A stretch of DNA of 62,938 bases, counting the filler, from Craspedostauros australis (taxonomy: Eukaryota), in NCBI GenBank assembly GCA_030167865.1. It is 13 parts of 13 records of this genome, joined end to end, with 100 filler letters (N's around TTAATTAATTAA, not from the genome) between each part and the next. Parts side by side here need not be neighbours in the genome. Positions count along the whole stretch, not along the records: positions 41,594 to 46,257 come from JALAGF010006584.1; 12 more parts are not named here. One strand, written 5' to 3'. How positions within the stretch are numbered: position 1 is the first letter of the stretch; each line of letters starts with the position of its first letter. The position numbers were made by a program, and so were the translations under genes. Below, piece after piece: positions 1 to 62,938 of the stretch. The notes beneath the pieces were generated by a model, which saw only the letters and a list, made by a program, of their open reading frames with translations, had not been told where the DNA came from and did not search any database.

Positions 1-1
1 G

Positions 2-313
2 GACTCTTCAGGACGCAGCCGACCTTCCCATGACCGCGGAGGTCAGCCCATCGACTACACGCCTCCAAAGCAGGGCGAGGCACATGAGCGCACCACCCAC
101 GGCAAGACTGAATACTGGTGTGACCACGAAACCTGCAAACGATGGGGCAACCATCCAACCGACGGACACGACGACTTCGTCTCTCGCCAACGCAACCGTC
201 GCGGCCGAGGTAGAAAGGGATCCTCAAACAACGCCAACAAGCAAGCGGAACCAAAAGGGAACGACGACGAAACTCGCAAGCTTTTGAGATTCTCTGAACA
301 AGAGGGTTTTTAA
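2..313 (+). CDS. gag: Gag C-terminus with Cys/His knuckle-like motif (5'-partial; not in the ORF track)
   Basis: Frame 2 is open from 2 to TAA at 311-313: ...YWCDHETCKRWGNHPTDGH...RRGRGRKG...SEQEGF*. Confidence 0.8.
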   Translation, partial: DSSGRSRPSHDRGGQPIDYTPPKQGEAHERTTHGKTEYWCDHETCKRWGNHPTDGHDDFVSRQRNRRGRGRKGSSNNANKQAEPKGNDDETRKLLRFSEQEGF

Positions 314-3300
314 AGGCAGCTTTCATTGTCGTAAGTCCGATCCTGCTATTCCCATCTCTCCTCTGGCACCTGCTCGCATCCACATTCACAGCATACGTCC
401 TGGCATTATCCGCCAACTGTCACCAAACCTTCAACCACGTCAACATCATGCGCGGACGCAAGAACTACCGAGTCTGCCGCTCCAGAGCACCACCGACCAT
501 ATTCGCCTCTACGCAACGTATGAGGATGGGCTTCTGGAGTCGTCTCTTCCTTCTATCCGCTGTGATGATCCCATCGACGACACTATTCTTCCTTTCAACA
601 CTCACTACCGATCGCTGGAAACACCAACAACGGATTTACAACAAACACCAGCCTCTCGACTACGATCAACTGCTCTTTGGCGATGGATGGAACGACGAGC
701 ACGCACGCAAGAACGACCCGCTACCAGCTCGCTTCCTTCATCTCTCCGGATTCCATGATGAGTTTGACTCATTCATGATGAACCGACGCATTGTCGCAGA
801 TGCCCAACAACGCGCAATGTCTCTACCTCCGTCTCAACCAAAGCACTGCTTTTCGATCACTCCATCCTTCTTCACCCTTCAGTCAGATAAGCTTCGAACA
901 CAGGTGCAAGCCGTCTCCTATCTGGCCTCCACTGCCTATGAAGCATCCAAAGCACCGAACTTCATGGACGTTCTCGTCTCCCGTCACTACCATACTCCCG
1001 GTCTCACCAACAAACGCGCCATGTGTCCCATCATCCTTGACACGGGGTGCTCATTCTCCATGACATATCGAAAGGAGGACTTCACAACGGGACCACATCT
1101 CGGTAACTTCGGGGACATCCAAACAGCAAGCGGCAAACTTCAAATCTCTGGCATAGGCACCGTCCAATGGCAAGTGCTATCCCTGAATGGAAACATCGCA
1201 CCTGTCCGAACCAGAGCCCATTACGTGGAGGAAGCACACATCCGCCTCTTCTCTCCACAAGCCTACGCTCAATACCACAGCATCAAGACCGATCGCCAAC
1301 CCTATTACGGAGACACGGAATCCTTCTCATTCGAGTTGGAGGATGGCAGCGTAATGAACTGTCCTATCCATCCATTCACGAATATTCCGACCGCATTGGC
1401 GCGCGATCCTCAACACCAACTCGCAGACAAACCGGATGCAATACCCTGCCGATGCAAGTCCAACGCTTGTTTTGAGTGCCAAATCACCCACGCTCTTCCA
1501 TCCGTCCTGTCACCTGCAAACGAGAACCTCACCGCAAATCAGAAACAGCTGCTACTGGATCATCAACGCTTCGGACATCTCGGAATGGATCATGTGAAAC
1601 AACTTTACCGACTTACACGCAGAGTAAGACGTCTCTCCGGACCTGCGCAAAGATGGATTGAGACCCCTTGCCTTCCAGGGCGAGGAAAGGGACCTGCCAA
1701 CTGCATNAACCCACTCTGCCAAGCCTGCGCCATCGCAACGGCCAAGCGTCGACCAATACCTACAAGAACCTCACATCCATCCGAAGACCAACGTCCAATT
1801 GCTCCAAACGCAACCAAACCAGGCCACCTCGTCTCTGTGGATCACTACCACGTTGCAGTGAAAGGACGCCTCGAACACACCAAAGGGCGCGAACCCGTAT
1901 CCAGCAAATATGTTGGCGGAACCATTTTCTATGACCACTACAGCGGGTTCATCCATACCTTCCATCAGGCATCTCTCGGCGCACACGATACCATCCAAGC
2001 CAAGAACGACNNNNNNNNNNNNNNNNNNNNNNNNNNNNNNNNNNNNNNNNNNNNNNNNNNCTTCCATCAGGCATCTCTCGGCGCACACGATACCATCCAA
2101 GCCAAGAACGACTTCGAGTACATTGCCAGCCAGAGCAACGTGTCTATCAAGATGTACCATACGGACCAAGGGTCTCTCTCCTCCCGCGCCTTCCGCGAAT
2201 CGTTGACTGCCAATCAAAGCATCCGGTTTGCGTCGCAAGGAGCGCACCATCAAAATGGAGCTGCAGAGGTCGCTATCCGAGTCATCATGAACAGGGCGAG
2301 AGCAATGCTCATTCACGTCAGCCTCCACTGGCCCGATCAATTCGATGTCGAGCTTTGGCCACTCGCAGTCACCTATGCCACCTGGACATACAACCACATT
2401 CCGCAGCGAAACTCCAACAGCTCTCCCATGGCGAAGTTCACGGGATCTGATGACAGCTGTGTGATGCTCCAGCGATCGCGCGTATGGGGTTGCCCAGCAT
2501 ATGTCCTGCACAAGAATCTTCAAGACAAGAACAAGATCCCAAAATGGGAAGCAAGAGCTCGGATGGGCCAATTCCTTGGCTTCAACCGCGAGTTCTCCTC
2601 AACCGTCGCATCCATCCTCAATCCTCGTACCGGCCACATCAGCAGCCAATATCACTGCGCCTTCGACGAACGCTTTTCTACCATCGCAACAACCGACGAC
2701 GGAGAAGATAACATCGACCCCAACTGGCATGACATCATCCGTTTCGAAAGCGATAACTACGCCGAAGACCACGACGAAGAAATCGACGGACCTCTGCCAG
2801 ACGGAGATCCCGAATTCATGACCGACAAAGAACGAGAAGAATGGAATCGCCAGCATCGCCCCGAACCACGCATGCCTCCGCTCATTCATCCGCCGGCAAC
2901 AATCATCGGAAATGACGACGACGGATTCGTCCCTCGAACATCACCCGATACAAGCATCCATGATCTACCGCCTGGCACTGAAGTGGACAGCGGCGACGAG
3001 GACGACAACGCTGGCATACCACCACCAGATCCTTCCCTTGATGATGAAAACAACACTGGCATGCCACAGCCAGAGCCACCAACGGTCGAAGACAACTCTC
3101 CAGTCAGGCGATCTCGATCCGGACGACGCATTCGCAGACCCGCTCGCTACCGCCAGAACGAAGCAACCTCTTGCAACACCGTCTTTCATCGCATTCATGC
3201 TCTCTGCCGCGGGCGCGGACCTCGACCACAGACATCACCACTCTTCTTCCAAAACCNNNNNNNNNNNNNNNNNNNNNNNNNNNNNNNNNNNNNNNNNNNN

Positions 3301-4324
3301 NNNNNNCATACCACCACCAGATCCTTCCCTTGATGATGACAACAACACTGGCATGCCACAGCCAGAGCCACCAACGGTCGAAGACAACTCGCCAGTCAGA
3401 CGATCTCGATCCGGACGACGCATTCGCAGACCCGCTCGCTACCGCCAGAACGAAGCAACCTCTCGCAACACCGTCTTTCATCGCATTCATGCTCTCTGCC
3501 GCGGGCGCGGACCTCGACCACAGACATCACCACTCTTCTTCCAAAACCTCAATTGGGACATCAACGACAACTNCGACATCCCAAGCCGTTACCAGATCCT
3601 ACTGGAAGCGTCTACCAGTCCGACTCTCAACGAAATCTACGATATGGACCCTCTCATTCTCCAAGCCAAAGCGCACGACGACGATCATCCATCCCTTGCC
3701 GACGTCCTGAACTGCCCTGACCTAAACGAACGAGTCACATGGCGAAAAGCAATGAATGCTGAAATCGAACAGCTTCTTGACAAGAAGACATTCCGCGTGG
3801 TTCCTCGGTCAATGGCAATCAACCACGAAATCATCCCTTCAACCTGGGTGTTTCGTCGCAAGAGATTCCCAGATGGATCCATTATGAAGCTCAAAGCTCG
3901 TCTCTGCGTACGAGGAGACCAACAGCAACGAACAGGGCGAGACAGAAACGAAACATTTGCTCCCGTTGTTGAATGGAGTTCCATACGTCTGATATTCGCA
4001 CTGATGATCGAACATGGACTGCACACTCAATCAATTGATTTCAAAAACGCATTTGTTCAATCTCATCTGCCTGCTCCCATCTACATGCTTCCTCCTCCTG
4101 GACCGATTCCTATCAACAATCCAAACATTCCAGAGAAGGACCGCCCGATCCTACAAGTCAACAAGAGTCTTTATGGCGACCGAAGAGCACCACGCCTGTG
4201 GTACGAACATCTTCGCGACGCCCTCATCAGCAACAAATTTGGATTCAGAATGGCCGAGCAAGATCCCTGTCTGTTCCTCAAGAGCAACATCATCATTTGC
4301 GTCTACGTGGATGATGCAATCCTC
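304..4324 (+). CDS. pol: Pol polyprotein (PR-IN-RT), probably entered by -1 frameshift at 304-310
   Basis: The frame of ORF 448..3333 is open back to TGA at 295-297. RT continues after the gap in ORF 2912..4372. Confidence 0.85.
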
Positions 4325-4424
4325 NNNNNNNNNNNNNNNNNNNNNNNNNNNNNNNNNNNNNNNNNNNNTTAATTAATTAANNNNNNNNNNNNNNNNNNNN
4401 NNNNNNNNNNNNNNNNNNNNNNNN
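4325..4424. other. Artificial scaffold-joining spacer N44-TTAATTAATTAA-N44 (first of 12)
   Basis: Identical all-frame-stop 12-mer inside N-runs at 4369, 7652, 19621, 22459, 27733, 34801, 37663, 41538, 46302, 50061, 54674 and 57753; sequence content changes abruptly across each. Confidence 0.98.
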
Positions 4425-4702
4425 GGTGGGTTGTGCTGTGACGCGACACTCGTAGCGCATCCGGGGCCCTGGCCGCCGGCTTACTCTCCGCAGTATCACT
4501 CTCCAGTTCGGTATTCTCCCGATCCTTGATACGAATGCTGACTCCCGATTGACGGCGTGTGACAGCCGCCGGTGGTTGTCAGGTACTGTTGTCACACGGT
4601 CCGTACTTCTTGACACGATNNNNNNNNNNNNNNNNNNNNNNNNNNNNNNNNNNNNNNNNNNNNNNNNNNNNNNNNNNNNNNNNNNNNNNNNNNNNNNNNN
4701 NN

Positions 4703-5958
4703 GCGCGTTTGAGCGCAGCCTCACCCATGAGCTCTCCGGTGCTGCGGAAGTGGCGTGAAGACTCCACCACGAGCACTTGTGCTGCGGATGGAAGACTGCG
4801 GAACACCACGTCCGGCAGGCGGTAATGGGAGGACTTCTTGCGGTCGCTGGATGCCTTGTCGAATGATCACTTGCGGTCGGGACGACTGTCCTTCTGGTGC
4901 ATGCGTCGGCTGCGTCCTGGGGACTTGTCGAGGTCGGCGTTGGCGAGGATCTTGTCATGGCGCATGCGCGTCTCGCGGACCCAGGAGAAGGACTCCTTGG
5001 TCTGCTGTAGGCTTGTGATCACGCTGGCAAATCGCTCGTCGCGGATGCTGCGGAAAAACCTTGCGATCTTCTCCTGATCGTTCATTGGCTTGCCATTGTC
5101 CTCGATTGCATGGAGGGACATCGAAAAGTCATTGACGAAAGTCCCAAAGGAACCGTTGCCAGAGTATATGAGCTTGGAGAGTCTTTCCTCCTCCTCTGCC
5201 ACGATGCCGGCCTGATTCTTGGCGGACTCGTAGATGCGAATGAGAGATTGGAAGGCGGCGTGGCCGCTGGGTTCCTCTGCTGTGACAATGTACTGCGCGT
5301 CTCCCTTGCAGGTTTTGGAGCGGAGCACTGCGTAGAACTGAGCGTCCACTGATGCGCGGTAGTGTGGTGGTTTCTCTTGCAGCATGTAGTCCGCAAACTT
5401 GGAGGTGACCAACTGCCGCATGAAGTCTGTCTTCCATTGGTACCACTCAATGTTGAGACCACTGAATGTCTCTGCCTCCGGCATGGTGATCTTATCGTAT
5501 TTCCATCCGGTTGGCGTCGATGGTGATTGACTAAGTTCCTGCTGGCGCCGTGGCGAATGTACCACGACCTCATGGCTTGCAGCCTCAGTGAGTTCGCGGC
5601 TTGCTGCCTTCATATCCGCCTCCAATTGGAGCTGGATGGCTTTGAGCACGACGGGAGTCTTGATGGAGGGCACTGTGTACCCAGAGGACTTGATGAACTT
5701 GTCAATTGCATCCCAGTTGGTAGCTTGATCAACCTGGCGCTCCTTGGCGAAGGCAAAGATGCGGAGGATGTTCTCAATGTTGATTGAGGTGAGTGTTGGC
5801 GAAAGAGACAGCACCTGGATGATGTTCTTCTCCAGACTCTGGATGGTGCGTTCGATCCTGCCAAGCTTCTTGCGGATGAACTCCATGTCATCGTCTTCGA
5901 GCTCAACAAGCTCCTTGATGACGGTCGTCCAGGTACGGTTGTTGATTGGTCTTGCCAT
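4703..5958 (-). CDS. gag: Copia Gag, interrupted by an in-frame TGA at 4867-4869
   Basis: ATG at 5958 (MARPINN). The same frame stays open past the TGA (SFDKASSDRKKSSHYRLPDVVFRSL...) to the N-gap. Confidence 0.75.
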
Positions 5959-6655
5959 GGTGGTTGGTATTGTAACGTGATAANNNNNNNNNNNNNNNNN
6001 NNNNNNNNNNNNNNNNNNNNNNNNNNNNNNNNNCTTGCAGCATGTAGTCCGCGAATTTGGAGGTGACCAGCTGCCGCATGAAGTCCGTCTTCCATTGGTA
6101 CCACTCAATGTTGAGACCACTGAATGTCTCAGCCTCCGGCATGGTGATCTTATCGTATTTCCATCCAGTTGGCGTCGATGGTGATCGACTAAGTTCCTGC
6201 TGGCGCCGTGGCGAATGTACCACGACCTCACAGCTTGCAGCCTCAGTGAGTTTGCGGCTTGCTGCCTTCATATCCGCCTCCAATTGGAGCTGGATGGCTT
6301 TGAGCGCGACGGGAGTCTTGATGGAGGGCACTGTGTACCCAGAGGACTTGATGAACTTGTTGATTGCGTCCCAGTCGGTAGCTTGATCAACCTGGCGCTC
6401 CTTGGCGAAGGCAAAGATGTGGAGGATGTTCTCAATGTTGATTGAGGTGAGTGTTGGCGANNNNNNNNNNNNNNNNNNNNNNNNNNNNNNNNNNNNNNNN
6501 NNNNNNNNNNNNNNNNNNNNNNNNNNNNNNNNNNNNNNNNNNNNNNNNNNNNAGCTCCTTGATGACGGTCGTCCAGGTACGGTTGTTGATTGGTCTTGCC
6601 ATGGTGGTTGGTATTGTAACGTGATAAGCTTGATGGTAGATCACGACTCTTAATC

Positions 6656-7089
6656 TGTCAAAGTGCACAAGTAACTACTGTAGACGTATTGGCCCGTTGT
6701 TGCGTGCCCTGGTCGGAGCTCTTGTTCTTTATTTGTGAGTTGTCCGAAGACAAACCCCCGACCAGTATTTGTGACTAATATGATTAGTAAAGAGGTAAGA
6801 AGGTACAGAGAAAGTTGTCAGTCGCCATCGTCGCCATCGCCGAACTCTTGCATGAAATTTGTGGCCACGTTGCCAAGATTGTATGCAGGATTGGTTCGTC
6901 TGACCGTCTGTCCAAACCGTAGACCGTGTAAAAAGACATGAAGTTTCCGCGTGTTCGGTTTCGTCCGATGGTATCGACTCAGTTTGAGGTACTCAAGGTA
7001 TCTGAATTGGTTACCTTACGTTTGGTATATGTATCCAATTTTGGTCTGATGTTGTCTCGGATCCACGATTACGCAAATCGTGTGCGACA
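6656..7089 (-). repeat. Candidate 5' LTR, about 434 bp
   Basis: The minus strand starts TGTCGC and ends TTTGACA (TGTC/GACA inverted ends), contains AATAAA near 6728-6733, and abuts the PBS at 6642-6655. The 5' boundary is inferred; no second LTR is available for comparison. Confidence 0.6.
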
Positions 7090-7322
7090 GAAGTTCCCCC
7101 GTTGGCTTCACACACACCACAATCGTCGCTATCATCATTATCAACAGCATCAACATCACCAACAACAGCGAGAGACTCGGAAAGGACTGATGAATCTGAC
7201 TGCAAGGCCACTCATTCTGGTCACCACNNNNNNNNNNNNNNNNNNNNNNNNNNNNNNNNNNNNNNNNNNNNNNNNNNNNNNNNNNNNNNNNNNNNNNNNN
7301 NNNNNNNNNNNNNNNNNNNNNN

Positions 7323-7607
7323 CCAAACCATTCCATGGCCTGACTGCGCAGCAGCAGAGAAGAGAAGGGCGGCACTCTGCTGGATCCGCGATATTCAACA
7401 TCAAAGACGCGGATGGTGGCAGCGACGAAGATGATGGTTGGGGCAGCTCCGACACATCGTCAACGAATGACAAGCTACCGACAGCTTCCAGCGATGCGTC
7501 GAAGCTCCGCAACGAGCTGCAGTGGCTGCAGAGGGAGCGCTCATCAGGCGGCGAGGAAGGGATGAGCTCATCCAAAACTGACCGCGATCTCTTCATTCCC
7601 ATCTTTG
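7323..7607 (+). CDS. Partial host gene, hypothetical protein
   Basis: Open frame ending ...SKTDRDLFIPIF at the scaffold end; no TE motifs. Confidence 0.35.
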
Positions 7608-7859
7608 NNNNNNNNNNNNNNNNNNNNNNNNNNNNNNNNNNNNNNNNNNNNTTAATTAATTAANNNNNNNNNNNNNNNNNNNNNNNNNNNNNNNNNNNNN
7701 NNNNNNNGTAGCGATGTTGTGACAGCTTCAGTGTCGTGTTGATTCCTCATGTTGTGGACGATTGGGCTCTGTTGTGCGTTTCCTCCCTTGTACGTGTTGT
7801 GTCAAGTAGCACAGGGTTGTTTTTGGCATCCCTACACATTCACGTCTACATTCACGGCA

Positions 7860-8762
7860 ACAGCAGCAGCAGCTTCGCCAGATCGACTGGCGTACATACA
7901 AGATGGCGCGACAATCCAAGATGAACCGTGGGTCCACGCGTTTCATCTCCAAGTGGGCCTCGGGCTTTGTGGGCGTCAACCACAAACTTCATCAGACAGG
8001 CCAGCTGCAGTCGCCGAAATGCAAGTTCTGTGCCAGCAACGAGACCACTCAACACGTTCTCCGTTGCCCAGAGCATCAGGAAGCATGGGATGGGGCCACT
8101 TCTGGCCTAATCGATCGCATGGTTCAGATCGGGACCGTCCCAAGGCTGGTTCAGCGCATGCGGGTCGGTCTTGTGAGATGGAGAAGGAATGCACGATCCA
8201 ACGATGTGCAAAGCAACATCGGGTGGTACCCCCTCACAATGGGGTTTATCCACAAGGACTGGGCTCTCCATCAGGCCCACTGGATGATGACGCATGAGTG
8301 TCATTACCCAGATGCCAATGCTTGGGCCCGAGAGATCGCACGATGGATTTGGAGAATCCCTTGGGAGGTATGGCTGGCGCGAATGCCAAAGTGCATGACA
8401 AAGAGATGCGCCCCTCGGTCCAGGACCTGCGACGCAAGGTCCGCCGAATGATCCAGGGTGCGAGTCAGGATATGACCGAAGCGGAGATGCGTTTGTTCCG
8501 GGAGGGCTGACATATCGAACACAGCACCGAGGTTCAAATGCAACAGTGGGTGAACTCTATGATCGCCGTTCACACGGCGGTGAGAGCGCGGCGACGATCG
8601 CGGTCGATGCATGCCGAGAGGCGGGCGTTGGCGGCTTGGTTGGGGCTTTCATAGCAGACGACACATGCCAGCTCGCTCAAAGCACGGCCCTACGGGGCTT
8701 TCGGCGGCGAGGGTAAAGCCTTATGGCACATTTCTAATGTAATCCTTGAGTTATTATTATTC
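7860..8762 (+). mobile_element. 5'-truncated, degenerate non-LTR retrotransposon (Ambal-like) 3' end
   Basis: LINE ORF2 C-terminal pattern IDW...KW..G...CKFC....ETTQHVLRC...QSNIGW...W..Q...W..W..R(N)..H, with a frameshift near 8380; followed by a 3'UTR and short (TTA)n at 8751-8761. Confidence 0.75.
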
Positions 8763-9106
8763 ATGGCAACAGCAACACTTGCGAATACTCCACAGCACAA
8801 TATAATACAATGGAGCACAGTGACTCATCCTATGGTATAAACATATTCTATACTCTCCACAACATAATAGGATGAACTTGATGCTTATCTTAGCAATCCG
8901 CAAGTGATGACAAGATAACCCTGAATGGGGTCACAAGGAAAGTGGTCATGGAGAGAAATGGTGATGCATGGAAGGAATCAATGGATTGGCGGGCACTGAT
9001 TTAGTCTTGGGGGCAGATTTGGATACGGGACTGATGGTCGTGACTTGAAATCGGGGTGAACGAGGCTGGCGGGTTATGAAATTATGACCCTTACAACCAC
9101 CTCCAC

Positions 9107-10715
9107 TGCGACAGACTCGAAAATAATAATTTAGCCACGAAGTCGACACATCAACCATTTCCCTGTTGGACAGCGTAGAGTACTCTAGTTCATGATGTTG
9201 TTGATGAATGCTGTTGAGCAGAGGGTCAGACCTGCTATATTGCATACTGACATCAGCCATTGGCATGTCCCTACCTTGAACATTCTACATCCAACTGGAA
9301 GGAGATTCAGATCACATGTAGTCAGTTCCTGTGATACCATTCGGTCGCTGTGTGTATTGTGTTGGTTATATGTGCATACAAAGGGTCAAGCATCCTTGAT
9401 TCTACCAACCGCATCACTCCAAGCACACTCCAAAGGGTACGGCCACGAAGTTTGAGGTCTATAATCTGTCTGGAAGGTACTCATATCGATGGATCTGGAT
9501 ATCATGTGATCCTGTGTGTGGCAGTACTGTGAGCAACGCATCAAACTGTATAGTAACTCGACCATTTGTGCAGGTAAAATTTCAGTTGCGATCCAATCCA
9601 ACACTACCACCACTCCAAGCACACTCCAAAGAGTACGGCTATGGAATTTGAAGTCTAGACTCTGGTTGGAAAGGATCGAAATCTACGGATGCAGATATCG
9701 AATAGAAATGACTGACGTTGTTACATGGGGCTCACCTGCACGCATGCCAATACCCCTTTCTGACGGATCTAACACTTCAAACTCCATAACCGTACTCTTT
9801 GGAGTGTGCTTGGAGTGATGGTAGTGTTGGACTGGATCGAAACTGACATTTTACATGCACAGATGGTCGAGTTACTGTGCAGTTTGATGCGTAGCTCGCA
9901 GTATCGCCCTCACAGCATCACATATCATCCTGATCCGTAGATGTCGATCCTTTCCACATGGATCTATCACTTCAACCTCTATATCCGTAACCTTTGGAGG
10001 AGGTTCGGAGTCATCGAAGTGTTGGATTGGAATATGATTGACATTTTGTCTGCACACATGCTCAGAACGCTGTACAGCGCGATGCGTACCATTCCGTACT
10101 ACTTGGTATCAGCATCCGTAGAATTGGATCCCTTCTAAACAGATCTAGGACTTCAAAATCGATTACCGTACTCTTTGGAGTGCGCTTGGAGTTGTCCAGT
10201 TGATTGGATCTCTGAAAATGGCCTGTGNAATACATCGATATGCATAATACTGCACAAGGCGATGCATACNGTGCAGTCTNNTCCGACGCAGTACTNNGTG
10301 GTATCAGCATCCNTAGATTTCGATAACTTCCAGANGGCTCTAACACTGCAGGCTCCATGGCCGTACTCTTGGGAGTGTGCTTGGAGTGGTGCGGTTGGTA
10401 TCATCAAATATGCTTGACCTTTTGTATGCACAGTACACACAGTGACTGAACGGTATCGCAGGATTGGACTACATGTAATCTGAAACTCCTCTCAGTTGGG
10501 TCTGGACCATCCCAAAGTAGGTACATGCCAATGGCTGATGTCAGTATGCAATATAGTTGGTTGAACCCTCTACTCGTATTCCACAGAACAGGATTCGTCA
10601 CCAACATTATTAACTTGTCTCGTCTACTCTAATCTACTCTACTCTACTCTACTCTACTGGGAAACGGTTGACGTGTGTATTTCGCAGCTAAATTAATATT
10701 TTCGTCGTTGTCGCA
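9107..10715. repeat. Non-coding foldback (long imperfect inverted repeat) built from about 195-bp tandem modules
   Basis: The left end TGCGACAGACTCGAAAAATAATAATTTAGC aligns to the reverse complement of the right end (...GCTAAATTAATATTTTCGTCGTTGTCGCA). The module core ACTCCAAGCACACTCCAAAG(A/G)GTACGG occurs at ~9417 and ~9613, and inverted at ~9790, ~9985 (degenerate), ~10166 and ~10361. (TACTC)n at ~10624-10658. Confidence 0.9.
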
Positions 10716-10989
10716 AGAACGCGCCTGTCAACAGTCCGGCCATTGTGATTGGTCAGGCACCAAAACGACCTGGTTAGTGGACTTTGGCATCCAAAACGAC
10801 CTGGTTAGTGAATTTGCTCAATATGTTTTGCATTCGAATGATAGTTTTGCTTTCATCCGACGGTCGCCAATGCTGGAGGATGCTGTGGAATGCAGATGAA
10901 GCGGCTGGCGGGGGCAAGCCATGAAGCTGGTTCAAAGAGCAACCGCGTGCGCGTCTTTGATCTTCCTTCTCCAAGATCGCGGTTCACAA

Positions 10990-11779
10990 TCACTGTGTGG
11001 AGACTGCCTTGGCGATGTATGATACCTTGGGGTACAACTCTTCCAGGTAGGCGTTGCGCTTCGTCTGGATCAGCGCCTCGATGGCTTGACCAATGGGGGA
11101 GAAGCCCTGTCTAGCAAGGATGGCGTTGCCTTGATCACGCGTGTTGATCAAGATCTCGCCCGTGTGCGTGTTGGGACCTGCCGTCGCAAAGACCGCGGTT
11201 CCGTGTGCGTTAGCGACCTTGGCCGGATCATCGGGAAGGCTGGCCGATCGCCACTTGGTTTGCACGTTGGGATCGCCGTTGATACCGAACTGAGCGATGA
11301 AACCACGCAGGATACCTACGGAGGATTCGACATTCGTCAGCGAAACCTGGATCCGTTAGATCGGTGAATCGCTGCACGCTGCGTGGTGCCCAATCGGGTC
11401 ACATTTGGATCTTGACGCTCTCCGTCTTGCCGACCCCGCCATCCAGGTTGACAATTTGGACCTCGATGTTGCGGCCGCCCTCGATGCCGTCATCCACCGC
11501 CAGAGTGGGTGACGCCAACGTGGTGGCAGCGGCGGCTCCGAACGCAACACGGCTGACTCCACGGAAGAATTCGCGATGTCGCGATCCTCTTTCTGCCGGC
11601 AGTGCAGTAGATGACGACGATGATGATGTTGGATTCTGTGCGGTATGGATTGACCGTATTCTTGTTGCTCATGTCCTGGTGGCTGTCGACGCAGTTGCGC
11701 TGTGCGATGCGAGGGTTCCGAATGCCACGCACAGCAGGCATTCAGCGATGAAGCGGTTCGATCGATATGTAGGGGTCAT
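10990..11779 (-). pseudogene. Cyclophilin-type peptidyl-prolyl isomerase pseudogene, plastid/thylakoid-targeted type
   Basis: PDWAPR.V.RF, GFIAQFGINGDP, FATAGPNT, QGFSPIG and NAYL...YPKVSYI motifs. N-terminal signal-like peptide and a degenerate twin-Arg motif (SRHREFF). In-frame TGA at 11669-11671 and 11399-11401, frameshift near 11315, apparent internal deletion after FSPIGQAIE. Confidence 0.85.
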
Positions 11780-12317
11780 CGTAATTGAGTGGGTTGGTGG
11801 AGAATTCAGTGTGATGCCTTGTAGGTTGTGGTTTGATCGCAAGGGCGAAGGTGTGGCTGCTTTGGATGATGTGTGGGCATCATGGCTGTCGAAATGTGTG
11901 ACATCAGTAATTCCCGATTGTACGGGACTAAACCAGAATAGAGTACAGAAACAACAAATACCCCCTCATCGTTAACGTGGCAAGCGCATGATCGATCACT
12001 CCTGAGCGTTACAGGAGCACGTTACTTTTGGGACTACGGGGAATTTCGACACATGGCGCGAACTTTTTCCGAGGTATCCTCAATGACCCTTGACTTCGCA
12101 TAGGATGCACGACTGGAAAGATGAACTCGAACGACCACAAATCCACCATCGGCGATGGTCATGTCCTTCGTTTCACAAATAGCAGGCACGAGGATGATCA
12201 GGAGGTGGAGGCAACAGGATCAGGAACAGCTTCGGTGAATCGTACGACTAATGTATTCCAAGTTTGATAATAGCATGTTTAGTGCGGCCTCAATCCAACG
12301 CTCTTCCTGCGGTTGGT

Positions 12318-15300
12318 TCACGATCTGTCGGTCAACACTGACAGGTGGTCGTCTATGTCGCCCTCTTCACTGTTGACATCCACAGAAGGATTGTTGGCCA
12401 TCTTGGTTGTCTGATTGTCCGAAGATTCCACGCCGCTCTTCCTCGAACCTTTGCTGACGGACGCATCGACCACTTTTTGCGACCGTGAGCACACTGTCAC
12501 CAATTCGTAGTTCGCAACCAGCCTCTTCTTACCCCCGAACGAAACGGCTTGTGAGGCCATCGTGTTTCGCTTCCGAGCGTCTTGAACTTGGTTCTCGTCG
12601 ATGTAGCTGCCCCGCCTCGCGCGAAGGTCGTCGCACTTGGCTGCGGCTCCCCAGGCCTCGTAGAATTCCATCGCCTGCGTGAAGTAGTGACGCGCCCAAT
12701 CATTTCCACCGTCGTGGGTGAAGTCGACATCCAGGCTCAGGACGTGCTCGCCTGCCAGCTCGCAGGCCAGACCTGCCTCGTTGACTTGGCTGCTCTTCTT
12801 TGCGACTTTGATGGTTTCGTTGTAGCATTGCAGCACGAACATTGGGGTTCGTGAGCTCCTCTTGATGGACTGCAGTTCCGCGCGCAGCAGCAGGTACCGA
12901 TTCATCGCGTTCTTGCCCTTGGCGTCGCAGATCTTCTTCAGGTCCTTCTTCGACTGTCGCAGGATCTGCATGAACTTCTTCTTTCCCGTGCGCCTGTACT
13001 GGTTCGCTGCCATCAATCCACCCAGCAGCGGCAGCGTGGTTTGGAAGGTGTAGCTGGGGTTGTCGGCCGCGTTCGCTATCATGGTGTGGTACACTATCTC
13101 TGCATGGTCGTACTTTCCAAAGTAGACAGCAAGGTACAGCCGTCCCCAATACGCGCCCCACCTGCGCAGCGGATCGCCTTGCTCGTACTGTTTGAGCTCC
13201 ATCAACTCGTCCCAGTTGATATCGATCACACCAGCCATGCGCTTGATGCCATTGGCGTGCTCCCGGATCAGCTGCGTGTGGGCGTTGATCTTGTACATCT
13301 TCATCTGATCGAAGATGGAGTTCACGATCGGCAGTAGATTCTCGAGGGGATATCCTTGCGTGTATGCGTACATCGTGCATGCGTTGTGGCACACGATGCC
13401 GCCCTCGAAGTCGCCATATGACATGCACGACTTGTACGCGTACTGGAAGTCCGCGGCCACTGCTTCTGGCGGTTGGGAGTAAGAATCGATGCACGCAGCA
13501 GACAGCTGGTAGATGCCTCCTAACGATTGGCCATTCGCATTTTCCCTGCGGATGATTTCTTTTGCCAGGTTCGAGTACCTACGAGCATTGGCATACTCGC
13601 CGAGCTTGTTGTGAAGCATGCCGAACATGACCAACGCAAAAGCGGATGCTCCACAGTTGCCGAGGGTCCTCGTGACATGTATCACTCGCACTATGCCCAG
13701 CAACAATGCCGTGGTGTCCTTGCAAAAGAATGCGCGAAGGATGATGCCACTCAGCAAATTGAAGCGTAGCAAGGATTGAGGATCGGTGGTGATGGGACAT
13801 TGGCGCAAGAATTCCTCGTCCGTCGTGCGGCCGAAATAGGATCTTGCGGATATGAGCTGTCGAATCGAATGGAAGAAGAAGGCGCGCTTGGGGTAGATCC
13901 TGCACAGCTGGGCACTCCTCTTGATGAGGTCCAAGGCCTTCACGTGCTCGTCTTGTCGGCCGAGTGCATGCGCCAACGAGAGATACGTTGGCAGCTTGTC
14001 TCCAATTGACTTGGCCCGTTCCAGCACTTCGTTACAAAGCGACTGCCCCACGTCGAAGTTGCCCAGCGACAGCTCAACGCCCGATCGAGCGCGGATTAGG
14101 CGCAAAGTCAAGTCGTAGTGGACTCTCCATGGATCGCCACGCACCTTCCGCAGAGCGGTAGTGGCGGTGTGCAAGTACGTTGCGGCTGGGACCAAAGCGG
14201 CCATGTGCAGCGCGTGCTCGCCTGCCATGAGATTCTGTTGTGCGGAAAGTAGGTGATCCTTGGTGGGTGCGCAATTGAGATGCTCCGCCGCGATGAAGAG
14301 CAGACCAGCATCGTCGACGAAGGGTGTGTGTAGCGTGCTGGTGTCTGCACTATCGATGTCCTTGATGTGAGACGATGGCTTCATGCACAGATCCCAGATA
14401 CATCGACCAATGCGCAATCGCAGTTTGGTTCGGACTTCTCCGAACGGCACGAGGTCGTGAGCGGCCTGCTGGATGCGATCATGCGCAAAGCGGTAAGTCG
14501 TTTCTCCAATGGAATTGTGCAGAAGACCCTCCAGGACGCCCTGCTCCAACCATTCTGAAAGCGGTCTGGCTGCAACCTCAGAAGAGTTCATGTGACTGTC
14601 ACCGCCACTTCTGCCGTTGTCGTTGTCGCCGCCCCCGACACCAACGATGCCACCGCTGCCAATCTCATCGAGGATATCTCTGGCACCGTGATTGTGCTGC
14701 TCTTCATAATCCAGAACGATCTGAAGGAGATTGGAATCGAAGGACGACCGGATGTACGATGCGATGATCAGCACCTTTTGCAATGGTCGCGGCAAGGCCT
14801 TCACCTTCGACGTCACCAGATGGATGACATCCCTCGGACCGGCTTGTGAGAAAGTGGCACCATTCCCACCACTTTTCGTGGGGTCGTCGTTGAACTCCCA
14901 TTGGAAGGAGATGCGACTGTAGACCAGCACGTTGTTCCGCTCCATGTCCTGCAGCAGCTGTATGGCGTGGAATATGTTGCCGCGTGTTTGCTTGTACAAG
15001 AAGTCGGTCACCTTCTCGATGTGGCTGTTGTCTTCGTTTCCGTTGGTGTTGACATCACAATTGCTATTGCTATTGCTGTTGCTGTTGCTATTGCTGTTGC
15101 TTTCTTGGTTCTTGTCGTTCCGGAGGAAGAGATGGGTCACCCACTCGTGCAGCTCTTGTCTTGTGAAGTCGCTGAGATGGATGTTGGTGTACGGAACGGC
15201 GCAGCTGCCGTTGCTTGCGCCGCTTGTGTTGTTGGCGGGACGCTTATTGGCTTGGGCTGTGTCCTCCGTCTCGTCTTGCGAGTGCAAGCCTTGGATATCA

Positions 15301-16631
15301 TTCAGAAGCTTCATGAGGGGCAGGTCGGGATGCAATTCCAAAAGCTCGCCGGGAGAGTGCGGGTTGACATCCTGACGAATGGTGCCGATCAACAAGAAGT
15401 GGGGTTGGTGCAGCGTGCTCGACATCAAATCCATGGTCTCTTGCGATGCCCACTGCAGGTCGTCCAACACCATCACAAGTGGACATTCCTTTGACGATAT
15501 CGTTGTCAAGAATTGGGTGAACGTATACTGGAATCTGCTCCATGATGATGTATCGGAGGAAGGTTCCTGCAGAGCATCCTGCCGTTGGCTCGTGGAGATG
15601 GAAGCGGTGGCGTCATCAGCGTCGTTGCTGTGACTGTCAGTGTGGAAAAGGACGGAGAGCGCTGGAACGAAAGACGTAAGAAGCGCCTTTTGTTGCGGCA
15701 TCATCTGGCTTGCGTTGATTGTAGATCGTAGCCGCTCCAGTTCCGACAACAACGACGATTCATTGTTGCTGTTGTTGGTGCTGCTGCTGCTGCTGTTGTT
15801 GGAGATGGTGGTGGCATTCGCTTTGCCACCATCTCCACCTGCGGTTGTGGCCAACGACAGTCCGTTGCACCAATCCGAAAAGGCTTGGACGATGGCGGAG
15901 AAGGGATCATTTTGCTGGTGCTCTTCAAACTTGCCTCGCAGCACATGAAGCTTGTGTTTGTGTTTGTGCTTCTGTTGCTCTTGCTGTTGCTGCTGGGTGA
16001 TGGTATTATCGCCGATGTTGCTGGGGCTGTTGCTCGTTTGCGCGCCATGACGCAGCTGATGGCAGAATGTATCCACGAGCTGGGACTTCCCTGTGCCGCT
16101 GGTCCCCCAGACAAAGACAGCTGGCAGAAACGACGTTTCCTCCTTCACAACATTGCGGGGTGTTGCGGTTGGTGGTCGTGAGGTTTGTGGTCGCGATGTT
16201 GCTGTTGCTGTTGCTGTCGGCGTTGGCGTTGAAGGTGGTGGCGAGGCCAGTCCGCTGTGCGCTGTTGCTTCGACTTTCATCATGCGATTGTAGACGCGAT
16301 GCAAAATCTGCAGCTCTGTGTCTCTTCCGTAGAAAGACGACAGGCCGCCGTTGCCGTCGCTGCCGCCATCGTTATTGCCATTGAGCAAGGTGAAAGGCAC
16401 CTCCGTCTCCAGTTCCGTCTCGTTGTACCCATCGTCGTAGAAATCATCCCCAGAACTGAGGATGGTGTCATGCAGGAAAGACGATGGTCGTTTTCCTGCA
16501 GAGATTGACAGAGTGACCGAGGCATCGTCGATTGAGCAAGTGGATGTCCTAGCTGTCGCTGTCGACTTTGACGTGGATAGCTGGCTGGTTGCTTTCATGG
16601 TCGGTCTGATACCTTCAGATATGGTTGCCAT
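12318..16631 (-). CDS. STAND-class P-loop ATPase (AAA_16/COG3899-like) with a long helical/TPR-like C-terminus, 1437 aa, intronless
   Basis: FYGRDTEL, Walker A GTSGTGKS, GKFE..DPFSAI, Walker B VLDDLQWA, TRGNIFH, YRFAHDRIQQAA and the terminal WGAAAK motif; intact ORF. Confidence 0.9.
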   Translation of the reverse strand: MATISEGIRPTMKATSQLSTSKSTATARTSTCSIDDASVTLSISAGKRPSSFLHDTILSSGDDFYDDGYNETELETEVPFTLLNGNNDGGSDGNGGLSSFYGRDTELQILHRVYNRMMKVEATAHSGLASPPPSTPTPTATATATSRPQTSRPPTATPRNVVKEETSFLPAVFVWGTSGTGKSQLVDTFCHQLRHGAQTSNSPSNIGDNTITQQQQQEQQKHKHKHKLHVLRGKFEEHQQNDPFSAIVQAFSDWCNGLSLATTAGGDGGKANATTISNNSSSSSTNNSNNESSLLSELERLRSTINASQMMPQQKALLTSFVPALSVLFHTDSHSNDADDATASISTSQRQDALQEPSSDTSSWSRFQYTFTQFLTTISSKECPLVMVLDDLQWASQETMDLMSSTLHQPHFLLIGTIRQDVNPHSPGELLELHPDLPLMKLLNDIQGLHSQDETEDTAQANKRPANNTSGASNGSCAVPYTNIHLSDFTRQELHEWVTHLFLRNDKNQESNSNSNSNSNSNSNCDVNTNGNEDNSHIEKVTDFLYKQTRGNIFHAIQLLQDMERNNVLVYSRISFQWEFNDDPTKSGGNGATFSQAGPRDVIHLVTSKVKALPRPLQKVLIIASYIRSSFDSNLLQIVLDYEEQHNHGARDILDEIGSGGIVGVGGGDNDNGRSGGDSHMNSSEVAARPLSEWLEQGVLEGLLHNSIGETTYRFAHDRIQQAAHDLVPFGEVRTKLRLRIGRCIWDLCMKPSSHIKDIDSADTSTLHTPFVDDAGLLFIAAEHLNCAPTKDHLLSAQQNLMAGEHALHMAALVPAATYLHTATTALRKVRGDPWRVHYDLTLRLIRARSGVELSLGNFDVGQSLCNEVLERAKSIGDKLPTYLSLAHALGRQDEHVKALDLIKRSAQLCRIYPKRAFFFHSIRQLISARSYFGRTTDEEFLRQCPITTDPQSLLRFNLLSGIILRAFFCKDTTALLLGIVRVIHVTRTLGNCGASAFALVMFGMLHNKLGEYANARRYSNLAKEIIRRENANGQSLGGIYQLSAACIDSYSQPPEAVAADFQYAYKSCMSYGDFEGGIVCHNACTMYAYTQGYPLENLLPIVNSIFDQMKMYKINAHTQLIREHANGIKRMAGVIDINWDELMELKQYEQGDPLRRWGAYWGRLYLAVYFGKYDHAEIVYHTMIANAADNPSYTFQTTLPLLGGLMAANQYRRTGKKKFMQILRQSKKDLKKICDAKGKNAMNRYLLLRAELQSIKRSSRTPMFVLQCYNETIKVAKKSSQVNEAGLACELAGEHVLSLDVDFTHDGGNDWARHYFTQAMEFYEAWGAAAKCDDLRARRGSYIDENQVQDARKRNTMASQAVSFGGKKRLVANYELVTVCSRSQKVVDASVSKGSRKSGVESSDNQTTKMANNPSVDVNSEEGDIDDHLSVLTDRS

Positions 16632-18448
16632 CTTGTCGGTTGCTCTTGTATACTATGATGCAGGTGGTGAAGACGTTGATGTTGGGAAGCTGATGGTCTT
16701 GTTTTGATTACCACCCGCCCACTTGCTTCTTTCGTTCGCACTTACAGTTGGTGGAATAGATTTTATGGGGACGTTGATCGTAGACGCACTTGCAAAAAGT
16801 TGCATGCATGTCTGTTGATTGGGACGCGCCACAGAGGCACGCGGCTTGTGATAGTGGCAATCTTTGAGATGGCTTTGACAATACCATGCTTTCCGGTTGC
16901 GATACATCAACGCTCTGCAGACGGGTTGCAGAATCTGACAAGCCGAGAACTTGTCTATTGTCACGCCGATTTGTTGCGCCCGTCTGTTCGTAAAAATGGA
17001 TTTGTGAGCACCTTGCGTTGCTCGAGACTCTTGCGTCGTCGTGACCGTTAGACGCAGGTTGTATTGACCTCAGACGTTATTCCGTGGAGGCGCACGTATC
17101 TTGGCGGGGCCCGATGGTGCTAGCGGTCCTCGTCGTTTTGTTATTCTGTTTGTCCGAAATATTCCCAATAGATTTTCTTGGGATGCACGAACCACTTGGT
17201 TGTTGTCGTTATGGTGTGATGTTGAAGGCTCTCGACGTGATCGAATGTTGCAAAGAACAATGATGTCAAGACGGAGTAATCATATTAGTCGAATTCCGGC
17301 GTCGTTGAATTCAATGGGTGCCCCAGTACGAAATCTACGGGTGACGGTGATGGTTCTCACCAACACGAGGATGCCCGCTTGCGCAATACAACTCCGCGAC
17401 ATGTCGACAGAGAACAACCAAACATGACCCAAATGGGGTACAAGTGCTTCTGGCCTTATGCGACTCTGTCAAGACCAAGTCTTGCCGAAACCCGGTTTTG
17501 TTGAACTGGCATTGACGTCAGATTGATGCTTCTCGTCAATGCGTCGGACCGACAGAGCATTGCTACAACACGGAGCACTGTGAGAGTGTCGGAAGAACGG
17601 ACCAACTGGCCAAGAAGTATCTCTCCCCCGCGACTCTTTGGTTTGTGACTGAATGGGCGCAGAAGTCGCTCGCAACTCTGTGGAACAGAGCCATTTCATA
17701 CTCCTCAATTCGGAAATGATTCAACCCGAACATAGGCACGGCACGCTCTGTTTTTGTCGTTCAGCCACCCTAAAAAGCTGCGGGAGAAATATTAATTCCT
17801 GCAATCCATTTCTAGTAGAATAAGAAGCACGCCCGACGGACCCTGATAGTATACTCTCTGAGATATCGTAGAGTGCATGCGATACCATCGTAGTTGGTAC
17901 CATGGTTGTGTCCAACCCTCATTTCGTCGCTGTCTGTGTCATCTCCTGGTATATTAGCATTATGCTTTATTCTGCACAGCTCTCTCTCTCTCATGTTCCA
18001 GCTTAGTTGTGCATATGAATCGTATCCTGAACCAACACGAACCATGAAATGGTCAGACCACGAGCGAATAGCTCGAAGAGGAACAAAAATGATGATGTAC
18101 CAAGGTACTGGATGCCAGAGACAAGATACCATGAAACAAGAATGATACTGTGAGATAGCTACTGACCCAAACCAGTTGAACCTGAGGAGATGTAAAGATC
18201 CTATCCGATGCATGCAGAACAAAAGAATGCAAGAGAAGAGGCATGGACATGAACAGCGGTCAGAGAGTAAGCTCACAACTCTTAAGTTTGTAATAACATT
18301 CGAGTTTCCAACAGACTTCCAGTGAATGCCACCTTCTCAATCTGATCAATTGCAGAAGGACATGTTCCTCCAACATTACTACCAATTCCTCAAGTCTAAT
18401 GGATTAACAGTTGCAATACCCTACTGCCTTATGCCGGCGGACGATTGA

Positions 18449-19380
18449 TGTTCATACGATTGCTAATGATAATGAATGTTGTTGTTGATGATGTAAGATC
18501 AAAAATTATGATTACTTGAGCTATCTCTCTCCCTTCTGCAGTCTGCACCTCTTGTCAATCGTATTCATGCATTTCGAGATCATGTTGTTTGTGCCTTATC
18601 CCAAACCTGCGCCACTCTCTGTTAGACTTCTCGTTTTGGATGGAGGTCAGGGTTTGGATGGCGATATTCCTTTCATATGCAAATATTTTTACGATTGAAT
18701 CTTGACCGATCATTCTTCCAACTGGAGCTTTGACTCATCCGACTTCCAGTTGGAACCTTGACTCATCCGACTTCAGTTTGAGTCTTGACTAATCTGATTT
18801 CAATTTTGATTCACGACTCGTCAGTCTTGATTGACTGTTAACACGACTTGTAGGTGTGACTGGCAATGTGATTGCTTGGGTGACTTATTGATGACTAGTA
18901 TCTATTGTGCACAAGTCTAGGTCTTGTGTCACCNNNNNNNNNNNNNNNNNNNNNNNNNNNNNNNNNNNNNNNNNNNNNNNNNNGTCTGCACCTCTTGTCA
19001 ATCGTATTCATGCATTTCGAGATCATGTTGTTTGTGCCTTATCCCAAACCTGCGCCACTCTCTGTTAGACTTCTCGTTTTGGATGGAGGTCAGGGTTTGG
19101 ATGGCGATATTCCTTTCATATGCAAATATTTTTACGATTGAATCTTGACCGATCATTCTTCCAACTGGAGCTTTGACTCATCCGACTTCCAGTTGGAACC
19201 TTGACTCATCCGACTTCAGTTTGAGTCTTGACTAATCTGATTTCAATTTTGATTCACGACTCGTCAGTCTTGATTGACTGTTAACACGACTNGTAGGTGT
19301 GACTGGCAATGTGATTGCTTGGGTGACTTATTGATGACTAGTATCTATTGTGCACAAGTCTAGGTCTTGTGTCACCAATA
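18449..19380 (-). repeat. LTR of the same Ty3/gypsy family as 31275-31718 (about 490 bp; appears twice because of overlap around a gap)
   Basis: The reverse complement aligns with 31275-31740, including ~25-bp internal tandem repeats (GTCAAGACTCAAACTGAAGTCGGATGA-like) and the downstream TCAATCGT(A/C)CGCCGGCATAAGGC. 18541-18933 is duplicated at 18984-19376. Confidence 0.85.
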
Positions 19381-19494
19381 GTCTATCTAGCCAGCCGTCT
19401 AGGGCACCTACGTCCCTAGCTGACTGAGTGAATGAACAACCCCCATCCCAAGACAGCTGCATCCCAGCTGAACGAACGAGCATCACGTGACGAC

Positions 19495-19576
19495 TGTTGG
19501 AAATCCGGGGTAACCCAGTCTCTAGTAGTAGTATCTGATTACCTATTCCTGTTGTTGCATTGTTGGAACTGTGAGT
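19495..19576 (-). repeat. 3' end of an LTR related to the copia LTR at 41203
   Basis: TGTTGGAAATCCGGGGT...TAGTAGTAG...GAACTGTGAG matches 41203-41270. Confidence 0.65.
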
Positions 19577-19677
19577 NNNNNNNNNNNNNNNNNNNNNNNN
19601 NNNNNNNNNNNNNNNNNNNNTTAATTAATTAANNNNNNNNNNNNNNNNNNNNNNNNNNNNNNNNNNNNNNNNNNNNC

Positions 19678-20103
19678 GAGATCCGCGAGATGCCGACCAC
19701 GTTGGGCGTCGGACCCGTGGCGATCGGACCGCCGCTGACGATGCAGTGGGAACCGAGCCGTGAGTACACTGCTGTTCTCAACGACTCTTCGCGATCGCTG
19801 CCGCGCCGTCGATCCTCGGTGCTGTGTTCCATGACGACGTCGCTGCTCAACAATAGACGCAACGCGCTGCAACCATTGACGCCGCAGCAACGGCATGTGC
19901 GGTTGCGCCAGAACGGCATCACCGTGCAGGAGATTCAGAGTGCCATCGCTGTGTCGCAGCTCATTCTGCAGCAGCGCATGAAGACGCAGATGAAGGTGAT
20001 GCAGCGACAGCAGAAGCGCAGTCAGAAGAGCAGGCGGCGACAGAGCCATCCGGCGGTTGTCGATGAGATGACGCGTAAGGACATCTTTCTGGAGTGTGCG
20101 TAG
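19678..20103 (+). CDS. Partial gene, hypothetical family with an 'EIRE...LG..P...GPPLT..W' motif
   Basis: EIREMPTTLGVGPVAIGPPLTMQWEP...R...LR..G...EI; same motif class as 22071-22175. Confidence 0.6.
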   Translation, partial: EIREMPTTLGVGPVAIGPPLTMQWEPSREYTAVLNDSSRSLPRRRSSVLCSMTTSLLNNRRNALQPLTPQQRHVRLRQNGITVQEIQSAIAVSQLILQQRMKTQMKVMQRQQKRSQKSRRRQSHPAVVDEMTRKDIFLECA

Positions 20104-21251
20104 AGGGGGAGATGCAACAGGGAATGAAATAGGGAATGCAACGGAGAGAGAGGCGCAGCACATTTTTGAAGAGTAACCTCAATAGTTCTACAGTTGTCCA
20201 TTGAGCAACTACACTACCAGACGACTGTGTTCGTAACATGACTTGCTGAGGACTCCCATGTGTACCGCTGCAGCGCACGAATGTTGATATGGTAGGAACA
20301 TATCTAGCATGTTATTACGATAGTCCCATCCATCGACAGTATCTTTCATGGTGGAGACCAAAAGGAAAAGCAGAGTGCGGTTTGAGGATGGCGAGATGGC
20401 GAAGGAACCACATCGCAGATACTGACACTGAATGTAACCCTATGTTCATGGTGGAAACAAGCAACCCATGTTCACAACTGCCAAGAATGATCGCATGCTG
20501 ACGATGGCGTTACTCGCAACAGTACATGCCATTCAATGAGGTAGATAATTACCTCACTATTGATCCTCCCTCCGCAAGCAGCGTCGCAAGAGCCATGTTA
20601 TCGCGTGATTCGGGCCTCTTTTGTGCCCTTCGTGATACAATGCACCGACACAACNNNNNNNNNNNNNNNNNNNNNNNNNNNNNNNNNNNNNNNNNNNNNN
20701 NNNNGCACAACTATGGCATTGAAATAGCGTTACGACAACACTGCAATAGCCTCGCAATGGCCTCAGGCTTAGTCATATATCCAAGCAAGCGACAGCCAAA
20801 ATCGCCCACAAAGTAGCCACCAAATCGATTCTTCTCGCATTTCGCAATTGACTGGCGTGCTCTGAGCAACGTGGAGAAGTACATGATGCATCTCCATCAA
20901 TTGCAACCAACGCATACCGAGTAACACTCCCGTGGCTTGGACACCGAACGCTTTCGACACAATGAACACAAGAGTGTATTACAACTCAACTCTCTCGAGA
21001 GCATGGATTTCCGAAGGCATCGCTCCATTCACATCCTTGCAACCGTTGATTGTGTAATCCCACACAATTCCAAACCAAAGAAAGCATCGACAGGCTATCC
21101 TGCACTATCCTTCCATAGATCTTCCATACATCTCCCATACATCGTCCAGACGGGCATCCACATCTCAGGTTGGAGCGATCTCTCAGGAGGTCAAACAATA
21201 AATCCCGACGGTCGCACACTCACAAAGACTGACGAAAACGAGAAACACTAT

Positions 21252-21283
<32 letters not shown>

Positions 21284-21580
21284 GCGAAGAAGGGAGCGAC
21301 CAAGCAATTGATCCAGGAGAGAGGGCAACCAAGCAATTGAACCAAGGAGACGCAGCAGCGGCAGTGCACGTATCGGTTGCGTCCACTGAGTGACTGAGTG
21401 TGTGCGAGAGACGCCAATCCAGGCATTGAACGCATAGATTCAGGTGCATGTGACTGCGACGGCAACTCCAGCTTCGATTCTAGTCACAACAACGCAACCA
21501 GCAATACCTCCAGCACATCATCAACCGCACCAACATCAAGATCAATACCCATACTCATACGAGAACAGCATACGTGCACA

Positions 21581-22414
21581 ATGGCCATCCCCGAAAGCCC
21601 ATCGCAAAAGTCACCCCGCTCTGTGAGTCGTTCACAGAGAGCCGCACCTTCGACGTCCGCTCCCGTGTTCAACATCAAGCGCAGGCAGAGGAGGACACCG
21701 ACCTCCCAGGAGCATCGGGAAGCCACACAGCAGCAGCAACGCCGAACCTCACTGCCATCCTCGCCTATTCCAAGATCGAACAGGCGAGAAATGCTACATC
21801 CAGCAACGCCGCCACCTGCCGCGGCAATTCGCAGTGCGCGGCGCAGCTCGGATTCAATGGTCGCCCACGCTCGATCGCAGCAGGTCGTAGCGNNNNNNNN
21901 NNNNNNNNNNNNNNNNNNNNNNNNNNNNNNNNNNNNNNNNNNTGCAGTTCACTCAGATGCCGGATATCTTCGAGTTCCCCATCACTCTCCACGCACCCTG
22001 CAGCATGGACGTGCAACCACTCAAGTTGTGCCTTTCGCCCAAGTCCTGGTCTGCAAGATCCGAGACGTTGAGGGTCCGATTCTCGACTGTCCAAGTCCAG
22101 GAGATGCAGACCATCTTGGATACTGGCGGCGCCATGGTTCCGTCCGGTGGGGCGCCCTTGTCCATGGGGTGGAAGCCGAAGCGCAGATGGGCGGTCTCTG
22201 TGGACTGCGTCGAACATCAACGGCACAACATCGTCATGCACATGGCCTCATNCAGCGAATCGGCATCGTTGTCGTCCAGCGATTCATCGACNGTGTCATC
22301 ATCATCGTCGGCAGAGTCCACGCCGACGCGCACTTCCTTGCTGTCGCCATCGAGTTCACCCGCCCGGTTCTCTCCATCTTCCGTGATTCCGGAGACCTTG
22401 ACATCGCCCATGTC
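21581..22414 (+). CDS. Partial gene, paralog of 19678-20103, with an RVRF motif and a Ser/Pro/Arg-rich N-terminus
   Basis: ATG 21581 (MAIPESPS). After the gap, the frame of ORF 21957 gives RVRFSTVQVQEMQTILDTGGAMVPSGGAPLSMGW...SVD..E. Confidence 0.55.
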
Positions 22415-22514
22415 NNNNNNNNNNNNNNNNNNNNNNNNNNNNNNNNNNNNNNNNNNNNTTAATTAATTAANNNNNNNNNNNNNNNNNNNNNNNNNNNNNN
22501 NNNNNNNNNNNNNN

Positions 22515-24900
22515 GCGCCATTCTGTCATAGCAGCTTTTGGCATCGTTGGAGCATATGCAGCTGGTGGCCGCCGTCGCCCGTATGATGTCATCCGTCAGT
22601 CTGTTGTTGAGACTTACTTCCGCTGCGCTGCGTTGTTTGCGGCTGCCGTATTGCTCTTCTGGTAGTTGTCGCTCTGTTTCTGCGTGTTTCATCATAACCT
22701 TTCCTATCCACTTCAGGTTCGCGTTGAAATCACCCTCGACCAGGCTGATGGTTCTGAATCTGGTCACTCTGAAGTTTCCGGGCTCCTTCAGCAGCGTCAC
22801 GTCGGTGCATGTGAGCCATCTGCGCAGATTGTACCCAGTTCGAAGGGATATTTCTCGCATAGCGGCGTCGACGATTGCAGCCTCCTCATGTTGTGCGTTG
22901 GCTTTCCAGAGTCCAAAATGCAGACCGGAGGGACCCGAGGTGGTCTTCTCTCGCGCTTTCCCCCATAGCTGTTGGTGGTTGGCTACGGTGATCTCGAGCT
23001 CCTCTTCCTTCCAGGTGCTAGCGCCCGGCCGGTCCAGTGTCTCGAGCAGCCTGTTGGTGTGCGGATCCATTCGGTGTTGGTGTCTGCGTTGAGTGGCTCG
23101 GATTCCGAGTCGGCGTATGTCTCTCGCGAAGGCTGGGCGTTGTAGTGGGGTGATGTAGGCTTGCCTGTATTTCGACTCGTTAGCTTTCATGCATTGGGAT
23201 ATCACTTGCTGCTCTTTGTCGTAAACTTCCTCTTCGCCGGACTTGTTCTCCGCTATGACCATCGTGACCTTGCTGCCTGCATCGTTGTTCCCGACCGCGC
23301 TGCGGATGGCCTTGTACATCTCGACTATCTCCTCGCGCTTCTGTATGGACCGTAGCGCGGCTTCCGACGATATGTTGCCATCTTTGGCCACTTCCTCCGC
23401 TCTGGCTTGTAGAAAGGTGCGTCGGTGGGCCCATGCCTCCTTTTTGGCCTGTTTCCATCGGGTATGCGCGCGCTTCCGTTTATCTTCCAGCTCGTCGATA
23501 CTCAACGTGGCTGTTCTCACCTCCACGTGTGCTTGCTTTTTCGCTCTTTCGTACCATCGTGCGCTTACTTTCTTGCCTTTCCGTCGTTTCCATGCGAGAT
23601 TCCAGAATTGCTTCTCCATTGCTCTTCGCTTGATTTCGGGAGAGAATGGGACTTGGCCTGTATATATCGCGCGTGCTCCTTTCTCTGCGGTCAGCATAAT
23701 GGTTGTTCGTTCTTGATCGATGTCTTCCAACCGACCTTTCTGTTCTGGCGTCATGTTGTTGTGGGTCCTGATTTCTTCTCGTAGCTTCTCCGCCCTTTGT
23801 CTCAGCTTATGTCGTTCATATTGTTTGCATACCTCTTTTTGGTATTTGCGCACCGTTTTCGGCTTGCTTAGCTGAACTCTTCGGCCTTCGAATTTTCGCG
23901 TGGGTGTACTGGCTGTGCCGAACACTGATTCTTGGTGCACTTCGATCCATGCCGTGCGATGATCCCATGGTCCAAAGGCGCTGTACCCAGACCTTACCAC
24001 CTGCAATGACGCCGGCACCCATATTCCATCGATGATCCTGTTGGAGTTTGCTCTGATGTTCGTGGAGATGCTTGGCGCTTCCGAGTGCTTGCTGAGGATA
24101 GACTCACGCATTCCGTGCTTGTGCATCATGGTTGCCATTTGTGATCGTGCTACCGGCATGTTGACGTCGCCTCCTACTATCACCGTTTCTCCGGCTTCCT
24201 GCCATGCTTGCATCTCTGCCTCCAGATCTTGTATCAGCTGCTCGATGGGTGATGTGCGGATCCCTTGCGATTCGAGCCAGGATGCTTGTTGGTTGTAGAC
24301 CGTTCCTGGACTTTGACCTCCCTTGGTTGGGATGTACACGCTGACGAATCGAATGGTGGTATCCTTTCTCCCCCGCACTGCAATGCTCGTCCACCGCCCC
24401 AGTTTCCTCGGGTCGCTGCTGATGTCCTTGTATCGCCCCGTGATGTTTCCTATCATGGTGCATGCTGTTCCACCCCATTGTTTTGGACCGCCCATGCGTT
24501 CTTGTTCGTTGAATGCNAGTGCGTGTCGTTCGGAGCGCACATGCTTGCGTGACCTTGCTTTCCATGAATTCATCTTTCCCAGTTTTGACCAATTGACCCC
24601 TACCTCTGACAGAAGAGCCACGTCGATTTGCATCTGTTTGATCCACTGCCATAGGTCGTCGTTCTTCCAGTGTTTTGACTCGGCTTGGAGACACCCCACG
24701 TTCAAGGCTGCGATTCGTAATAAGGTGCTGCCTTTGCTGATCGTGGGATCTCCCCAGTGCCTGTCACGGAGGTCCTGCCCGTCGCGGCGCGTTTCCTCCA
24801 AGTTTGCATCTGTTGGGCTTGCGGGGGTGGCTGTCGTTGCTTCACCTGCCCCCAGCCTTGCATTATTCTTGGTCCTCGCCACTGCCCGTGCTTGAGGCAT
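22515..24900 (-). CDS. LINE ORF2: APE endonuclease and N-terminal part of reverse transcriptase
   Basis: IAALNV, LLSEVGVNW, VGGDVN, IIDGIW, DHR (APE); SGPSG, FRTISL, EQYGSRK, SNDAKSCYDR (RT). Confidence 0.92.
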
Positions 24901-27307
24901 TTGGCGTGGCTTTGGACGCTTCTAGTTGAGCGCGCAGTGCCGCTATGATAGATTCTTGGCTGGAGATCGTGTTGGATTGTTCTTGCACTCTCACACGACT
25001 TGCTTCGAGTTCCTGCGCTTCACGCGCCATTTTCATTGCTTCCTCCAATTCTGCATCGATTGCTGCTCTTTCATCTATTTCTGTCTCTGACTCTGGGATG
25101 GTGTACCTGGATGAGGCTGCCGACTTTCCGTACTCTGTTCCGAAGGTCTTAAAGCTCTCATCTTCCAGTCTTGCCTTTTTGCGTTTTGGTTCTGCGTTGT
25201 CTCGTTCCATCAAGTTGATGCCCTCGATAACCACGTTGCCGAATCCTTCGTCTAGCAGGAAGTCCATTTCTTCCTCTGTTTCAACATCCACGTATTCGCC
25301 GCTGCCGTCTTTCTTCATGGCACAGCTCATTGCGATGATGTCTTCTGAGAACCATTTCTTGGTAGATTCGTTGATTTCGGAGGTGCATCTGATGCCAATT
25401 GTGTGGATGAGTCCGACTGCTTGTGCGTATCGTTCCTCGAATGCGACGATGTGGATAGCGTCTTCTTTGCCGTCGGCCATGTGCGTGGTACTGACATCGT
25501 GTATCAATGGACTGCCGTCCTCTGTCTGGTTGGCGAGGAACTCGCGGAGAGTGATGGTGTTGGTTTCCGGGTCTTTGGTGTCCAGAGCGAAGTCGCCTTT
25601 GAGCTGCTCGTATTTGAGTCGCCTGACGTAGTTCTGGTGCTTTCTGACCATTGCTTGTACCTTCGTTGCTGTCTTGGCTCCCATCACCGATGTTCCTGGC
25701 TTGGGCACGTAGCGGTAGTTCAATCCCTTTCTGTCACTGTCTTTGGAGTTGAAGATTTTTCCCAACAACTTCGATGCTCTCCGGGCGTCTTTGACATCTG
25801 CGTGTAGATGGAGCGCCATCCATGGTGAGTTGTACCAGCTGCCTCCGTTCTGCAGGTGGTCGTCTTTCACTTCCTCCGACACCTTGCCCATGAACTTCAC
25901 TCTTCCTCCTACCTTGAGCTTTGCTCGTTTCTCCTCAAGTAGTAGGTTGATGATCGCCAGAGCTTGTTTGGCTTTGGTGAAGTTGCCGGAGTACGCCATG
26001 AAACCGATTTCCGTGGTGTGTTCTGCATCTTTCAGATCTTGGATGTAGGAGTATTCGCCTTCGTTGTACGCCCCTTCAAGTTCCGTGTTCCAGCTAGTGA
26101 ACATTTGCATGTCCATATTGGATGACATCAGAATCTGGAGGTATACGTCCTCACTCTTTGATGTTGGGTTGGCACGTCCGATGTAGTACCTGAGGTCTTT
26201 CCACGCTGCTGGGATGTCGGCTGAGGTGATGATGCATCCTTTGGATTTGTTCTTTTTGTACCATGGGCTGATGACCAGGCTTGAGTCCAAGTCCTTTGCT
26301 TCTTCGTACCACTGTCTGAACCGCTCCTGGAAATCTCTGACCGGAGTGCGGGAACCCTTGGATATCTTCAGTCGCATCTCGAACCTTTCGTAGTACCGTC
26401 GGTTCGGATTGGACATCTGAGGGGTCTTCTTCTGTTTCTTGGTCCACCCCTCTTCATCTCCTGATTGGTTCGGTGCTGTCTCATTTGGTGCCTTGGGTTT
26501 GCTCGCCACGCTGGGGTTGCCATTTGCGTCTCTTGGAGCTGGTGCCGTAATCCTTGTGGCTGTTGTGAATGATGTGAGATTAGATTGTCGAAGCGGCTTT
26601 TTGTTGATGAGCGATTTCAGGTCATAGCTGTCGTCGTCATCGCTGTCGACCTGCATTGTCTCTGCGTCTGAATTCACTTCCGGAGGTGGCAGCTCGTCCA
26701 TGTATTGACATCCCATGTAGTTGGTGGCTGCTGCCCACAGGACCGTCATTTGATTGGCTGCCATTGCTTTCTCTCCTGGCTTGAGCGCGTCCTTGAAGCA
26801 TTTGACTGGGTCGGTAAGCGATAAGTCTGCTATCAGCTGTTTGATGGCCATTCGTGCTGGGGCTTCGGGTTGAATTTTGGTTTTCCCCAACCTCGTGGTG
26901 CGACCATCCATCACTGTCTGGAAGAATGCTGTCGTCTCTTTGATCGTAGGCATGCTGGCTGACACCAATGATGTATCTTTTCCTTCCCATTTGGCTTTCA
27001 TGATAAGCGTCTTCTTCACTTGGTTGTGCAGAGCCCTCTCTTCTTCTCCGTACACTTCTTCCGGTTGGAATCCTTTGGCTTGTTGTGCCATCGTCTCATT
27101 CAGCTTTTTCCATCGCGAGGTGTTCGGATCTCGCCAAGCTGTCGCTACTTCTCCGTTCTTCTCCATCATCTCTTGCTCGTTTTCTTTCGGATTTGGCTTG
27201 GGTGGTGGCTTTGGAGTTGCTGTTTGCACAGCTTGTCCTGTTGCCGGTGCCATCTCGTTGTCGTCGGTGCGATCGTCTACAATTCTCACGTGTTTCGTCA
27301 TCTTCAT
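24863..27307 (-). CDS. LINE ORF1 protein
   Basis: Intact ORF, likely ATG at 27307 (MKMTKHVRI); charged/coiled-coil-like C-terminus; overlaps the ORF2 ATG by 38 nt. Confidence 0.75.
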   Translation of the reverse strand: MKMTKHVRIVDDRTDDNEMAPATGQAVQTATPKPPPKPNPKENEQEMMEKNGEVATAWRDPNTSRWKKLNETMAQQAKGFQPEEVYGEEERALHNQVKKTLIMKAKWEGKDTSLVSASMPTIKETTAFFQTVMDGRTTRLGKTKIQPEAPARMAIKQLIADLSLTDPVKCFKDALKPGEKAMAANQMTVLWAAATNYMGCQYMDELPPPEVNSDAETMQVDSDDDDSYDLKSLINKKPLRQSNLTSFTTATRITAPAPRDANGNPSVASKPKAPNETAPNQSGDEEGWTKKQKKTPQMSNPNRRYYERFEMRLKISKGSRTPVRDFQERFRQWYEEAKDLDSSLVISPWYKKNKSKGCIITSADIPAAWKDLRYYIGRANPTSKSEDVYLQILMSSNMDMQMFTSWNTELEGAYNEGEYSYIQDLKDAEHTTEIGFMAYSGNFTKAKQALAIINLLLEEKRAKLKVGGRVKFMGKVSEEVKDDHLQNGGSWYNSPWMALHLHADVKDARRASKLLGKIFNSKDSDRKGLNYRYVPKPGTSVMGAKTATKVQAMVRKHQNYVRRLKYEQLKGDFALDTKDPETNTITLREFLANQTEDGSPLIHDVSTTHMADGKEDAIHIVAFEERYAQAVGLIHTIGIRCTSEINESTKKWFSEDIIAMSCAMKKDGSGEYVDVETEEEMDFLLDEGFGNVVIEGINLMERDNAEPKRKKARLEDESFKTFGTEYGKSAASSRYTIPESETEIDERAAIDAELEEAMKMAREAQELEASRVRVQEQSNTISSQESIIAALRAQLEASKATPNASSTGSGEDQE

Positions 27308-28152
27308 CGTCGGTTTCGGATCTTTCGTGTCACGTACAATTTGCTGTAGGTTGAGTACTGGTTTGATTGTGTTGTGTCGTTTTTTGTTTCTTTCTAGTGT
27401 TATCGTTGTTTTTGTTTTTTCGGGTTCTGGTATTATGACAAGAAGGCAAACATCTTGCGCAGTGTAGGAACGAGGTTTTCTCTTGGCCTTTTGCATCACT
27501 ATGAGAACGTTCTTGAAGATGTATCCCGTTTGCTCTTGGCGTTTGCCTACCCCATGAATTTTCCAGAGGCCGATCAACAGTCCTCCAAGACACTTCTTGC
27601 AGAGTTCCTCAAGCTGAACCCAAAGACGAACAAGTTCCGTGGAGCGAGCAAGAACCTGTGGAACCTCACAGCGGATGACCTATTCCATNNNNNNNNNNNN
27701 NNNNNNNNNNNNNNNNNNNNNNNNNNNNNNNNTTAATTAATTAANNNNNNNNNNNNNNNNNNNNNNNNNNNNNNNNNNNNNNNNNNNNCCATCCCCTGAA
27801 ACTGTCGATGTGACGCGATTTGGGACGCCTCCCCCAAAGGTTCGCTGTGACATTGAATCTTGGAAGGACTGACGTAAATCAAAGTAATCATACAATGACG
27901 TCATCAAGGTTGTCTAGCCTTATCCATGTTTTCGAGTAGCCTGCTTTGGCGCGAGATTCTCACAAGAGGAAGTTCGTTCCTCTCCACTTGTCGTTTCCGT
28001 TCACAACGAACAAAAAATAATGTTCAACTCTTCCACCTGCATGCTCGTGCTTGTTCGTATCTTTGCCTCCTCTTCCGTTTCAGTGTCTCTGCCATGTTGA
28101 TCATATGCACCACTTGCCTCGCATGTGTTCCCACAATGGACTTCTCCGAAAG

Positions 28153-29623
28153 ATGTCTCAACGCGTGTGGAATTGCTTGCCCGAGCGCGAGGCCTGCGCA
28201 GAGGCAAGGGCCAGATTCGTGCATGCCGCTACATGGCTAGCTCAGCTTCCAATAGACGATCTTGACGATGACGACATGGAGGATCTCCGTCTGCACTTCC
28301 GCGATGTGCTTGCCCTTGGTGTGCACACCCTGCAACTACAGCATCAATACCTTCTTCCACTGGATCCTCCACGGATTCATAGCAATCGTGGTGTGACAAT
28401 TCGTCAGCTGTCAGAGAGGGATGCTCTGAAACACTTCCGGTTTCGGAAGGACCACCTGCGTTGAATCCTCGTCGCGCTTTGGCCCAAATTCAACGCTGTG
28501 TCTGGTGAGGCCGATCCCAGATCTATACAGGTCAAGAATCGTTTGGCTGTGTCCTTCGAGGTCGGTGTTCTGATCATGCTGTATCGATTGGCTCATCGAG
28601 ATCGATTGATTGACATGGAGGATNGCTTCGATATGGATGTCAACAGGCTTTCTTGTATCTGTTCCACCTTCTTTCTTTACTTCTATGAAATCGCGGCTCC
28701 ATACCTGAGTGACATTGGGCTGTTCTACCCTCGCTTTCAGCAGTANNNNNNNNNNNNNNNNNNNNNNNNNNNNNNNNNNNNNNNNNNNNNNNNNNCGTTT
28801 GGCTGTGTCCTTCGAGGTCGGTGTTCTGATCATGCTGTATCGATTGGCTCATCGAGATCGATTGATTGACATGGAGGATTGCTTCGATATGGATGTCAAC
28901 AGGCTTTCTTGTATCTGTTCCACCTTCTTTCTTTACTTCTATGAAATCGCGGCTCCATACCTGAGTGACATTGGGCTGTTCTACCCTCGCTTTCAGCAGT
29001 ATGCTGACAATGTCTGCAAGCTCACAAAACAATTGGTCAACAATGTCATCGGCTTCGTCGACGGGACGTTCTCTGCAACGTGCCGACCAACCTACAACCA
29101 AGAATTGGCGTATTCTGGACACAAGCATCTGCATGGAGTGAAGTTCCAAGGGGTTGTTGGTGCAGATGGATTGATTCTTCATTACTATGGACCCATCCTG
29201 GGTGCCCGTCATGACATGCACATGCTGCGTGAGAGTGAAGTCGAGGATCGCTTGCGCCAATTGATGCCGTTGCCTGGTCACGATCCGCTGTATCGTTTGT
29301 ATGGCGATCCGGCGTACCAAACGATAGCATACATCCTTGGTGCATTTCGCAACACCACTCGGGGTTCTTCTGAAGCTCTGTGCAACAAGGACATGTCTAG
29401 TGCACGAATCTGTGTTGAGTGGGAGTTCATGGAGATCGGCAGGAACTTCCCATTGCTGGGGGTGAAGAATCAGCTCAAGATGTATTGGAATCCGCTCACC
29501 CACATGCAGTACATTGCGGCATTTTTCACCAACCTTCGTTGCACACTCTATGGCAATGAGCAATCATCGCGATACACATCTGAAAAGCTGTCCATGGAGG
29601 AGTATATCAGCTTGATTCCATGA
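28153..29623 (+). pseudogene. PIF/Harbinger-type (DDE_Tnp_4, HARBI1/ISL2EU-like) transposase with one in-frame stop
   Basis: FRFRK, LYRLA, GFVDGT, YSGHKHLHGVKFQ, GARHD, LYGDPAY, MSSARICVEWEF; TGA at 28462-28464; 28539-28745 is duplicated after the gap. Confidence 0.88.
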
Positions 29624-29723
29624 TCCAATTGGCTGTCATTCATTTCAATAATGTGCACTTTCGATAGTGCCATACATAATCAACTGTTACTATGTCCTAG
29701 TTACATCGTGTTCGTGGCGCATG

Positions 29724-30541
29724 TGATGGCGTTGCAAATGATGGCGTCGCTGATGATATTGTCACAAATGATAGCGTCGCAAATGATGGCATCGCTGATG
29801 ATGGCGTTGCTGATGATGGCATTGCTGATGATGGCATCGCTGATGATGGCGTCGCAAATGATGGCTTCACGGATGATGGCATCGCTGATGATGGCGTTGC
29901 GGATGATGGCGTCGCTGACAATAACGTCGCAAATGATGGAGTCGCTGATGATGGCGTTGCAAATGATGGCGTTGCAATTGATGGCGTCGCAAATTATGAC
30001 GTCGCTGATGATGGCGTTGCTGATGATGGCGTCGCAAATTATGGCGTCGCAAATTATGGCGTCACTGTTGATGGCGTTGCTGATGATGGCGTCGCAAATT
30101 ATGGCGTTTCTGATGATGGCGTCGCAAATTATGGCGTCGCGGATGATGGCGTTGCGGATGATGGCGTTGCGGATGATGGCGTTGCTGATGATGGCGTCGC
30201 TGACAATAACATCGCAAATGATGGAGTCGCTGTGGCGTCGCTGATGATATCGTCACTGATGATGGCGTTGCTGATGATGGCTTCGCAAATTATGGCGTCG
30301 CGGATGATGGCGTTGCTGATGATGGCGTCGCTGATGATGACGTCGCTGATGATGACGTTGCTGATGATGGCGTTGCTGATGATGACGTTGCTGATGATGG
30401 CGTTGCTGATGATGGCGTTGCTGATGATGGCGTTGCTGATGATGGCGTTGCTGATGATGGCGTTGCTGATGATGGCGTTGCAATTGATGGCGTCACTGAT
30501 GATGGCGTTGGTGATGATGGCGTTGCAAATTATGATGATGG
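29724..30541. repeat. 15-bp minisatellite, consensus CTGATGATGGCGTTG, about 54 units
   Basis: Visible 15-bp periodicity with variant units (CAAATGATGGCGTCG, CGGATGATGGCGTTG, CAAATTATGGCGTCG); one 4-nt deletion near 30232. Confidence 0.95.
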
Positions 30542-31274
30542 TATGCGAAGAGGGGCGCGCGTGTTTCAATCCGCACTTGATCGGCGCAGGCTGTCATTGT
30601 GTGTTGCAACGGGGATGATGATCATTTCATGGACAGCAAAGGACAGAGGATTCCAGCGTCAAATCCGCGCATAATTTTTCCATTCCGCCAGCCATCGATT
30701 GCACAAGCAGCCGATGTTGTGACGATGTTGATGGCAGTGGTGGCGATGGTGGTTGCCGTGACCATGGCCATCAAGAGAATAAGTTGGCGTGTTGCGCGCG
30801 GATGCTGCTGCTAGTGACGATGGGGAGTACCATGGACTGGTTGGAGGAATGCGCGTGCCCTCCTCCGCGCATCTTGGAAAGCATGAACCGGACGTTCACA
30901 GGCATGGCGGCGAGGATGATGAGGATGACGAGGATGACGACGATGAATTAGAATTGCACACGAGCAGTTCGCGCCGCAGATACCATCGTATGTGTGCACG
31001 AAGGATGCGATTGGGCGTGCAGGTTGAACATGGGCAGAGAAGACGTCGCAATCGGCTTGTTGTTGTTTTGTTTGTTTTCGCGCCATCTGCCCGCGATTTT
31101 GTGGCAGCCGTACCAACAGACGCAACGAAGGACGCGNNNNNNNNNNNNNNNNNNNNNNNNNNNNNNNNNNNNNNNNNNNNNNNNNNNNNNNNNNNNNNNN
31201 NNNNNNNNNNNNNNNNNNNNNNNNNNNNNNNNNNNNNNNNNNNNNNNNNNNNNNNNNNNNNNNNNNNNNNNNNN

Positions 31275-34200
31275 CATGAATAATGTCACCCAAGCAATCA
31301 CATCGCCAGTCACACCTACGAGTCGTGTTAACAGTCAATCAAGACTGACGAGTCGTGAATCAAAATTCAAGTCGGATTAGTCAAGACTCAAACTGAAGTC
31401 AGATGAGTCAAGACTCCAACTGGAAGTCTGATTAGTCAAGACTTAATCGTATGGAAATATTTGCATATGAGAAGACACTTCTTCAACCATTGACCTCCAA
31501 CCAAAATGAGAAACCTAATAGAGAAACCTAATAGAGAATGGATCGGGTTGGGAGAAGTGCAAACCGAATCATCTCGAAATGCATGAATACAGTCGACCAA
31601 GAGGTGCAGACAGCAGAAGAGAGAGAGATAGCTCAAGTAATCATAATTTGGTCTTACATCCACAACAACAACCTCAATCGTATCAAGTACAACATCATTC
31701 GAAAAAAAAAATACAACATCAATCGTACGCCGGCATAAGGCACAGTGATATCACTCCTTGCGGTTGAGCATCATCCAAGTCCAAGCAAGATGAGCGAAGT
31801 CAAGCCAGGACAGGAGCCTGTCCTCTATTGGGAGACTCCAAAAGAGAAGAAGTACCCTCGAAGCATGTACCTCAAGATGGATGTCTACGAAGATCCATCG
31901 GATGAGAGCAATATCAACACAGTGGAGACATCAGTCCTCAAGTTCAACGATGGGAGCGCAGAAGAATGGCTGAGGTTCCGCCGTGAATTCGATACTCTCA
32001 TGGCAGCAAAGCGTATGACCACTGCAGCACAGAAGATGGTCCACCTCAACAACTTGTTGATGGGGGATGCGCAGAATCGATTCGCGACAGCAGTGCAAGC
32101 AGTCAGTGGCAATACCACCTCATCAGCCAGCAGCAAGCTCCAAGAAGGGCTCAATGCTGTGGGTGCTCCATTCTTTGGACACCCAACAAGTGCTTGGCGT
32201 CGCCAGCGCAATTACATGCGCCAACATGCATCATTCAAGCATGGCGAACTGGCAAGCTTCCGTGCTCGGCTATTGGAACTAAATCAGTACCTTCCATTCA
32301 TGCCCAAGCCAGGAGCTAATATTACACCAACGGCATTCCCAGACTTTGAGCTGGTCGAGATCTTGGACCGAGCAAGTCCAGAACAATACAGCCGTGCCTT
32401 ACTCCAAAGTGGGTATCAGGTGTATGAGCACTCTTTCGAGGAGCTCTATCGTCGCCTCCTCGATGTGGCAAATAGTTGTCGCCCCCTCAAAAAGGGCAAT
32501 GGTGCCAAGAAAGGCAAGCGTAATGCTAGCGACGAAGGCAGCCGCGGAAGGCGCGGTAAACTCCGAAATAACGACAATAAACGCCAAAAAGGCAGTCCTG
32601 CAAAATCCATTCCCAAATGTGGGAGATGCGGCAGAATCGGACATGAAACCAATGAGTGCTGGAATGATCCGAAGAACGCAAGCCTCCGCCCAAGCGGCTG
32701 GCGCGTTCCGTCCGAAGACAAAAAGGCTTCCAACAAGAGTGATGAGAACCTCAATGTGGTCTTGACCCAAGAGCTCTTCCATCAACTCGTCCAATCCTTG
32801 CCAAGCAAGAAGAATCCAAAGAAGAAGCGTCGCATCTCCGATGTAGTTGATGAAAATGCCAACTACCTGCGTCAATTGAACCAGGACAATAATGATAACC
32901 GCTCTAGTAGCAGCGCATCTACAGAATACCTAACGCCTACACACAAATGTGCAGCAAATTGCTATAGTCTGGCTAGCAGAAAGGCCAAGCGCAGTAAACA
33001 TGACCATATGTCCACCGAAATTATTGGTGAAACGGTTGATAGCAAAGGCGAATTAGTGCAAATGCGTGTCCTGCTAGACTCTGGCACATCAAGCTGCCTG
33101 ATACTAAGAAAGTATGCTCCTTGCACACTGAGACACAAAAGTGGACTCATGAAGTGGAAAACGATGGGCGGCAACTTCTATACGTCCAGCCTGGCCACGA
33201 TCAATCTAGTGCTGCCTGAATTCCACTTGCATAAGTCGATCCGTTGGACCATGCACGTTGATGAAACAACGCAAGTTGAGAATGCCCAATACGATATGAT
33301 CGTGGGTACAGACTTGATGCATGAGCTCGGAATAGACTTGTCATTCTCAGATAACACAATGACATGGGATAATAGCACGATCCCAATGAAGAATCGTGGA
33401 GTGCTGACAGATAAGAAAGCACTCGACATTGCATACCATATAGCGATGCAGTCTACCCTGCTCAACAAAGCAGAAGATAGGCAGAAGCGAATCATGGATG
33501 CTGACTACAGCGAGATAGAGCTGGATAAATACGTGTCCAAGCTGAGCCATCTCAGCGAAGCGCAACAACAAAAGCTGCTTGCGACACTCCAACGTACACC
33601 GAAGACCTTCAAAGGAGGCCTGGGTACATTGAAGATCAGTCCAGTACATCTGGAACTCAAATCAAATGCAAAGCCATTCCATGGCAAAGCCTTTCCNNNN
33701 NNNNNNNNNNNNNNNNNNNNNNNNNNNNNNNNNNNNNNNNNNNNNNNNNNNATCGGAGTGTGGGAGAAGTTCTCCAATAGTGACTGGGCTGCACCCAGCT
33801 TCATCCAGCCAAAGAAGACTGGAGATGTCCGAGTACTAACTGACTTCCGGGAGCTTAACAAGCACCTGAAACGGCGACCATATCCGTTGCCGAAGATCCA
33901 GGACATGCTTCAGAAGCTGGAACAGTTCAAATACGCAACAGCATTCGACCTGTCAATGGGGTACTACCACATTCCATTAGATACCCCCAGCCAGAATTTG
34001 TGCACCACAGTATTACCGTGGGGAAAGTACAGATATAAAAAGCTGCCAATGGGTATATCCACAGCCCCTGACATATTCCAGCGCATCATGAATGAGCTGC
34101 TTGGAGACCTAGAATTCGTACTGGTCTACCTCGATGACATACTCGTCCTGTCGGACACAAATGACAGTGACGACGATCATCTGACAAAATGTCATGCTGT

Positions 34201-34756
34201 GCTCGCGCGTCTCCAAGATGCTGGGTTCGCTGTGAACCTGCGCAAGTCATTCTTCATGATGAAGGAGCTGGACTACTTGGGTTACAAACTGACGCAACGC
34301 GGCCTCGAGCCCCAGCCAAAGAAAGTGGAAGCGATACAGCGAGTGCTGCCGCCGTCGACAAAACGACAGCTGAGACGTTTCTTAGGCATGGTCAACTACT
34401 ACCGCGATATGTGGAAGCGCAGGAGCCATGTGTTGGCCCCNNNNNNNNNNCTTACCTCCCTCGCCGCCAAGAACATGAAATGGCACTGGGGCAAGACCCA
34501 ACAGAAAGCCTTCGATGAAGCCAAACAAATGGTAATGCGAGAGGCAGCGCTAGCATACCCAGATTTTAATAAAGAGTTCCATGTGCACGCCGATGCGAGC
34601 GACTACCAACTTGGTGGCGTGATAGCACAGGAAGGAAGGCCACTGGCATTCTATACTCGTAAACTTAATGCTGCTCAAACGCGGTACACCACAGGAGAGA
34701 AGGAGCTTCTCAGCATAGTCGAAACGCTGAAAGCATTCAACAATATTCTCCTTGGT
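31275..34756 (+). mobile_element. Ty3/gypsy LTR retrotransposon: partial 5' LTR (to 31718) and single gag-pol ORF
   Basis: The LTR ends in CAACA at 31718; domain order gag-PR-RT-RNase H. Confidence 0.95.
31790..34756 (+). CDS. Gypsy Gag-Pol polyprotein (3'-partial)
   Basis: ATG 31790; knuckle CGRCGRIGHETNEC; PR LLDSGTS; RT DFRELNK, LPMG, YLDD; RNase H DASDYQLGGV...EKELLSIV. Confidence 0.93.
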
Positions 34757-34856
34757 NNNNNNNNNNNNNNNNNNNNNNNNNNNNNNNNNNNNNNNNNNNN
34801 TTAATTAATTAANNNNNNNNNNNNNNNNNNNNNNNNNNNNNNNNNNNNNNNNNNNN

Positions 34857-37618
34857 CATCCAGCTGTACTGGTCTGGGGTGTCAGCGGTACAGGAAAGTC
34901 CGCTCTCGTTGATCACTTCCTGGAGACATGCTGCATTTGCGGCAAGGGCTCCAACCAGAAGCAAACGAAGACTGAACAAGCGGGTGCAGGCGATGCAGCA
35001 CCCTCCTGCTCCTGCTGCTACGTCCTGCGTGGAAAGTATGACGAGTACACAGGAAAGAGTGACCCATTCTCGGCCATCGCCCAGGCCATTCAAGACTTCA
35101 CAACCCAACTCAAGAACGGACCCAAGGAAGAACTCGATCGNATGCGTGAATGCGNGCGAGCAGCATTCCCCAACGGCGGGCTTCGTCCNNTGGTGAAAGT
35201 GGTGCCATCTCTCTCCATCTTGACATCCAAGTCAGCCCGAGGCGGCGCTTCTGTCATGAGCCAATCCGTCAGCCAGCGCGATAACTACAGCACCAGCATG
35301 AACGGTAGCACCGCCAACGGCGATGGATCTTCACCAGCGGCGGGTGGAGCCATGACAGAAAAGATGTGGAACCAGCTCCAGTACATCTTCNNNNNNNNNN
35401 NNNNNNNNNNNNNNNNNNNNNNNNNNNNNNNNNNNNNNNNNNNNNNNNGGAACGACCCATCTACATGTTCCTCGACGATCTGCAGTGGTCTGCCGAGGTG
35501 GGCCTCAGCCTCATCGCCCGGTTGGTAGCTGATTCCGGGTTGCAAAACTTCCTTCTGCTTGGTGCCATCCGCCAGGACACCAACCCGCATACTGACGAAC
35601 CACTGGACCTCACGCCAGACCACCCGCTGGCACGGTGCCTCGTCACGCCGTTGTCAGCAGAAGATACTGCCAATGACAGCAACCAAAAGGCAGAAGGCCC
35701 TGATGATAGATCAACCACGTCCGCAACCACATCATTGTCTCAGGCTGGTAAGCGCCGCCCTCCGCGAACCCTCCAGCAGATCACGATCACCAACCTCACG
35801 CTGGATGACATGACTGCATGGCTCTCGAGCATGCTGGACTGCAACGACATCGAAGATCTATCCGAGAAGCTCCACTCCAAGACAGATGGAAACGTCTTCT
35901 TCACCCTGCAAGCTCTCGAAGAGCTGGAGAGAAAGGACATTCTCGCCTTCAACTCCATCTCTCACCGATGGGAGTGGAGTCTTTCCAACCCAGGGGATGA
36001 CGACAACAGCAACGCCGGTAGCGCCCAACTACCCATCAGCGATAACATCATCGGCATCATCGAATCCAAGCTGCGAGACCTTCCCATGCAGCTGCAGCAG
36101 GTGTTGTCCATTGCGGCCTACATCCGATCGATGTTCGACATCTCGGTGCTGCATCGGGTGCTCGAAAGCGAGCGCAAGCACGTGGATGGAGAGATCGATT
36201 CCATGGCCCGCATCTCCTCCAAGCAAGAACTCTCCAGTATGCTGGACCATGCGGTTCTAGAGCGTCTCATCTCAAACCCCATCGGTGGTACCAAGTACCA
36301 CTTCGCGCACGATCGCATCCAGCAGGCCGCACAATGCATGATCCCAGCCGGCGAGGCTCGTGACAAGTTGCGCGTGCGGATCGGTCACTGCTTGCTGCAG
36401 ATGTACCGACGTATGCAGACTCGTCTTCAAGAGGACGAGGAAGAAGAGCATGACAACGATGCGAATCATGGGACTGACCACGAGCCCAAGAAGCAACGCA
36501 AAAATCACCCACAAGGCAAGGTCGCAATGCCCTCCCAGTCCACAGACTCAGTAACGTCAACCGAAACGTTCACTTCGGCTGTTACTACGTCAGAAGTAGA
36601 TGATGGCCTGTTGTTCGTGGCTGCGGATCACTTGAACACCGTGCAGACCAAAGATCACATGTTCTCCGTCATCATGAATCTGGAGGTTGGCGAGAAGGCC
36701 ACAGAGATGGCAGCGCTCGAAGCAGCCGCCGGGTACTTGCGAATGGCGCATGAAGCATTGCAGCGAGTGAGAACTGGCTCATCTCCCAACACCTCCTCCA
36801 AGACCAAAGGATCGACCGGTACCCAAGCCGCTGCCAGCCCATCGATCTGGGACAGTGATGAGCACTACGACATCTGCCTGCGGGTCTATCGGGCACGCGC
36901 CGACGTCGAGTTGTCGATCGGCAACTACGAAGTCGGCTACAAGCTGTGCGACGAGGTGCTGGAGAGAGCCAGATCACCGGACGACAAGGCGCTCACCCAC
37001 TTCTCCATGGCCAGAGCCTTGACCAGGCAGGATCGTCACAGAGACTGCATGGAGATGGAGCTGCGTCTGCTTCAATCGTTGAAAGCGTTCCCCAGCCGAT
37101 GGTACTCGCTGCACACTATGATGACCAGGATGAAGGTTAAGCACTTCCTAAAGAACAACACCAACGAAAAGATCCTCGCAAGATCATGGATGACGGATAA
37201 GAAGAAGCTCACTGCCATGATGATTCGTGCAGACTTCAACATGTGCTCCAATGCCATCAACAAAGTGGACTTTAACATCTTGAACACGTGCAAGATGCTG
37301 TGCACATCCATCAAGCACGGCATCTGCGCAGAGATGGCAGGCGCCTTCGGTACATATGGACTTCGACTATGTGGCACGAAAGAGCAAGCCCTGGCCCAGC
37401 GTTGTATGAAGATCGGCGACCTGATCCTCGAGCAGGTCGATGGAAGACATCTGGAAGGCATGTTCCGATTGACTTCCGCGAGCTACGTCAACGGGTTCAG
37501 GTCCACTTTCGAAGATGCCCTGCGGGATCACAAGAAAGGGTATCACCGCTCGATGGAGGTCGGAGAATTTGGCATTGGTATCCTCAATTACCAAAACTGC
37601 GTCATGCAAGGACTTATG
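34857..37618 (+). CDS. Partial STAND-class ATPase, paralog of 12318-16631
   Basis: VLVWGVSGTGKS (from 34857), GKYDE..DPFSAI, FLDDLQWS, TDGNVFF, YHFAHDRIQQAA, VAADHLN; many motifs are collinear with the 1437-aa protein. Confidence 0.88.
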
Positions 37619-37718
37619 NNNNNNNNNNNNNNNNNNNNNNNNNNNNNNNNNNNNNNNNNNNNTTAATTAATTAANNNNNNNNNNNNNNNNNNNNNNNNNN
37701 NNNNNNNNNNNNNNNNNN

Positions 37719-40700
37719 TGTTAAGTAAGAGTTTCTCTGCAGAACGATTCTCTCCTGCGTTGTCACATCTGACATTTTGAACCGTTACTCGCTGATTCGC
37801 TTGGAGCCATTGGAACAACAAAAGCATCTTCGACCCCACGTCGCTTTTCTCTGTGATGAAGTAACTCCAGCAGTAGTCACTGTAATCGTCGATCACAAGA
37901 AGCCAGTATTTGCCCNNNNNNNNNNNNNNNNNNNNNNNNNNNNNNNNNNNNNNNNNNNNNNNNNNNNNNNNNNNNNNNNNNNNNNNNNNNNNNNNNNNNN
38001 NNNNNNNNNNNNNNNNNNNNNNNNNNNNNNNNNNNNNNNNNNNNNNNNNNNNNNNNCCTGTCACGTTCCAGCCGTACCTCCCTGCTGTTCGAGAGATGGT
38101 GTACGCGTCAACGTGGCCTAACTTTTTATGGATTGTGTTGATGTCGACAGGTGCGCCGGTTGACACGCCAACATGAGCTTGGTCGTCCGTCTTGGCGTTG
38201 CTCACCATGGTCACTCCGCAGACGAAACCGCTATGAGTCGCCATGATGCGGTCAAAGGTGATGCGGGCCTTGCCTTTCTTCAGGGTCATGATGACGCCGA
38301 GGTTGCTGATGNNNNNNNNNNNNNNNNNNNNNNNNNNNNNNNNNNNNNNNNNNNNNNNNNNNNNNNNNNNNNNNNNNNNNNNNNNNNNNNNNNNNNNNNN
38401 NNNNNNNNNNNNNNNNNNNNNNNNNNNNNNNNNNNNNNNNNNNNNNNNNNNNNNNNNNNNNNNNNNNNNNNNNGATCGGAGACGCGAATGTTGGTCATAC
38501 CTTCGTCGCTGTTGGTGAGATGGCACGATGCGCCCGAATCGCCCAACCAGGTGTTGGTCTCGTAGTTATCCGGTGCGACGGAGGAGCGCCTTGCGGTGAC
38601 ATTGTCGGTGTTGCCGACCACCATTGCCACCTCGTGTTGTTCTGCGCGTTCGGAGTAGATTGGCAGCACCCAGTGCTCCGGACTTGGGTTTCGGACTCCG
38701 CCGTCACCTGGATGGTAGGTCCAAACGATGGAGTTCGCGGCATGGTGTGTCATGCGCGAAATCAGATCGCTGGGAAAGGGGTCGAAGCGACGGGATTCCA
38801 AGCTGTTGTTGATGTTGCATGGGTTGCGGCACACTCCCAGTGTGGTGTGCATTCTGATCTCGTGCAGTTTGAAATACACCGTGCGTGGCTCGATCAGCGG
38901 AGTGCGGTCCCCATTGTGGGTGGCCACAGCGTCGTAGCACAGTAAGGCGAGCTCACTTTGCACATCATCCGCTTTGAGCACGTTGCTGAGCGATGCTCGA
39001 ACCGCATTGCGGAGGGAGCCAGCTCTCTCAAGTCTGGTGCGTCGCTCCGCGCGCTCTTCNNNNNNNNNNNNNNNNNNNNNNNNNNNNNNNTTGTGGAGCT
39101 GGATGAAGAAAGGAACTTGGGGGCATTCCACGCACCATGCGTAGAGTGGTCCTCGCTTGAGGCACAGAGGGCACCAGGCCGTGTTGGTGACGAGTCCTGT
39201 CGAGTTCCCGATCATGCGGTCCACACGAGAGAGCTCTGGGGCGAAGTTGAAGATAGGGCGACGTGCCGCTTCTCCTCGGTTGGCATCGCCCATGTCATCA
39301 TCCACGTCCTCGGTGTCGGTGGCCCCTTCGTTGGTGAGGCTTGCGTCGTAGTAGGATTCTTGTCCTTGGTTGGAGTTGCTCNNNNNNNNNNNNNNNNNNN
39401 NNNNNNNNNNNNNNNNNNNNNNNNNNNNNNNGAGCACGTTGCTGAGCGATGCTCGAACCGCATTGCGGAGGGAGCCAGCTCTCTCAAGTCTGGTGCGTCG
39501 CTCCGCGCGCTCTTCATCGTTGGTTGGCACATTGCCTCGCGGCTCATTGTGGAGCTGGATGAAGAAAGGAACTTGGGGGCATTCCACGCACCATGCGTAG
39601 AGTGGTCCTCGCTTGAGGCACAGAGGGCACCAGGCCGTGTTGGTGNNNNNNNNNNNNNNNNNNNNNNNNNNNNNNNNNNNNNNNNNNNNNNNNNNNNNNN
39701 NNNNNNNNNNNNNNNNNNNNNNNNNNNNNNNNNNNNNNNNNNNNNNNNNNNNNNNNNNNNNNNNNNNNNNNNNNNNNNNNNNNNNNNNNNNNNNNNNNNN
39801 NNNNNNNNNGGATTCTTGTCCTTGGTTGGAGTTGCTCATCTTGTTGTTGACGTTGTGTGGTCTCAAGGAAACAATGGGAGATGTGTCAGTCTGTTCGACG
39901 ATGGATGCAAAGGCCACGTCCTCCATTACCTTGGAGTCAGCTTGGTAGTTGCTGTCGTTGTCGCGTGTTTTCGCTTCGCCTGTGTTCACAGACGAGTTGG
40001 TCACATTTTCCAATTCGTTCGTGTTTCCCGAGGTGGGCACACAAATTAATTCGTCTGTCATCACAAGAGCTACGTCGTTATTTCCTTCCATCCCATCAGT
40101 TGCCACATTAGCCGAGTCTGCCTCTTTCATGGCTGCCTTCAGCTTGAAGCACTGTAGGATCTTGTGTCCCTTCTTACCGCAGTACTTACACTCCCCGTTG
40201 AACTTGGGCTTACTGTTGTTGTCTCCTTGGCCACTCTTCTTGTTCTTGCCGTTGCCTTTCTTGGGGGCAGAGCGGCAGTCTGCCTTCTTGTGGCCGTAGG
40301 CTCCACAGTTGCGACAGTGACCTTTGAAGCCTCCTACTGCAGCGAATGCAGTCTCTTCCCTGTCATTGTTGCTCTCACGTCTGTTGCTCCCAAGCTTGAG
40401 GTGTCGGCCATCGTAGGTGGCGCTGACAGCCTCGCGGATGTCTTCGAGGGTCATGGTATTTTCCATACCGTCGAATTTGAGCTCCAAGAGCTTGATGTCC
40501 GTCTCGTATTCCCTTCCGAGGGCGTTGAGTACGAGCATGTGGTACTGTTGCATATCCATGTTGATACCAGTACTACCAAGGCGATTACGCAGCACTTCCA
40601 TCTCGGTCAGGAACGTGTCTGGGTGCTCGCCTTTCTTCAACCGCATCCCGTTGAGTTGAGCCAACAACTTTGCCTTGATAGGCGCGGTACGTTGCTCATA

Positions 40701-41493
40701 GATGCGTTCAAGGGCCTTCCACGCCTTGCGTGGGTCTCCACTCTTAGTGGGCCCGCCCTTGGTTCCCACCACAGCCATGAAGGCGACATTGCCTTCCGTA
40801 GTTTCATGGTTGATCACCATGGTCAGTTCTTCAAACGCGCACTTAGCCAGCCCATTCTTGTATACCTCCTTCTCCTCAGCAGTCATCGAGGCTATCTTCT
40901 TCGCGATAGACTCACCCTCTTCGATCTTCACATCGGAAATGAGGGCGCTGGGGCCGAAGGGAGCTGGCTTCACCTCCACCTTGTCTAGATCCATGAGGTA
41001 CAGGTCCTCAAGGCCCCTGCCCGCGGCGCGAGCTAGGAACTTGATGCTCCAACCCGTCCAGCTGGAACGCTTGCCGTCGAAGATGACAACGCGGTCACTT
41101 TTGCGGAGATAGGAGCTCATGGTGGTGTGGTGGTGGTGATGTTTGTTGCTGTGTTGGTGGGTGATGGAAACGTTGGATTTCAATCGTAATCGTTTCGAAA
41201 CGTGTTGNAAATCCNGGGTTATAGTAGTAGACTAATCTGTTATCAGTCTGTACCGTTTTAGAACTGTGAGCACAACATGCTCATCTCCTTTCGATTCCAA
41301 TTCGCAACAAACATGATCCGCAGTAGCCACCCGAGGTTACACCCTTTAGCTTGGCTCCTTTCGTCTGCATCTTCATCTTGCTTTCATCGTGGTTCATCGT
41401 TTGCTTGGCTGAGGATTGGAGAGCACCTACATTCGTCAAGATCATACTCGTAGACCTGTAGGTACCTCTCCTTCGGTCTCCTGTCACCTCACT
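37719..41493 (-). mobile_element. Ty1/copia element: 5' LTR end (41203-41493), palindromic PBS position, gag with two CCHC knuckles, accessory domain, PR, partial IN
   Basis: ATG 41120 (MSSYLRK); CRNCGAYGHKKADC and CKYCGKKGHKILQC; WLGDSGASCH; IHKKLGH; VRCDNAGEN. Confidence 0.92.
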
Positions 41494-41593
41494 NNNNNNN
41501 NNNNNNNNNNNNNNNNNNNNNNNNNNNNNNNNNNNNNTTAATTAATTAANNNNNNNNNNNNNNNNNNNNNNNNNNNNNNNNNNNNNNNNNNNN

Positions 41594-44500
41594 ATGGAGG
41601 TGCAAGAGGATTGCACCAAGCAATGAGAGCAAAGAAGAGATGGATCAAGAGAGCATCTTGATCATCTCATTCCCCACACTCGCTCATCAACAATCAATAG
41701 CAATAACAGTAACAGAAACACTTTGAGAAAGAGTGTTGACTACTACCGATTCTCCGTGCGCGGAGCCTTCCAACACGTTTATAAACGTTAGCACCAGGGA
41801 AGCCCTGTGCAAGGAGAGATCGAAGAGCGAGAGACGCTGCATGAGCGACGAGCGAGAGACGAGCTAGCTTACCCTCTCACGCGCGTGATCGAGGACAAGG
41901 CGAGAAGCGAAACGAGCGCTGAATGAGCGAAGAAACCGAGGAGACTGCATTCCCTCTCACACCAGTGATCGAGGACGAGACCGAGGGAGACGAGGACGAG
42001 ACTCTGAACCTCACGCGAGAAGGAGCGGGTGCGCCCATCCAACAACCAAGAGCTCAGCAAGGAGCTATCATCGAGACAGAAGCAGAGCAAGCTGCACGAA
42101 GAGCCGGCGCAGAGACGCGGCAGAGAGACCAGCCAAGACCGACATTGGCATCAACAGAGACATCCACATCGACTCCATCACAGCGAGTGTTCAAAGTGGA
42201 AGCGTACAAGACAGAAGTACAAGAGACAGAAGGCAGGGGTAGCGCGTCAGAGAGAGACAGCGGCATCGATCCCCTCGCGTCGAACGACAACGAAGAGTCA
42301 GAGAGAGAAGAAGAGAGAGAAGAGAGCCAATCGACAGGCGGCACACAAGACACAAGCAAGCAGGCAACAACGAGAAAGAAGATGACAAAGGACACATACA
42401 AGAGGCGCAAGGCCCCACTCTTCAGCGGAAAGAAGGAAGACTACAATGCGTGGGAATCGCAAGCCAAGGCGTACGCGCGTACGCAGCGATACAAGGACAT
42501 CATGATGGGAGAGAAGCCCATCCCGACGAAAGGAGACATCGAGAAAGAGAGCGACGAAGAGAAGAGGGAGGCCCTCAAAGAGACGCGCGAACTGGCGCTG
42601 GACTGCTTCAGCGATCTGATCCTGATGATGGATGCAGAGCAAGGAACTGGAAAGCAGGCGANNNNNNNNNNNNNNNNNNNNNNNNNNNNNNNNNNNNNNN
42701 NNNNNNNNNNNAGACTGCATTCCCTCTCACACCAGTGATCGAGGACGAGACCGAGGGAGACGAGGACGAGACTCCGAACCTCACGCGAGAAGGAGTGGGT
42801 GCGCCCATCCAACAACCAAGAGCTCAGCAAGGAGCCATCATCGAAACGGAAGCAGAGCAAGCTGCACGAAGAGCCGGCGCAGAGACGCGGCAGAGAGACC
42901 AGCCGAGACCGACATCGGCATCAACAGGACAACCCACATCGACTCCATCACAGCGAGTGTTCAAAGTGGAAGCGTACGAGACAGAAGTACAGAGGACGGA
43001 AACAGAAGGCAGGGGTAGCGCGTCAGAGAGAGACAGCGACATCGATCCCCTCGCATCCAACGACAACGAGGAGTCAGAGAGAGAGAAGAAGAGAGAGAAG
43101 AGAGCCAATCGACAGGCAGCACACGAGACACGAGCAAACAGACAACAACGAGAAAGAAGATGACGAAGGACACGTTCAAGAGGCGCAAGGCCCCACTCTT
43201 CAGCGGAAAGAAGGAAGACTACAACGCGTGGGAATCGCAGGCAAAGGCGTACGCGCGTACGCAGCGATTCAAGGCCATCATGATGGGAGAGAAGCCCATC
43301 CCGACGAAAGAAGACATCGAGAGAGAGAGTGATGAAGAGAAGAGGGAGGCCCTCGAAGAGACACGCGAACTGGCGCTGGACTGCTTCAGCGATCTGATCC
43401 TGATGATGGATGCAGAGCAAGGAACTGGAAAGCAGGCGATCCAGCTGATCAACCAATGCTGCGACGAGCAGAACCCCGAGGGGAACCCAGCGGCAGCATG
43501 GAAGATGCTGAAGGAGAAATACCAGCCGACCGACGCATCCACGGTGCTGCGGCTGAAGCGCCAATTCAACACGGAACGCATGGCGAGGGATACGGATCCC
43601 GACATCTACGTCACACGGCTTGAGCTGCTCCGCACTCGCCTCCAAGATGTGAAATACGAGATCAGCGAGAGAGAGCTGATCATGCAAGTACTCAGCAGCC
43701 TCAGCAAGGACTACGACGACGAAGTGAGCAACTTCGAGTACCAACTGCAGATGGGTCCAGAGAAGGTGACGATCGAAGCCATCCGAAACGTCCTGAACTA
43801 CAGATACGCCAAACTCCAAGGTGGAAAGGCGTACGTGGACGACTTCGCAGACACGGGCAGCAAGCGCGACGACGCGGCGATGGCTGCGACAGGCGGATTC
43901 AANNNNNNNNNNNNNNNNNNNNNNNNNNNNNNNNNNNNNNNNNNNNNNNNNNNNNNNNNNNNNNNNNNNNNNNNNNNNNNNNNNNNNNNNNNNNNNNNNN
44001 NNNNNNNNNNNNNNNNNNNNNNNNNNNNNNNNNNNNNNNNNNNNNNNNNNCGCGGCAATCAAGGCAACCGCGGCAACAGAGGAAGAGGTCGTGGCAGCGG
44101 CTTCAGTGGGAAGTGCCATTACTGTGGCATCCCAGGACACCGAGAAGCCGACTGCAGAAAGAAAAAGTTCAACGAAAAGAGAAAGCAGGAAGAGCAAGGA
44201 AGCACGGCGCAAGACGGCAACGACGACAGATTCGAGATGGTGNNNNNNNNNNNNNNNNNNNNNNNNNNNNNNNNNNNNNNNNNNNNNNNNNNGTGAGCAA
44301 CTTCGAATACCAACTGCAGATGGGTCCAGAGAAGGTGACGATCGAAGCCATCCGAAACGTGCTGAACTACCGATACTCCAAGCTCCAAGGCGGAAAGGCG
44401 TATGTGGACGACTTCGCAGACACAGGCAGCAAGCGCGACGACGCGGCGATGGCTGCGACAGGCGGATTCAAAGGCAACTGCCACAACTGCGGAAAGTACG

Positions 44501-46257
44501 GCCATCGGTCTGCGAATTGTCCAGACAGAAAGCAAGCGGCCGACAGCAACAACCATCAATCCAACAACGGCCGACGAGGAGGCTACAACAACAGAGGCAA
44601 CAGAAGAGGAGATCAGCGCGGCAATCAAGGCAACCGCGGCAACAGAGGAAGAGGTCGNNNNNNNNNNNNNNNNNNNNNNNNNNNNNNNNNNNNNNNNNNN
44701 NNNNNNNNNNNNNNNGACTGCAGGAAGAAAAAGTTCAACGAAAAGAGAAAGCAGGAAGAGCAAGGAAGCACGGCGCAAGACGGCACCGACGACAGATTCG
44801 AGATGGTGATGACCATGCTCGACACGCCCGCACAAACTCACACCGCCTACGCCGTCGATGATTCATTCTTTGATACCTTCCAACACTTCCCAGGAACGGA
44901 CGAGGTCCACGACGACACGAGCATCCCTGCATGGCTCAACGACGGACCAATCATCCACGAGGTGACGCTCGACAACGAGCCTCGTTTTGATCTCGATTTC
45001 GATTACTGCCTCAACACGCACGACTTGCCNNNNNNNNNNNNNNNNNNNNNNNNNNNNNNNNNNNNNNNNNNNNNNNNNNNNATGGAGGAAGCCGGGGAGC
45101 CCCCGATTGAGCAAGACATGCTCCTGGACGACAATCTCTTCGAAGAGGCGTCAGCCGCTGGCTCCGCCGAAGAAGAGATCGCTCAAGATGACGGAGATGA
45201 CGACAGCGATGCAACTCGTCCTCTATACGTCCGGAACAGATTCCGTCCTCCCAGACCAGAAGGTCAACGAGTCTTTCGCGACCATGAAGACGTGATCTTC
45301 CCAACCGGCCTACGCTTCGGGCCCACGGACTTCTTCAACCAACGAGGGGCACACGGCAGGCATGACACTGTGCCGTACCCAACATTCACGGCCGAGATCA
45401 GACAACGCGAAATCATCAGCAACGCCATCTTCTGCGGGGCCCGCAACCTGTTCCCTAACAATCGACGCATCCAGATGGCATTCGTCGGACGAGTGTCAGG
45501 AATGTTCATCATGGCAGAGCTTCTGTCAATCGAAGAGATCCTGGCAAACAGCATGATTCTCAACAGGATCCTCGAGCGTCACGGCCAACCACCACTGAGC
45601 ATCATGGAGCGGCACTTCATCCTCGGAGGATGTACGGCGGCACTTCTTCACCACCGACCGCAGGAAAGGCAACCTGAGCCACCGCGACAGGCAAGACCGG
45701 AGCCGCCACAGCAAGCAGAACCAACGCGCCCTCCAATCGATTGGGACGATTCCAGCACGGGTGAGTCATCCTACGACGACGACTCCTCCGATGACGACGA
45801 GTTGGCAATCATGGTCGTGGATCGCACGCGCTTCCGTGCATCCGACCACCGCACCAACACACCCGATGAACACACATGGCTTGCCGACAGTGGAGCCTCA
45901 TGCCACATTGTGAATTCGGATAAGGGGATGTTCAACATCCGCCACATCCAGTCCTTTGTGAAGGTCGGTGACAACACGCAACTNAACTCACCNAAGATGG
46001 GGTCCATCTATCTCCGAGTGAAGCAACGCGACAACACACAGCGCACCATCAGACTGAACGATGTGAAGTTCGCACCCAAGATGTGGGTGAACCTGTTCTC
46101 AACGAACAAGGCGCTGGAGAATGGATACCAGATCGGCAACAACGGTATCATCATGGACATCGCAAACGGCAATGGGAACAAGATCGTGTTCGATCGAGTG
46201 TTCCGCACGCGAAATGGCTTCGTGACTGGCGTGCAGATGCATGCAGTCAAGCCACGC
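41594..46257 (+). mobile_element. Ty1/copia element: 5' LTR end (to 41775), palindromic PBS position, gag, accessory region, PR; mosaic of overlapping copies
   Basis: The LTR ends in CCAACA at 41775; APLFSGKKEDYNAW, GNPAAAWKMLKEKY, two CCHC knuckles, WLADSGASCH, NLFS. Near-duplicate segments 41941-42660 and 42712-43440. Confidence 0.92.
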
Positions 46258-46629
46258 NNNNNNNNNNNNNNNNNNNNNNNNNNNNNNNNNNNNNNNNNNN
46301 NTTAATTAATTAANNNNNNNNNNNNNNNNNNNNNNNNNNNNNNNNNNNNNNNNNNNNGTATGGAAAGTGGAGGAGATAGAGAACACAGTCAACTCTTGCT
46401 ACATCTTGCTTTGGGGGTTACATTTTGTATAATACCATACATATAATATGTTCTATTACTAATTGAGCACTGATGGATGCTGTATGTCCTACGAGTTGAT
46501 GAGGCTGCGCAGAATAGGATCAAGCAGCTCATAATATATATACATTGTACAGCGCAGCCTCCAGTATAAGTATGTCACTACCACCCAACACACTGCTGCG
46601 CAGTGCAACGCAGTTGTTATACCAGTAGA

Positions 46630-49233
46630 TCAGAAACGGATGATGTACAGCTCAGCGTCTCCCAGGCTGCCAGCATCATCACGTTTGGCACCGAAGAACG
46701 TGACCTCGTTGCCTTCGTCAAGCTCGTTCGAGGCATCAACAGTACTGCTGGTTGCATTCGATGAATCCACCATCTCGTCATTTGTGCTGGACTTGCTGTG
46801 TCCCATCGATATGATGCTCTTGAACAGGGGGCTGTAGAGTCTGCATCCTTCTCTTCCTGTCTTCAAGGACGATACGTCGATAATCACGGCTTCCTTCGCA
46901 TCCGAGCCATCCCGACCAGTCTTGGTCATTCCATCCTTCTCAAAGTACATCGCGAGATGATCAAAGTCGGATGGCGCAGAAATGGGAATGACGCCGTCAA
47001 GGGGGCCAAGGACCACCTGCGCCTTGCTTCTCTTGACATTTTCATCATCTATGCTATGTCGGCGCCAGTCGTGGTCTATGTTGGCATGCATTCCGAGAGT
47101 GTGCCACAGAATAGTCTTCATTTCAGGTCGGCTCATTTCCTTCACCGCCATGGAGGACATGATGGCACAGCTGACAAGGGTGCTCGCCATCGACCTGGAC
47201 GCAAGAGACGTGTCTGTCAAAGATCCTTCCAACGAACCCTCATCCCTGCATCCCACCAGCATCCAAATACATAGGAGCTGCATTGCGGGATCAACCTCGA
47301 ATGGTAGAGGGCGGTTGATTTCATGATAGTCCCAAACATGATCTGTGAATGGAGATGGTGTTGTCATCTTGTAGCGATTGGCAAGCTCTCGCATTGGATA
47401 CTTGTCTTCATCATCGAAGATCTCCAAGTCGATACCGTACTCCATACCATGCGCAATCATGCAAGCAGTTTTGTACGAATGCTTCCCTGTGTACCTTGAC
47501 TGGAATAGATGGGTGGCGAGTACTCGTGCTGCCACCCTTGCCCGATCCCCAGGTTGGTCCAACAGTGCTTGCATCTCATTGGTCTGCATGAAGTTGTGGA
47601 GCACGGTGGAGATGAGCACATCCTGTCCTGCAGACGTTTGGTAGCACTGTGCTGTTGTGGAACAGAGCGCGGACAGCATGATCGATGCCATCGTTGGATT
47701 GTTCATCACGATGGTCTTCAGGATGGGGTGCTCACTCAGGCCTTCCCAAGAAGGGTATCGACCTTCATCATGTTTGTACTGTTCGCACATGCCGTTGTAA
47801 GTCATTTCAGGTTCTCGAATGGCACATGGTCGGGTGTATACAACTCGACCTTGGCATTTATACGGTGGCAGTTCGACTACGCCATTCGTCACGACGGCAA
47901 ATTGTACTTTGTATTGCGCAAATCCCACACTTTTAAGTTCCTGCCGTGCCACGGCGCCACCACAGCCCTCCGAGATGTATTCTGTGAGTTGACGTTCAAA
48001 ATATTCTTTGTGGATGCATCTCGCGATCATATTGACAAGGTTTGTCAGGTGGTATGCATTGTCAATCGCGATCATGAAAGTGAATTGTTCGCAGGCGGTG
48101 TCTGGGTCGCATCTCATGCGTCTCTGGATCCTGGCGCTTTCATCCATGACAACCAACTGTTCGTTCAGCTTCTTGATGACTTCGGGATGTTTCTTTGCAA
48201 CTTCATGGATGTGCTTTTTCAGGAACTCGAGAACTTGGTCGGAGTCCCTATCGCCGTCCTTGCACGCAGGAATGTCTTCCTCGATGCTCAGCATCATAGT
48301 CAGACAGCCTTTGCGAAGGTAGGAGCTCGCTGCGAGATCGATGCTCTTCCCTGTGCCGCTTGCAGAAAGGTACACAAACATTTTGGGAATTTGAATTATT
48401 CCGTGGCAGTATTCTGACAAGTCTGGCCGATCCAAGCGTAGAAGGCGCAGCTCATTGATATACTTCTTGAGTTTCGAATCGCCTTCTCCAATGTAGCTCG
48501 TTGTCTCGATAGTTGTCCTGTAGTGAGGTCCAGCGCGAATCACAAGATACCGGGGTGGAAAGGACACCGGCGGTTTCACAACTTGCTTCGGTGGGAGCTT
48601 GACCACCTCAACAGGGCTTGCTGTATCAGCCGTATCAGCCTTGCTGCTGTGGTCTGGCTCATGGATGTGACCGATGATCTTGCTCGCATGTTCCTCCCAT
48701 TTGAGCCACTTGAAAAGGAGGTTGGATGGGAACGTGGTGACGAAACGTTCGCAATCAGAGGAGACCTGAGACGGAGTGCGGTCAAAGCCTCTCACACTTC
48801 CAATGATCATGTATCTCGCACCTTGCACACCCTTGTGGAGTTCTTGAGGGTGGGGCTTCAACTTCTCTCTCATCGTGGCCTCATCCAGCTTGTGATTCCA
48901 GATCCCACGGTCGTTGAAGAGCACCTCGCATCGGATGGCATCGTAAAGGATCTTGTTGGCTGGCTTGGTGCCATCCTGACCATCCGTAAACTCAGAGTCG
49001 TAGGTGGCTTTGGCAGTTCGGTTCTTGGTGAGGATGGCATTGAGCTGCTTGTCGAAGTCACTGAATGAGAGTGGCGATGCTGGATCAACCAGCTGCTTCT
49101 TCAGCTCGCTCAGAGCTTCATCGTTCGCCTTCAGGAATCGATATGGGTCACTCTCCGCCATGTTTTCTGCATGTGGTTTCGATTCACTGTGTGCGCTCAT
49201 CTTCGTGTTCATGGAGAGGCTGTATGGATGCAT
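46630..49233 (-). CDS. Hypothetical P-loop NTPase, intronless (possibly Crinkler/RHS-type NTPase family)
   Basis: Intact ORF, first ATG at 49233; Walker A-like VYLSASGTGKS, Walker B-like FMIAIDNA, downstream LKTIVMNNPTMASI. Confidence 0.6.
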   Translation of the reverse strand: MHPYSLSMNTKMSAHSESKPHAENMAESDPYRFLKANDEALSELKKQLVDPASPLSFSDFDKQLNAILTKNRTAKATYDSEFTDGQDGTKPANKILYDAIRCEVLFNDRGIWNHKLDEATMREKLKPHPQELHKGVQGARYMIIGSVRGFDRTPSQVSSDCERFVTTFPSNLLFKWLKWEEHASKIIGHIHEPDHSSKADTADTASPVEVVKLPPKQVVKPPVSFPPRYLVIRAGPHYRTTIETTSYIGEGDSKLKKYINELRLLRLDRPDLSEYCHGIIQIPKMFVYLSASGTGKSIDLAASSYLRKGCLTMMLSIEEDIPACKDGDRDSDQVLEFLKKHIHEVAKKHPEVIKKLNEQLVVMDESARIQRRMRCDPDTACEQFTFMIAIDNAYHLTNLVNMIARCIHKEYFERQLTEYISEGCGGAVARQELKSVGFAQYKVQFAVVTNGVVELPPYKCQGRVVYTRPCAIREPEMTYNGMCEQYKHDEGRYPSWEGLSEHPILKTIVMNNPTMASIMLSALCSTTAQCYQTSAGQDVLISTVLHNFMQTNEMQALLDQPGDRARVAARVLATHLFQSRYTGKHSYKTACMIAHGMEYGIDLEIFDDEDKYPMRELANRYKMTTPSPFTDHVWDYHEINRPLPFEVDPAMQLLCIWMLVGCRDEGSLEGSLTDTSLASRSMASTLVSCAIMSSMAVKEMSRPEMKTILWHTLGMHANIDHDWRRHSIDDENVKRSKAQVVLGPLDGVIPISAPSDFDHLAMYFEKDGMTKTGRDGSDAKEAVIIDVSSLKTGREGCRLYSPLFKSIISMGHSKSSTNDEMVDSSNATSSTVDASNELDEGNEVTFFGAKRDDAGSLGDAELYIIRF

Positions 49234-50116
49234 AGTGGGTGGCAAGAGGACAAGGGATGGTCGTTTCTGACCATCGTTGTTGCGGAGTCGTGAGTTTTGA
49301 TGCGAGTGTGGCGAAGACAGGGGTCGTGAGAGCAGCCATGGCTCTGTGCCAACGGCGTTGAATGATCTTCATGGTCAAGTCAGGGCAACAGCTGAGAGAT
49401 GCATGATTGTGGACTTACAAGCGGATTGTATTTTGTGGGCTTTGTCTCTGATGGGCTTTGTTGTTGTTGTTATTGTCGTTGGATGAGCGATGTGCGAATG
49501 ATGGAGCGCCAAGGAGTGCTGCAAGTCTGGTACGAGTACGAGCATGATGGCAGCATGTGTAGCAGGACGAGTATGGTAGGGTGTGGGGCAATGCGATGCA
49601 AGTCCGTGAGATGCGATGGATGGTGATGCGATGGATGGTGATGCGATGCATGGTAACACACGGGAAGCGGCAGTCGAGTAATACAAGTGCCCAAGTTGTG
49701 AGACTTGAGCAACGGCTGTATCGTTTTGTGTCTGTATCTCTCTTCACTCGCACCTTGGTCTACTCGCAGAGTAAGACTGAACGTTGCGGCAGTATCGCAC
49801 GAACCATTCACTTCCAACCGATCAAAGGAATTTCGGGTTTTTCTGGGATCACAGGAAAACCTCAGTTGGAAGGATCTGATCAACACGGTCACTGCTCACC
49901 GTGGAAGGTGAAAGATGTCATGAGCAACATCTGATCGAGTACGAGTAGGTATAACATTGGTGGGAGTATCACCATGTGAAGAGCGTGGGTACTCATAGGA
50001 AGTGCAGTATGGTAAGNNNNNNNNNNNNNNNNNNNNNNNNNNNNNNNNNNNNNNNNNNNNTTAATTAATTAANNNNNNNNNNNNNNNNNNNNNNNNNNNN
50101 NNNNNNNNNNNNNNNN

Positions 50117-53100
50117 TGACCTCATCTCCTACGTTGAGCTCGCCGATATCATCGAACGGCAACAAGAGCACAGCGACGACCCTGACGCCAAGTGGGAGTT
50201 TGACTCCATCATCGGACACGAGGGTCCCCTCTCATCTTCCTCTCCCTCCTACAAGGGATCGAGCTTCAACGTCATCGTCAAATGGGGAGACGGCTCCACC
50301 TCCAACGAACCCCTCTCCATCATGATTCAGGATGATCCTGTCTCTTGCGCTGCCTACGGCCGCCGCCACGAGCTGCTCGACGAGCCTGGCTGGAAGCGCC
50401 TCAAGCGCCTCGCCATCCGCACCCATCGTCTCGAGCGCCAGGTCCACAAATCAAAGACCTTCAACCATGCTCCCACCTTCCAGTTCGGCGTCCAAGTCCC
50501 CCGCAACCACAAAGAAGCGATGCGACTCGACGACAAGAACGGCAACACTCTCTGGGCCGATGCCGAGAAGAAGGAGATGGACCAACTCTTCAGGTACCAC
50601 ACCTTCAAGTCTCTCAGCAAAGGCGCCCCTGTCCCCTCCGGCTTCCAGAAGATCCGCCTCCAATGGGTCTACGCTGTGAAGCACGACCTCCGCCACAAGG
50701 CGCGGTGCGTCGCTGGTGGACATCTCACCGACCCCTGCAAGGATGCATCCTACGCAGGTGTGGTCAGCCTCCGCTCCCTCCGACTCTCCCTTCTCGCCGG
50801 TGAACTCAACGGCATACCAACCTGGGTTGGAGACATCGGCAATGCGTATCTTGAGGCCTTCACTCAAGAACGCATCTGCTTCATCGCTGGTGACGAATTC
50901 GGTGACTTTGCTGGTCATACCATGCAGATAGTCAAGGCACTCTACGGCCTGCGCACATCGGGCGCCCGATTCCATGAGGCCCTCGCCGACACCCTTCGCG
51001 ACATGGGCTTCCTCCAATGCCGCTCCGATCCCGACGTCTGGATGCGTGACGCCACCTCCCATTGGGAGTACGTCTGCGTCTACGTCGATGATCTCACCGC
51101 GACGATGGCCGACCCCAAGGCCTTCTTCGACATCCTCTCNNNNNNNNNNNNNNNNNNNNNNNNNNNNNNNNNNNNNNNNNNNNNNNNNNTTCCGGCTTCC
51201 AGAAGATCCGCCTCCAATGGGTCTACGCTGTGAAGCACGACCTCCGCCACAAGGCGCGCTGCGTCGCTGGTGGCCATCTCACCGACCCCTGCAAGGATGC
51301 ATCCTATGCAGGTGTGGTCAGTCTTCGCTCTCTCCGCCTCTCCCTTCTCGCCGGTGAACTCAACGGCATTCCAACATGGGTTGGAGACATCGGCAATGCG
51401 TATCTTGAGGCCTTCACTCAAGAACGCATCNNNNNNNNNNNNNNNNNNNNNNNNNNNNNNNNNNNNNNNNNNNNNNNNNNCCATACCTTCAAGTCTCTTG
51501 GCAAAGGCGCCCCAGTCCCCTCCGGCTTCCAGAAGATCCGCCTCCAATGGGTCTATGCTGTGAAACACGACCTCCGCCACAAGGCGCGCTGCGTTGCTGG
51601 TGGTCATCTCACCGACCCCTGCAAGGATGCATCCTATGCAGGTGTGGTCAGTCTTCGCTCTCTCCGCCTCTCCCTCCTCGCCGGCGAACTCAANGGCATT
51701 CCAACATGGGTTGGAGACATCGGCAATGCGTATCTTGAGGCCTTCACTCAAGAACGCATCTGCTTCATCGCTGGCGACGAATTCAGTGACTTCGCTGGTC
51801 ATACCATGCAGATAGTCAAGGCACTCTACGGCCTGCGCACATCGGGCGCCCGATTCCATGAGGCTCTCGCCAACACCCTTCGCGACATGGGTTTCCTCCA
51901 GTGCCGCTCCGATCCTGACGTCTGGATGCGTGACGCCAACTCCCATTGGGAGTACGTCTGCGTCTACGTTGATGATCTCACCGCGACGATGGCCGACCCC
52001 AAGGCCTTCTTCGANANCCTCTCTTCGAAGTACGGGTACCAGCTCAAGGGAGTTGGTCCTATCAAGTACCATCTCGGTGCTGACTTCGGCCGTGATCCCG
52101 ACGGCACTCTCAAGCTCTCCCCGCAATCATACATCAAGCGGATGATGGAGAACTACGAGCGCATGTTCGGCGAGCTTCCACGCAAGATCAGCTGCCCCCT
52201 CGACAAGGCCGACAGCCCGGAGCTCGACACCTCTTCCGAACTTAGCGAAACCGACAAACGCAAGTTCATGTCACTCATCGGTGCACTCCAGTGGTGTATC
52301 TCCCTCGGGCGGTTCGACATCTCTGTCGCCGTCATGACGTTGGCACGCTTCCGCTCAGCGCCCCGCCAAGGTCATTTGGATCGCGCCAAGCGCATCTACG
52401 GATATCTTCGCAAGCACCCTGATGCTGCCATCCGCTTCCGCACCTGCGTTCCCCGCTTCGATCTTCACTACGAGGTTCCCAACCATGACTGGATCTACTC
52501 CGTCTACGGGAAGACCTCTGAGGAGATTCCGGACGACATCCCCGAGCCGAAAGGCAAACCAGTCCGAACCACCACGTTCGTCGACGCCAACCTTCTTCAC
52601 TGCCAAGTCACTGGCAGATCCGCTACCGGTGCTCTCCATCTGGTAAACCAGACCCCCATCGAATGGTTCTCCAAGCGCCAAGGCACGGTTGAGACCGCCA
52701 CCTATGGGTCCGAGTTCGATGCTGCCCGTCAAGCTACAGAGCAGATCATCTCCCTTCGCCTCGCTCTCCGCGAGATGGGCATTCCAATCGACGGCCCCAG
52801 CTGGATGCTGGGTGACAATCAGTCCGTCATCACCTCCTCCACGGTCCCCAAGAGCATGCTCTCCAAGNNNNNNNNNNNNNNNNNNNNNNNNNNNNNNNNN
52901 NNNNNNNNNNNNNNNNNNNNNNNNNNNNNNNNNNNNNNNNNNGGCACGCAGAACGTCGCCGACGTGATGACGAAGTTCCTCCCGTGGGCTGTCTTCTGGC
53001 CCCTCGTGAAGCCCATCCTCTTCTGGAAAGGGCACACCGAGTCCTCTTCCCCGACCTACAAGACCTGANNNNNNNNNNNNNNNNNNNNNNNNNNNNNNNN

Positions 53101-54308
53101 NNNNNNNNNNNNNNNNNNTCCCCGCTTCGATCTTCACTACGAGGTTCCCAACCATGACTGGATCTACTCCGTCTATGGGAAGACCTCTGAGGAGATTCCG
53201 GATGATGTCCCCGAGCCGAAAGGCAAGCCTGTCCGAACCACCACGTTCGTCGACGCCCATCTCCTTCTCTGCCAAGTCACTGGCAGATCGGCCACCGGTG
53301 CCCTCCATCTGGTGAACCAGACTCCCATCGAGTGGTTCTCCAAGCGACAGGGTACGGTAGAGACCGCCACCTACGGATCTGAGTTCGTTGCCGCTCGACA
53401 GGCAACTGAGCAGATCATCTCCCTTCGCCTCGCTCTCCGTGAGATGGGTATCCCGATCGACGGCCCCAGCTGGATGCTGGGTGACAACCAGTCCGTCATC
53501 ACCTCCTCCACGGTCCCCAAGAGCATGCTCTCCAAGCGCCACAACGCACTGGCCTACCATCGAGTCCGGTCCGCTGTCGCCGCTGGCATCCTCTACTTCA
53601 TCAAGATCCCCGGCACCCAGAACGTCGCCGATGTGATGACCAAGTTTCTTCCATGGGCCGTCTTCTGGCCCCTCGTGAAGCCTATCCTATTCTGGAAAGG
53701 ACACACTGAGCCCACTTCCTCGACCTCCAAGACCTGAATGTCCGGGACACGCTTTGGGGAGTATTAGCGCAACGCTATATTCCTAACAATAGCGACACNN
53801 NNNNNNNNNNNNNNNNNNNNNNNNNNNNNNNNNNNNNNNNNNNNNNNNNNNNNNNNNNNNNNNNNNNNNNNNNNNNNNNNNNNNNNNNNNNNNNNNNNNN
53901 NNNNNNNNNNNNNNNNNNNNNNNNNNNNNNNNNNNNNNNNNNNNNNNNNNNNNNNNNNNNNNNNNNNTTCTTGCCAAGATGAACCACTCTGTCCAATCAG
54001 GACAGACTTCGGTCTTGGGTCCGATAAATACGGAACTGTCCCCAACCTTCTCGAGTGAATACGATCAATCGTGTGATCGTTCTACTCGCAACATCGTGAG
54101 GAGTTGCACCCTACAACACGGCGTATCGCGGTGTTTGTTTTCTGACTTTTGCAAATCTGAACCCACGCAGTAACACACACATTTGTCGTGTTGTCTCCGT
54201 GTTATATTCCATCTGCAATTGCATGAGACCTGCAAGTTGCCTCTCATGCTCACAGTTCCAAGATCTCAATCTTTGGAGCTCGACAGTCTTCACCTACTCA
54301 TACGAATA
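50117..54308 (+). mobile_element. Ty1/copia (CoDi-type) 3' part: chromo-like domain, RT, RNase H, PPT, 3' LTR; mosaic of several copies
   Basis: RHKARCVAGGH, DIGNAYL, KALYGL, YVDD, FVDAN, ETATYGSEF, GDNQSV, NVADVMTK; stop at 53737; PPT GGGGAG at 53756-53761. Confidence 0.95.
53762..54308 (+). repeat. Candidate 3' LTR with TATT...AATA ends
   Basis: Starts directly after the PPT with TATTAG; TATA-like GATAAATA at ~54024; CGAATA at 54303-54308 just before a gap. Confidence 0.55.
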
Positions 54309-54406
54309 ANNNNNNNNNCAAACAATCATCCTCACCAACAACTACGAATTGATCACTCTGCGTTTTCGGTGCGGTACCCTACCCATATTCGATTTCGTTC
54401 TATCAC

Positions 54407-54629
54407 GCCATAGATGAGATGATGGTTCAATTCAAGGGAAGATCTGCACAGATGCATCACATGTAGCAGAAGCCAATCAAGGAAGGCTACAAATTCTATT
54501 CCCTTTGCTGCTCAGCCTCAGGGTTCATGTTCCATGTGCTGCCATTGGGGCACCTGGACAAAACCACCAGGATCAACAACACAGTCGCAGAGCTGCTTGC
54601 CAAACTCAATCCTGCTGACAAGCATGTTG
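54407..54629 (+). pseudogene. piggyBac-type transposase fragment (DDE_Tnp_1_7-like)
   Basis: AIDEMMVQFKGRSAQMHHM*QKPIKEGYKFYSLCCSASGF, with an in-frame TAG. Confidence 0.8.
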
Positions 54630-54729
54630 NNNNNNNNNNNNNNNNNNNNNNNNNNNNNNNNNNNNNNNNNNNNTTAATTAATTAANNNNNNNNNNNNNNN
54701 NNNNNNNNNNNNNNNNNNNNNNNNNNNNN

Positions 54730-57708
54730 GCGTCGCGACATGAACAACGGATGGTGTCCGTTGTGCCTCAAGCGCGGGCCTCTCTACGCATGGTGCGTGG
54801 ACTGCCCGAACATACCCTTCTTCATCCAGCTCGCCAACGAGCCAAGAGGTGCCGTGCCTAGCAACGAAGGCGAAAGGATGGTGCGCAGAGAGGTGCTAGA
54901 TGAGACGAGCGGATTATTATTCGTGACCGCCCGATGCTCGTTGAGCAACGTCCTTTCACCAAACGACGTCCGGTCCGAACTCTCCCTCATCTGCATCGAC
55001 GCAGTNNNNNNNNNNNNNNNNNNNNNNNNNNNNNNNNNNNNNNNNNNNNNNNNNNNNNNNNNNNNNNNNNNNNNNNNNNNNNNNNNNNNNNNNNNNNNCT
55101 GTGTTAATGCATACCGGATGAACGGAATGCTAGAGAGCGTTCGCCTCCAGCCAATCCAACAGGCGCTCATCGGAGCCATGAGCAGCATCGCATCGGAGCA
55201 GCTGATGTGGATGCACCACCCGAGCATCAACGGCATCCGTGAATATCGCACCCACTGCGAGTTAACACTGTACAGCAATGCCAACGGCCACGAAATGGCA
55301 ATGGTGATCGGCGACTTGGACAACGTCGATACGCGCAAGTCGACCATCGCACCCGACCGCCNNNNNNNNNNNNNNNNNNNNNNNNNNNNNNNNNNNNNNN
55401 NNNNNNNNNNNNNNNNNNNNNNNNNNNNNNNNNNNNNNNNNNNNNNNNNNNNNNNNNNNNNNNNNNNNNNNNNNNNNNNNNNNNNNNNNNNNNNNNNNNN
55501 NNNNNNNNNNNNNNNNNNNNNNNNNNNNNNNNNNNNNNNNNNNNNNNNNNNNNNNNNNNCCTGAGCTATGGGTCAACCTCTTGAGCATCAACAAGGCTCT
55601 CGAAAACGGTTTCGATATTAGCAACCGAGGTGTGATCATGTCCCTGGAGAAGAAGGGACAACGCATTCGCTTCGATCGCATCATGGCGACGCACAGCGGA
55701 TTTGTGAGTGGCGTGAACATGATAGCCGCTCCTGCACACGACGATCAAGCCAACGTCGGAGTGTCGACGAAGAAACCGATCGACATCAACAAAATCCATA
55801 AAATGTTAGGCCATGTTGACACTTACACCATCTCTCGCACTGCGGGACGATACGGATGGAATGTCACAGGAAGCTGAACGCTTGTGTGGATTGCGCGATC
55901 GGCAAATCGCGACAACGGGGATTGACGAAGACTCTACAGCCGAGAGCAAAGAAAGTTGGAGAGCGACTGTTCATGGACACATCGAGTGTTCAGACGTACA
56001 GTTTCGGCCGAGGCAAATACTGGCTTCTGATCATCGACGATTACAGTGATTACTGCTGGAGTTTCTTTGTGAGAGAAAAGAGTGACGTCGGATCCAAGAT
56101 GGTGGGGTTATTACGGTGGCTTCAGGCGAATCAGGAAGTGAGCGTGAAAAATGTGAGGTGCGACAACGCGGGAGAAAATTACTCAACGGAGAAGCAACTA
56201 CTTAACGCTGGGTTCGGACCGACTTTCGAGTACACCGCCGCGGCCACTCCCCAACAAAATGGTCGCGTGGAGCGAAAATTCGCGGTACTATACGGAAAGG
56301 TGAGGGCCATGCTAAACCAGACGCATCTGCCGAAGAGCTCTCGAAGTAAGCTGTGGGCAGAAGCAGCTCGCACAGCCACGCAATTGGAGAACATCATCGG
56401 AACAAAGACAAGAGAACCAGCTTGCATCCTATTCAACGAGCAGATCCCCACCTACGTAGATGGACTGCGTACATTCGGGGAAATAGGGATGGTCCACATC
56501 GGAGGACGAACGATCAAAGCGAAGCTGGATAGCAGATCCAAACCGGCTATGTTCGTCGGATACGGCCAGTCGCATGCTAGTGGTGTGTACCGGATGCTGA
56601 ATCTAACTACAACGAGAATCCTAATCACAAGAGACGTGACATGGATGAACCAGTCATATGGGCAGTTCAAGGGTATTGCGAACGCCAACAGGTCAGTACT
56701 GATAGACCTGGAAGATGACGACTCTACATCGGAGATACCTTCCCCGAATAATAGAGTAACTTGGGAGCGACGTGAGGATACCATCAAGGGAATGGAGACC
56801 GACGACGCAGATCAGAGCAGAGGAGCCGGAATTGATGTAGATACAGAAGACGCTGCTCAAGGGCAAGATGACTTGCTCCCCACCCAAGGGGATGACGATT
56901 CGTACGATGATAACGACGATGAATCCGGAAGGGACAACGAGAAGAGACCACACGATCAAGACGAGGTCCCAGTCGCAACACCTGTTAGAAGCATGCCAAG
57001 GATGCTGAAGGCTCTCGCAGGGTTCAACAATTCACCCATTCCAATGGAGGAACGAGACCTAGGATCCAGTGGAGAGTCAGAATCAGATGAAGGAGAGAAT
57101 GAGACTACTCCAACAACGACTACCACACCATTGGCAACAGGAGGACAGAATTTCCACACGAATTGGTCAACATTCAACAGAGACGTCGCAGGTATGATGA
57201 TAGATACTACTCATGGTAAGATGAGACTCGATGACTTCATCACTGCGAGCCAAGGATTGGATCAACAATCACTCGAAGAGGGGTACGAGCAAGCTAATGT
57301 CGCAATGATGCTAGACCCAACCACCTTCGAAGAATGCTGGGATCATGCGGATCCCGAGAAGAGAGTGAAGTGGCGGGAGGCCATCAACAAGGAGTTCAAC
57401 GATATGGCCAGAAGAGAAGTATGGGAGAAGATCAAGATGAACCAAATGCCGAAGGATCGGCGATGCGTGAAGACCAAATGGGTGTTCAAGGAGAAGAGGA
57501 ANNNNNNNNNNNNNNNNNNNCTCGTCGCATGCGGATACTCGCAGATTGCAGGGGTTGACTTCTCAGCACACCACGCACCAGTGATACACGACGCAACCTA
57601 CCGCGTCATGCTCACAATGAAGACGTTGTTACACTTGGACAGCATCATTATCGACTTTGAGACAGCATTCTTACATGGAGAGCTCGAGGAGGAGATCTAC
57701 ATGCGATG
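54730..57708 (+). mobile_element. Ty1/copia internal fragment related to 37719-41493: accessory domain, PR end, IN, RT start
   Basis: WCPLCLKRGPLYAWC; IHKMLGH...CVDC (frameshift near 55875); RCDNAGEN, QQNGRVER, RDVTW, LVACGYSQ, ETAFLHG. Confidence 0.92.
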
Positions 57709-57808
57709 NNNNNNNNNNNNNNNNNNNNNNNNNNNNNNNNNNNNNNNNNNNNTTAATTAATTAANNNNNNNNNNNNNNNNNNNNNNNNNNNNNNNNNNNN
57801 NNNNNNNN

Positions 57809-60800
57809 CTGGACGGATCCTTGCAACCGGTACTGGGCCTGCCGTGTCCGACGTCTGGTCACCGGAACGAACACCCGTACGGGGTCCGAATATGCGTCGT
57901 AGATCTCCTCAGTCAAGGCTGCCTTCCACCACTGCCACGATCCATCGTCCTCGAACCACTTTCCGAGGGGGCTCTGGAGCATGCGTCCTCGGTAACACAA
58001 GGACTTGCACCACCTCCGCCACTCTTTCCACCATCCACTGGGCAGCCGATCCGGCCNTCGAGCCCACAGCTNTCCTCGGACNGGNACGTCTTGACCTTCC
58101 ATGGCCCCGANCACCAGCGCAGATCCCGCGGCAGTAACAATGTCGGACATTCGTGCGACCCCGAGCTGTCGTCGGCACATGTTCAGGTGATAGAGCGTGG
58201 CGCCTTTCACCCCCGCACGCAGCCACATCAGAACGAGGAACTCGTCCCCGTCACGCTGTAGGGCCATCGATTCCGTGGTCTCAATGACTCCAATCCCTGT
58301 GTCCTGGAGTTGTTGCCACAGACCTTTCACCCAGCAGGGCGTCACACACTGGTGCAGTTGATCGAACGGTTGTGAGAACAGAGAACCTCCGATACCCAGC
58401 TCGGCCTTGATCGCCTGTATGGAGCACACGAGCATTCGTCCTGTGGACGTGTCGCCGTGCACCTCGTCGAAAAGCAACTGCAGTTGCTTGATCACCTGCC
58501 GGTGGACCGGGTTCGGGACTCCCAATCCCCCGAGGGAGACCGGAGCGTACACCAGGTCTCGTGGGAACGTTCTTGCGCATCCCATCTTTGGGAGGGCCGC
58601 CAGAAGTGCTGGGGCCATGATGCGTCGCCACTGATGGCGTGTGAGTTGCGAAACTCCCATCACGTACTCAATGGACTTGATGAAACGCAGTGTGAGGGCC
58701 GACTTGGCGTCTGCCGGAGATAGTTGAGCGCGACGCATCCGTCCCGCGAAGTCTTCTGACTTCTTCCGCAGCACCTGGACCTGCTGGTCGTCGACGCCGT
58801 CAAACGGCAGGAAAACGCCGAGGGTGAACAGAGGCTCGGCGATCGTCTTGCGAGGGATCGCGCTATTGGAGCCGTCACCATCTACTATGATGATTTCCTC
58901 TTGCTCGTCCCCGTCGTCCCACGTCCACCGTCCTTCCTCGAACCGTGGCCTCACGGACCACCACGCCGACTTCGAGGGGACAATAGCACCGCCTGTAACC
59001 CTCAAGAGGCCGCTCCAGTCTTGCACCATCCGGGCAAAGCTCTCGGGGGTAGCGCTGTCGCGAATGCCGAGGGTAACTAGGTCGGTATCGTCCACAAAGG
59101 CCGATCCCAATAAGTCAAATGCACCAACCCCTTCGGGGTATTCGATGGTCTGCTTGTGTCCCCGAAGCTCCATGGCTTTGAACATGACCGAGCTGATCAC
59201 CGCCCATATGGCGGGCCCCGCTCCGTTGCCTTGTCCTATGCCGTGCATACTGCAGTCCGGCCCACTTTGATAGGACCTACTGGACACTCCGAAGGCCGTA
59301 CTGATACGGTGACTCGCGTCCCGTAGCGTTTGGAACATGCACCTCGTCGCCGCTGGATTGGCACCTGCCGCCATCATCGCGGTGGCCGCAAAGTTGGGTA
59401 CGATACGGTCGTAGCACGACTTGGCGTCGTTAGAACAGAACCAAATTGGCACTTTCTTTTGCTTGCCGATGTCGATCGTCAGCTGCTTGTTCAAGGCTGC
59501 GCTTATTGCCGATCTCCGCTTGCGACTCCCGAATTGGAAGTCCGAGAGCCACCCTTGTGCCTCCGCTGTGGCCATCATTTGTTTCCCCAGACGCTTGTTG
59601 TTCAAGTTGAACTGTGAGTCCATCAGTTGTATAGTCCTCATTTTNNNNNNNNNNNNNNNNNNNNNNNNNNNNNNNNNNNNNNNNNNNNNNNNNNNNNNNN
59701 NNNNNNNNNNNNNNNNNNNNNNNNNNNNNNNNNNNNNNNNNNNNNNNNNNNNNNNNNNNNNNNNNNNNNNNNNNNNNNNNNNNNNNNNNNNNNNNNNNNN
59801 NNNNNNNNNNNNNNNNNNNNNNNGGCTCGGAGTTGGTTAGCTCCGTCTGCTTGCGCCACGCTTTGACGTGTTCTTTCACCGTCAACTCGTCCGTTTGGCA
59901 CGACACTGGCTCCAAGGCTTGCATGAGACAGTTCCAGAGCGGGTGGTCGAATTGAGACCGGGCATCCCCTCGCAGAAGCTCCGTGGCCGTCGCCGGGTTC
60001 CAGATCTTGTCCATCACCTGACGGCCTCGTCCTGTCATGCACGGGGTATCCTTGGCTTGCGAGAATCTTCGCTTGTTCTCGATGACGCACGCCTCCACAA
60101 TTTCGTCTTGTTCTGTGCACTCGTGGATCGCTCCGTCTTTGTCTGTAAAAAGGACCTTCGTAGTCATAGACTTGCCTCTACCGAATACTGCCCGGAGACG
60201 TCCGGCTTGTTCGCGTTGACGCTCCCGATTCATGAGGGTCTTGATGGCTGTTTCATACTCCTGCTCACGGCTGTCGTGCTGCAGTCGGGCGAGTTCGACC
60301 AGGTGGTTTTGCCTGGCCTGCTTGTGCTCCTTCTTCAGCCGGTAGTAGGCTTTATAGGCCTCCGCTTGGGCTTGTAAGGCCGCTTCCAGGGACTCAGCCC
60401 CCTCGCTACCGGTCTGTAGCCGAAGACGAGCTCTGAGAGACGAGCTTGTCTTCACCCCTCGCCAGTATTTCACCTCAATGGACCAGTGCCGCACCTGGTG
60501 TCGGGCGGTCTGCATCTCGGGTGACCAGGCAACTTCTCCCATGGTCAACTTCCGACTACGCTTTTCAGCATATCGTCTGATTTGGTAGATCTGGGTCATC
60601 AGTCCATCGAAGGCCCGTCGTTGGGCGGGGCTTATTTGCCATCCCTGTGCCTTGGCTTTGGTGAACAGATGCATGGCCCGCTGGTGCACGTTGTGTTTCC
60701 CGTACTCTTGAAGAACCATCTCGTTGTACCTGCGTACCACATTGGGGTTGCTAAGCACCAGCCGTCTTGGCGAAGTGGACTTCACTCGTTGTACCCCAAT

Positions 60801-61712
60801 CCCCAGTAACTGGCGAAAGCTGAGGTCCACCCAGATCGCCCTGTGGTCTGAAGGAATGGCCTCACCGAACCCTGAGTAGCCTGCGCGCACGATCTCGACA
60901 CCTTCCGACACGTAAATCGCGTCGATGGGCGTGTTGGTTTGGTTCCGCTGTTGTGTGGCCCTTCTGGCGCCTTCACCGATGCGTTCCAGGACTGCGTTCT
61001 TCAATCCGACGGCCATGAGGGCCTGAGCTGTGCTCCCCTCGTCCGTGTCTTCATTTAGATCGACTCCGAGAACTATCGAGTCACCTGCCACCGTCCATTC
61101 TCTTACTTGGCCTTGGAGGTCCTTTATCCACGCTTCATGTGGGTCCTCGGTTCTGCCTTGGGCTTGTAGTGCGCGTGCTTGTTGGTTCCACACTGTGGTG
61201 TCCCCTGAGGTGGACTTGCAGGGCCTGTAGGCCGCAATTACTCTCACCGTCTTGCCCCGCTTGCCTTCCACTTTGGACCATGACCATCTCCCCAACCCCG
61301 TGGTGTCCACGCCGAAGTTGAATGTTCTTGCAGACAACTGTTCGGTCAGAACAACGCCCGTTCCTCCGTAGAGACATGGCTCTCGGCCTGACTCATGTAG
61401 GTTGTACGAGAATACGTGTTTAGATCGCTTGATCTTCCCACGAACCCTTTCCTCCCATTGGTCGGCGGGCTGAACGTGGTTCCATCGCAGGTTGGTCTCC
61501 GCCATTGTCAGAACATCCAACTGGGACCGCCGTATGAACTCGATGATCTCCTCGTTCTTCTGTTGGTATGCGTGTTGAGGGATTTGAGACGCATTCTGGA
61601 AGACCACTCTGATTTCGTTGTCGGTCTTCGAGTTCATCACATCTCCGCAAGCATCGTTTAGCCTACTTGCTGCCTCCTCTCTTGCCGTTTGGCCGGCTGC
61701 CGTCGCACTCAT
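57809..61712 (-). CDS. LINE ORF2 (APE endonuclease + reverse transcriptase), 3'-partial
   Basis: ORFs 59430..61712 and 57761..59641 join across an N-gap. Confidence 0.9.
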
Positions 61713-62938
61713 GTTGGCTGTATCGTCGTCGTTGACGTTGACGTTGTCGCTGTTGTAGTCGTTGTCGTTGTGACCGTGAAAGCCTCTGCTGGTGCCGTTG
61801 CAGTAGCTGCTGCCTTGGCTATTGCTGCTGTTATCGCTGTGGCAATTGCTGTTGCCGTTGCGCTTGGTTGTTATGTAGTTGGTGTCGTTGTTGTTGTTGT
61901 CGTTGCCGTTGTCGTTGTTGTAGTTGTTGTTGCTGTTGCTGTTGTCGTTATCGTTGATGTTGTTGTTGTTGTTGTTGTTGTTGTTGCCGTCGCTGTTACG
62001 GTTGGTGAAGTTGTCGTCGTTGCTGGCGTTGTTGCGGTTACTGCTGTTGTGACCACGCTGTCGCTGTCGTCGATGTCGTCGTCTTTGCTGCCGTTTCTGC
62101 CGTTGTCGACTTTTCTTCTCCTCTTTTTTTTTTTTTTTGACCGTTGTTGCGTTGCTGCTACCGCGCTCGCCGTTTGTTTTCGATGCTGTGATCTTTGGTA
62201 TGTCGGCTGCGGCGATCTCTGATTGGTTGGACTTTGTTGTGTCGGGACCTTTGGTTGTTCTAATCTTACGTTAGTGGCCCTGTCGGGCCTCTTGCCTTTC
62301 TGCTGGCGATTCGTCTGCGGTCGCTCCTTACTCTCGCGGGTATGGTGCGTCCTCCGATCCTTCGCCGACTATGCTTGGATTGTGGCCTCGCCGCCACTGT
62401 CGGATTTGTCGGAACTCGTGTCCATGTTATCGCTGCTTTTTCCGACCGCGTCGTCGTTTGATTGGGAGTCGTCAGCGCTTGGCTGTTCATCACCTTCCTC
62501 CTCTTCCGCAATTGGTTGGGGGTGGTCCACGTCAAAGTCTGTCTTGGCCGTGGGGTCTGACACGAATGCGTCTGGGTTGTCGTTCTTGTGCGTAGCTGCC
62601 TTCGATATGGCTTGGGCCACGTGACTCGCCTGTTGAGCTGGGGAAGCTGTGGCGAAAGTACCCACAGTGTAATTGTCCCCGTTCTGTGTTCTTGGGTTTG
62701 TCGTGAGCTCCACTTCGAAATGGAGAAGCGGGACGGGCTTCATCTTGCCTGCCTCGTCTACGTATCCTTCCCATCCCATCTCGGCCGGAGTCATGCCTGC
62801 GGCCTCTTCAGTATCCAGGTCCAGGAATCTGGGACCGGCTTGCACCATTTGTCCCATTTCTTGTTCCTCCTTGCTGAGTACAAGCCCCGTTTCCCAGTCA
62901 ACGTCATAGTGCTCGTTCTGAGCCCATGCATGGGGGGT
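57809..62938 (-). mobile_element. Non-LTR retrotransposon (Ambal-like LINE): ORF1 end (to 62369), low-complexity spacer, ORF2 APE+RT
   Basis: VVFQNA, AETNLRW, LGVDLN, PIDAIY, SDHR; SNDAKSCYDR, GIGQGNGAGP, FVDDTD. Confidence 0.93.

What the first reader, a model, noticed from the sequence alone, without database searches (positions are those of the whole stretch)
41191..41202. Second copia family with the palindromic PBS, showing a compensatory centre
Seen: on the minus strand the LTR ends ...CAACA (41203) and is followed by CGTTTCGAAACG, about 70 nt before the gag ATG. The Gag proteins of the two families are very divergent, so the shared palindrome is unlikely to be passive sequence similarity. 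A related LTR end at 19495 is followed by unrelated sequence, consistent with the palindrome belonging to the internal region rather than the LTR. Inference: selection acts on self-complementarity.
Basis: partly seen in the sequence, partly recalled or inferred. Interest (0 to 1): 0.7.

Follow-up and report, generated by a model that had tools for sequence, protein, structure and literature searches.

The report
Palindrome replaces copia tRNA primer site
A group of diatom-type copia jumping genes has, exactly where such elements normally bind a host tRNA to start copying themselves, a short sequence that pairs with a second copy of itself, which suggests (untested) that the two packaged RNA copies prime each other.

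Summary
Confirmed. CGTTTCGAAACG (41191-41202) starts at the first base after a copia 5' LTR, 70 nt before gag. In this genome it follows 53 of 59 LTR-leader junctions and 0 of 91 other LTR ends examined. The trait is clade-wide: 42 of 47 evaluable metagenome relatives carry a perfect palindrome starting at the LTR end (background 16 of 2904). Among 43 non-redundant elements there are 16 different palindromes, and the central bases covary too, which argues for a two-molecule duplex rather than a hairpin. The site sits on a covarying U5-leader stem, often with a second short palindrome behind it. No tRNA or Tf1-type LTR match was found for this family.

Best reading (0.55, inferred): the partner RNA pairs here, is cut, and primes reverse transcription. 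Main rival (0.25): a dimer signal with another primer. Against strict need: one subfamily spread with a mismatched palindrome. The commonest variant resembles a half-tRNA-Ile site, a possible origin (marginal).

Closest published case: the fungal GalEa hairpin site. I recall, unverified, a Repbase note of this for diatom copias. The scan found this before in another diatom genome (e1-7528241).

The parts
41203..41493 (-). 3' portion of the 5' LTR (cut by the contig end at 41493), ending CAACA
   Evidence: 87% and 94% identical to the two LTRs of full-length copy L063 and co-terminal with them
41205..41214 (-). U5 arm of the predicted U5-leader stem (GGATTTNCAA)
   Evidence: Sequence; complementary to 41175-41183; stem predicted for family copy L063
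41191..41202 (-). P1: perfect 12-nt palindrome CGTTTCGAAACG at the primer-binding-site position, 0 nt after the LTR
   Evidence: intact at 53 of 59 family junctions
41181..41186 (-). P2: second short self-complementary stretch (CGATTG, needs G-U; CAATTG in some copies); overlaps the leader arm
   Evidence: Sequence; clade-wide enrichment 21 of 43 against 29 of 387 control windows. Weak in this copy.
41175..41183 (-). Leader arm of the U5-leader stem (TTGAAATCC)
41167..41174 (-). AACGTTTC, complementary to the 3' half of P1; family-specific, not clade-wide
   Evidence: 3 of 43 elements have such a match of 7 nt or more
38286..41120 (-). gag-protease reading frame with tandem CCHC knuckles, interrupted by assembly gaps; pol continues to the contig end near 37719
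41594..41775 (+). End of the 5' LTR of the other (AT-centre) family, on the next contig; U5 arm at 41758-41771
41776..41787 (+). P1 of the other family, CGTTTATAAACG
41797..41810 (+). Leader arm of that family's U5-leader stem; different sequence, same predicted pairing
   Evidence: (duplex -24.7 kcal/mol, best of its row)
43019..44293 (+). Gag frame of the other family
   Evidence: PF14223, E 3e-13; 23% identity to the finding's Gag
19495..19576 (-). 3' or solo LTR end of a sister CG-group subfamily, followed by unrelated DNA

Best explanation
P1 is the primer-binding site of a tRNA-independent copia clade, and the primer is the same sequence on the second packaged genomic RNA. SHOWN: P1 starts at base +1 after the 5' LTR only; it is kept self-complementary to its centre while sequence and length change; it lies between the arms of a covarying U5-leader pairing. 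INFERRED: in the particle two genomic RNAs form a 10-14 bp P1:P1 duplex while each keeps its own U5-leader stem; one strand is cut at the 3' edge of P1; its new 3'-OH then sits against the partner's LTR end and is extended into minus-strand strong-stop DNA. The geometry is that of Tf1 self-priming (RNase H cuts an RNA duplex), but with the primer supplied in trans. The cutting enzyme is a guess by analogy. Only one cut per dimer should be productive, because one intact template must carry P1 for the second strand transfer. P2 would be an accessory dimer contact.
For: Position: 53 of 59 CG-group junctions intact, the rest mostly CpG decay; 58 of 79 in AT family A (hand count); none of the 91 non-junction LTR ends among the first 100 of 559 listed has the palindrome (cross), and the flanks printed are unrelated DNA. 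Clade: 42 of 47 evaluable relatives against 16 of 2904 other RACA sites; in several contigs a polypurine tract plus TGT start lies 256-591 nt upstream, marking the LTR independently. Covariation: 16 distinct P1 among 43 elements, at least 20 changes on the tree, all six pair positions vary and stay paired in 35 12-mers; column shuffles give 3.7 on average, at most 11. The left edge stays at the LTR end while length runs 10, 12, 14 (8 in one locus), as expected if a 3' end there defines the LTR end. Two molecules, not a hairpin: 12 of 21 compensated swaps are in the four bases that would be a hairpin loop; predicted hairpin -0.5 against duplex -13.3 kcal/mol. U5-leader duplex: own -13.0 against cross-family -7.5; in the top 3 of its row for 29 of 42. 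No other primer: best tRNA run 5 nt for this family among 51 unique tRNA sequences; longest LTR complement 8 nt, mean 4.7 against 4.6 control, in 32 elements. Tf1 chemistry: PMC7175516 passages.
Against: No experiment and no RNA data. A subfamily with CGA(T/A)TATAAACG forms a clade (5 places on 4 contigs), and two of its copies diverged with pN/pS 0.33 over 398 codons, so it replicated with an A-A mismatch three bases from the supposed primer end; other pairs in that subfamily are short and give ratios of 0.4-1.0. None of the 5 places shows the mirrored or compensated form that inheritance of the primer would predict. The tRNA set is incomplete (63 scored of 1301 candidates; 50 loci scanned; no initiator Met, Ile-UAU, His or Phe seen). 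The commonest P1 pairs 8 nt with tRNA-Ile(IAU) nt 33-40 (13 of 43) and the bases behind P1 best match the adjoining nt 27-34. Cofolding puts P1 fully intermolecular in only 22 of 43. Cutting a genomic RNA behind its own primer site sacrifices it, a cost Tf1 does not pay. The palindrome criterion was used to locate the site in relatives, although the 5 misses are accounted for.
Confidence: 0.55

Rival explanations
1. P1 is a dimerisation/packaging signal like a retroviral DIS, and priming uses something else, most plausibly a 5' half of tRNA-Ile(IAU) bound in two parts (P1 bases 2-7 and the bases just behind P1), or a primer not yet identified.
For: A palindrome on top of a stem is the DIS design, and two palindromes act together in MuLV (PMC5874298 passages) and Ty1 (PMC6844567 passages). 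MMTV has a palindrome within its PBS that serves as a dimer contact. Of 10,512 tRNA registers, the best match to the 8 nt behind P1 is tRNA-Ile(IAU) 34-27 (4.65 against 4.26-4.59 for the best of 30 shuffled sets), contiguous with the P1 match. That match is higher in elements whose P1 also fits (5.6 against 4.2, naive p 0.005). Half-tRNA-Ile priming is proposed for plant Bianca elements (PMC6317226 passages). Tolerance of the mismatched subfamily fits a dimer signal better.
Against: For the finding's family tRNA-Ile ranks 36 of 40 halves (-2.1 against -15.9 kcal/mol for P1:P1), yet this group has 559 LTR ends. 30 of 43 elements lack the full 6-nt match at the tRNA end. Elements are related, so the p value is inflated. 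No family with an intact half-tRNA-Ile site was found in this genome (1 match against 5 control). A pure dimer signal has no reason to start at base +1 and leaves no primer site. Other hosts' tRNAs were not available.
Confidence: 0.25
2. One RNA folds P1 back on itself (4-bp stem, 4-nt loop), is cut behind it, and primes in cis.
For: Gives the same fixed register at the LTR end; monomer folds often show this hairpin on top of the U5-leader stem.
Against: Loop bases would be free, but pairs 5/8 and 6/7 are complementary in 35 of 35 12-mers and carry 12 of 21 compensated swaps. The hairpin alone is about -0.5 kcal/mol.
Confidence: 0.07
3. Symmetry is mostly mechanical: if one DNA strand of the site is copied from the primer and the other from the template, any mutation is mirrored and repair drives the site back to a palindrome with little selection. 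This is compatible with the best explanation and differs only in why the symmetry is so perfect.
For: Fast symmetric turnover (at least 20 changes). One decayed copy has a doubly changed core (C6614). The compensated form of the local mismatch exists in two relatives (L296, L303). Mirror-image single mutants (GT and AC centres) both occur.
Against: The mismatched subfamily kept the same side in 5 of 5 places. Most single-sided variants are CpG decay after insertion, and the AAACA group shares one upstream flank, so it is not independent evidence.
Confidence: 0.08
4. A DNA-level feature: an insertion-site preference, a transcription-factor site, or passive similarity.
For: Ten of 12 bases are shared between the two window families, and CG...CG ends are common (32 of 35).
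Against: Absent after 91 of 91 non-junction LTR ends. Sixteen sequences of three lengths do not fit one protein site. Neighbouring leader sequence is not conserved between families while P1 pairing is.
Confidence: 0.03

Closest known systems
[quoted passage not shown] 2017, PMC5445492; read section 10, passages, and supplementary file 4)
   Same: Copia element with no tRNA PBS; a palindrome starts at the 5' LTR end; two main variants differ by a compensated swap; the authors suspect it replaces the PBS. The 9 nt directly behind P1 in AT family A here (ATAGATCAG, variant ATAGATTAG) equal or nearly equal their CHSeq2.
   Different: CHSeq1 is 9 nt and needs the LTR's last A; P1 is 10-14 nt and complete without it. 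A downstream complement (their hairpin) is not a clade feature here (3 of 43). Protein motifs are not fungal GalEa: DSGA, RARLVA, YVDD, RPDI and tandem CCHC here against DTG, KSRLVI, QTDD, CQPEA, CCCH.
Tf1/Tf2 self-priming (Tf1/sushi gypsy group; also predicted for plant TAR copia) (PMC7175516 and PMC6317226, passages)
   Same: No tRNA; the primer is element RNA paired to the PBS and released by a cut; an RNA structure around U5 is needed (title of a cited paper).
   Different: Tf1's primer is the first 11 nt of the same transcript, so the LTR holds the PBS complement; none here. The primer here would be the partner's P1.
Retroviral DIS and Ty1 PAL1/PAL2 dimer palindromes; MMTV PBS-pal (PMC5874298, PMC6844567, passages)
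   Same: Palindrome exposed on a stem, intermolecular extended duplex, often two palindromes.
   Different: There the palindromes exist beside or within a working tRNA PBS; here the palindrome occupies the PBS position and no tRNA site remains.
CoDi6 copia elements of diatoms (Maumus et al. 2009, PMC2806351, passages; supplement not readable)
   Same: Copia domain order, TG...CA LTRs, tandem CCHC fingers as in CoDi6.2-6.5; a named RT relative is from the diatom Cylindrotheca (51%).
   Different: The main text says nothing on the PBS or palindromes. I had no CoDi reference sequences, so subgroup placement is untested.
Repbase entries for Thalassiosira pseudonana copia families (about 2003; recalled, not seen)
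   Same: I recall them stating that no tRNA PBS is present and that a 12-bp palindrome at the start of the internal region serves for self-priming.
   Different: Could not be checked: Repbase is not available and the 2004 genome paper is not held. As recalled it was an annotation without covariation analysis or experiment.

Membership tests
Ty1/copia | gag-PR-IN-RT-RH order between two LTRs | tested here: met
   Full-length family copy L063: frames in that order, LTR end repeated 6803 nt downstream; PF14223 in the window; RT relatives all PF07727
Ty1/copia | Target-site duplication | tested here: inconclusive
   LTR start of L063 not resolved
CoDi6 (6.2-6.5) | Tandem CCHC fingers in Gag | tested here: met
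   criterion
CoDi6 (6.2-6.5) | RT tree placement with CoDi6 references | not testable with these tools
   No reference sequences; supplement not readable
Fungal GalEa with CHS | Palindrome at the LTR end in place of a PBS | tested here: met
Fungal GalEa with CHS | CHSeq2 complementary to CHSeq1 downstream (hairpin) | tested here: not met
   7 nt or more in 3 of 43 against 4 of 215 controls; the finding's family is one of the three
Fungal GalEa with CHS | GalEa protein signatures (DTG, KSRLVI, QTDD, CQPEA, CCCH) | tested here: not met
Tf1-type self-priming | PBS complement at the transcript start inside the LTR | tested here: not met
   0 of 32 elements with 9 nt or more in up to 750 nt upstream; some LTRs are longer than the stretch searched
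Tf1-type self-priming | RNase H cuts an RNA:RNA duplex to make the primer | not testable with these tools
   Needs biochemistry
tRNA-primed copia (whole tRNA) | PBS begins TGG and pairs with a tRNA 3' end | tested here: not met
   All 43 sites begin CG or TA; best run 5-6 nt among 51 tRNAs
Half-tRNA-primed copia (Bianca, Osser type) | Contiguous pairing of about 12 nt or more with an anticodon arm (threshold from my own knowledge) | tested here: not met
   Finding's family 4-5 nt; AT-centre elements 8 nt plus a separated tail; tRNA set incomplete
Retroviral-type dimer initiation site | Palindrome on a stem that drives RNA dimer formation | tested here: inconclusive
   Predicted dimer gain -12.6 kcal/mol on average, P1 fully intermolecular in 22 of 43; no experiment

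The most novel reading that the evidence does not exclude
A fourth way to prime LTR reverse transcription, after whole tRNA, half tRNA and Tf1-type: one genomic RNA is cut and primes its partner, so dimerisation and priming are one event. It may have arisen from a half-tRNA-Ile site that captured a mirror copy of its own 5' end, after which the sequence drifted freely; the fungal GalEa site may have a related origin or logic.
Probability: 0.4. Interest if true: 0.75.

Novelty: new variant of a known kind. Interest (0 to 1): 0.52.

Why it matters
Donnart et al. left open how copia elements with a palindrome in place of a PBS start reverse transcription ('no previously described models fit'). 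This clade supplies what their data lacked: many independent compensated changes reaching the centre, which favour a two-molecule duplex over a hairpin, and a fixed register that predicts the cut site to the base. That makes the question testable with short RNAs. If true, these elements need no host tRNA and would escape control by tRNA fragments. The score is held down because the feature has a published fungal analogue, was probably annotated in Repbase for diatoms (recalled only), and the mechanism is inferred.

Tried and rejected
Target-site preference: rejected. Tf1-type LTR complement: none. Whole-tRNA or contiguous half-tRNA site: none for this family. An intact half-tRNA-Ile PBS family in this genome: 1 match against 5 control; that locus shows no recognisable leader. 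CHSeq2-type hairpin as a clade feature: not found. The AAACA variants as proof that the terminal pair is dispensable: discounted, since six copies share one upstream flank and include the intact form. Viral contigs: centres random, treated as chance and not examined for copia genes. Rfam: 0 matches over 40900-42100. RNA evidence: no RNA holder listed. The Pfam Gag search returned mostly the same families in the 70 of 150 hits examined, so it did not show where the clade ends. P2 caveat: the column-shuffle control also breaks register, so it overstates covariation; the better evidence is that 12 of 24 elements with a poor tRNA-Ile match still have P2. Rows dropped: of 75 metagenome loci, 23 had no Gag hit and 5 too little upstream; of the 47 left, 5 failed (2 begin inside the site, 1 begins downstream of it, 1 is CpG-decayed, 1 shows no LTR end); 47 elements were reduced to 43 by leader similarity. 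Literature: 9 searches found no paper in this library describing the diatom palindrome; most subscription papers and Repbase are not covered, and the Maumus supplement, which lists structural features, could not be read.

Full report
Context. The window is a string of small contigs joined by 100-nt linkers. The finding lies on contig 37719-41493; the 'first family' lies on the next contig, so the two elements are not neighbours in the genome. The host looks like a diatom. This is an inference from a plastid-leader-like protein in L060 (motif recognised from memory) and an RT relative named from Cylindrotheca.

Observation. CAACA ends at 41203, CGTTTCGAAACG follows at once, and the gag ATG is at 41120. 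The upstream DNA is LTR. The other family has CGTTTATAAACG at 41776-41787, and the Gags are 23% identical; RT-RH of the CG family and of AT family A are 54% identical. Palindromes of this size are common in the window (26 by hand count), so position carries the signal.

Within the genome. LTR end plus arms with a free centre matches 132 times (control 0); the 100 listed have AT, CG or TA centres only, against 17 of 80 self-complementary in chance matches. The TA copy belongs to a third, distant and degenerate copia family. Searches anchored outside the site avoid circularity: 53 of 59 CG-group junctions are intact and 6 of the 8 changes are CpG decay; 58 of 79 are intact in AT family A. The CG group has 559 LTR ends. 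Of the first 100 listed, 9 are leader junctions and none of the other 91 has the palindrome. Of the 43 CG hits listed, 41 are, one more has the leader and one runs into a gap. In L063 and L064 the 3' LTR is followed by unrelated DNA.

Across the clade. An alignment of 30 relatives fetched 75 metagenome loci. Forty-seven could be evaluated and 42 have a perfect palindrome of 8 nt or more starting right after RACA upstream of gag; the background rate is 16 of 2904. Of the 5 misses, two contigs begin inside the site, one begins downstream, one is CpG-decayed and one shows no LTR end. With five local families, 43 non-redundant elements carry 16 palindromes of 10, 12 or 14 nt, needing at least 20 changes on the pol/gag tree (deep nodes are weakly supported). 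In 21 independent pairs, 12 differ; all 21 swaps between equal-length sites are compensated and 12 fall in the central four bases.

Surrounding structure. U5 pairs with the leader better within an element than between elements (-13.0 against -7.5 kcal/mol), and folds mostly put P1 at the top of that stem. A second palindrome of 6 nt or more is centred 3-7 nt behind P1 in 21 of 43 elements against 29 of 387 control windows, with 13 different hexamers. It is weak in the finding's copy.

Primer candidates. No site begins TGG. Among 51 tRNA sequences (an incomplete set) the best run for this family is 5 nt. No LTR holds a Tf1-type complement. One lead remains: the commonest P1 pairs 8 nt with tRNA-Ile(IAU) nt 33-40, and the 8 nt behind P1 match nt 27-34 of the same tRNA better than any of 10,512 registers. 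Removing six bases from such a site would give a half-tRNA-Ile PBS of the type proposed for Bianca. The signal is marginal: it loses its lead over shuffles without inosine, the elements are related, and for the finding's family tRNA-Ile ranks 36 of 40. I read it as a possible origin, with some chance that it still works in AT-centre elements. An earlier scan note's title named half-tRNA-Ile before I ran this test.

Mechanism. Central covariation argues for a duplex between two molecules. A left edge fixed at base +1 while length varies argues that a 3' end there starts DNA synthesis. Together with the absence of another primer this gives trans self-priming: P1:P1 duplex, a cut at the 3' edge of one P1, and extension into U5. 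The cut and the enzyme are inferred from Tf1. A dimer signal with another primer is the main rival.

Against. A subfamily with CGA(T/A)TATAAACG is a clade of 5 places on 4 contigs; its best-covered pair shows pN/pS 0.33, so a mismatch near the supposed primer end was carried through replication, possibly helped by an added flanking A-U pair or by intact partners. It was never mirrored. Cofolding supports the full intermolecular duplex in only 22 of 43. There are no RNA data.

Known or new. The elements are copia and CoDi6-like but are not fungal GalEa. Donnart et al. described a palindrome replacing the PBS in fungal GalEa and found no fitting model; their CHSeq2 equals the 9 nt behind P1 in one local family, which I cannot explain. 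Nine library searches found no description for diatoms, but I recall Repbase entries that state it, which I could not check, and the Maumus supplement was not readable. Papers seen: PMC5445492 (section 10, passages, supplementary file 4); PMC2806351, PMC6844567, PMC6317226, PMC7175516, PMC5874298, PMC2774666, PMC3601003, PMC6934838 (passages only). The scan noted the same feature in another diatom genome and similar ones in gypsy and microsporidian elements; these are unchecked AI notes and not counted as support.

Verdict. Real, clade-wide and kept by compensated change. New variant of a known kind, mechanism inferred; interest 0.52.

Noticed in passing
L067 and family A junctions: The 9 nt directly behind P1 (ATAGATCAG, variant ATAGATTAG) equal or nearly equal CHSeq2 of fungal GalEa elements, although P1 here is not complementary to them; both fungal motifs vary at the base that would face the inosine of tRNA-Ile.
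   Followed up: partly
G000 C5120, C5187, C5391, C6560 (L252-L254, L257): Subfamily with a shared unpaired change in P1; the compensated form occurs in metagenome relatives L296 and L303.
   Followed up: yes
L398 (G000 C6614): Decayed copy whose P1 core shows a double, compensated change.
   Followed up: partly
G000: 559 LTR ends against 59 leader junctions in the CG group suggests many solo LTRs or fragments.
   Followed up: no
window 18541-19283, 42300-43377, 5376-6333 and others: Near-identical tandem duplications on both sides of 50-N gaps look like assembly artefacts; copy counts in this genome include such duplicates.
   Followed up: no
window 12321-16652 (-): 1444-aa frame with AAA_16 and TPR domains; a weaker AAA_16 hit at 35309-37618.
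   Followed up: no
window 31739-34756 (+): Gypsy-type RT and RNase H; its primer site was not examined.
   Followed up: no
window 298-4324 and 50553-53065 (+): Copia fragments of more distant lineages (RT 20-30% to the clade); 55560-57703 (+) is closer (36-39%). No 5' ends were located.
   Followed up: no
window 22516-24921 (-) and 57809-59836 (-): Weak endonuclease (EEP) and RVT_1 hits, possibly non-LTR retrotransposon pieces.
   Followed up: no
window 29607-30533 and 9371-10432: A 15-nt tandem array, and a set of 181-195 nt spaced repeats with long inverted arms.
   Followed up: no
P0124, P0133, P0201-P0204: Proteins of this copia clade are filed under bacterial names in public databases, probably eukaryotic contigs binned into bacterial genomes.
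   Followed up: no

Follow-up and report, generated by a model that had tools for sequence, protein, structure and literature searches.

The window, by which we mean the whole stretch of 62,938 nucleotides of Craspedostauros australis DNA analysed here, is composed of 13 draft contigs, with joins made of N runs plus TTAATTAATTAA. Two of these contigs carry copia-type elements, element A (contig 41594-46257) and element B (contig 37719-41493), whose features are collected in Table 1. Because the joins between contigs are artificial, the adjacency of the two elements in the genome is not established. Both elements are copia-type by their gag (PF14223), with Pol_BBD also present in A, and both end before the RT. 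The gag core of element A sits beyond an N gap, where the 5' region is present a second time as a near-duplicate. In element B, which reads on the minus strand, the gag ATG lies 58 nt past the palindrome described below, and the gag knuckles of this element have the form C-x2-C-x4-H-x4-C. Contig 1 of the window starts within coding sequence and is without an LTR junction.

Table 1. Features of copia-type elements A and B and of a related LTR end, with positions counted along the window
Feature	Position	Strand	Basis or remark
5' LTR of element A, U5-proximal 182 nt, ends TTCCAACA	41594..41775	+	contig start cuts LTR
U5 arm of predicted U5:leader stem around PAL-A	41748..41771	+	fold and duplex energy
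PAL-A, perfect 12-nt palindrome CGTTTATAAACG	41776..41787	+	+1 after LTR
Leader arm of predicted U5:leader stem around PAL-A	41798..41821	+	fold and duplex energy
gag ORF start of element A, acidic N-terminal extension	41923..42661	+	runs to first assembly gap
gag core of element A	43160..43902	+	PF14223, E 3e-13
5' LTR of element B, U5-proximal 291 nt, ends GGATTTNCAACA	41203..41493	-	contig end cuts LTR
PAL-B, perfect 12-nt palindrome CGTTTCGAAACG	41191..41202	-	+1 after LTR
Leader GAAATCC of element B	41175..41181	-	complementary to U5 GGATTTN at 41208-41214 (one base N)
CGTTTC, second copy of PAL-B 5' half	41167..41172	-	18 nt downstream; resembles CHSeq2
gag of element B, two CCHC knuckles, 441 residues without gaps	39810..41132	-	PF14223, E 5e-10
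Integrase fragment of element B (KYWLLVIDD...VRCDNAGEN)	37720..37914	-	aligned to P0001 and P0002
Natural control: end of LTR related to element B LTR	19495..19576	-	other contig

In both elements the 5' LTR is followed directly by a perfect palindrome (PAL), located at the position of the primer-binding site (PBS). The junction of element A reads ...gccttccaaca / CGTTTATAAACG / ttagcacc on the plus strand, and the palindrome grows to a perfect 14 nt (41775-41788) if the final LTR base, an A, and the T that follows the core are counted. At element B the plus strand shows CGTTTCGAAACG followed by tgttgnaaatcc, that is, ...GGATTTNCAACA / CGTTTCGAAACG on the minus strand. PAL-A and PAL-B differ at their centre within one assembly, and on the primer-proximal side they have only 5 nt (CGTTT) in common. 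An earlier note on this DNA had described both sites, with symmetry preserved around different centres, and this description was confirmed, element B being encoded on the minus strand. The LTR boundary that the note had drawn also proved correct: a relative, L127, possesses a true 3' LTR that diverges from the 5' copy exactly at the inferred LTR end, and a purine run abuts the TGT.. LTR start, as expected of a polypurine tract, in 21 of 28 relatives. The terminal motif of the element A LTR is the reverse complement of a TGTTGGAA-type copia LTR start. The LTR end related to that of element B on another contig has neither a gag alongside nor a palindrome at +1, and we therefore regard it as a solo or 3' LTR.

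Perfect palindromes of at least 12 nt are not rare as such in the window. We counted 38, including 12 that are the assembly linker, where by chance the 59,172 non-N bases should hold about 14. The non-random feature of PAL is its placement at +1 after an LTR end. The pattern CGTTTNNAAACG occurs twice in the window, both times at PAL-A and PAL-B, whereas 0.05 occurrences are expected and 0/100 shuffles contained at least two.

Relatives were collected by a protein-based metagenome scan seeded with the integrase fragment of element B, which gave 79 related loci; related polyproteins numbered 587 at E <= 1e-20. They carry PF14223, PF22936, PF25597, and PF07727 within one ORF, and one of them (L108) combines an unbroken 1488-aa ORF with a polypurine tract, LTR, and PAL. 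Among the 79 loci, the RT motif is YVDD in 13 and HVDD in 9, and the RNase H motif SRPDI is found in 17. A protein search with the gag of element B gave only two near-length relatives and none longer, and an alignment-based search of viral contigs for related loci found nothing. In these viral contigs CAACACGTTTNNAAACG has 102 exact matches, none of them beside a copia gag (tblastn, 0 hits); we read these matches as chance, so that the motif alone is not diagnostic. For an unbiased view of the palindrome, we used as test set the 40 loci in which the gag N-terminus is present together with sequence upstream of it. L131 was excluded as 5'-truncated, since its gag match begins only at residue 68 and no LTR end is recognisable upstream.

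All 40 loci of the test set carry a palindrome at +1 after the LTR, which is perfect in 37 and slightly damaged in three (L126, L130, L180). Counting every junction present, PAL begins at +1 after ..ACA in A, B, and 50/50 loci, the LTRs of these 52 elements ending in ..CAACA or ..TAACA, and it is present once per element. The perfect cases (49/52) comprise 16 different palindromes of 10-14 nt. An A..T extension of the core, as in element A, is found in 17 of these 49 and is missing from B. The PAL-A sequence recurs at the same position in 8 metagenome loci and that of PAL-B in three (L107, L108, L112). PAL type also switches between close relatives: on the gag tree it does so within no fewer than 10 well-supported clades or sister pairs.

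The symmetry is maintained through double changes. In the 12-nt class, 99.5% of 192 cells are paired, and changes on both sides are seen at 5/6 pairs (42 cells). The covariation score of 0.631 compares with 0.187 for shuffled alignments (0/500 reach the score) and with at most 0.124 for slid registers. The two central pairs take part: the centre pair is AU in 13, UA in 10, CG in 6, and GC in 3 elements and never unpaired, and the pair next to it is UA in 27 and AU in 5. The earlier note had asked for palindrome-preserving covariation among relatives, and this is what the collection contains. It had also left the choice between a hairpin, an intermolecular duplex, and a dimerisation signal. In a hairpin the central four bases form the loop and could therefore pair only with a second copy of the site. 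Double changes that include the two central pairs thus indicate that the selected property is pairing between two site copies, and to judge from these sequences the covariation favours an intermolecular duplex over a hairpin. Predicted energies are 0 to -4.1 kcal/mol for the hairpin and -8.2 to -23.7 kcal/mol for the homodimer. We have set aside the hairpin as the selected structure, given its marginal energy and the covarying central pairs; of the earlier proposals the duplex gains, while the priming step remains a matter of the model below.

A conventional priming site was not found at the junctions searched. All 52 elements are devoid of a TGG in the 8 nt next to the LTR end, which extends the earlier observation on element A, and there is no other conserved candidate PBS after PAL, the sequence downstream of PAL differing between clades. 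We detected no tRNA genes in the window, and aragorn reported none in the metagenome loci.

PAL is usually enclosed by a predicted U5:leader stem and placed near its tip. The fold of element A has an MFE of -28.9 kcal/mol (z -3.61, 0/200 shuffles as good), and its U5:leader duplex of -21.5 kcal/mol ranks first of 40 leaders. The corresponding stem of element B is weak (7 bp, -6.6 kcal/mol, rank 17 of 40) and not significant alone. Across the set, U5 is predicted to pair better with its own than with other leaders (mean -11.45 versus -7.34 kcal/mol, 0/5000 permutations), and the own leader ranks first in 11/40. Single-sequence folds show z below -2 only in A, L147, and L152 and are unremarkable for B, L108, and L117. 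Since RNAalifold, applied to 10 sequences aligned with MAFFT, returned the small PAL hairpin alone and not the U5:leader stem, the support for this stem comes from the own-versus-cross duplex test and the single folds.

We propose that in a large Ty1/copia clade PAL replaces the tRNA PBS and serves as a combined dimerisation and primer site for tRNA-independent self-priming in trans, a reading for which we see the chances as evenly balanced. Two co-packaged genomic RNAs would pair as a 12-16 bp PAL:PAL duplex. One strand would then receive a nick at the 3' edge of PAL, the presumed enzyme being the RT/RNase H of the element, as in Tf1. The new 3'-OH (...AAACG-3') would face the partner RNA at its first base after U5, where it could prime minus-strand strong-stop DNA. 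PAL would thereby be dimer-initiation site and primer-binding site in one. As the 3' end of the primer must anneal next to U5, the primer would pair with the 5' part of PAL, and the model requires an asymmetric nick within a symmetric duplex. During later copying of the primer by the plus strand, any change in one arm would be passed on to the other, which would explain why the palindromes stay perfect despite sequence drift. Such symmetrisation is not visible in every copy: the near-identical L128 and L130 are unlike at the outer pair, where a change without compensation gives T..T in L130. The pairing between two genomes, the nick, and the priming step are the parts of this model that we infer. 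Parts of it have precedent, namely dimeric Ty1 RNA in particles, apical palindromic dimer-initiation sites of retroviruses, and Tf1 self-priming (PMC3592414). For the nick, the analogy would be Tf1/Tf2 of the Ty3/gypsy group, described as tRNA-independent elements that use their own RNA, cut by an element enzyme, as primer.

What points to priming is that PAL starts exactly at +1 and that no other PBS is seen, since the covariation alone could be explained by a dimerisation signal. PAL might accordingly be a dimer-linkage or packaging signal only, with an unrecognised primer, e.g., a host RNA fragment, pairing at or near the site. The classical dimer-initiation motif is a perfect palindrome within the 5' leader; in retroviral dimer-initiation sites and the PAL motifs of Ty1, self-complementary leader sequence on a stem pairs two genomic RNAs (PMC3592414). 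Judged from sequence and prediction, PAL has the same features, being self-complementary, covarying, and apical in the predicted U5:leader stem, and both the central covariation and the homodimer energies fit dimerisation as such. However, a dimerisation site needs no exact +1 start, and yet PAL has one in 52/52 elements, with neither a TGG nor another conserved candidate PBS downstream. The retroviral and Ty1 palindromes occur together with a separate tRNA PBS, are spaced variably from U5, and mostly comprise 6 nt within a loop (PMC3592414), whereas PAL sits at the PBS position itself with no other PBS seen. Moreover, the U5-adjacent bases with which any primer must pair are those of PAL, which vary between elements of one assembly. 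We consider dimerisation without priming unlikely.

Rather less probable still is self-priming in cis, in which the RNA would be cut after PAL and its 5' fragment would fold back as a small hairpin whose 3' end primes its own U5. In every fold PAL appears as a hairpin of 4-5 bp closed by a 4-nt loop, the geometry sets the 3' G opposite the +1 C, and a hairpin was suggested by the authors of the fungal work discussed below (PMC5445492). But this hairpin is predicted to be worth only 0 to -4.1 kcal/mol, and for TACTTCGAAGTA, TTGTTCGAACAA, TAATTTTAAAATTA, and the 10-nt CGATATATCG the prediction gives no fold whatsoever. A hairpin would also leave the covariation at the four central positions unexplained, unless this is a product of primer copying.

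Two-fold symmetry is typical of the sites of dimeric DNA-binding proteins, and many variants begin with ACGT if the last A of the LTR is counted, so that PAL could act as double-stranded DNA, bound just inside the 5' LTR by a transcription factor or an element protein. In that case a conserved sequence would be expected and not symmetry alone. With 16 variants that differ at 5/6 half-site positions, including TACTTCGAAGTA and TAATTTTAAAATTA, a co-changing protein would be needed, and the missing PBS would be left unexplained; we regard this possibility as very unlikely.

It appears highly improbable that PAL is a normal PBS to which a tRNA, part of a tRNA, or some other small RNA of the host binds. 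Copia-group elements primed at internal tRNA sites resemble the PAL elements in lacking a TGG-type PBS and in having partly self-complementary sequence at the PBS position. Their PBS is fixed by a conserved host tRNA and does not change symmetrically between relatives, and the 7-nt loop of a tRNA anticodon arm need not be self-complementary. The use of internal tRNA sites in the copia group is documented (PMC3592414). The complement of a perfect palindrome must hold the same palindrome, and PAL type varies among close relatives as well as from A to B, so that a primer encoded by the host would need to change along with each element. Primer-proximally only CGTTT is common to A and B, no TGG is present, and Rfam returned a single match far under threshold (ceN65, E 0.95). 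The argument against a host primer is thus one of symmetry and variability, read from the sequences. Tf1-type self-priming, the only proven tRNA-independent mechanism, relies on a transcript whose 5' end folds back onto the PBS, and it has next to no probability here. When the 20 nt that follow the LTR were compared with the LTR itself, the longest complementary stretch measured 4-8 nt in the full LTRs of 18 relatives, never above shuffles (18/18), and 5 and 6 nt in what is present of the LTRs of A and B, whose 5' parts are absent; this agrees with what the earlier note had seen in element A.

The choice of primer is a defining replication step of LTR retroelements. We know of only two established solutions, host tRNA and the Tf1-type fold-back of the transcript, and to our knowledge a palindromic site replacing the PBS has been published once, for the fungal GalEa copia elements, with two sequence variants. 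The elements described here have the same kind of site in another abundant copia clade, with 16 natural variants. They provide a testable rule, that the site must pair with a second copy of itself over its whole length, and this rule points to an RNA dimer as the priming complex; the natural compensatory mutants are ready-made for experiments. If the trans self-priming model is true, genome dimerisation is linked to the initiation of reverse transcription. Annotation would be affected as well, in that LTR-finding programs requiring a tRNA PBS will miss or misjudge PAL elements. More tentatively, at somewhat less than an even chance, we suggest a third mode of initiating reverse transcription, in which two co-packaged genomic RNAs are paired by a perfect palindrome at the PBS position and the nicked one primes the other, so that dimer linkage and primer site coincide and the palindrome is re-symmetrised each cycle. 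Many copia elements of protists would share this mode, from which the site of GalEa may even descend.

The closest published feature to PAL is the palindromic Conserved Hairpin Site (CHS) that GalEa elements carry in place of a PBS (Donnart 2017; PMC5445492), and which, according to its authors, fits no known priming model. The earlier note had offered PAL as a candidate for an undescribed mechanism; a palindrome at the PBS has a precedent in the CHS, but the mechanism of the CHS is itself undescribed. PAL occurs in a different clade, and its palindromes are longer and far more variable. Both groups lack a TGG-type tRNA PBS (0/52 here) and have the palindrome directly after the 5' LTR, the GalEa LTR ends are of the TGTtgg...ccaCA type like those of PAL elements, and the CHS possibly lies inside a larger hairpin across the LTR junction, like PAL in the predicted U5:leader stem. 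The GalEa cores CTAATTAG and TGATCA reappear here within CGCTAATTAGCG and CGTTTGATCAAACG. The CHS palindrome includes the last A of the LTR (ACTGATCAGT / ACTAATTAGT), as does PAL in those elements, among them A, that have the A..T extension of the core starting at +1. The core measures 12-14 nt in PAL (to 16 with flanks) versus 10 nt in the CHS, and the 16 PAL variants, which include transversions, compare with essentially two in GalEa (G>A plus C>T), mostly in AT-rich genomes. CHSeq1 of GalEa is the 9-mer CTGATCAGT, CTAATTAGT, or a close derivative, while PAL sequences are others and overlap in the inner cores alone. The GalEa motifs QTDD (RT) and CQPEA (RNase H) are found in 0/79 loci here, where YVDD/HVDD and SRPDI stand instead, and the gag knuckle is C2C4C4H in GalEa versus CCHC in PAL elements. 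PAL elements come from environmental metagenomes and the present assembly, the GalEa CHS from Pezizomycotina. The Tf1 PBS is not palindromic (PMC5445492); it pairs with the first bases of its own transcript, a complement not seen in the PAL-element LTRs searched.

GalEa elements also have CHSeq2, reported as an inverse complement that follows at a distance of 2-41 nt and contains a fixed A/A mismatch. A counterpart is not general among PAL elements, and we rejected it as a universal feature, given that a downstream repeat of at least 6 nt is present in only 10/41 non-redundant elements. These include B and all 5 GATC-type elements but not A. The repeats are longer for own than for cross comparisons (mean 4.73 versus 4.28, reached by 5/5000 permutations), and in element B the CGTTTC copy could pair with the 3' half of PAL-B.

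The palindrome that the earlier note described at the primer-binding site (PBS) position of two copia elements in the window, A and B, is real and lies there far beyond chance. Copia-type gag was detected in both elements (PF14223, E 3e-13 in A and 5e-10 in B) and a Pol beta-barrel in A; contig ends truncate both LTRs, leaving 182 nt (A) and 291 nt (B). The pattern CGTTTNNAAACG matched twice in the window, only at A and B, against 0.05 matches expected, and none of 100 shuffles gave two or more. Leaving aside the 12 linkers, the window holds 26 palindromes of at least 12 nt versus about 14 expected; the non-random signal is the position of the palindrome, not the presence of palindromes of this length. 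The joints between the 13 draft contigs are N runs around a linker, and adjacency across them has no biological meaning. An LTR fragment akin to the LTR of B (19495-19576) has neither an adjoining gag nor a palindrome at +1, which shows that the palindrome is part of the internal region and not of the LTR. The fragment is consistent with a solo or 3' LTR. It is situated at the end of its contig, the main gene of which (12318-16652, minus strand) encodes a 1444-aa AAA_16/TPR protein.

Coordinates of features in the window and of second palindromes in related metagenome loci
Feature	Position	Strand	Description
Linkers	4369, 7652, 19621, 22459, 27733, 34801, 37663, 41538, 46302, 50061, 54674, 57753		TTAATTAATTAA
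Element A	contig 41594-46257	+	contig opens within LTR
LTR end of A	last base 41775	+	..GCCTTCCAACA
Palindrome of A	41776-41787	+	CGTTTATAAACG, directly after LTR
gag ORF of A	start 41923	+	
Element B	contig 37719-41493	minus	
LTR end and palindrome of B	41202 down to 41191	minus	..GGATTTNCAACA then CGTTTCGAAACG
Leader of B	gag ATG at 41132	minus	58 nt after palindrome, then gag ATG
Extra knuckle-to-protease stretch of B	38474-39800	minus	
Extra knuckle-to-protease stretch of A	45082-45870		
Other retroelement pieces	31739-34804; 50073-53068; 55820-57760; 298-4372		
Second palindrome, L110/L111	4199-4220 / 1154-1175		
Second palindrome, L118	1853-1875		
Second palindrome, L123	1823-1850		
Second palindrome, L121	5037-5058		

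The LTR boundary, which the earlier note allowed might lie elsewhere, is placed correctly. The related metagenome locus L127 has a true 3' LTR with flank, and its 5' and 3' copies are identical through ..TTTAACA(C), beyond which they read gttttaaaacg.. (5') versus atactgattg.. (3'). Furthermore, in 21 of 28 loci a TGT(T/C)(A/G) LTR start is immediately preceded by purines (AGGAAGGG, AGGGAGGA or a similar run); these junctions lie either at the contig 3' end or 203-744 nt 5' of the palindrome. Locus L108 holds a complete element, with an LTR at 330-702, the palindrome at 703 and a single 1488-aa ORF (874-5340), after which come a polypurine tract and, at 5366, the start of the next LTR. Other terminal repeats of the relatives' contigs are mostly assembly wrap-arounds, not LTR pairs. 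The polypurine tract 5' of the LTR starts is strikingly conserved (AGGAAGGG or AGGGAGGA) across the otherwise divergent loci L103-L163.

The protein collection contained two near-length relatives of the gag of B and no longer ones. Scan patterns ([VL]RCDNAGE and KYW..) were derived from an alignment of the B integrase fragment with the proteins P0001 and P0002. Scanning metagenome contigs with these patterns gave 185 matches, 111 confirmed relatives and 79 loci that were kept; viral contigs, scanned likewise, yielded no relatives. The region upstream of gag was searched without the palindrome as a criterion. In 30 of 30 loci with a match from gag residue 24 or earlier, the LTR ends in ..(A/G)ACA, and a palindrome or near-palindrome begins at the next base. 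A second, independent set, defined by a tblastn search with residues 1-250 of P0001 as query (start residue at most 40, more than 60 nt upstream), had a palindromic site in 40 of 40 loci, perfect with a core of 12 or 14 nt in 37. The damaged sites are TGTTTATAAACT in L130, TGCTTTAAAGTG in L180, with two G:T positions where CpGs had been, and CGCTCAAGCG in L126, with a mismatch at the centre. With ten further loci the full table comprises 50 loci and, counting A and B, 52 elements. Of the added loci, the gag-start list already included L115, L147 and L163, and L121, L139, L144, L146, L165, L178 and L179 were found only via palindromes after ..ACA and are not unbiased; the 5'-truncated L131 was excluded. 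Perfect palindromes are present in 49 of the 52 elements and represent 16 different sequences (36 elements with 12 nt, 12 with 14 nt and one with 10 nt). The clade itself counts 587 related polyproteins at E <= 1e-20.

Covariation that preserves the palindrome had been proposed as a check, and the symmetry is kept, both in the tblastn-defined set, the three damaged sites apart, and within the 12-nt class, where five of the six pairs show changes on both sides (42 cells). This class comprised 38 rows, 32 of them distinct, with 33 from the unbiased set; the remaining rows were A and B, the gag-start locus L147, and two loci of the palindrome scan, L121 and L179. Standard pairs fill 99.5% of 192 cells, and the covariation score of 0.631, compared to 0.187 in shuffles, was reached by 0 of 500; sliding the partner by 1-3 columns reduced pairing to 31-43%. 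The sole invariant pair is the fourth, U-A. Judged from these alignments, the conserved property of the site is its self-complementarity. On a gag tree of 42 rows (without L105, L106, L131, L153, L165 and L179, which had a stop codon or a short hit), the palindrome type switches within at least ten well-supported groups, including L138 vs L135 (support 100/100), L141 vs L158 (99/94), L114 vs L116 (100/98), L151 vs L171 (98/98) and the clade of A, B, L110/L111, L103, L104, L108 and L117 (99/98), in which long branches join A and B, making that pairing unreliable. The palindrome changes thus represent many events and not one inherited difference.

As a single strand, a 12-nt palindrome can form at most a 4-bp hairpin with a 4-nt loop, leaving the two central pairs unable to form. 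Among the 32 distinct 12-nt rows, the centre pair is AU in 13, UA in 10, CG in 6 and GC in 3, with none unpaired, and the pair next to it is UA in 27 and AU in 5. The symmetry runs through the centre in the 14-nt types too. The hairpin is predicted at 0 to -4.1 kcal/mol and the homodimer at -8.2 to -23.7 kcal/mol, and no hairpin is predicted for TACTTCGAAGTA, TTGTTCGAACAA and TAATTTTAAAATTA (12-14-nt types) or for the sole 10-nt type. The central-pair covariation and these energies indicate that the selected state is full-length pairing of two site copies; an arm-to-arm copying process would be expected to leave the same pattern.

The U5 end of an LTR is fixed by the place where the 3' end of the minus-strand primer anneals. 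The primer must thus pair with the first palindrome bases, so that its 3' end would be the palindrome's own 3' half. Since this half varies from element to element and occurs once per element, the simplest primer source is the palindrome of a second element RNA. Two packaged element RNAs would pair through the palindromic site, one would be nicked after the palindrome, similar to the nick that the Tf1 enzyme makes in its own RNA, and the nicked RNA would prime on its partner. For the pairing step there are parallels in Ty1, with dimeric RNA in its particles, and in retroviruses, where palindromes in an apical position serve as dimer-initiation sites (PMC3592414). Plus-strand copying of the primer would transfer a change in one arm to the opposite arm and would thereby explain the near-universal perfection of the palindromes. 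The pairing rule is established at the level of sequence and the nick and priming are what we infer; we consider this course of events the most likely mechanism and give it an even chance of being right.

A site that serves dimerisation only is unlikely in our view. Priming from a hairpin in cis appears slightly less likely still, as the central pairs covary, and of the two forms that the earlier note considered, a hairpin or an intermolecular duplex, intermolecular self-pairing is the one supported. A protein site acting at the DNA level is improbable. A host tRNA or small RNA as primer is very improbable, by an indirect argument: its pairing segment would need the same palindrome and would need to vary among close relatives as well as between A and B, which come from the same assembly and share only CGTTT on the primer-proximal side. 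A canonical tRNA-type (3'-end) PBS was rejected, with TGG within 8 nt of the LTR end in 0 of 52 elements, and no Rfam family matches the site. Tf1-type priming, by pairing of the PBS with the transcript's own 5' end, can practically be dismissed: the longest LTR complement to the first 20 post-LTR nt is 4-8 nt in 18 of 18 full LTRs, never above shuffles, and the LTR portions of A and B hold no complement above shuffles either.

In the full-text literature searched, the sole description of such a site concerns fungal GalEa copia (Donnart et al., 2017; PMC5445492). These elements are without a PBS and carry a 9-nt CHSeq1, palindromic with the last A of the LTR, and a downstream CHSeq2, and the authors state that the site fits no known model. 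In the fungal table CHSeq1 takes essentially two forms, CTGATCAGT and CTAATTAGT, the latter mostly in low-GC families; its G>A and C>T difference could be partly due to fungal repeat-induced point mutation. The kind of site is already published, and the palindromic site is a variant of this unexplained feature in an abundant clade. QTDD and CQPEA were found in 0 of 79 loci, among which YVDD/HVDD and SRPDI occur instead, and the gag knuckles of B are CCHC, unlike those of fungal GalEa; these RT/RNase H motifs and knuckles indicate that the present clade is not fungal GalEa. Donnart et al. place CoDi-like, GalEa and Ty elements in one copia branch (PMC5445492), and a term search of the founding diatom copia (CoDi) paper found no mention of PBS, tRNA, palindrome or hairpin (PMC2806351). 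Only the CGTTTGATCAAACG group clearly repeats half of the palindrome downstream in the manner of CHSeq2; a repeat of 6 nt is present in B and four others, and A has no such repeat.

The ~19 nt of U5 that precede ACA pair within the 40 nt that follow the palindrome, and do so more strongly with an element's own leader than with foreign ones. For 40 non-redundant elements (12 rows were dropped as near-duplicates or for short U5), the mean energy was -11.45 kcal/mol with the own leader versus -7.34 kcal/mol with others', the own mean being reached by 0 of 5000 permutations; the own leader ranked first for 11 of the 40 and among the best three for 20. The stem is long in A (41748-41771 with 41798-41821; MFE -28.9, z -3.61) and weak in B (7 bp), and single-fold z-scores are unremarkable for B, L108 and L117. 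The stem was also missed when a MAFFT alignment was folded with RNAalifold. Among relatives, some differences (L156 versus L152) preserve it via G:U pairs, which suggests that it acts as RNA.

Many relatives (L110/L111, L118, L121, L123, L122/L125) carry a second small palindrome or hairpin directly after the first, and in several a second perfect palindrome overlaps or abuts it, e.g., CGCTAATTAGCG then CGCTAGCTAGCG. Members of the clade nearest A have AGGCCT or TTGGCCAA 2-3 nt past the first palindrome. In A, the palindrome is directly followed by UUAGCACCA (41788-41796), which resembles the sense strand of a tRNA acceptor 3' end (..GCACCA), not its complement; it is absent from the relatives, and the likeness is probably a coincidence.

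The 5' part of the gag of A occurs twice, near-identically, flanking N gaps (41942-42000 and 42712-42770), with one 59-nt block 100% identical and parallel translations in different frames. Probably several copies were collapsed or expanded in assembly, or the copies form a tandem. A and B also have a stretch of several hundred residues, located between gag zinc knuckles and protease, that is absent from P0001 and for which no Pfam family was reported; in B it contains a Cys-rich motif (..AWCPLCLKRGPLYAWCVECP..), twice across gaps. The window also holds a gypsy-type RT/RNase H (RVT_1, RT_RNaseH_2) and several further copia RT (RVT_2) fragments, and no LTR junction was seen in these pieces. One of these copia fragments has an internal near-duplicate, with palindromes repeated at 51294/51624 and 50957/51841.
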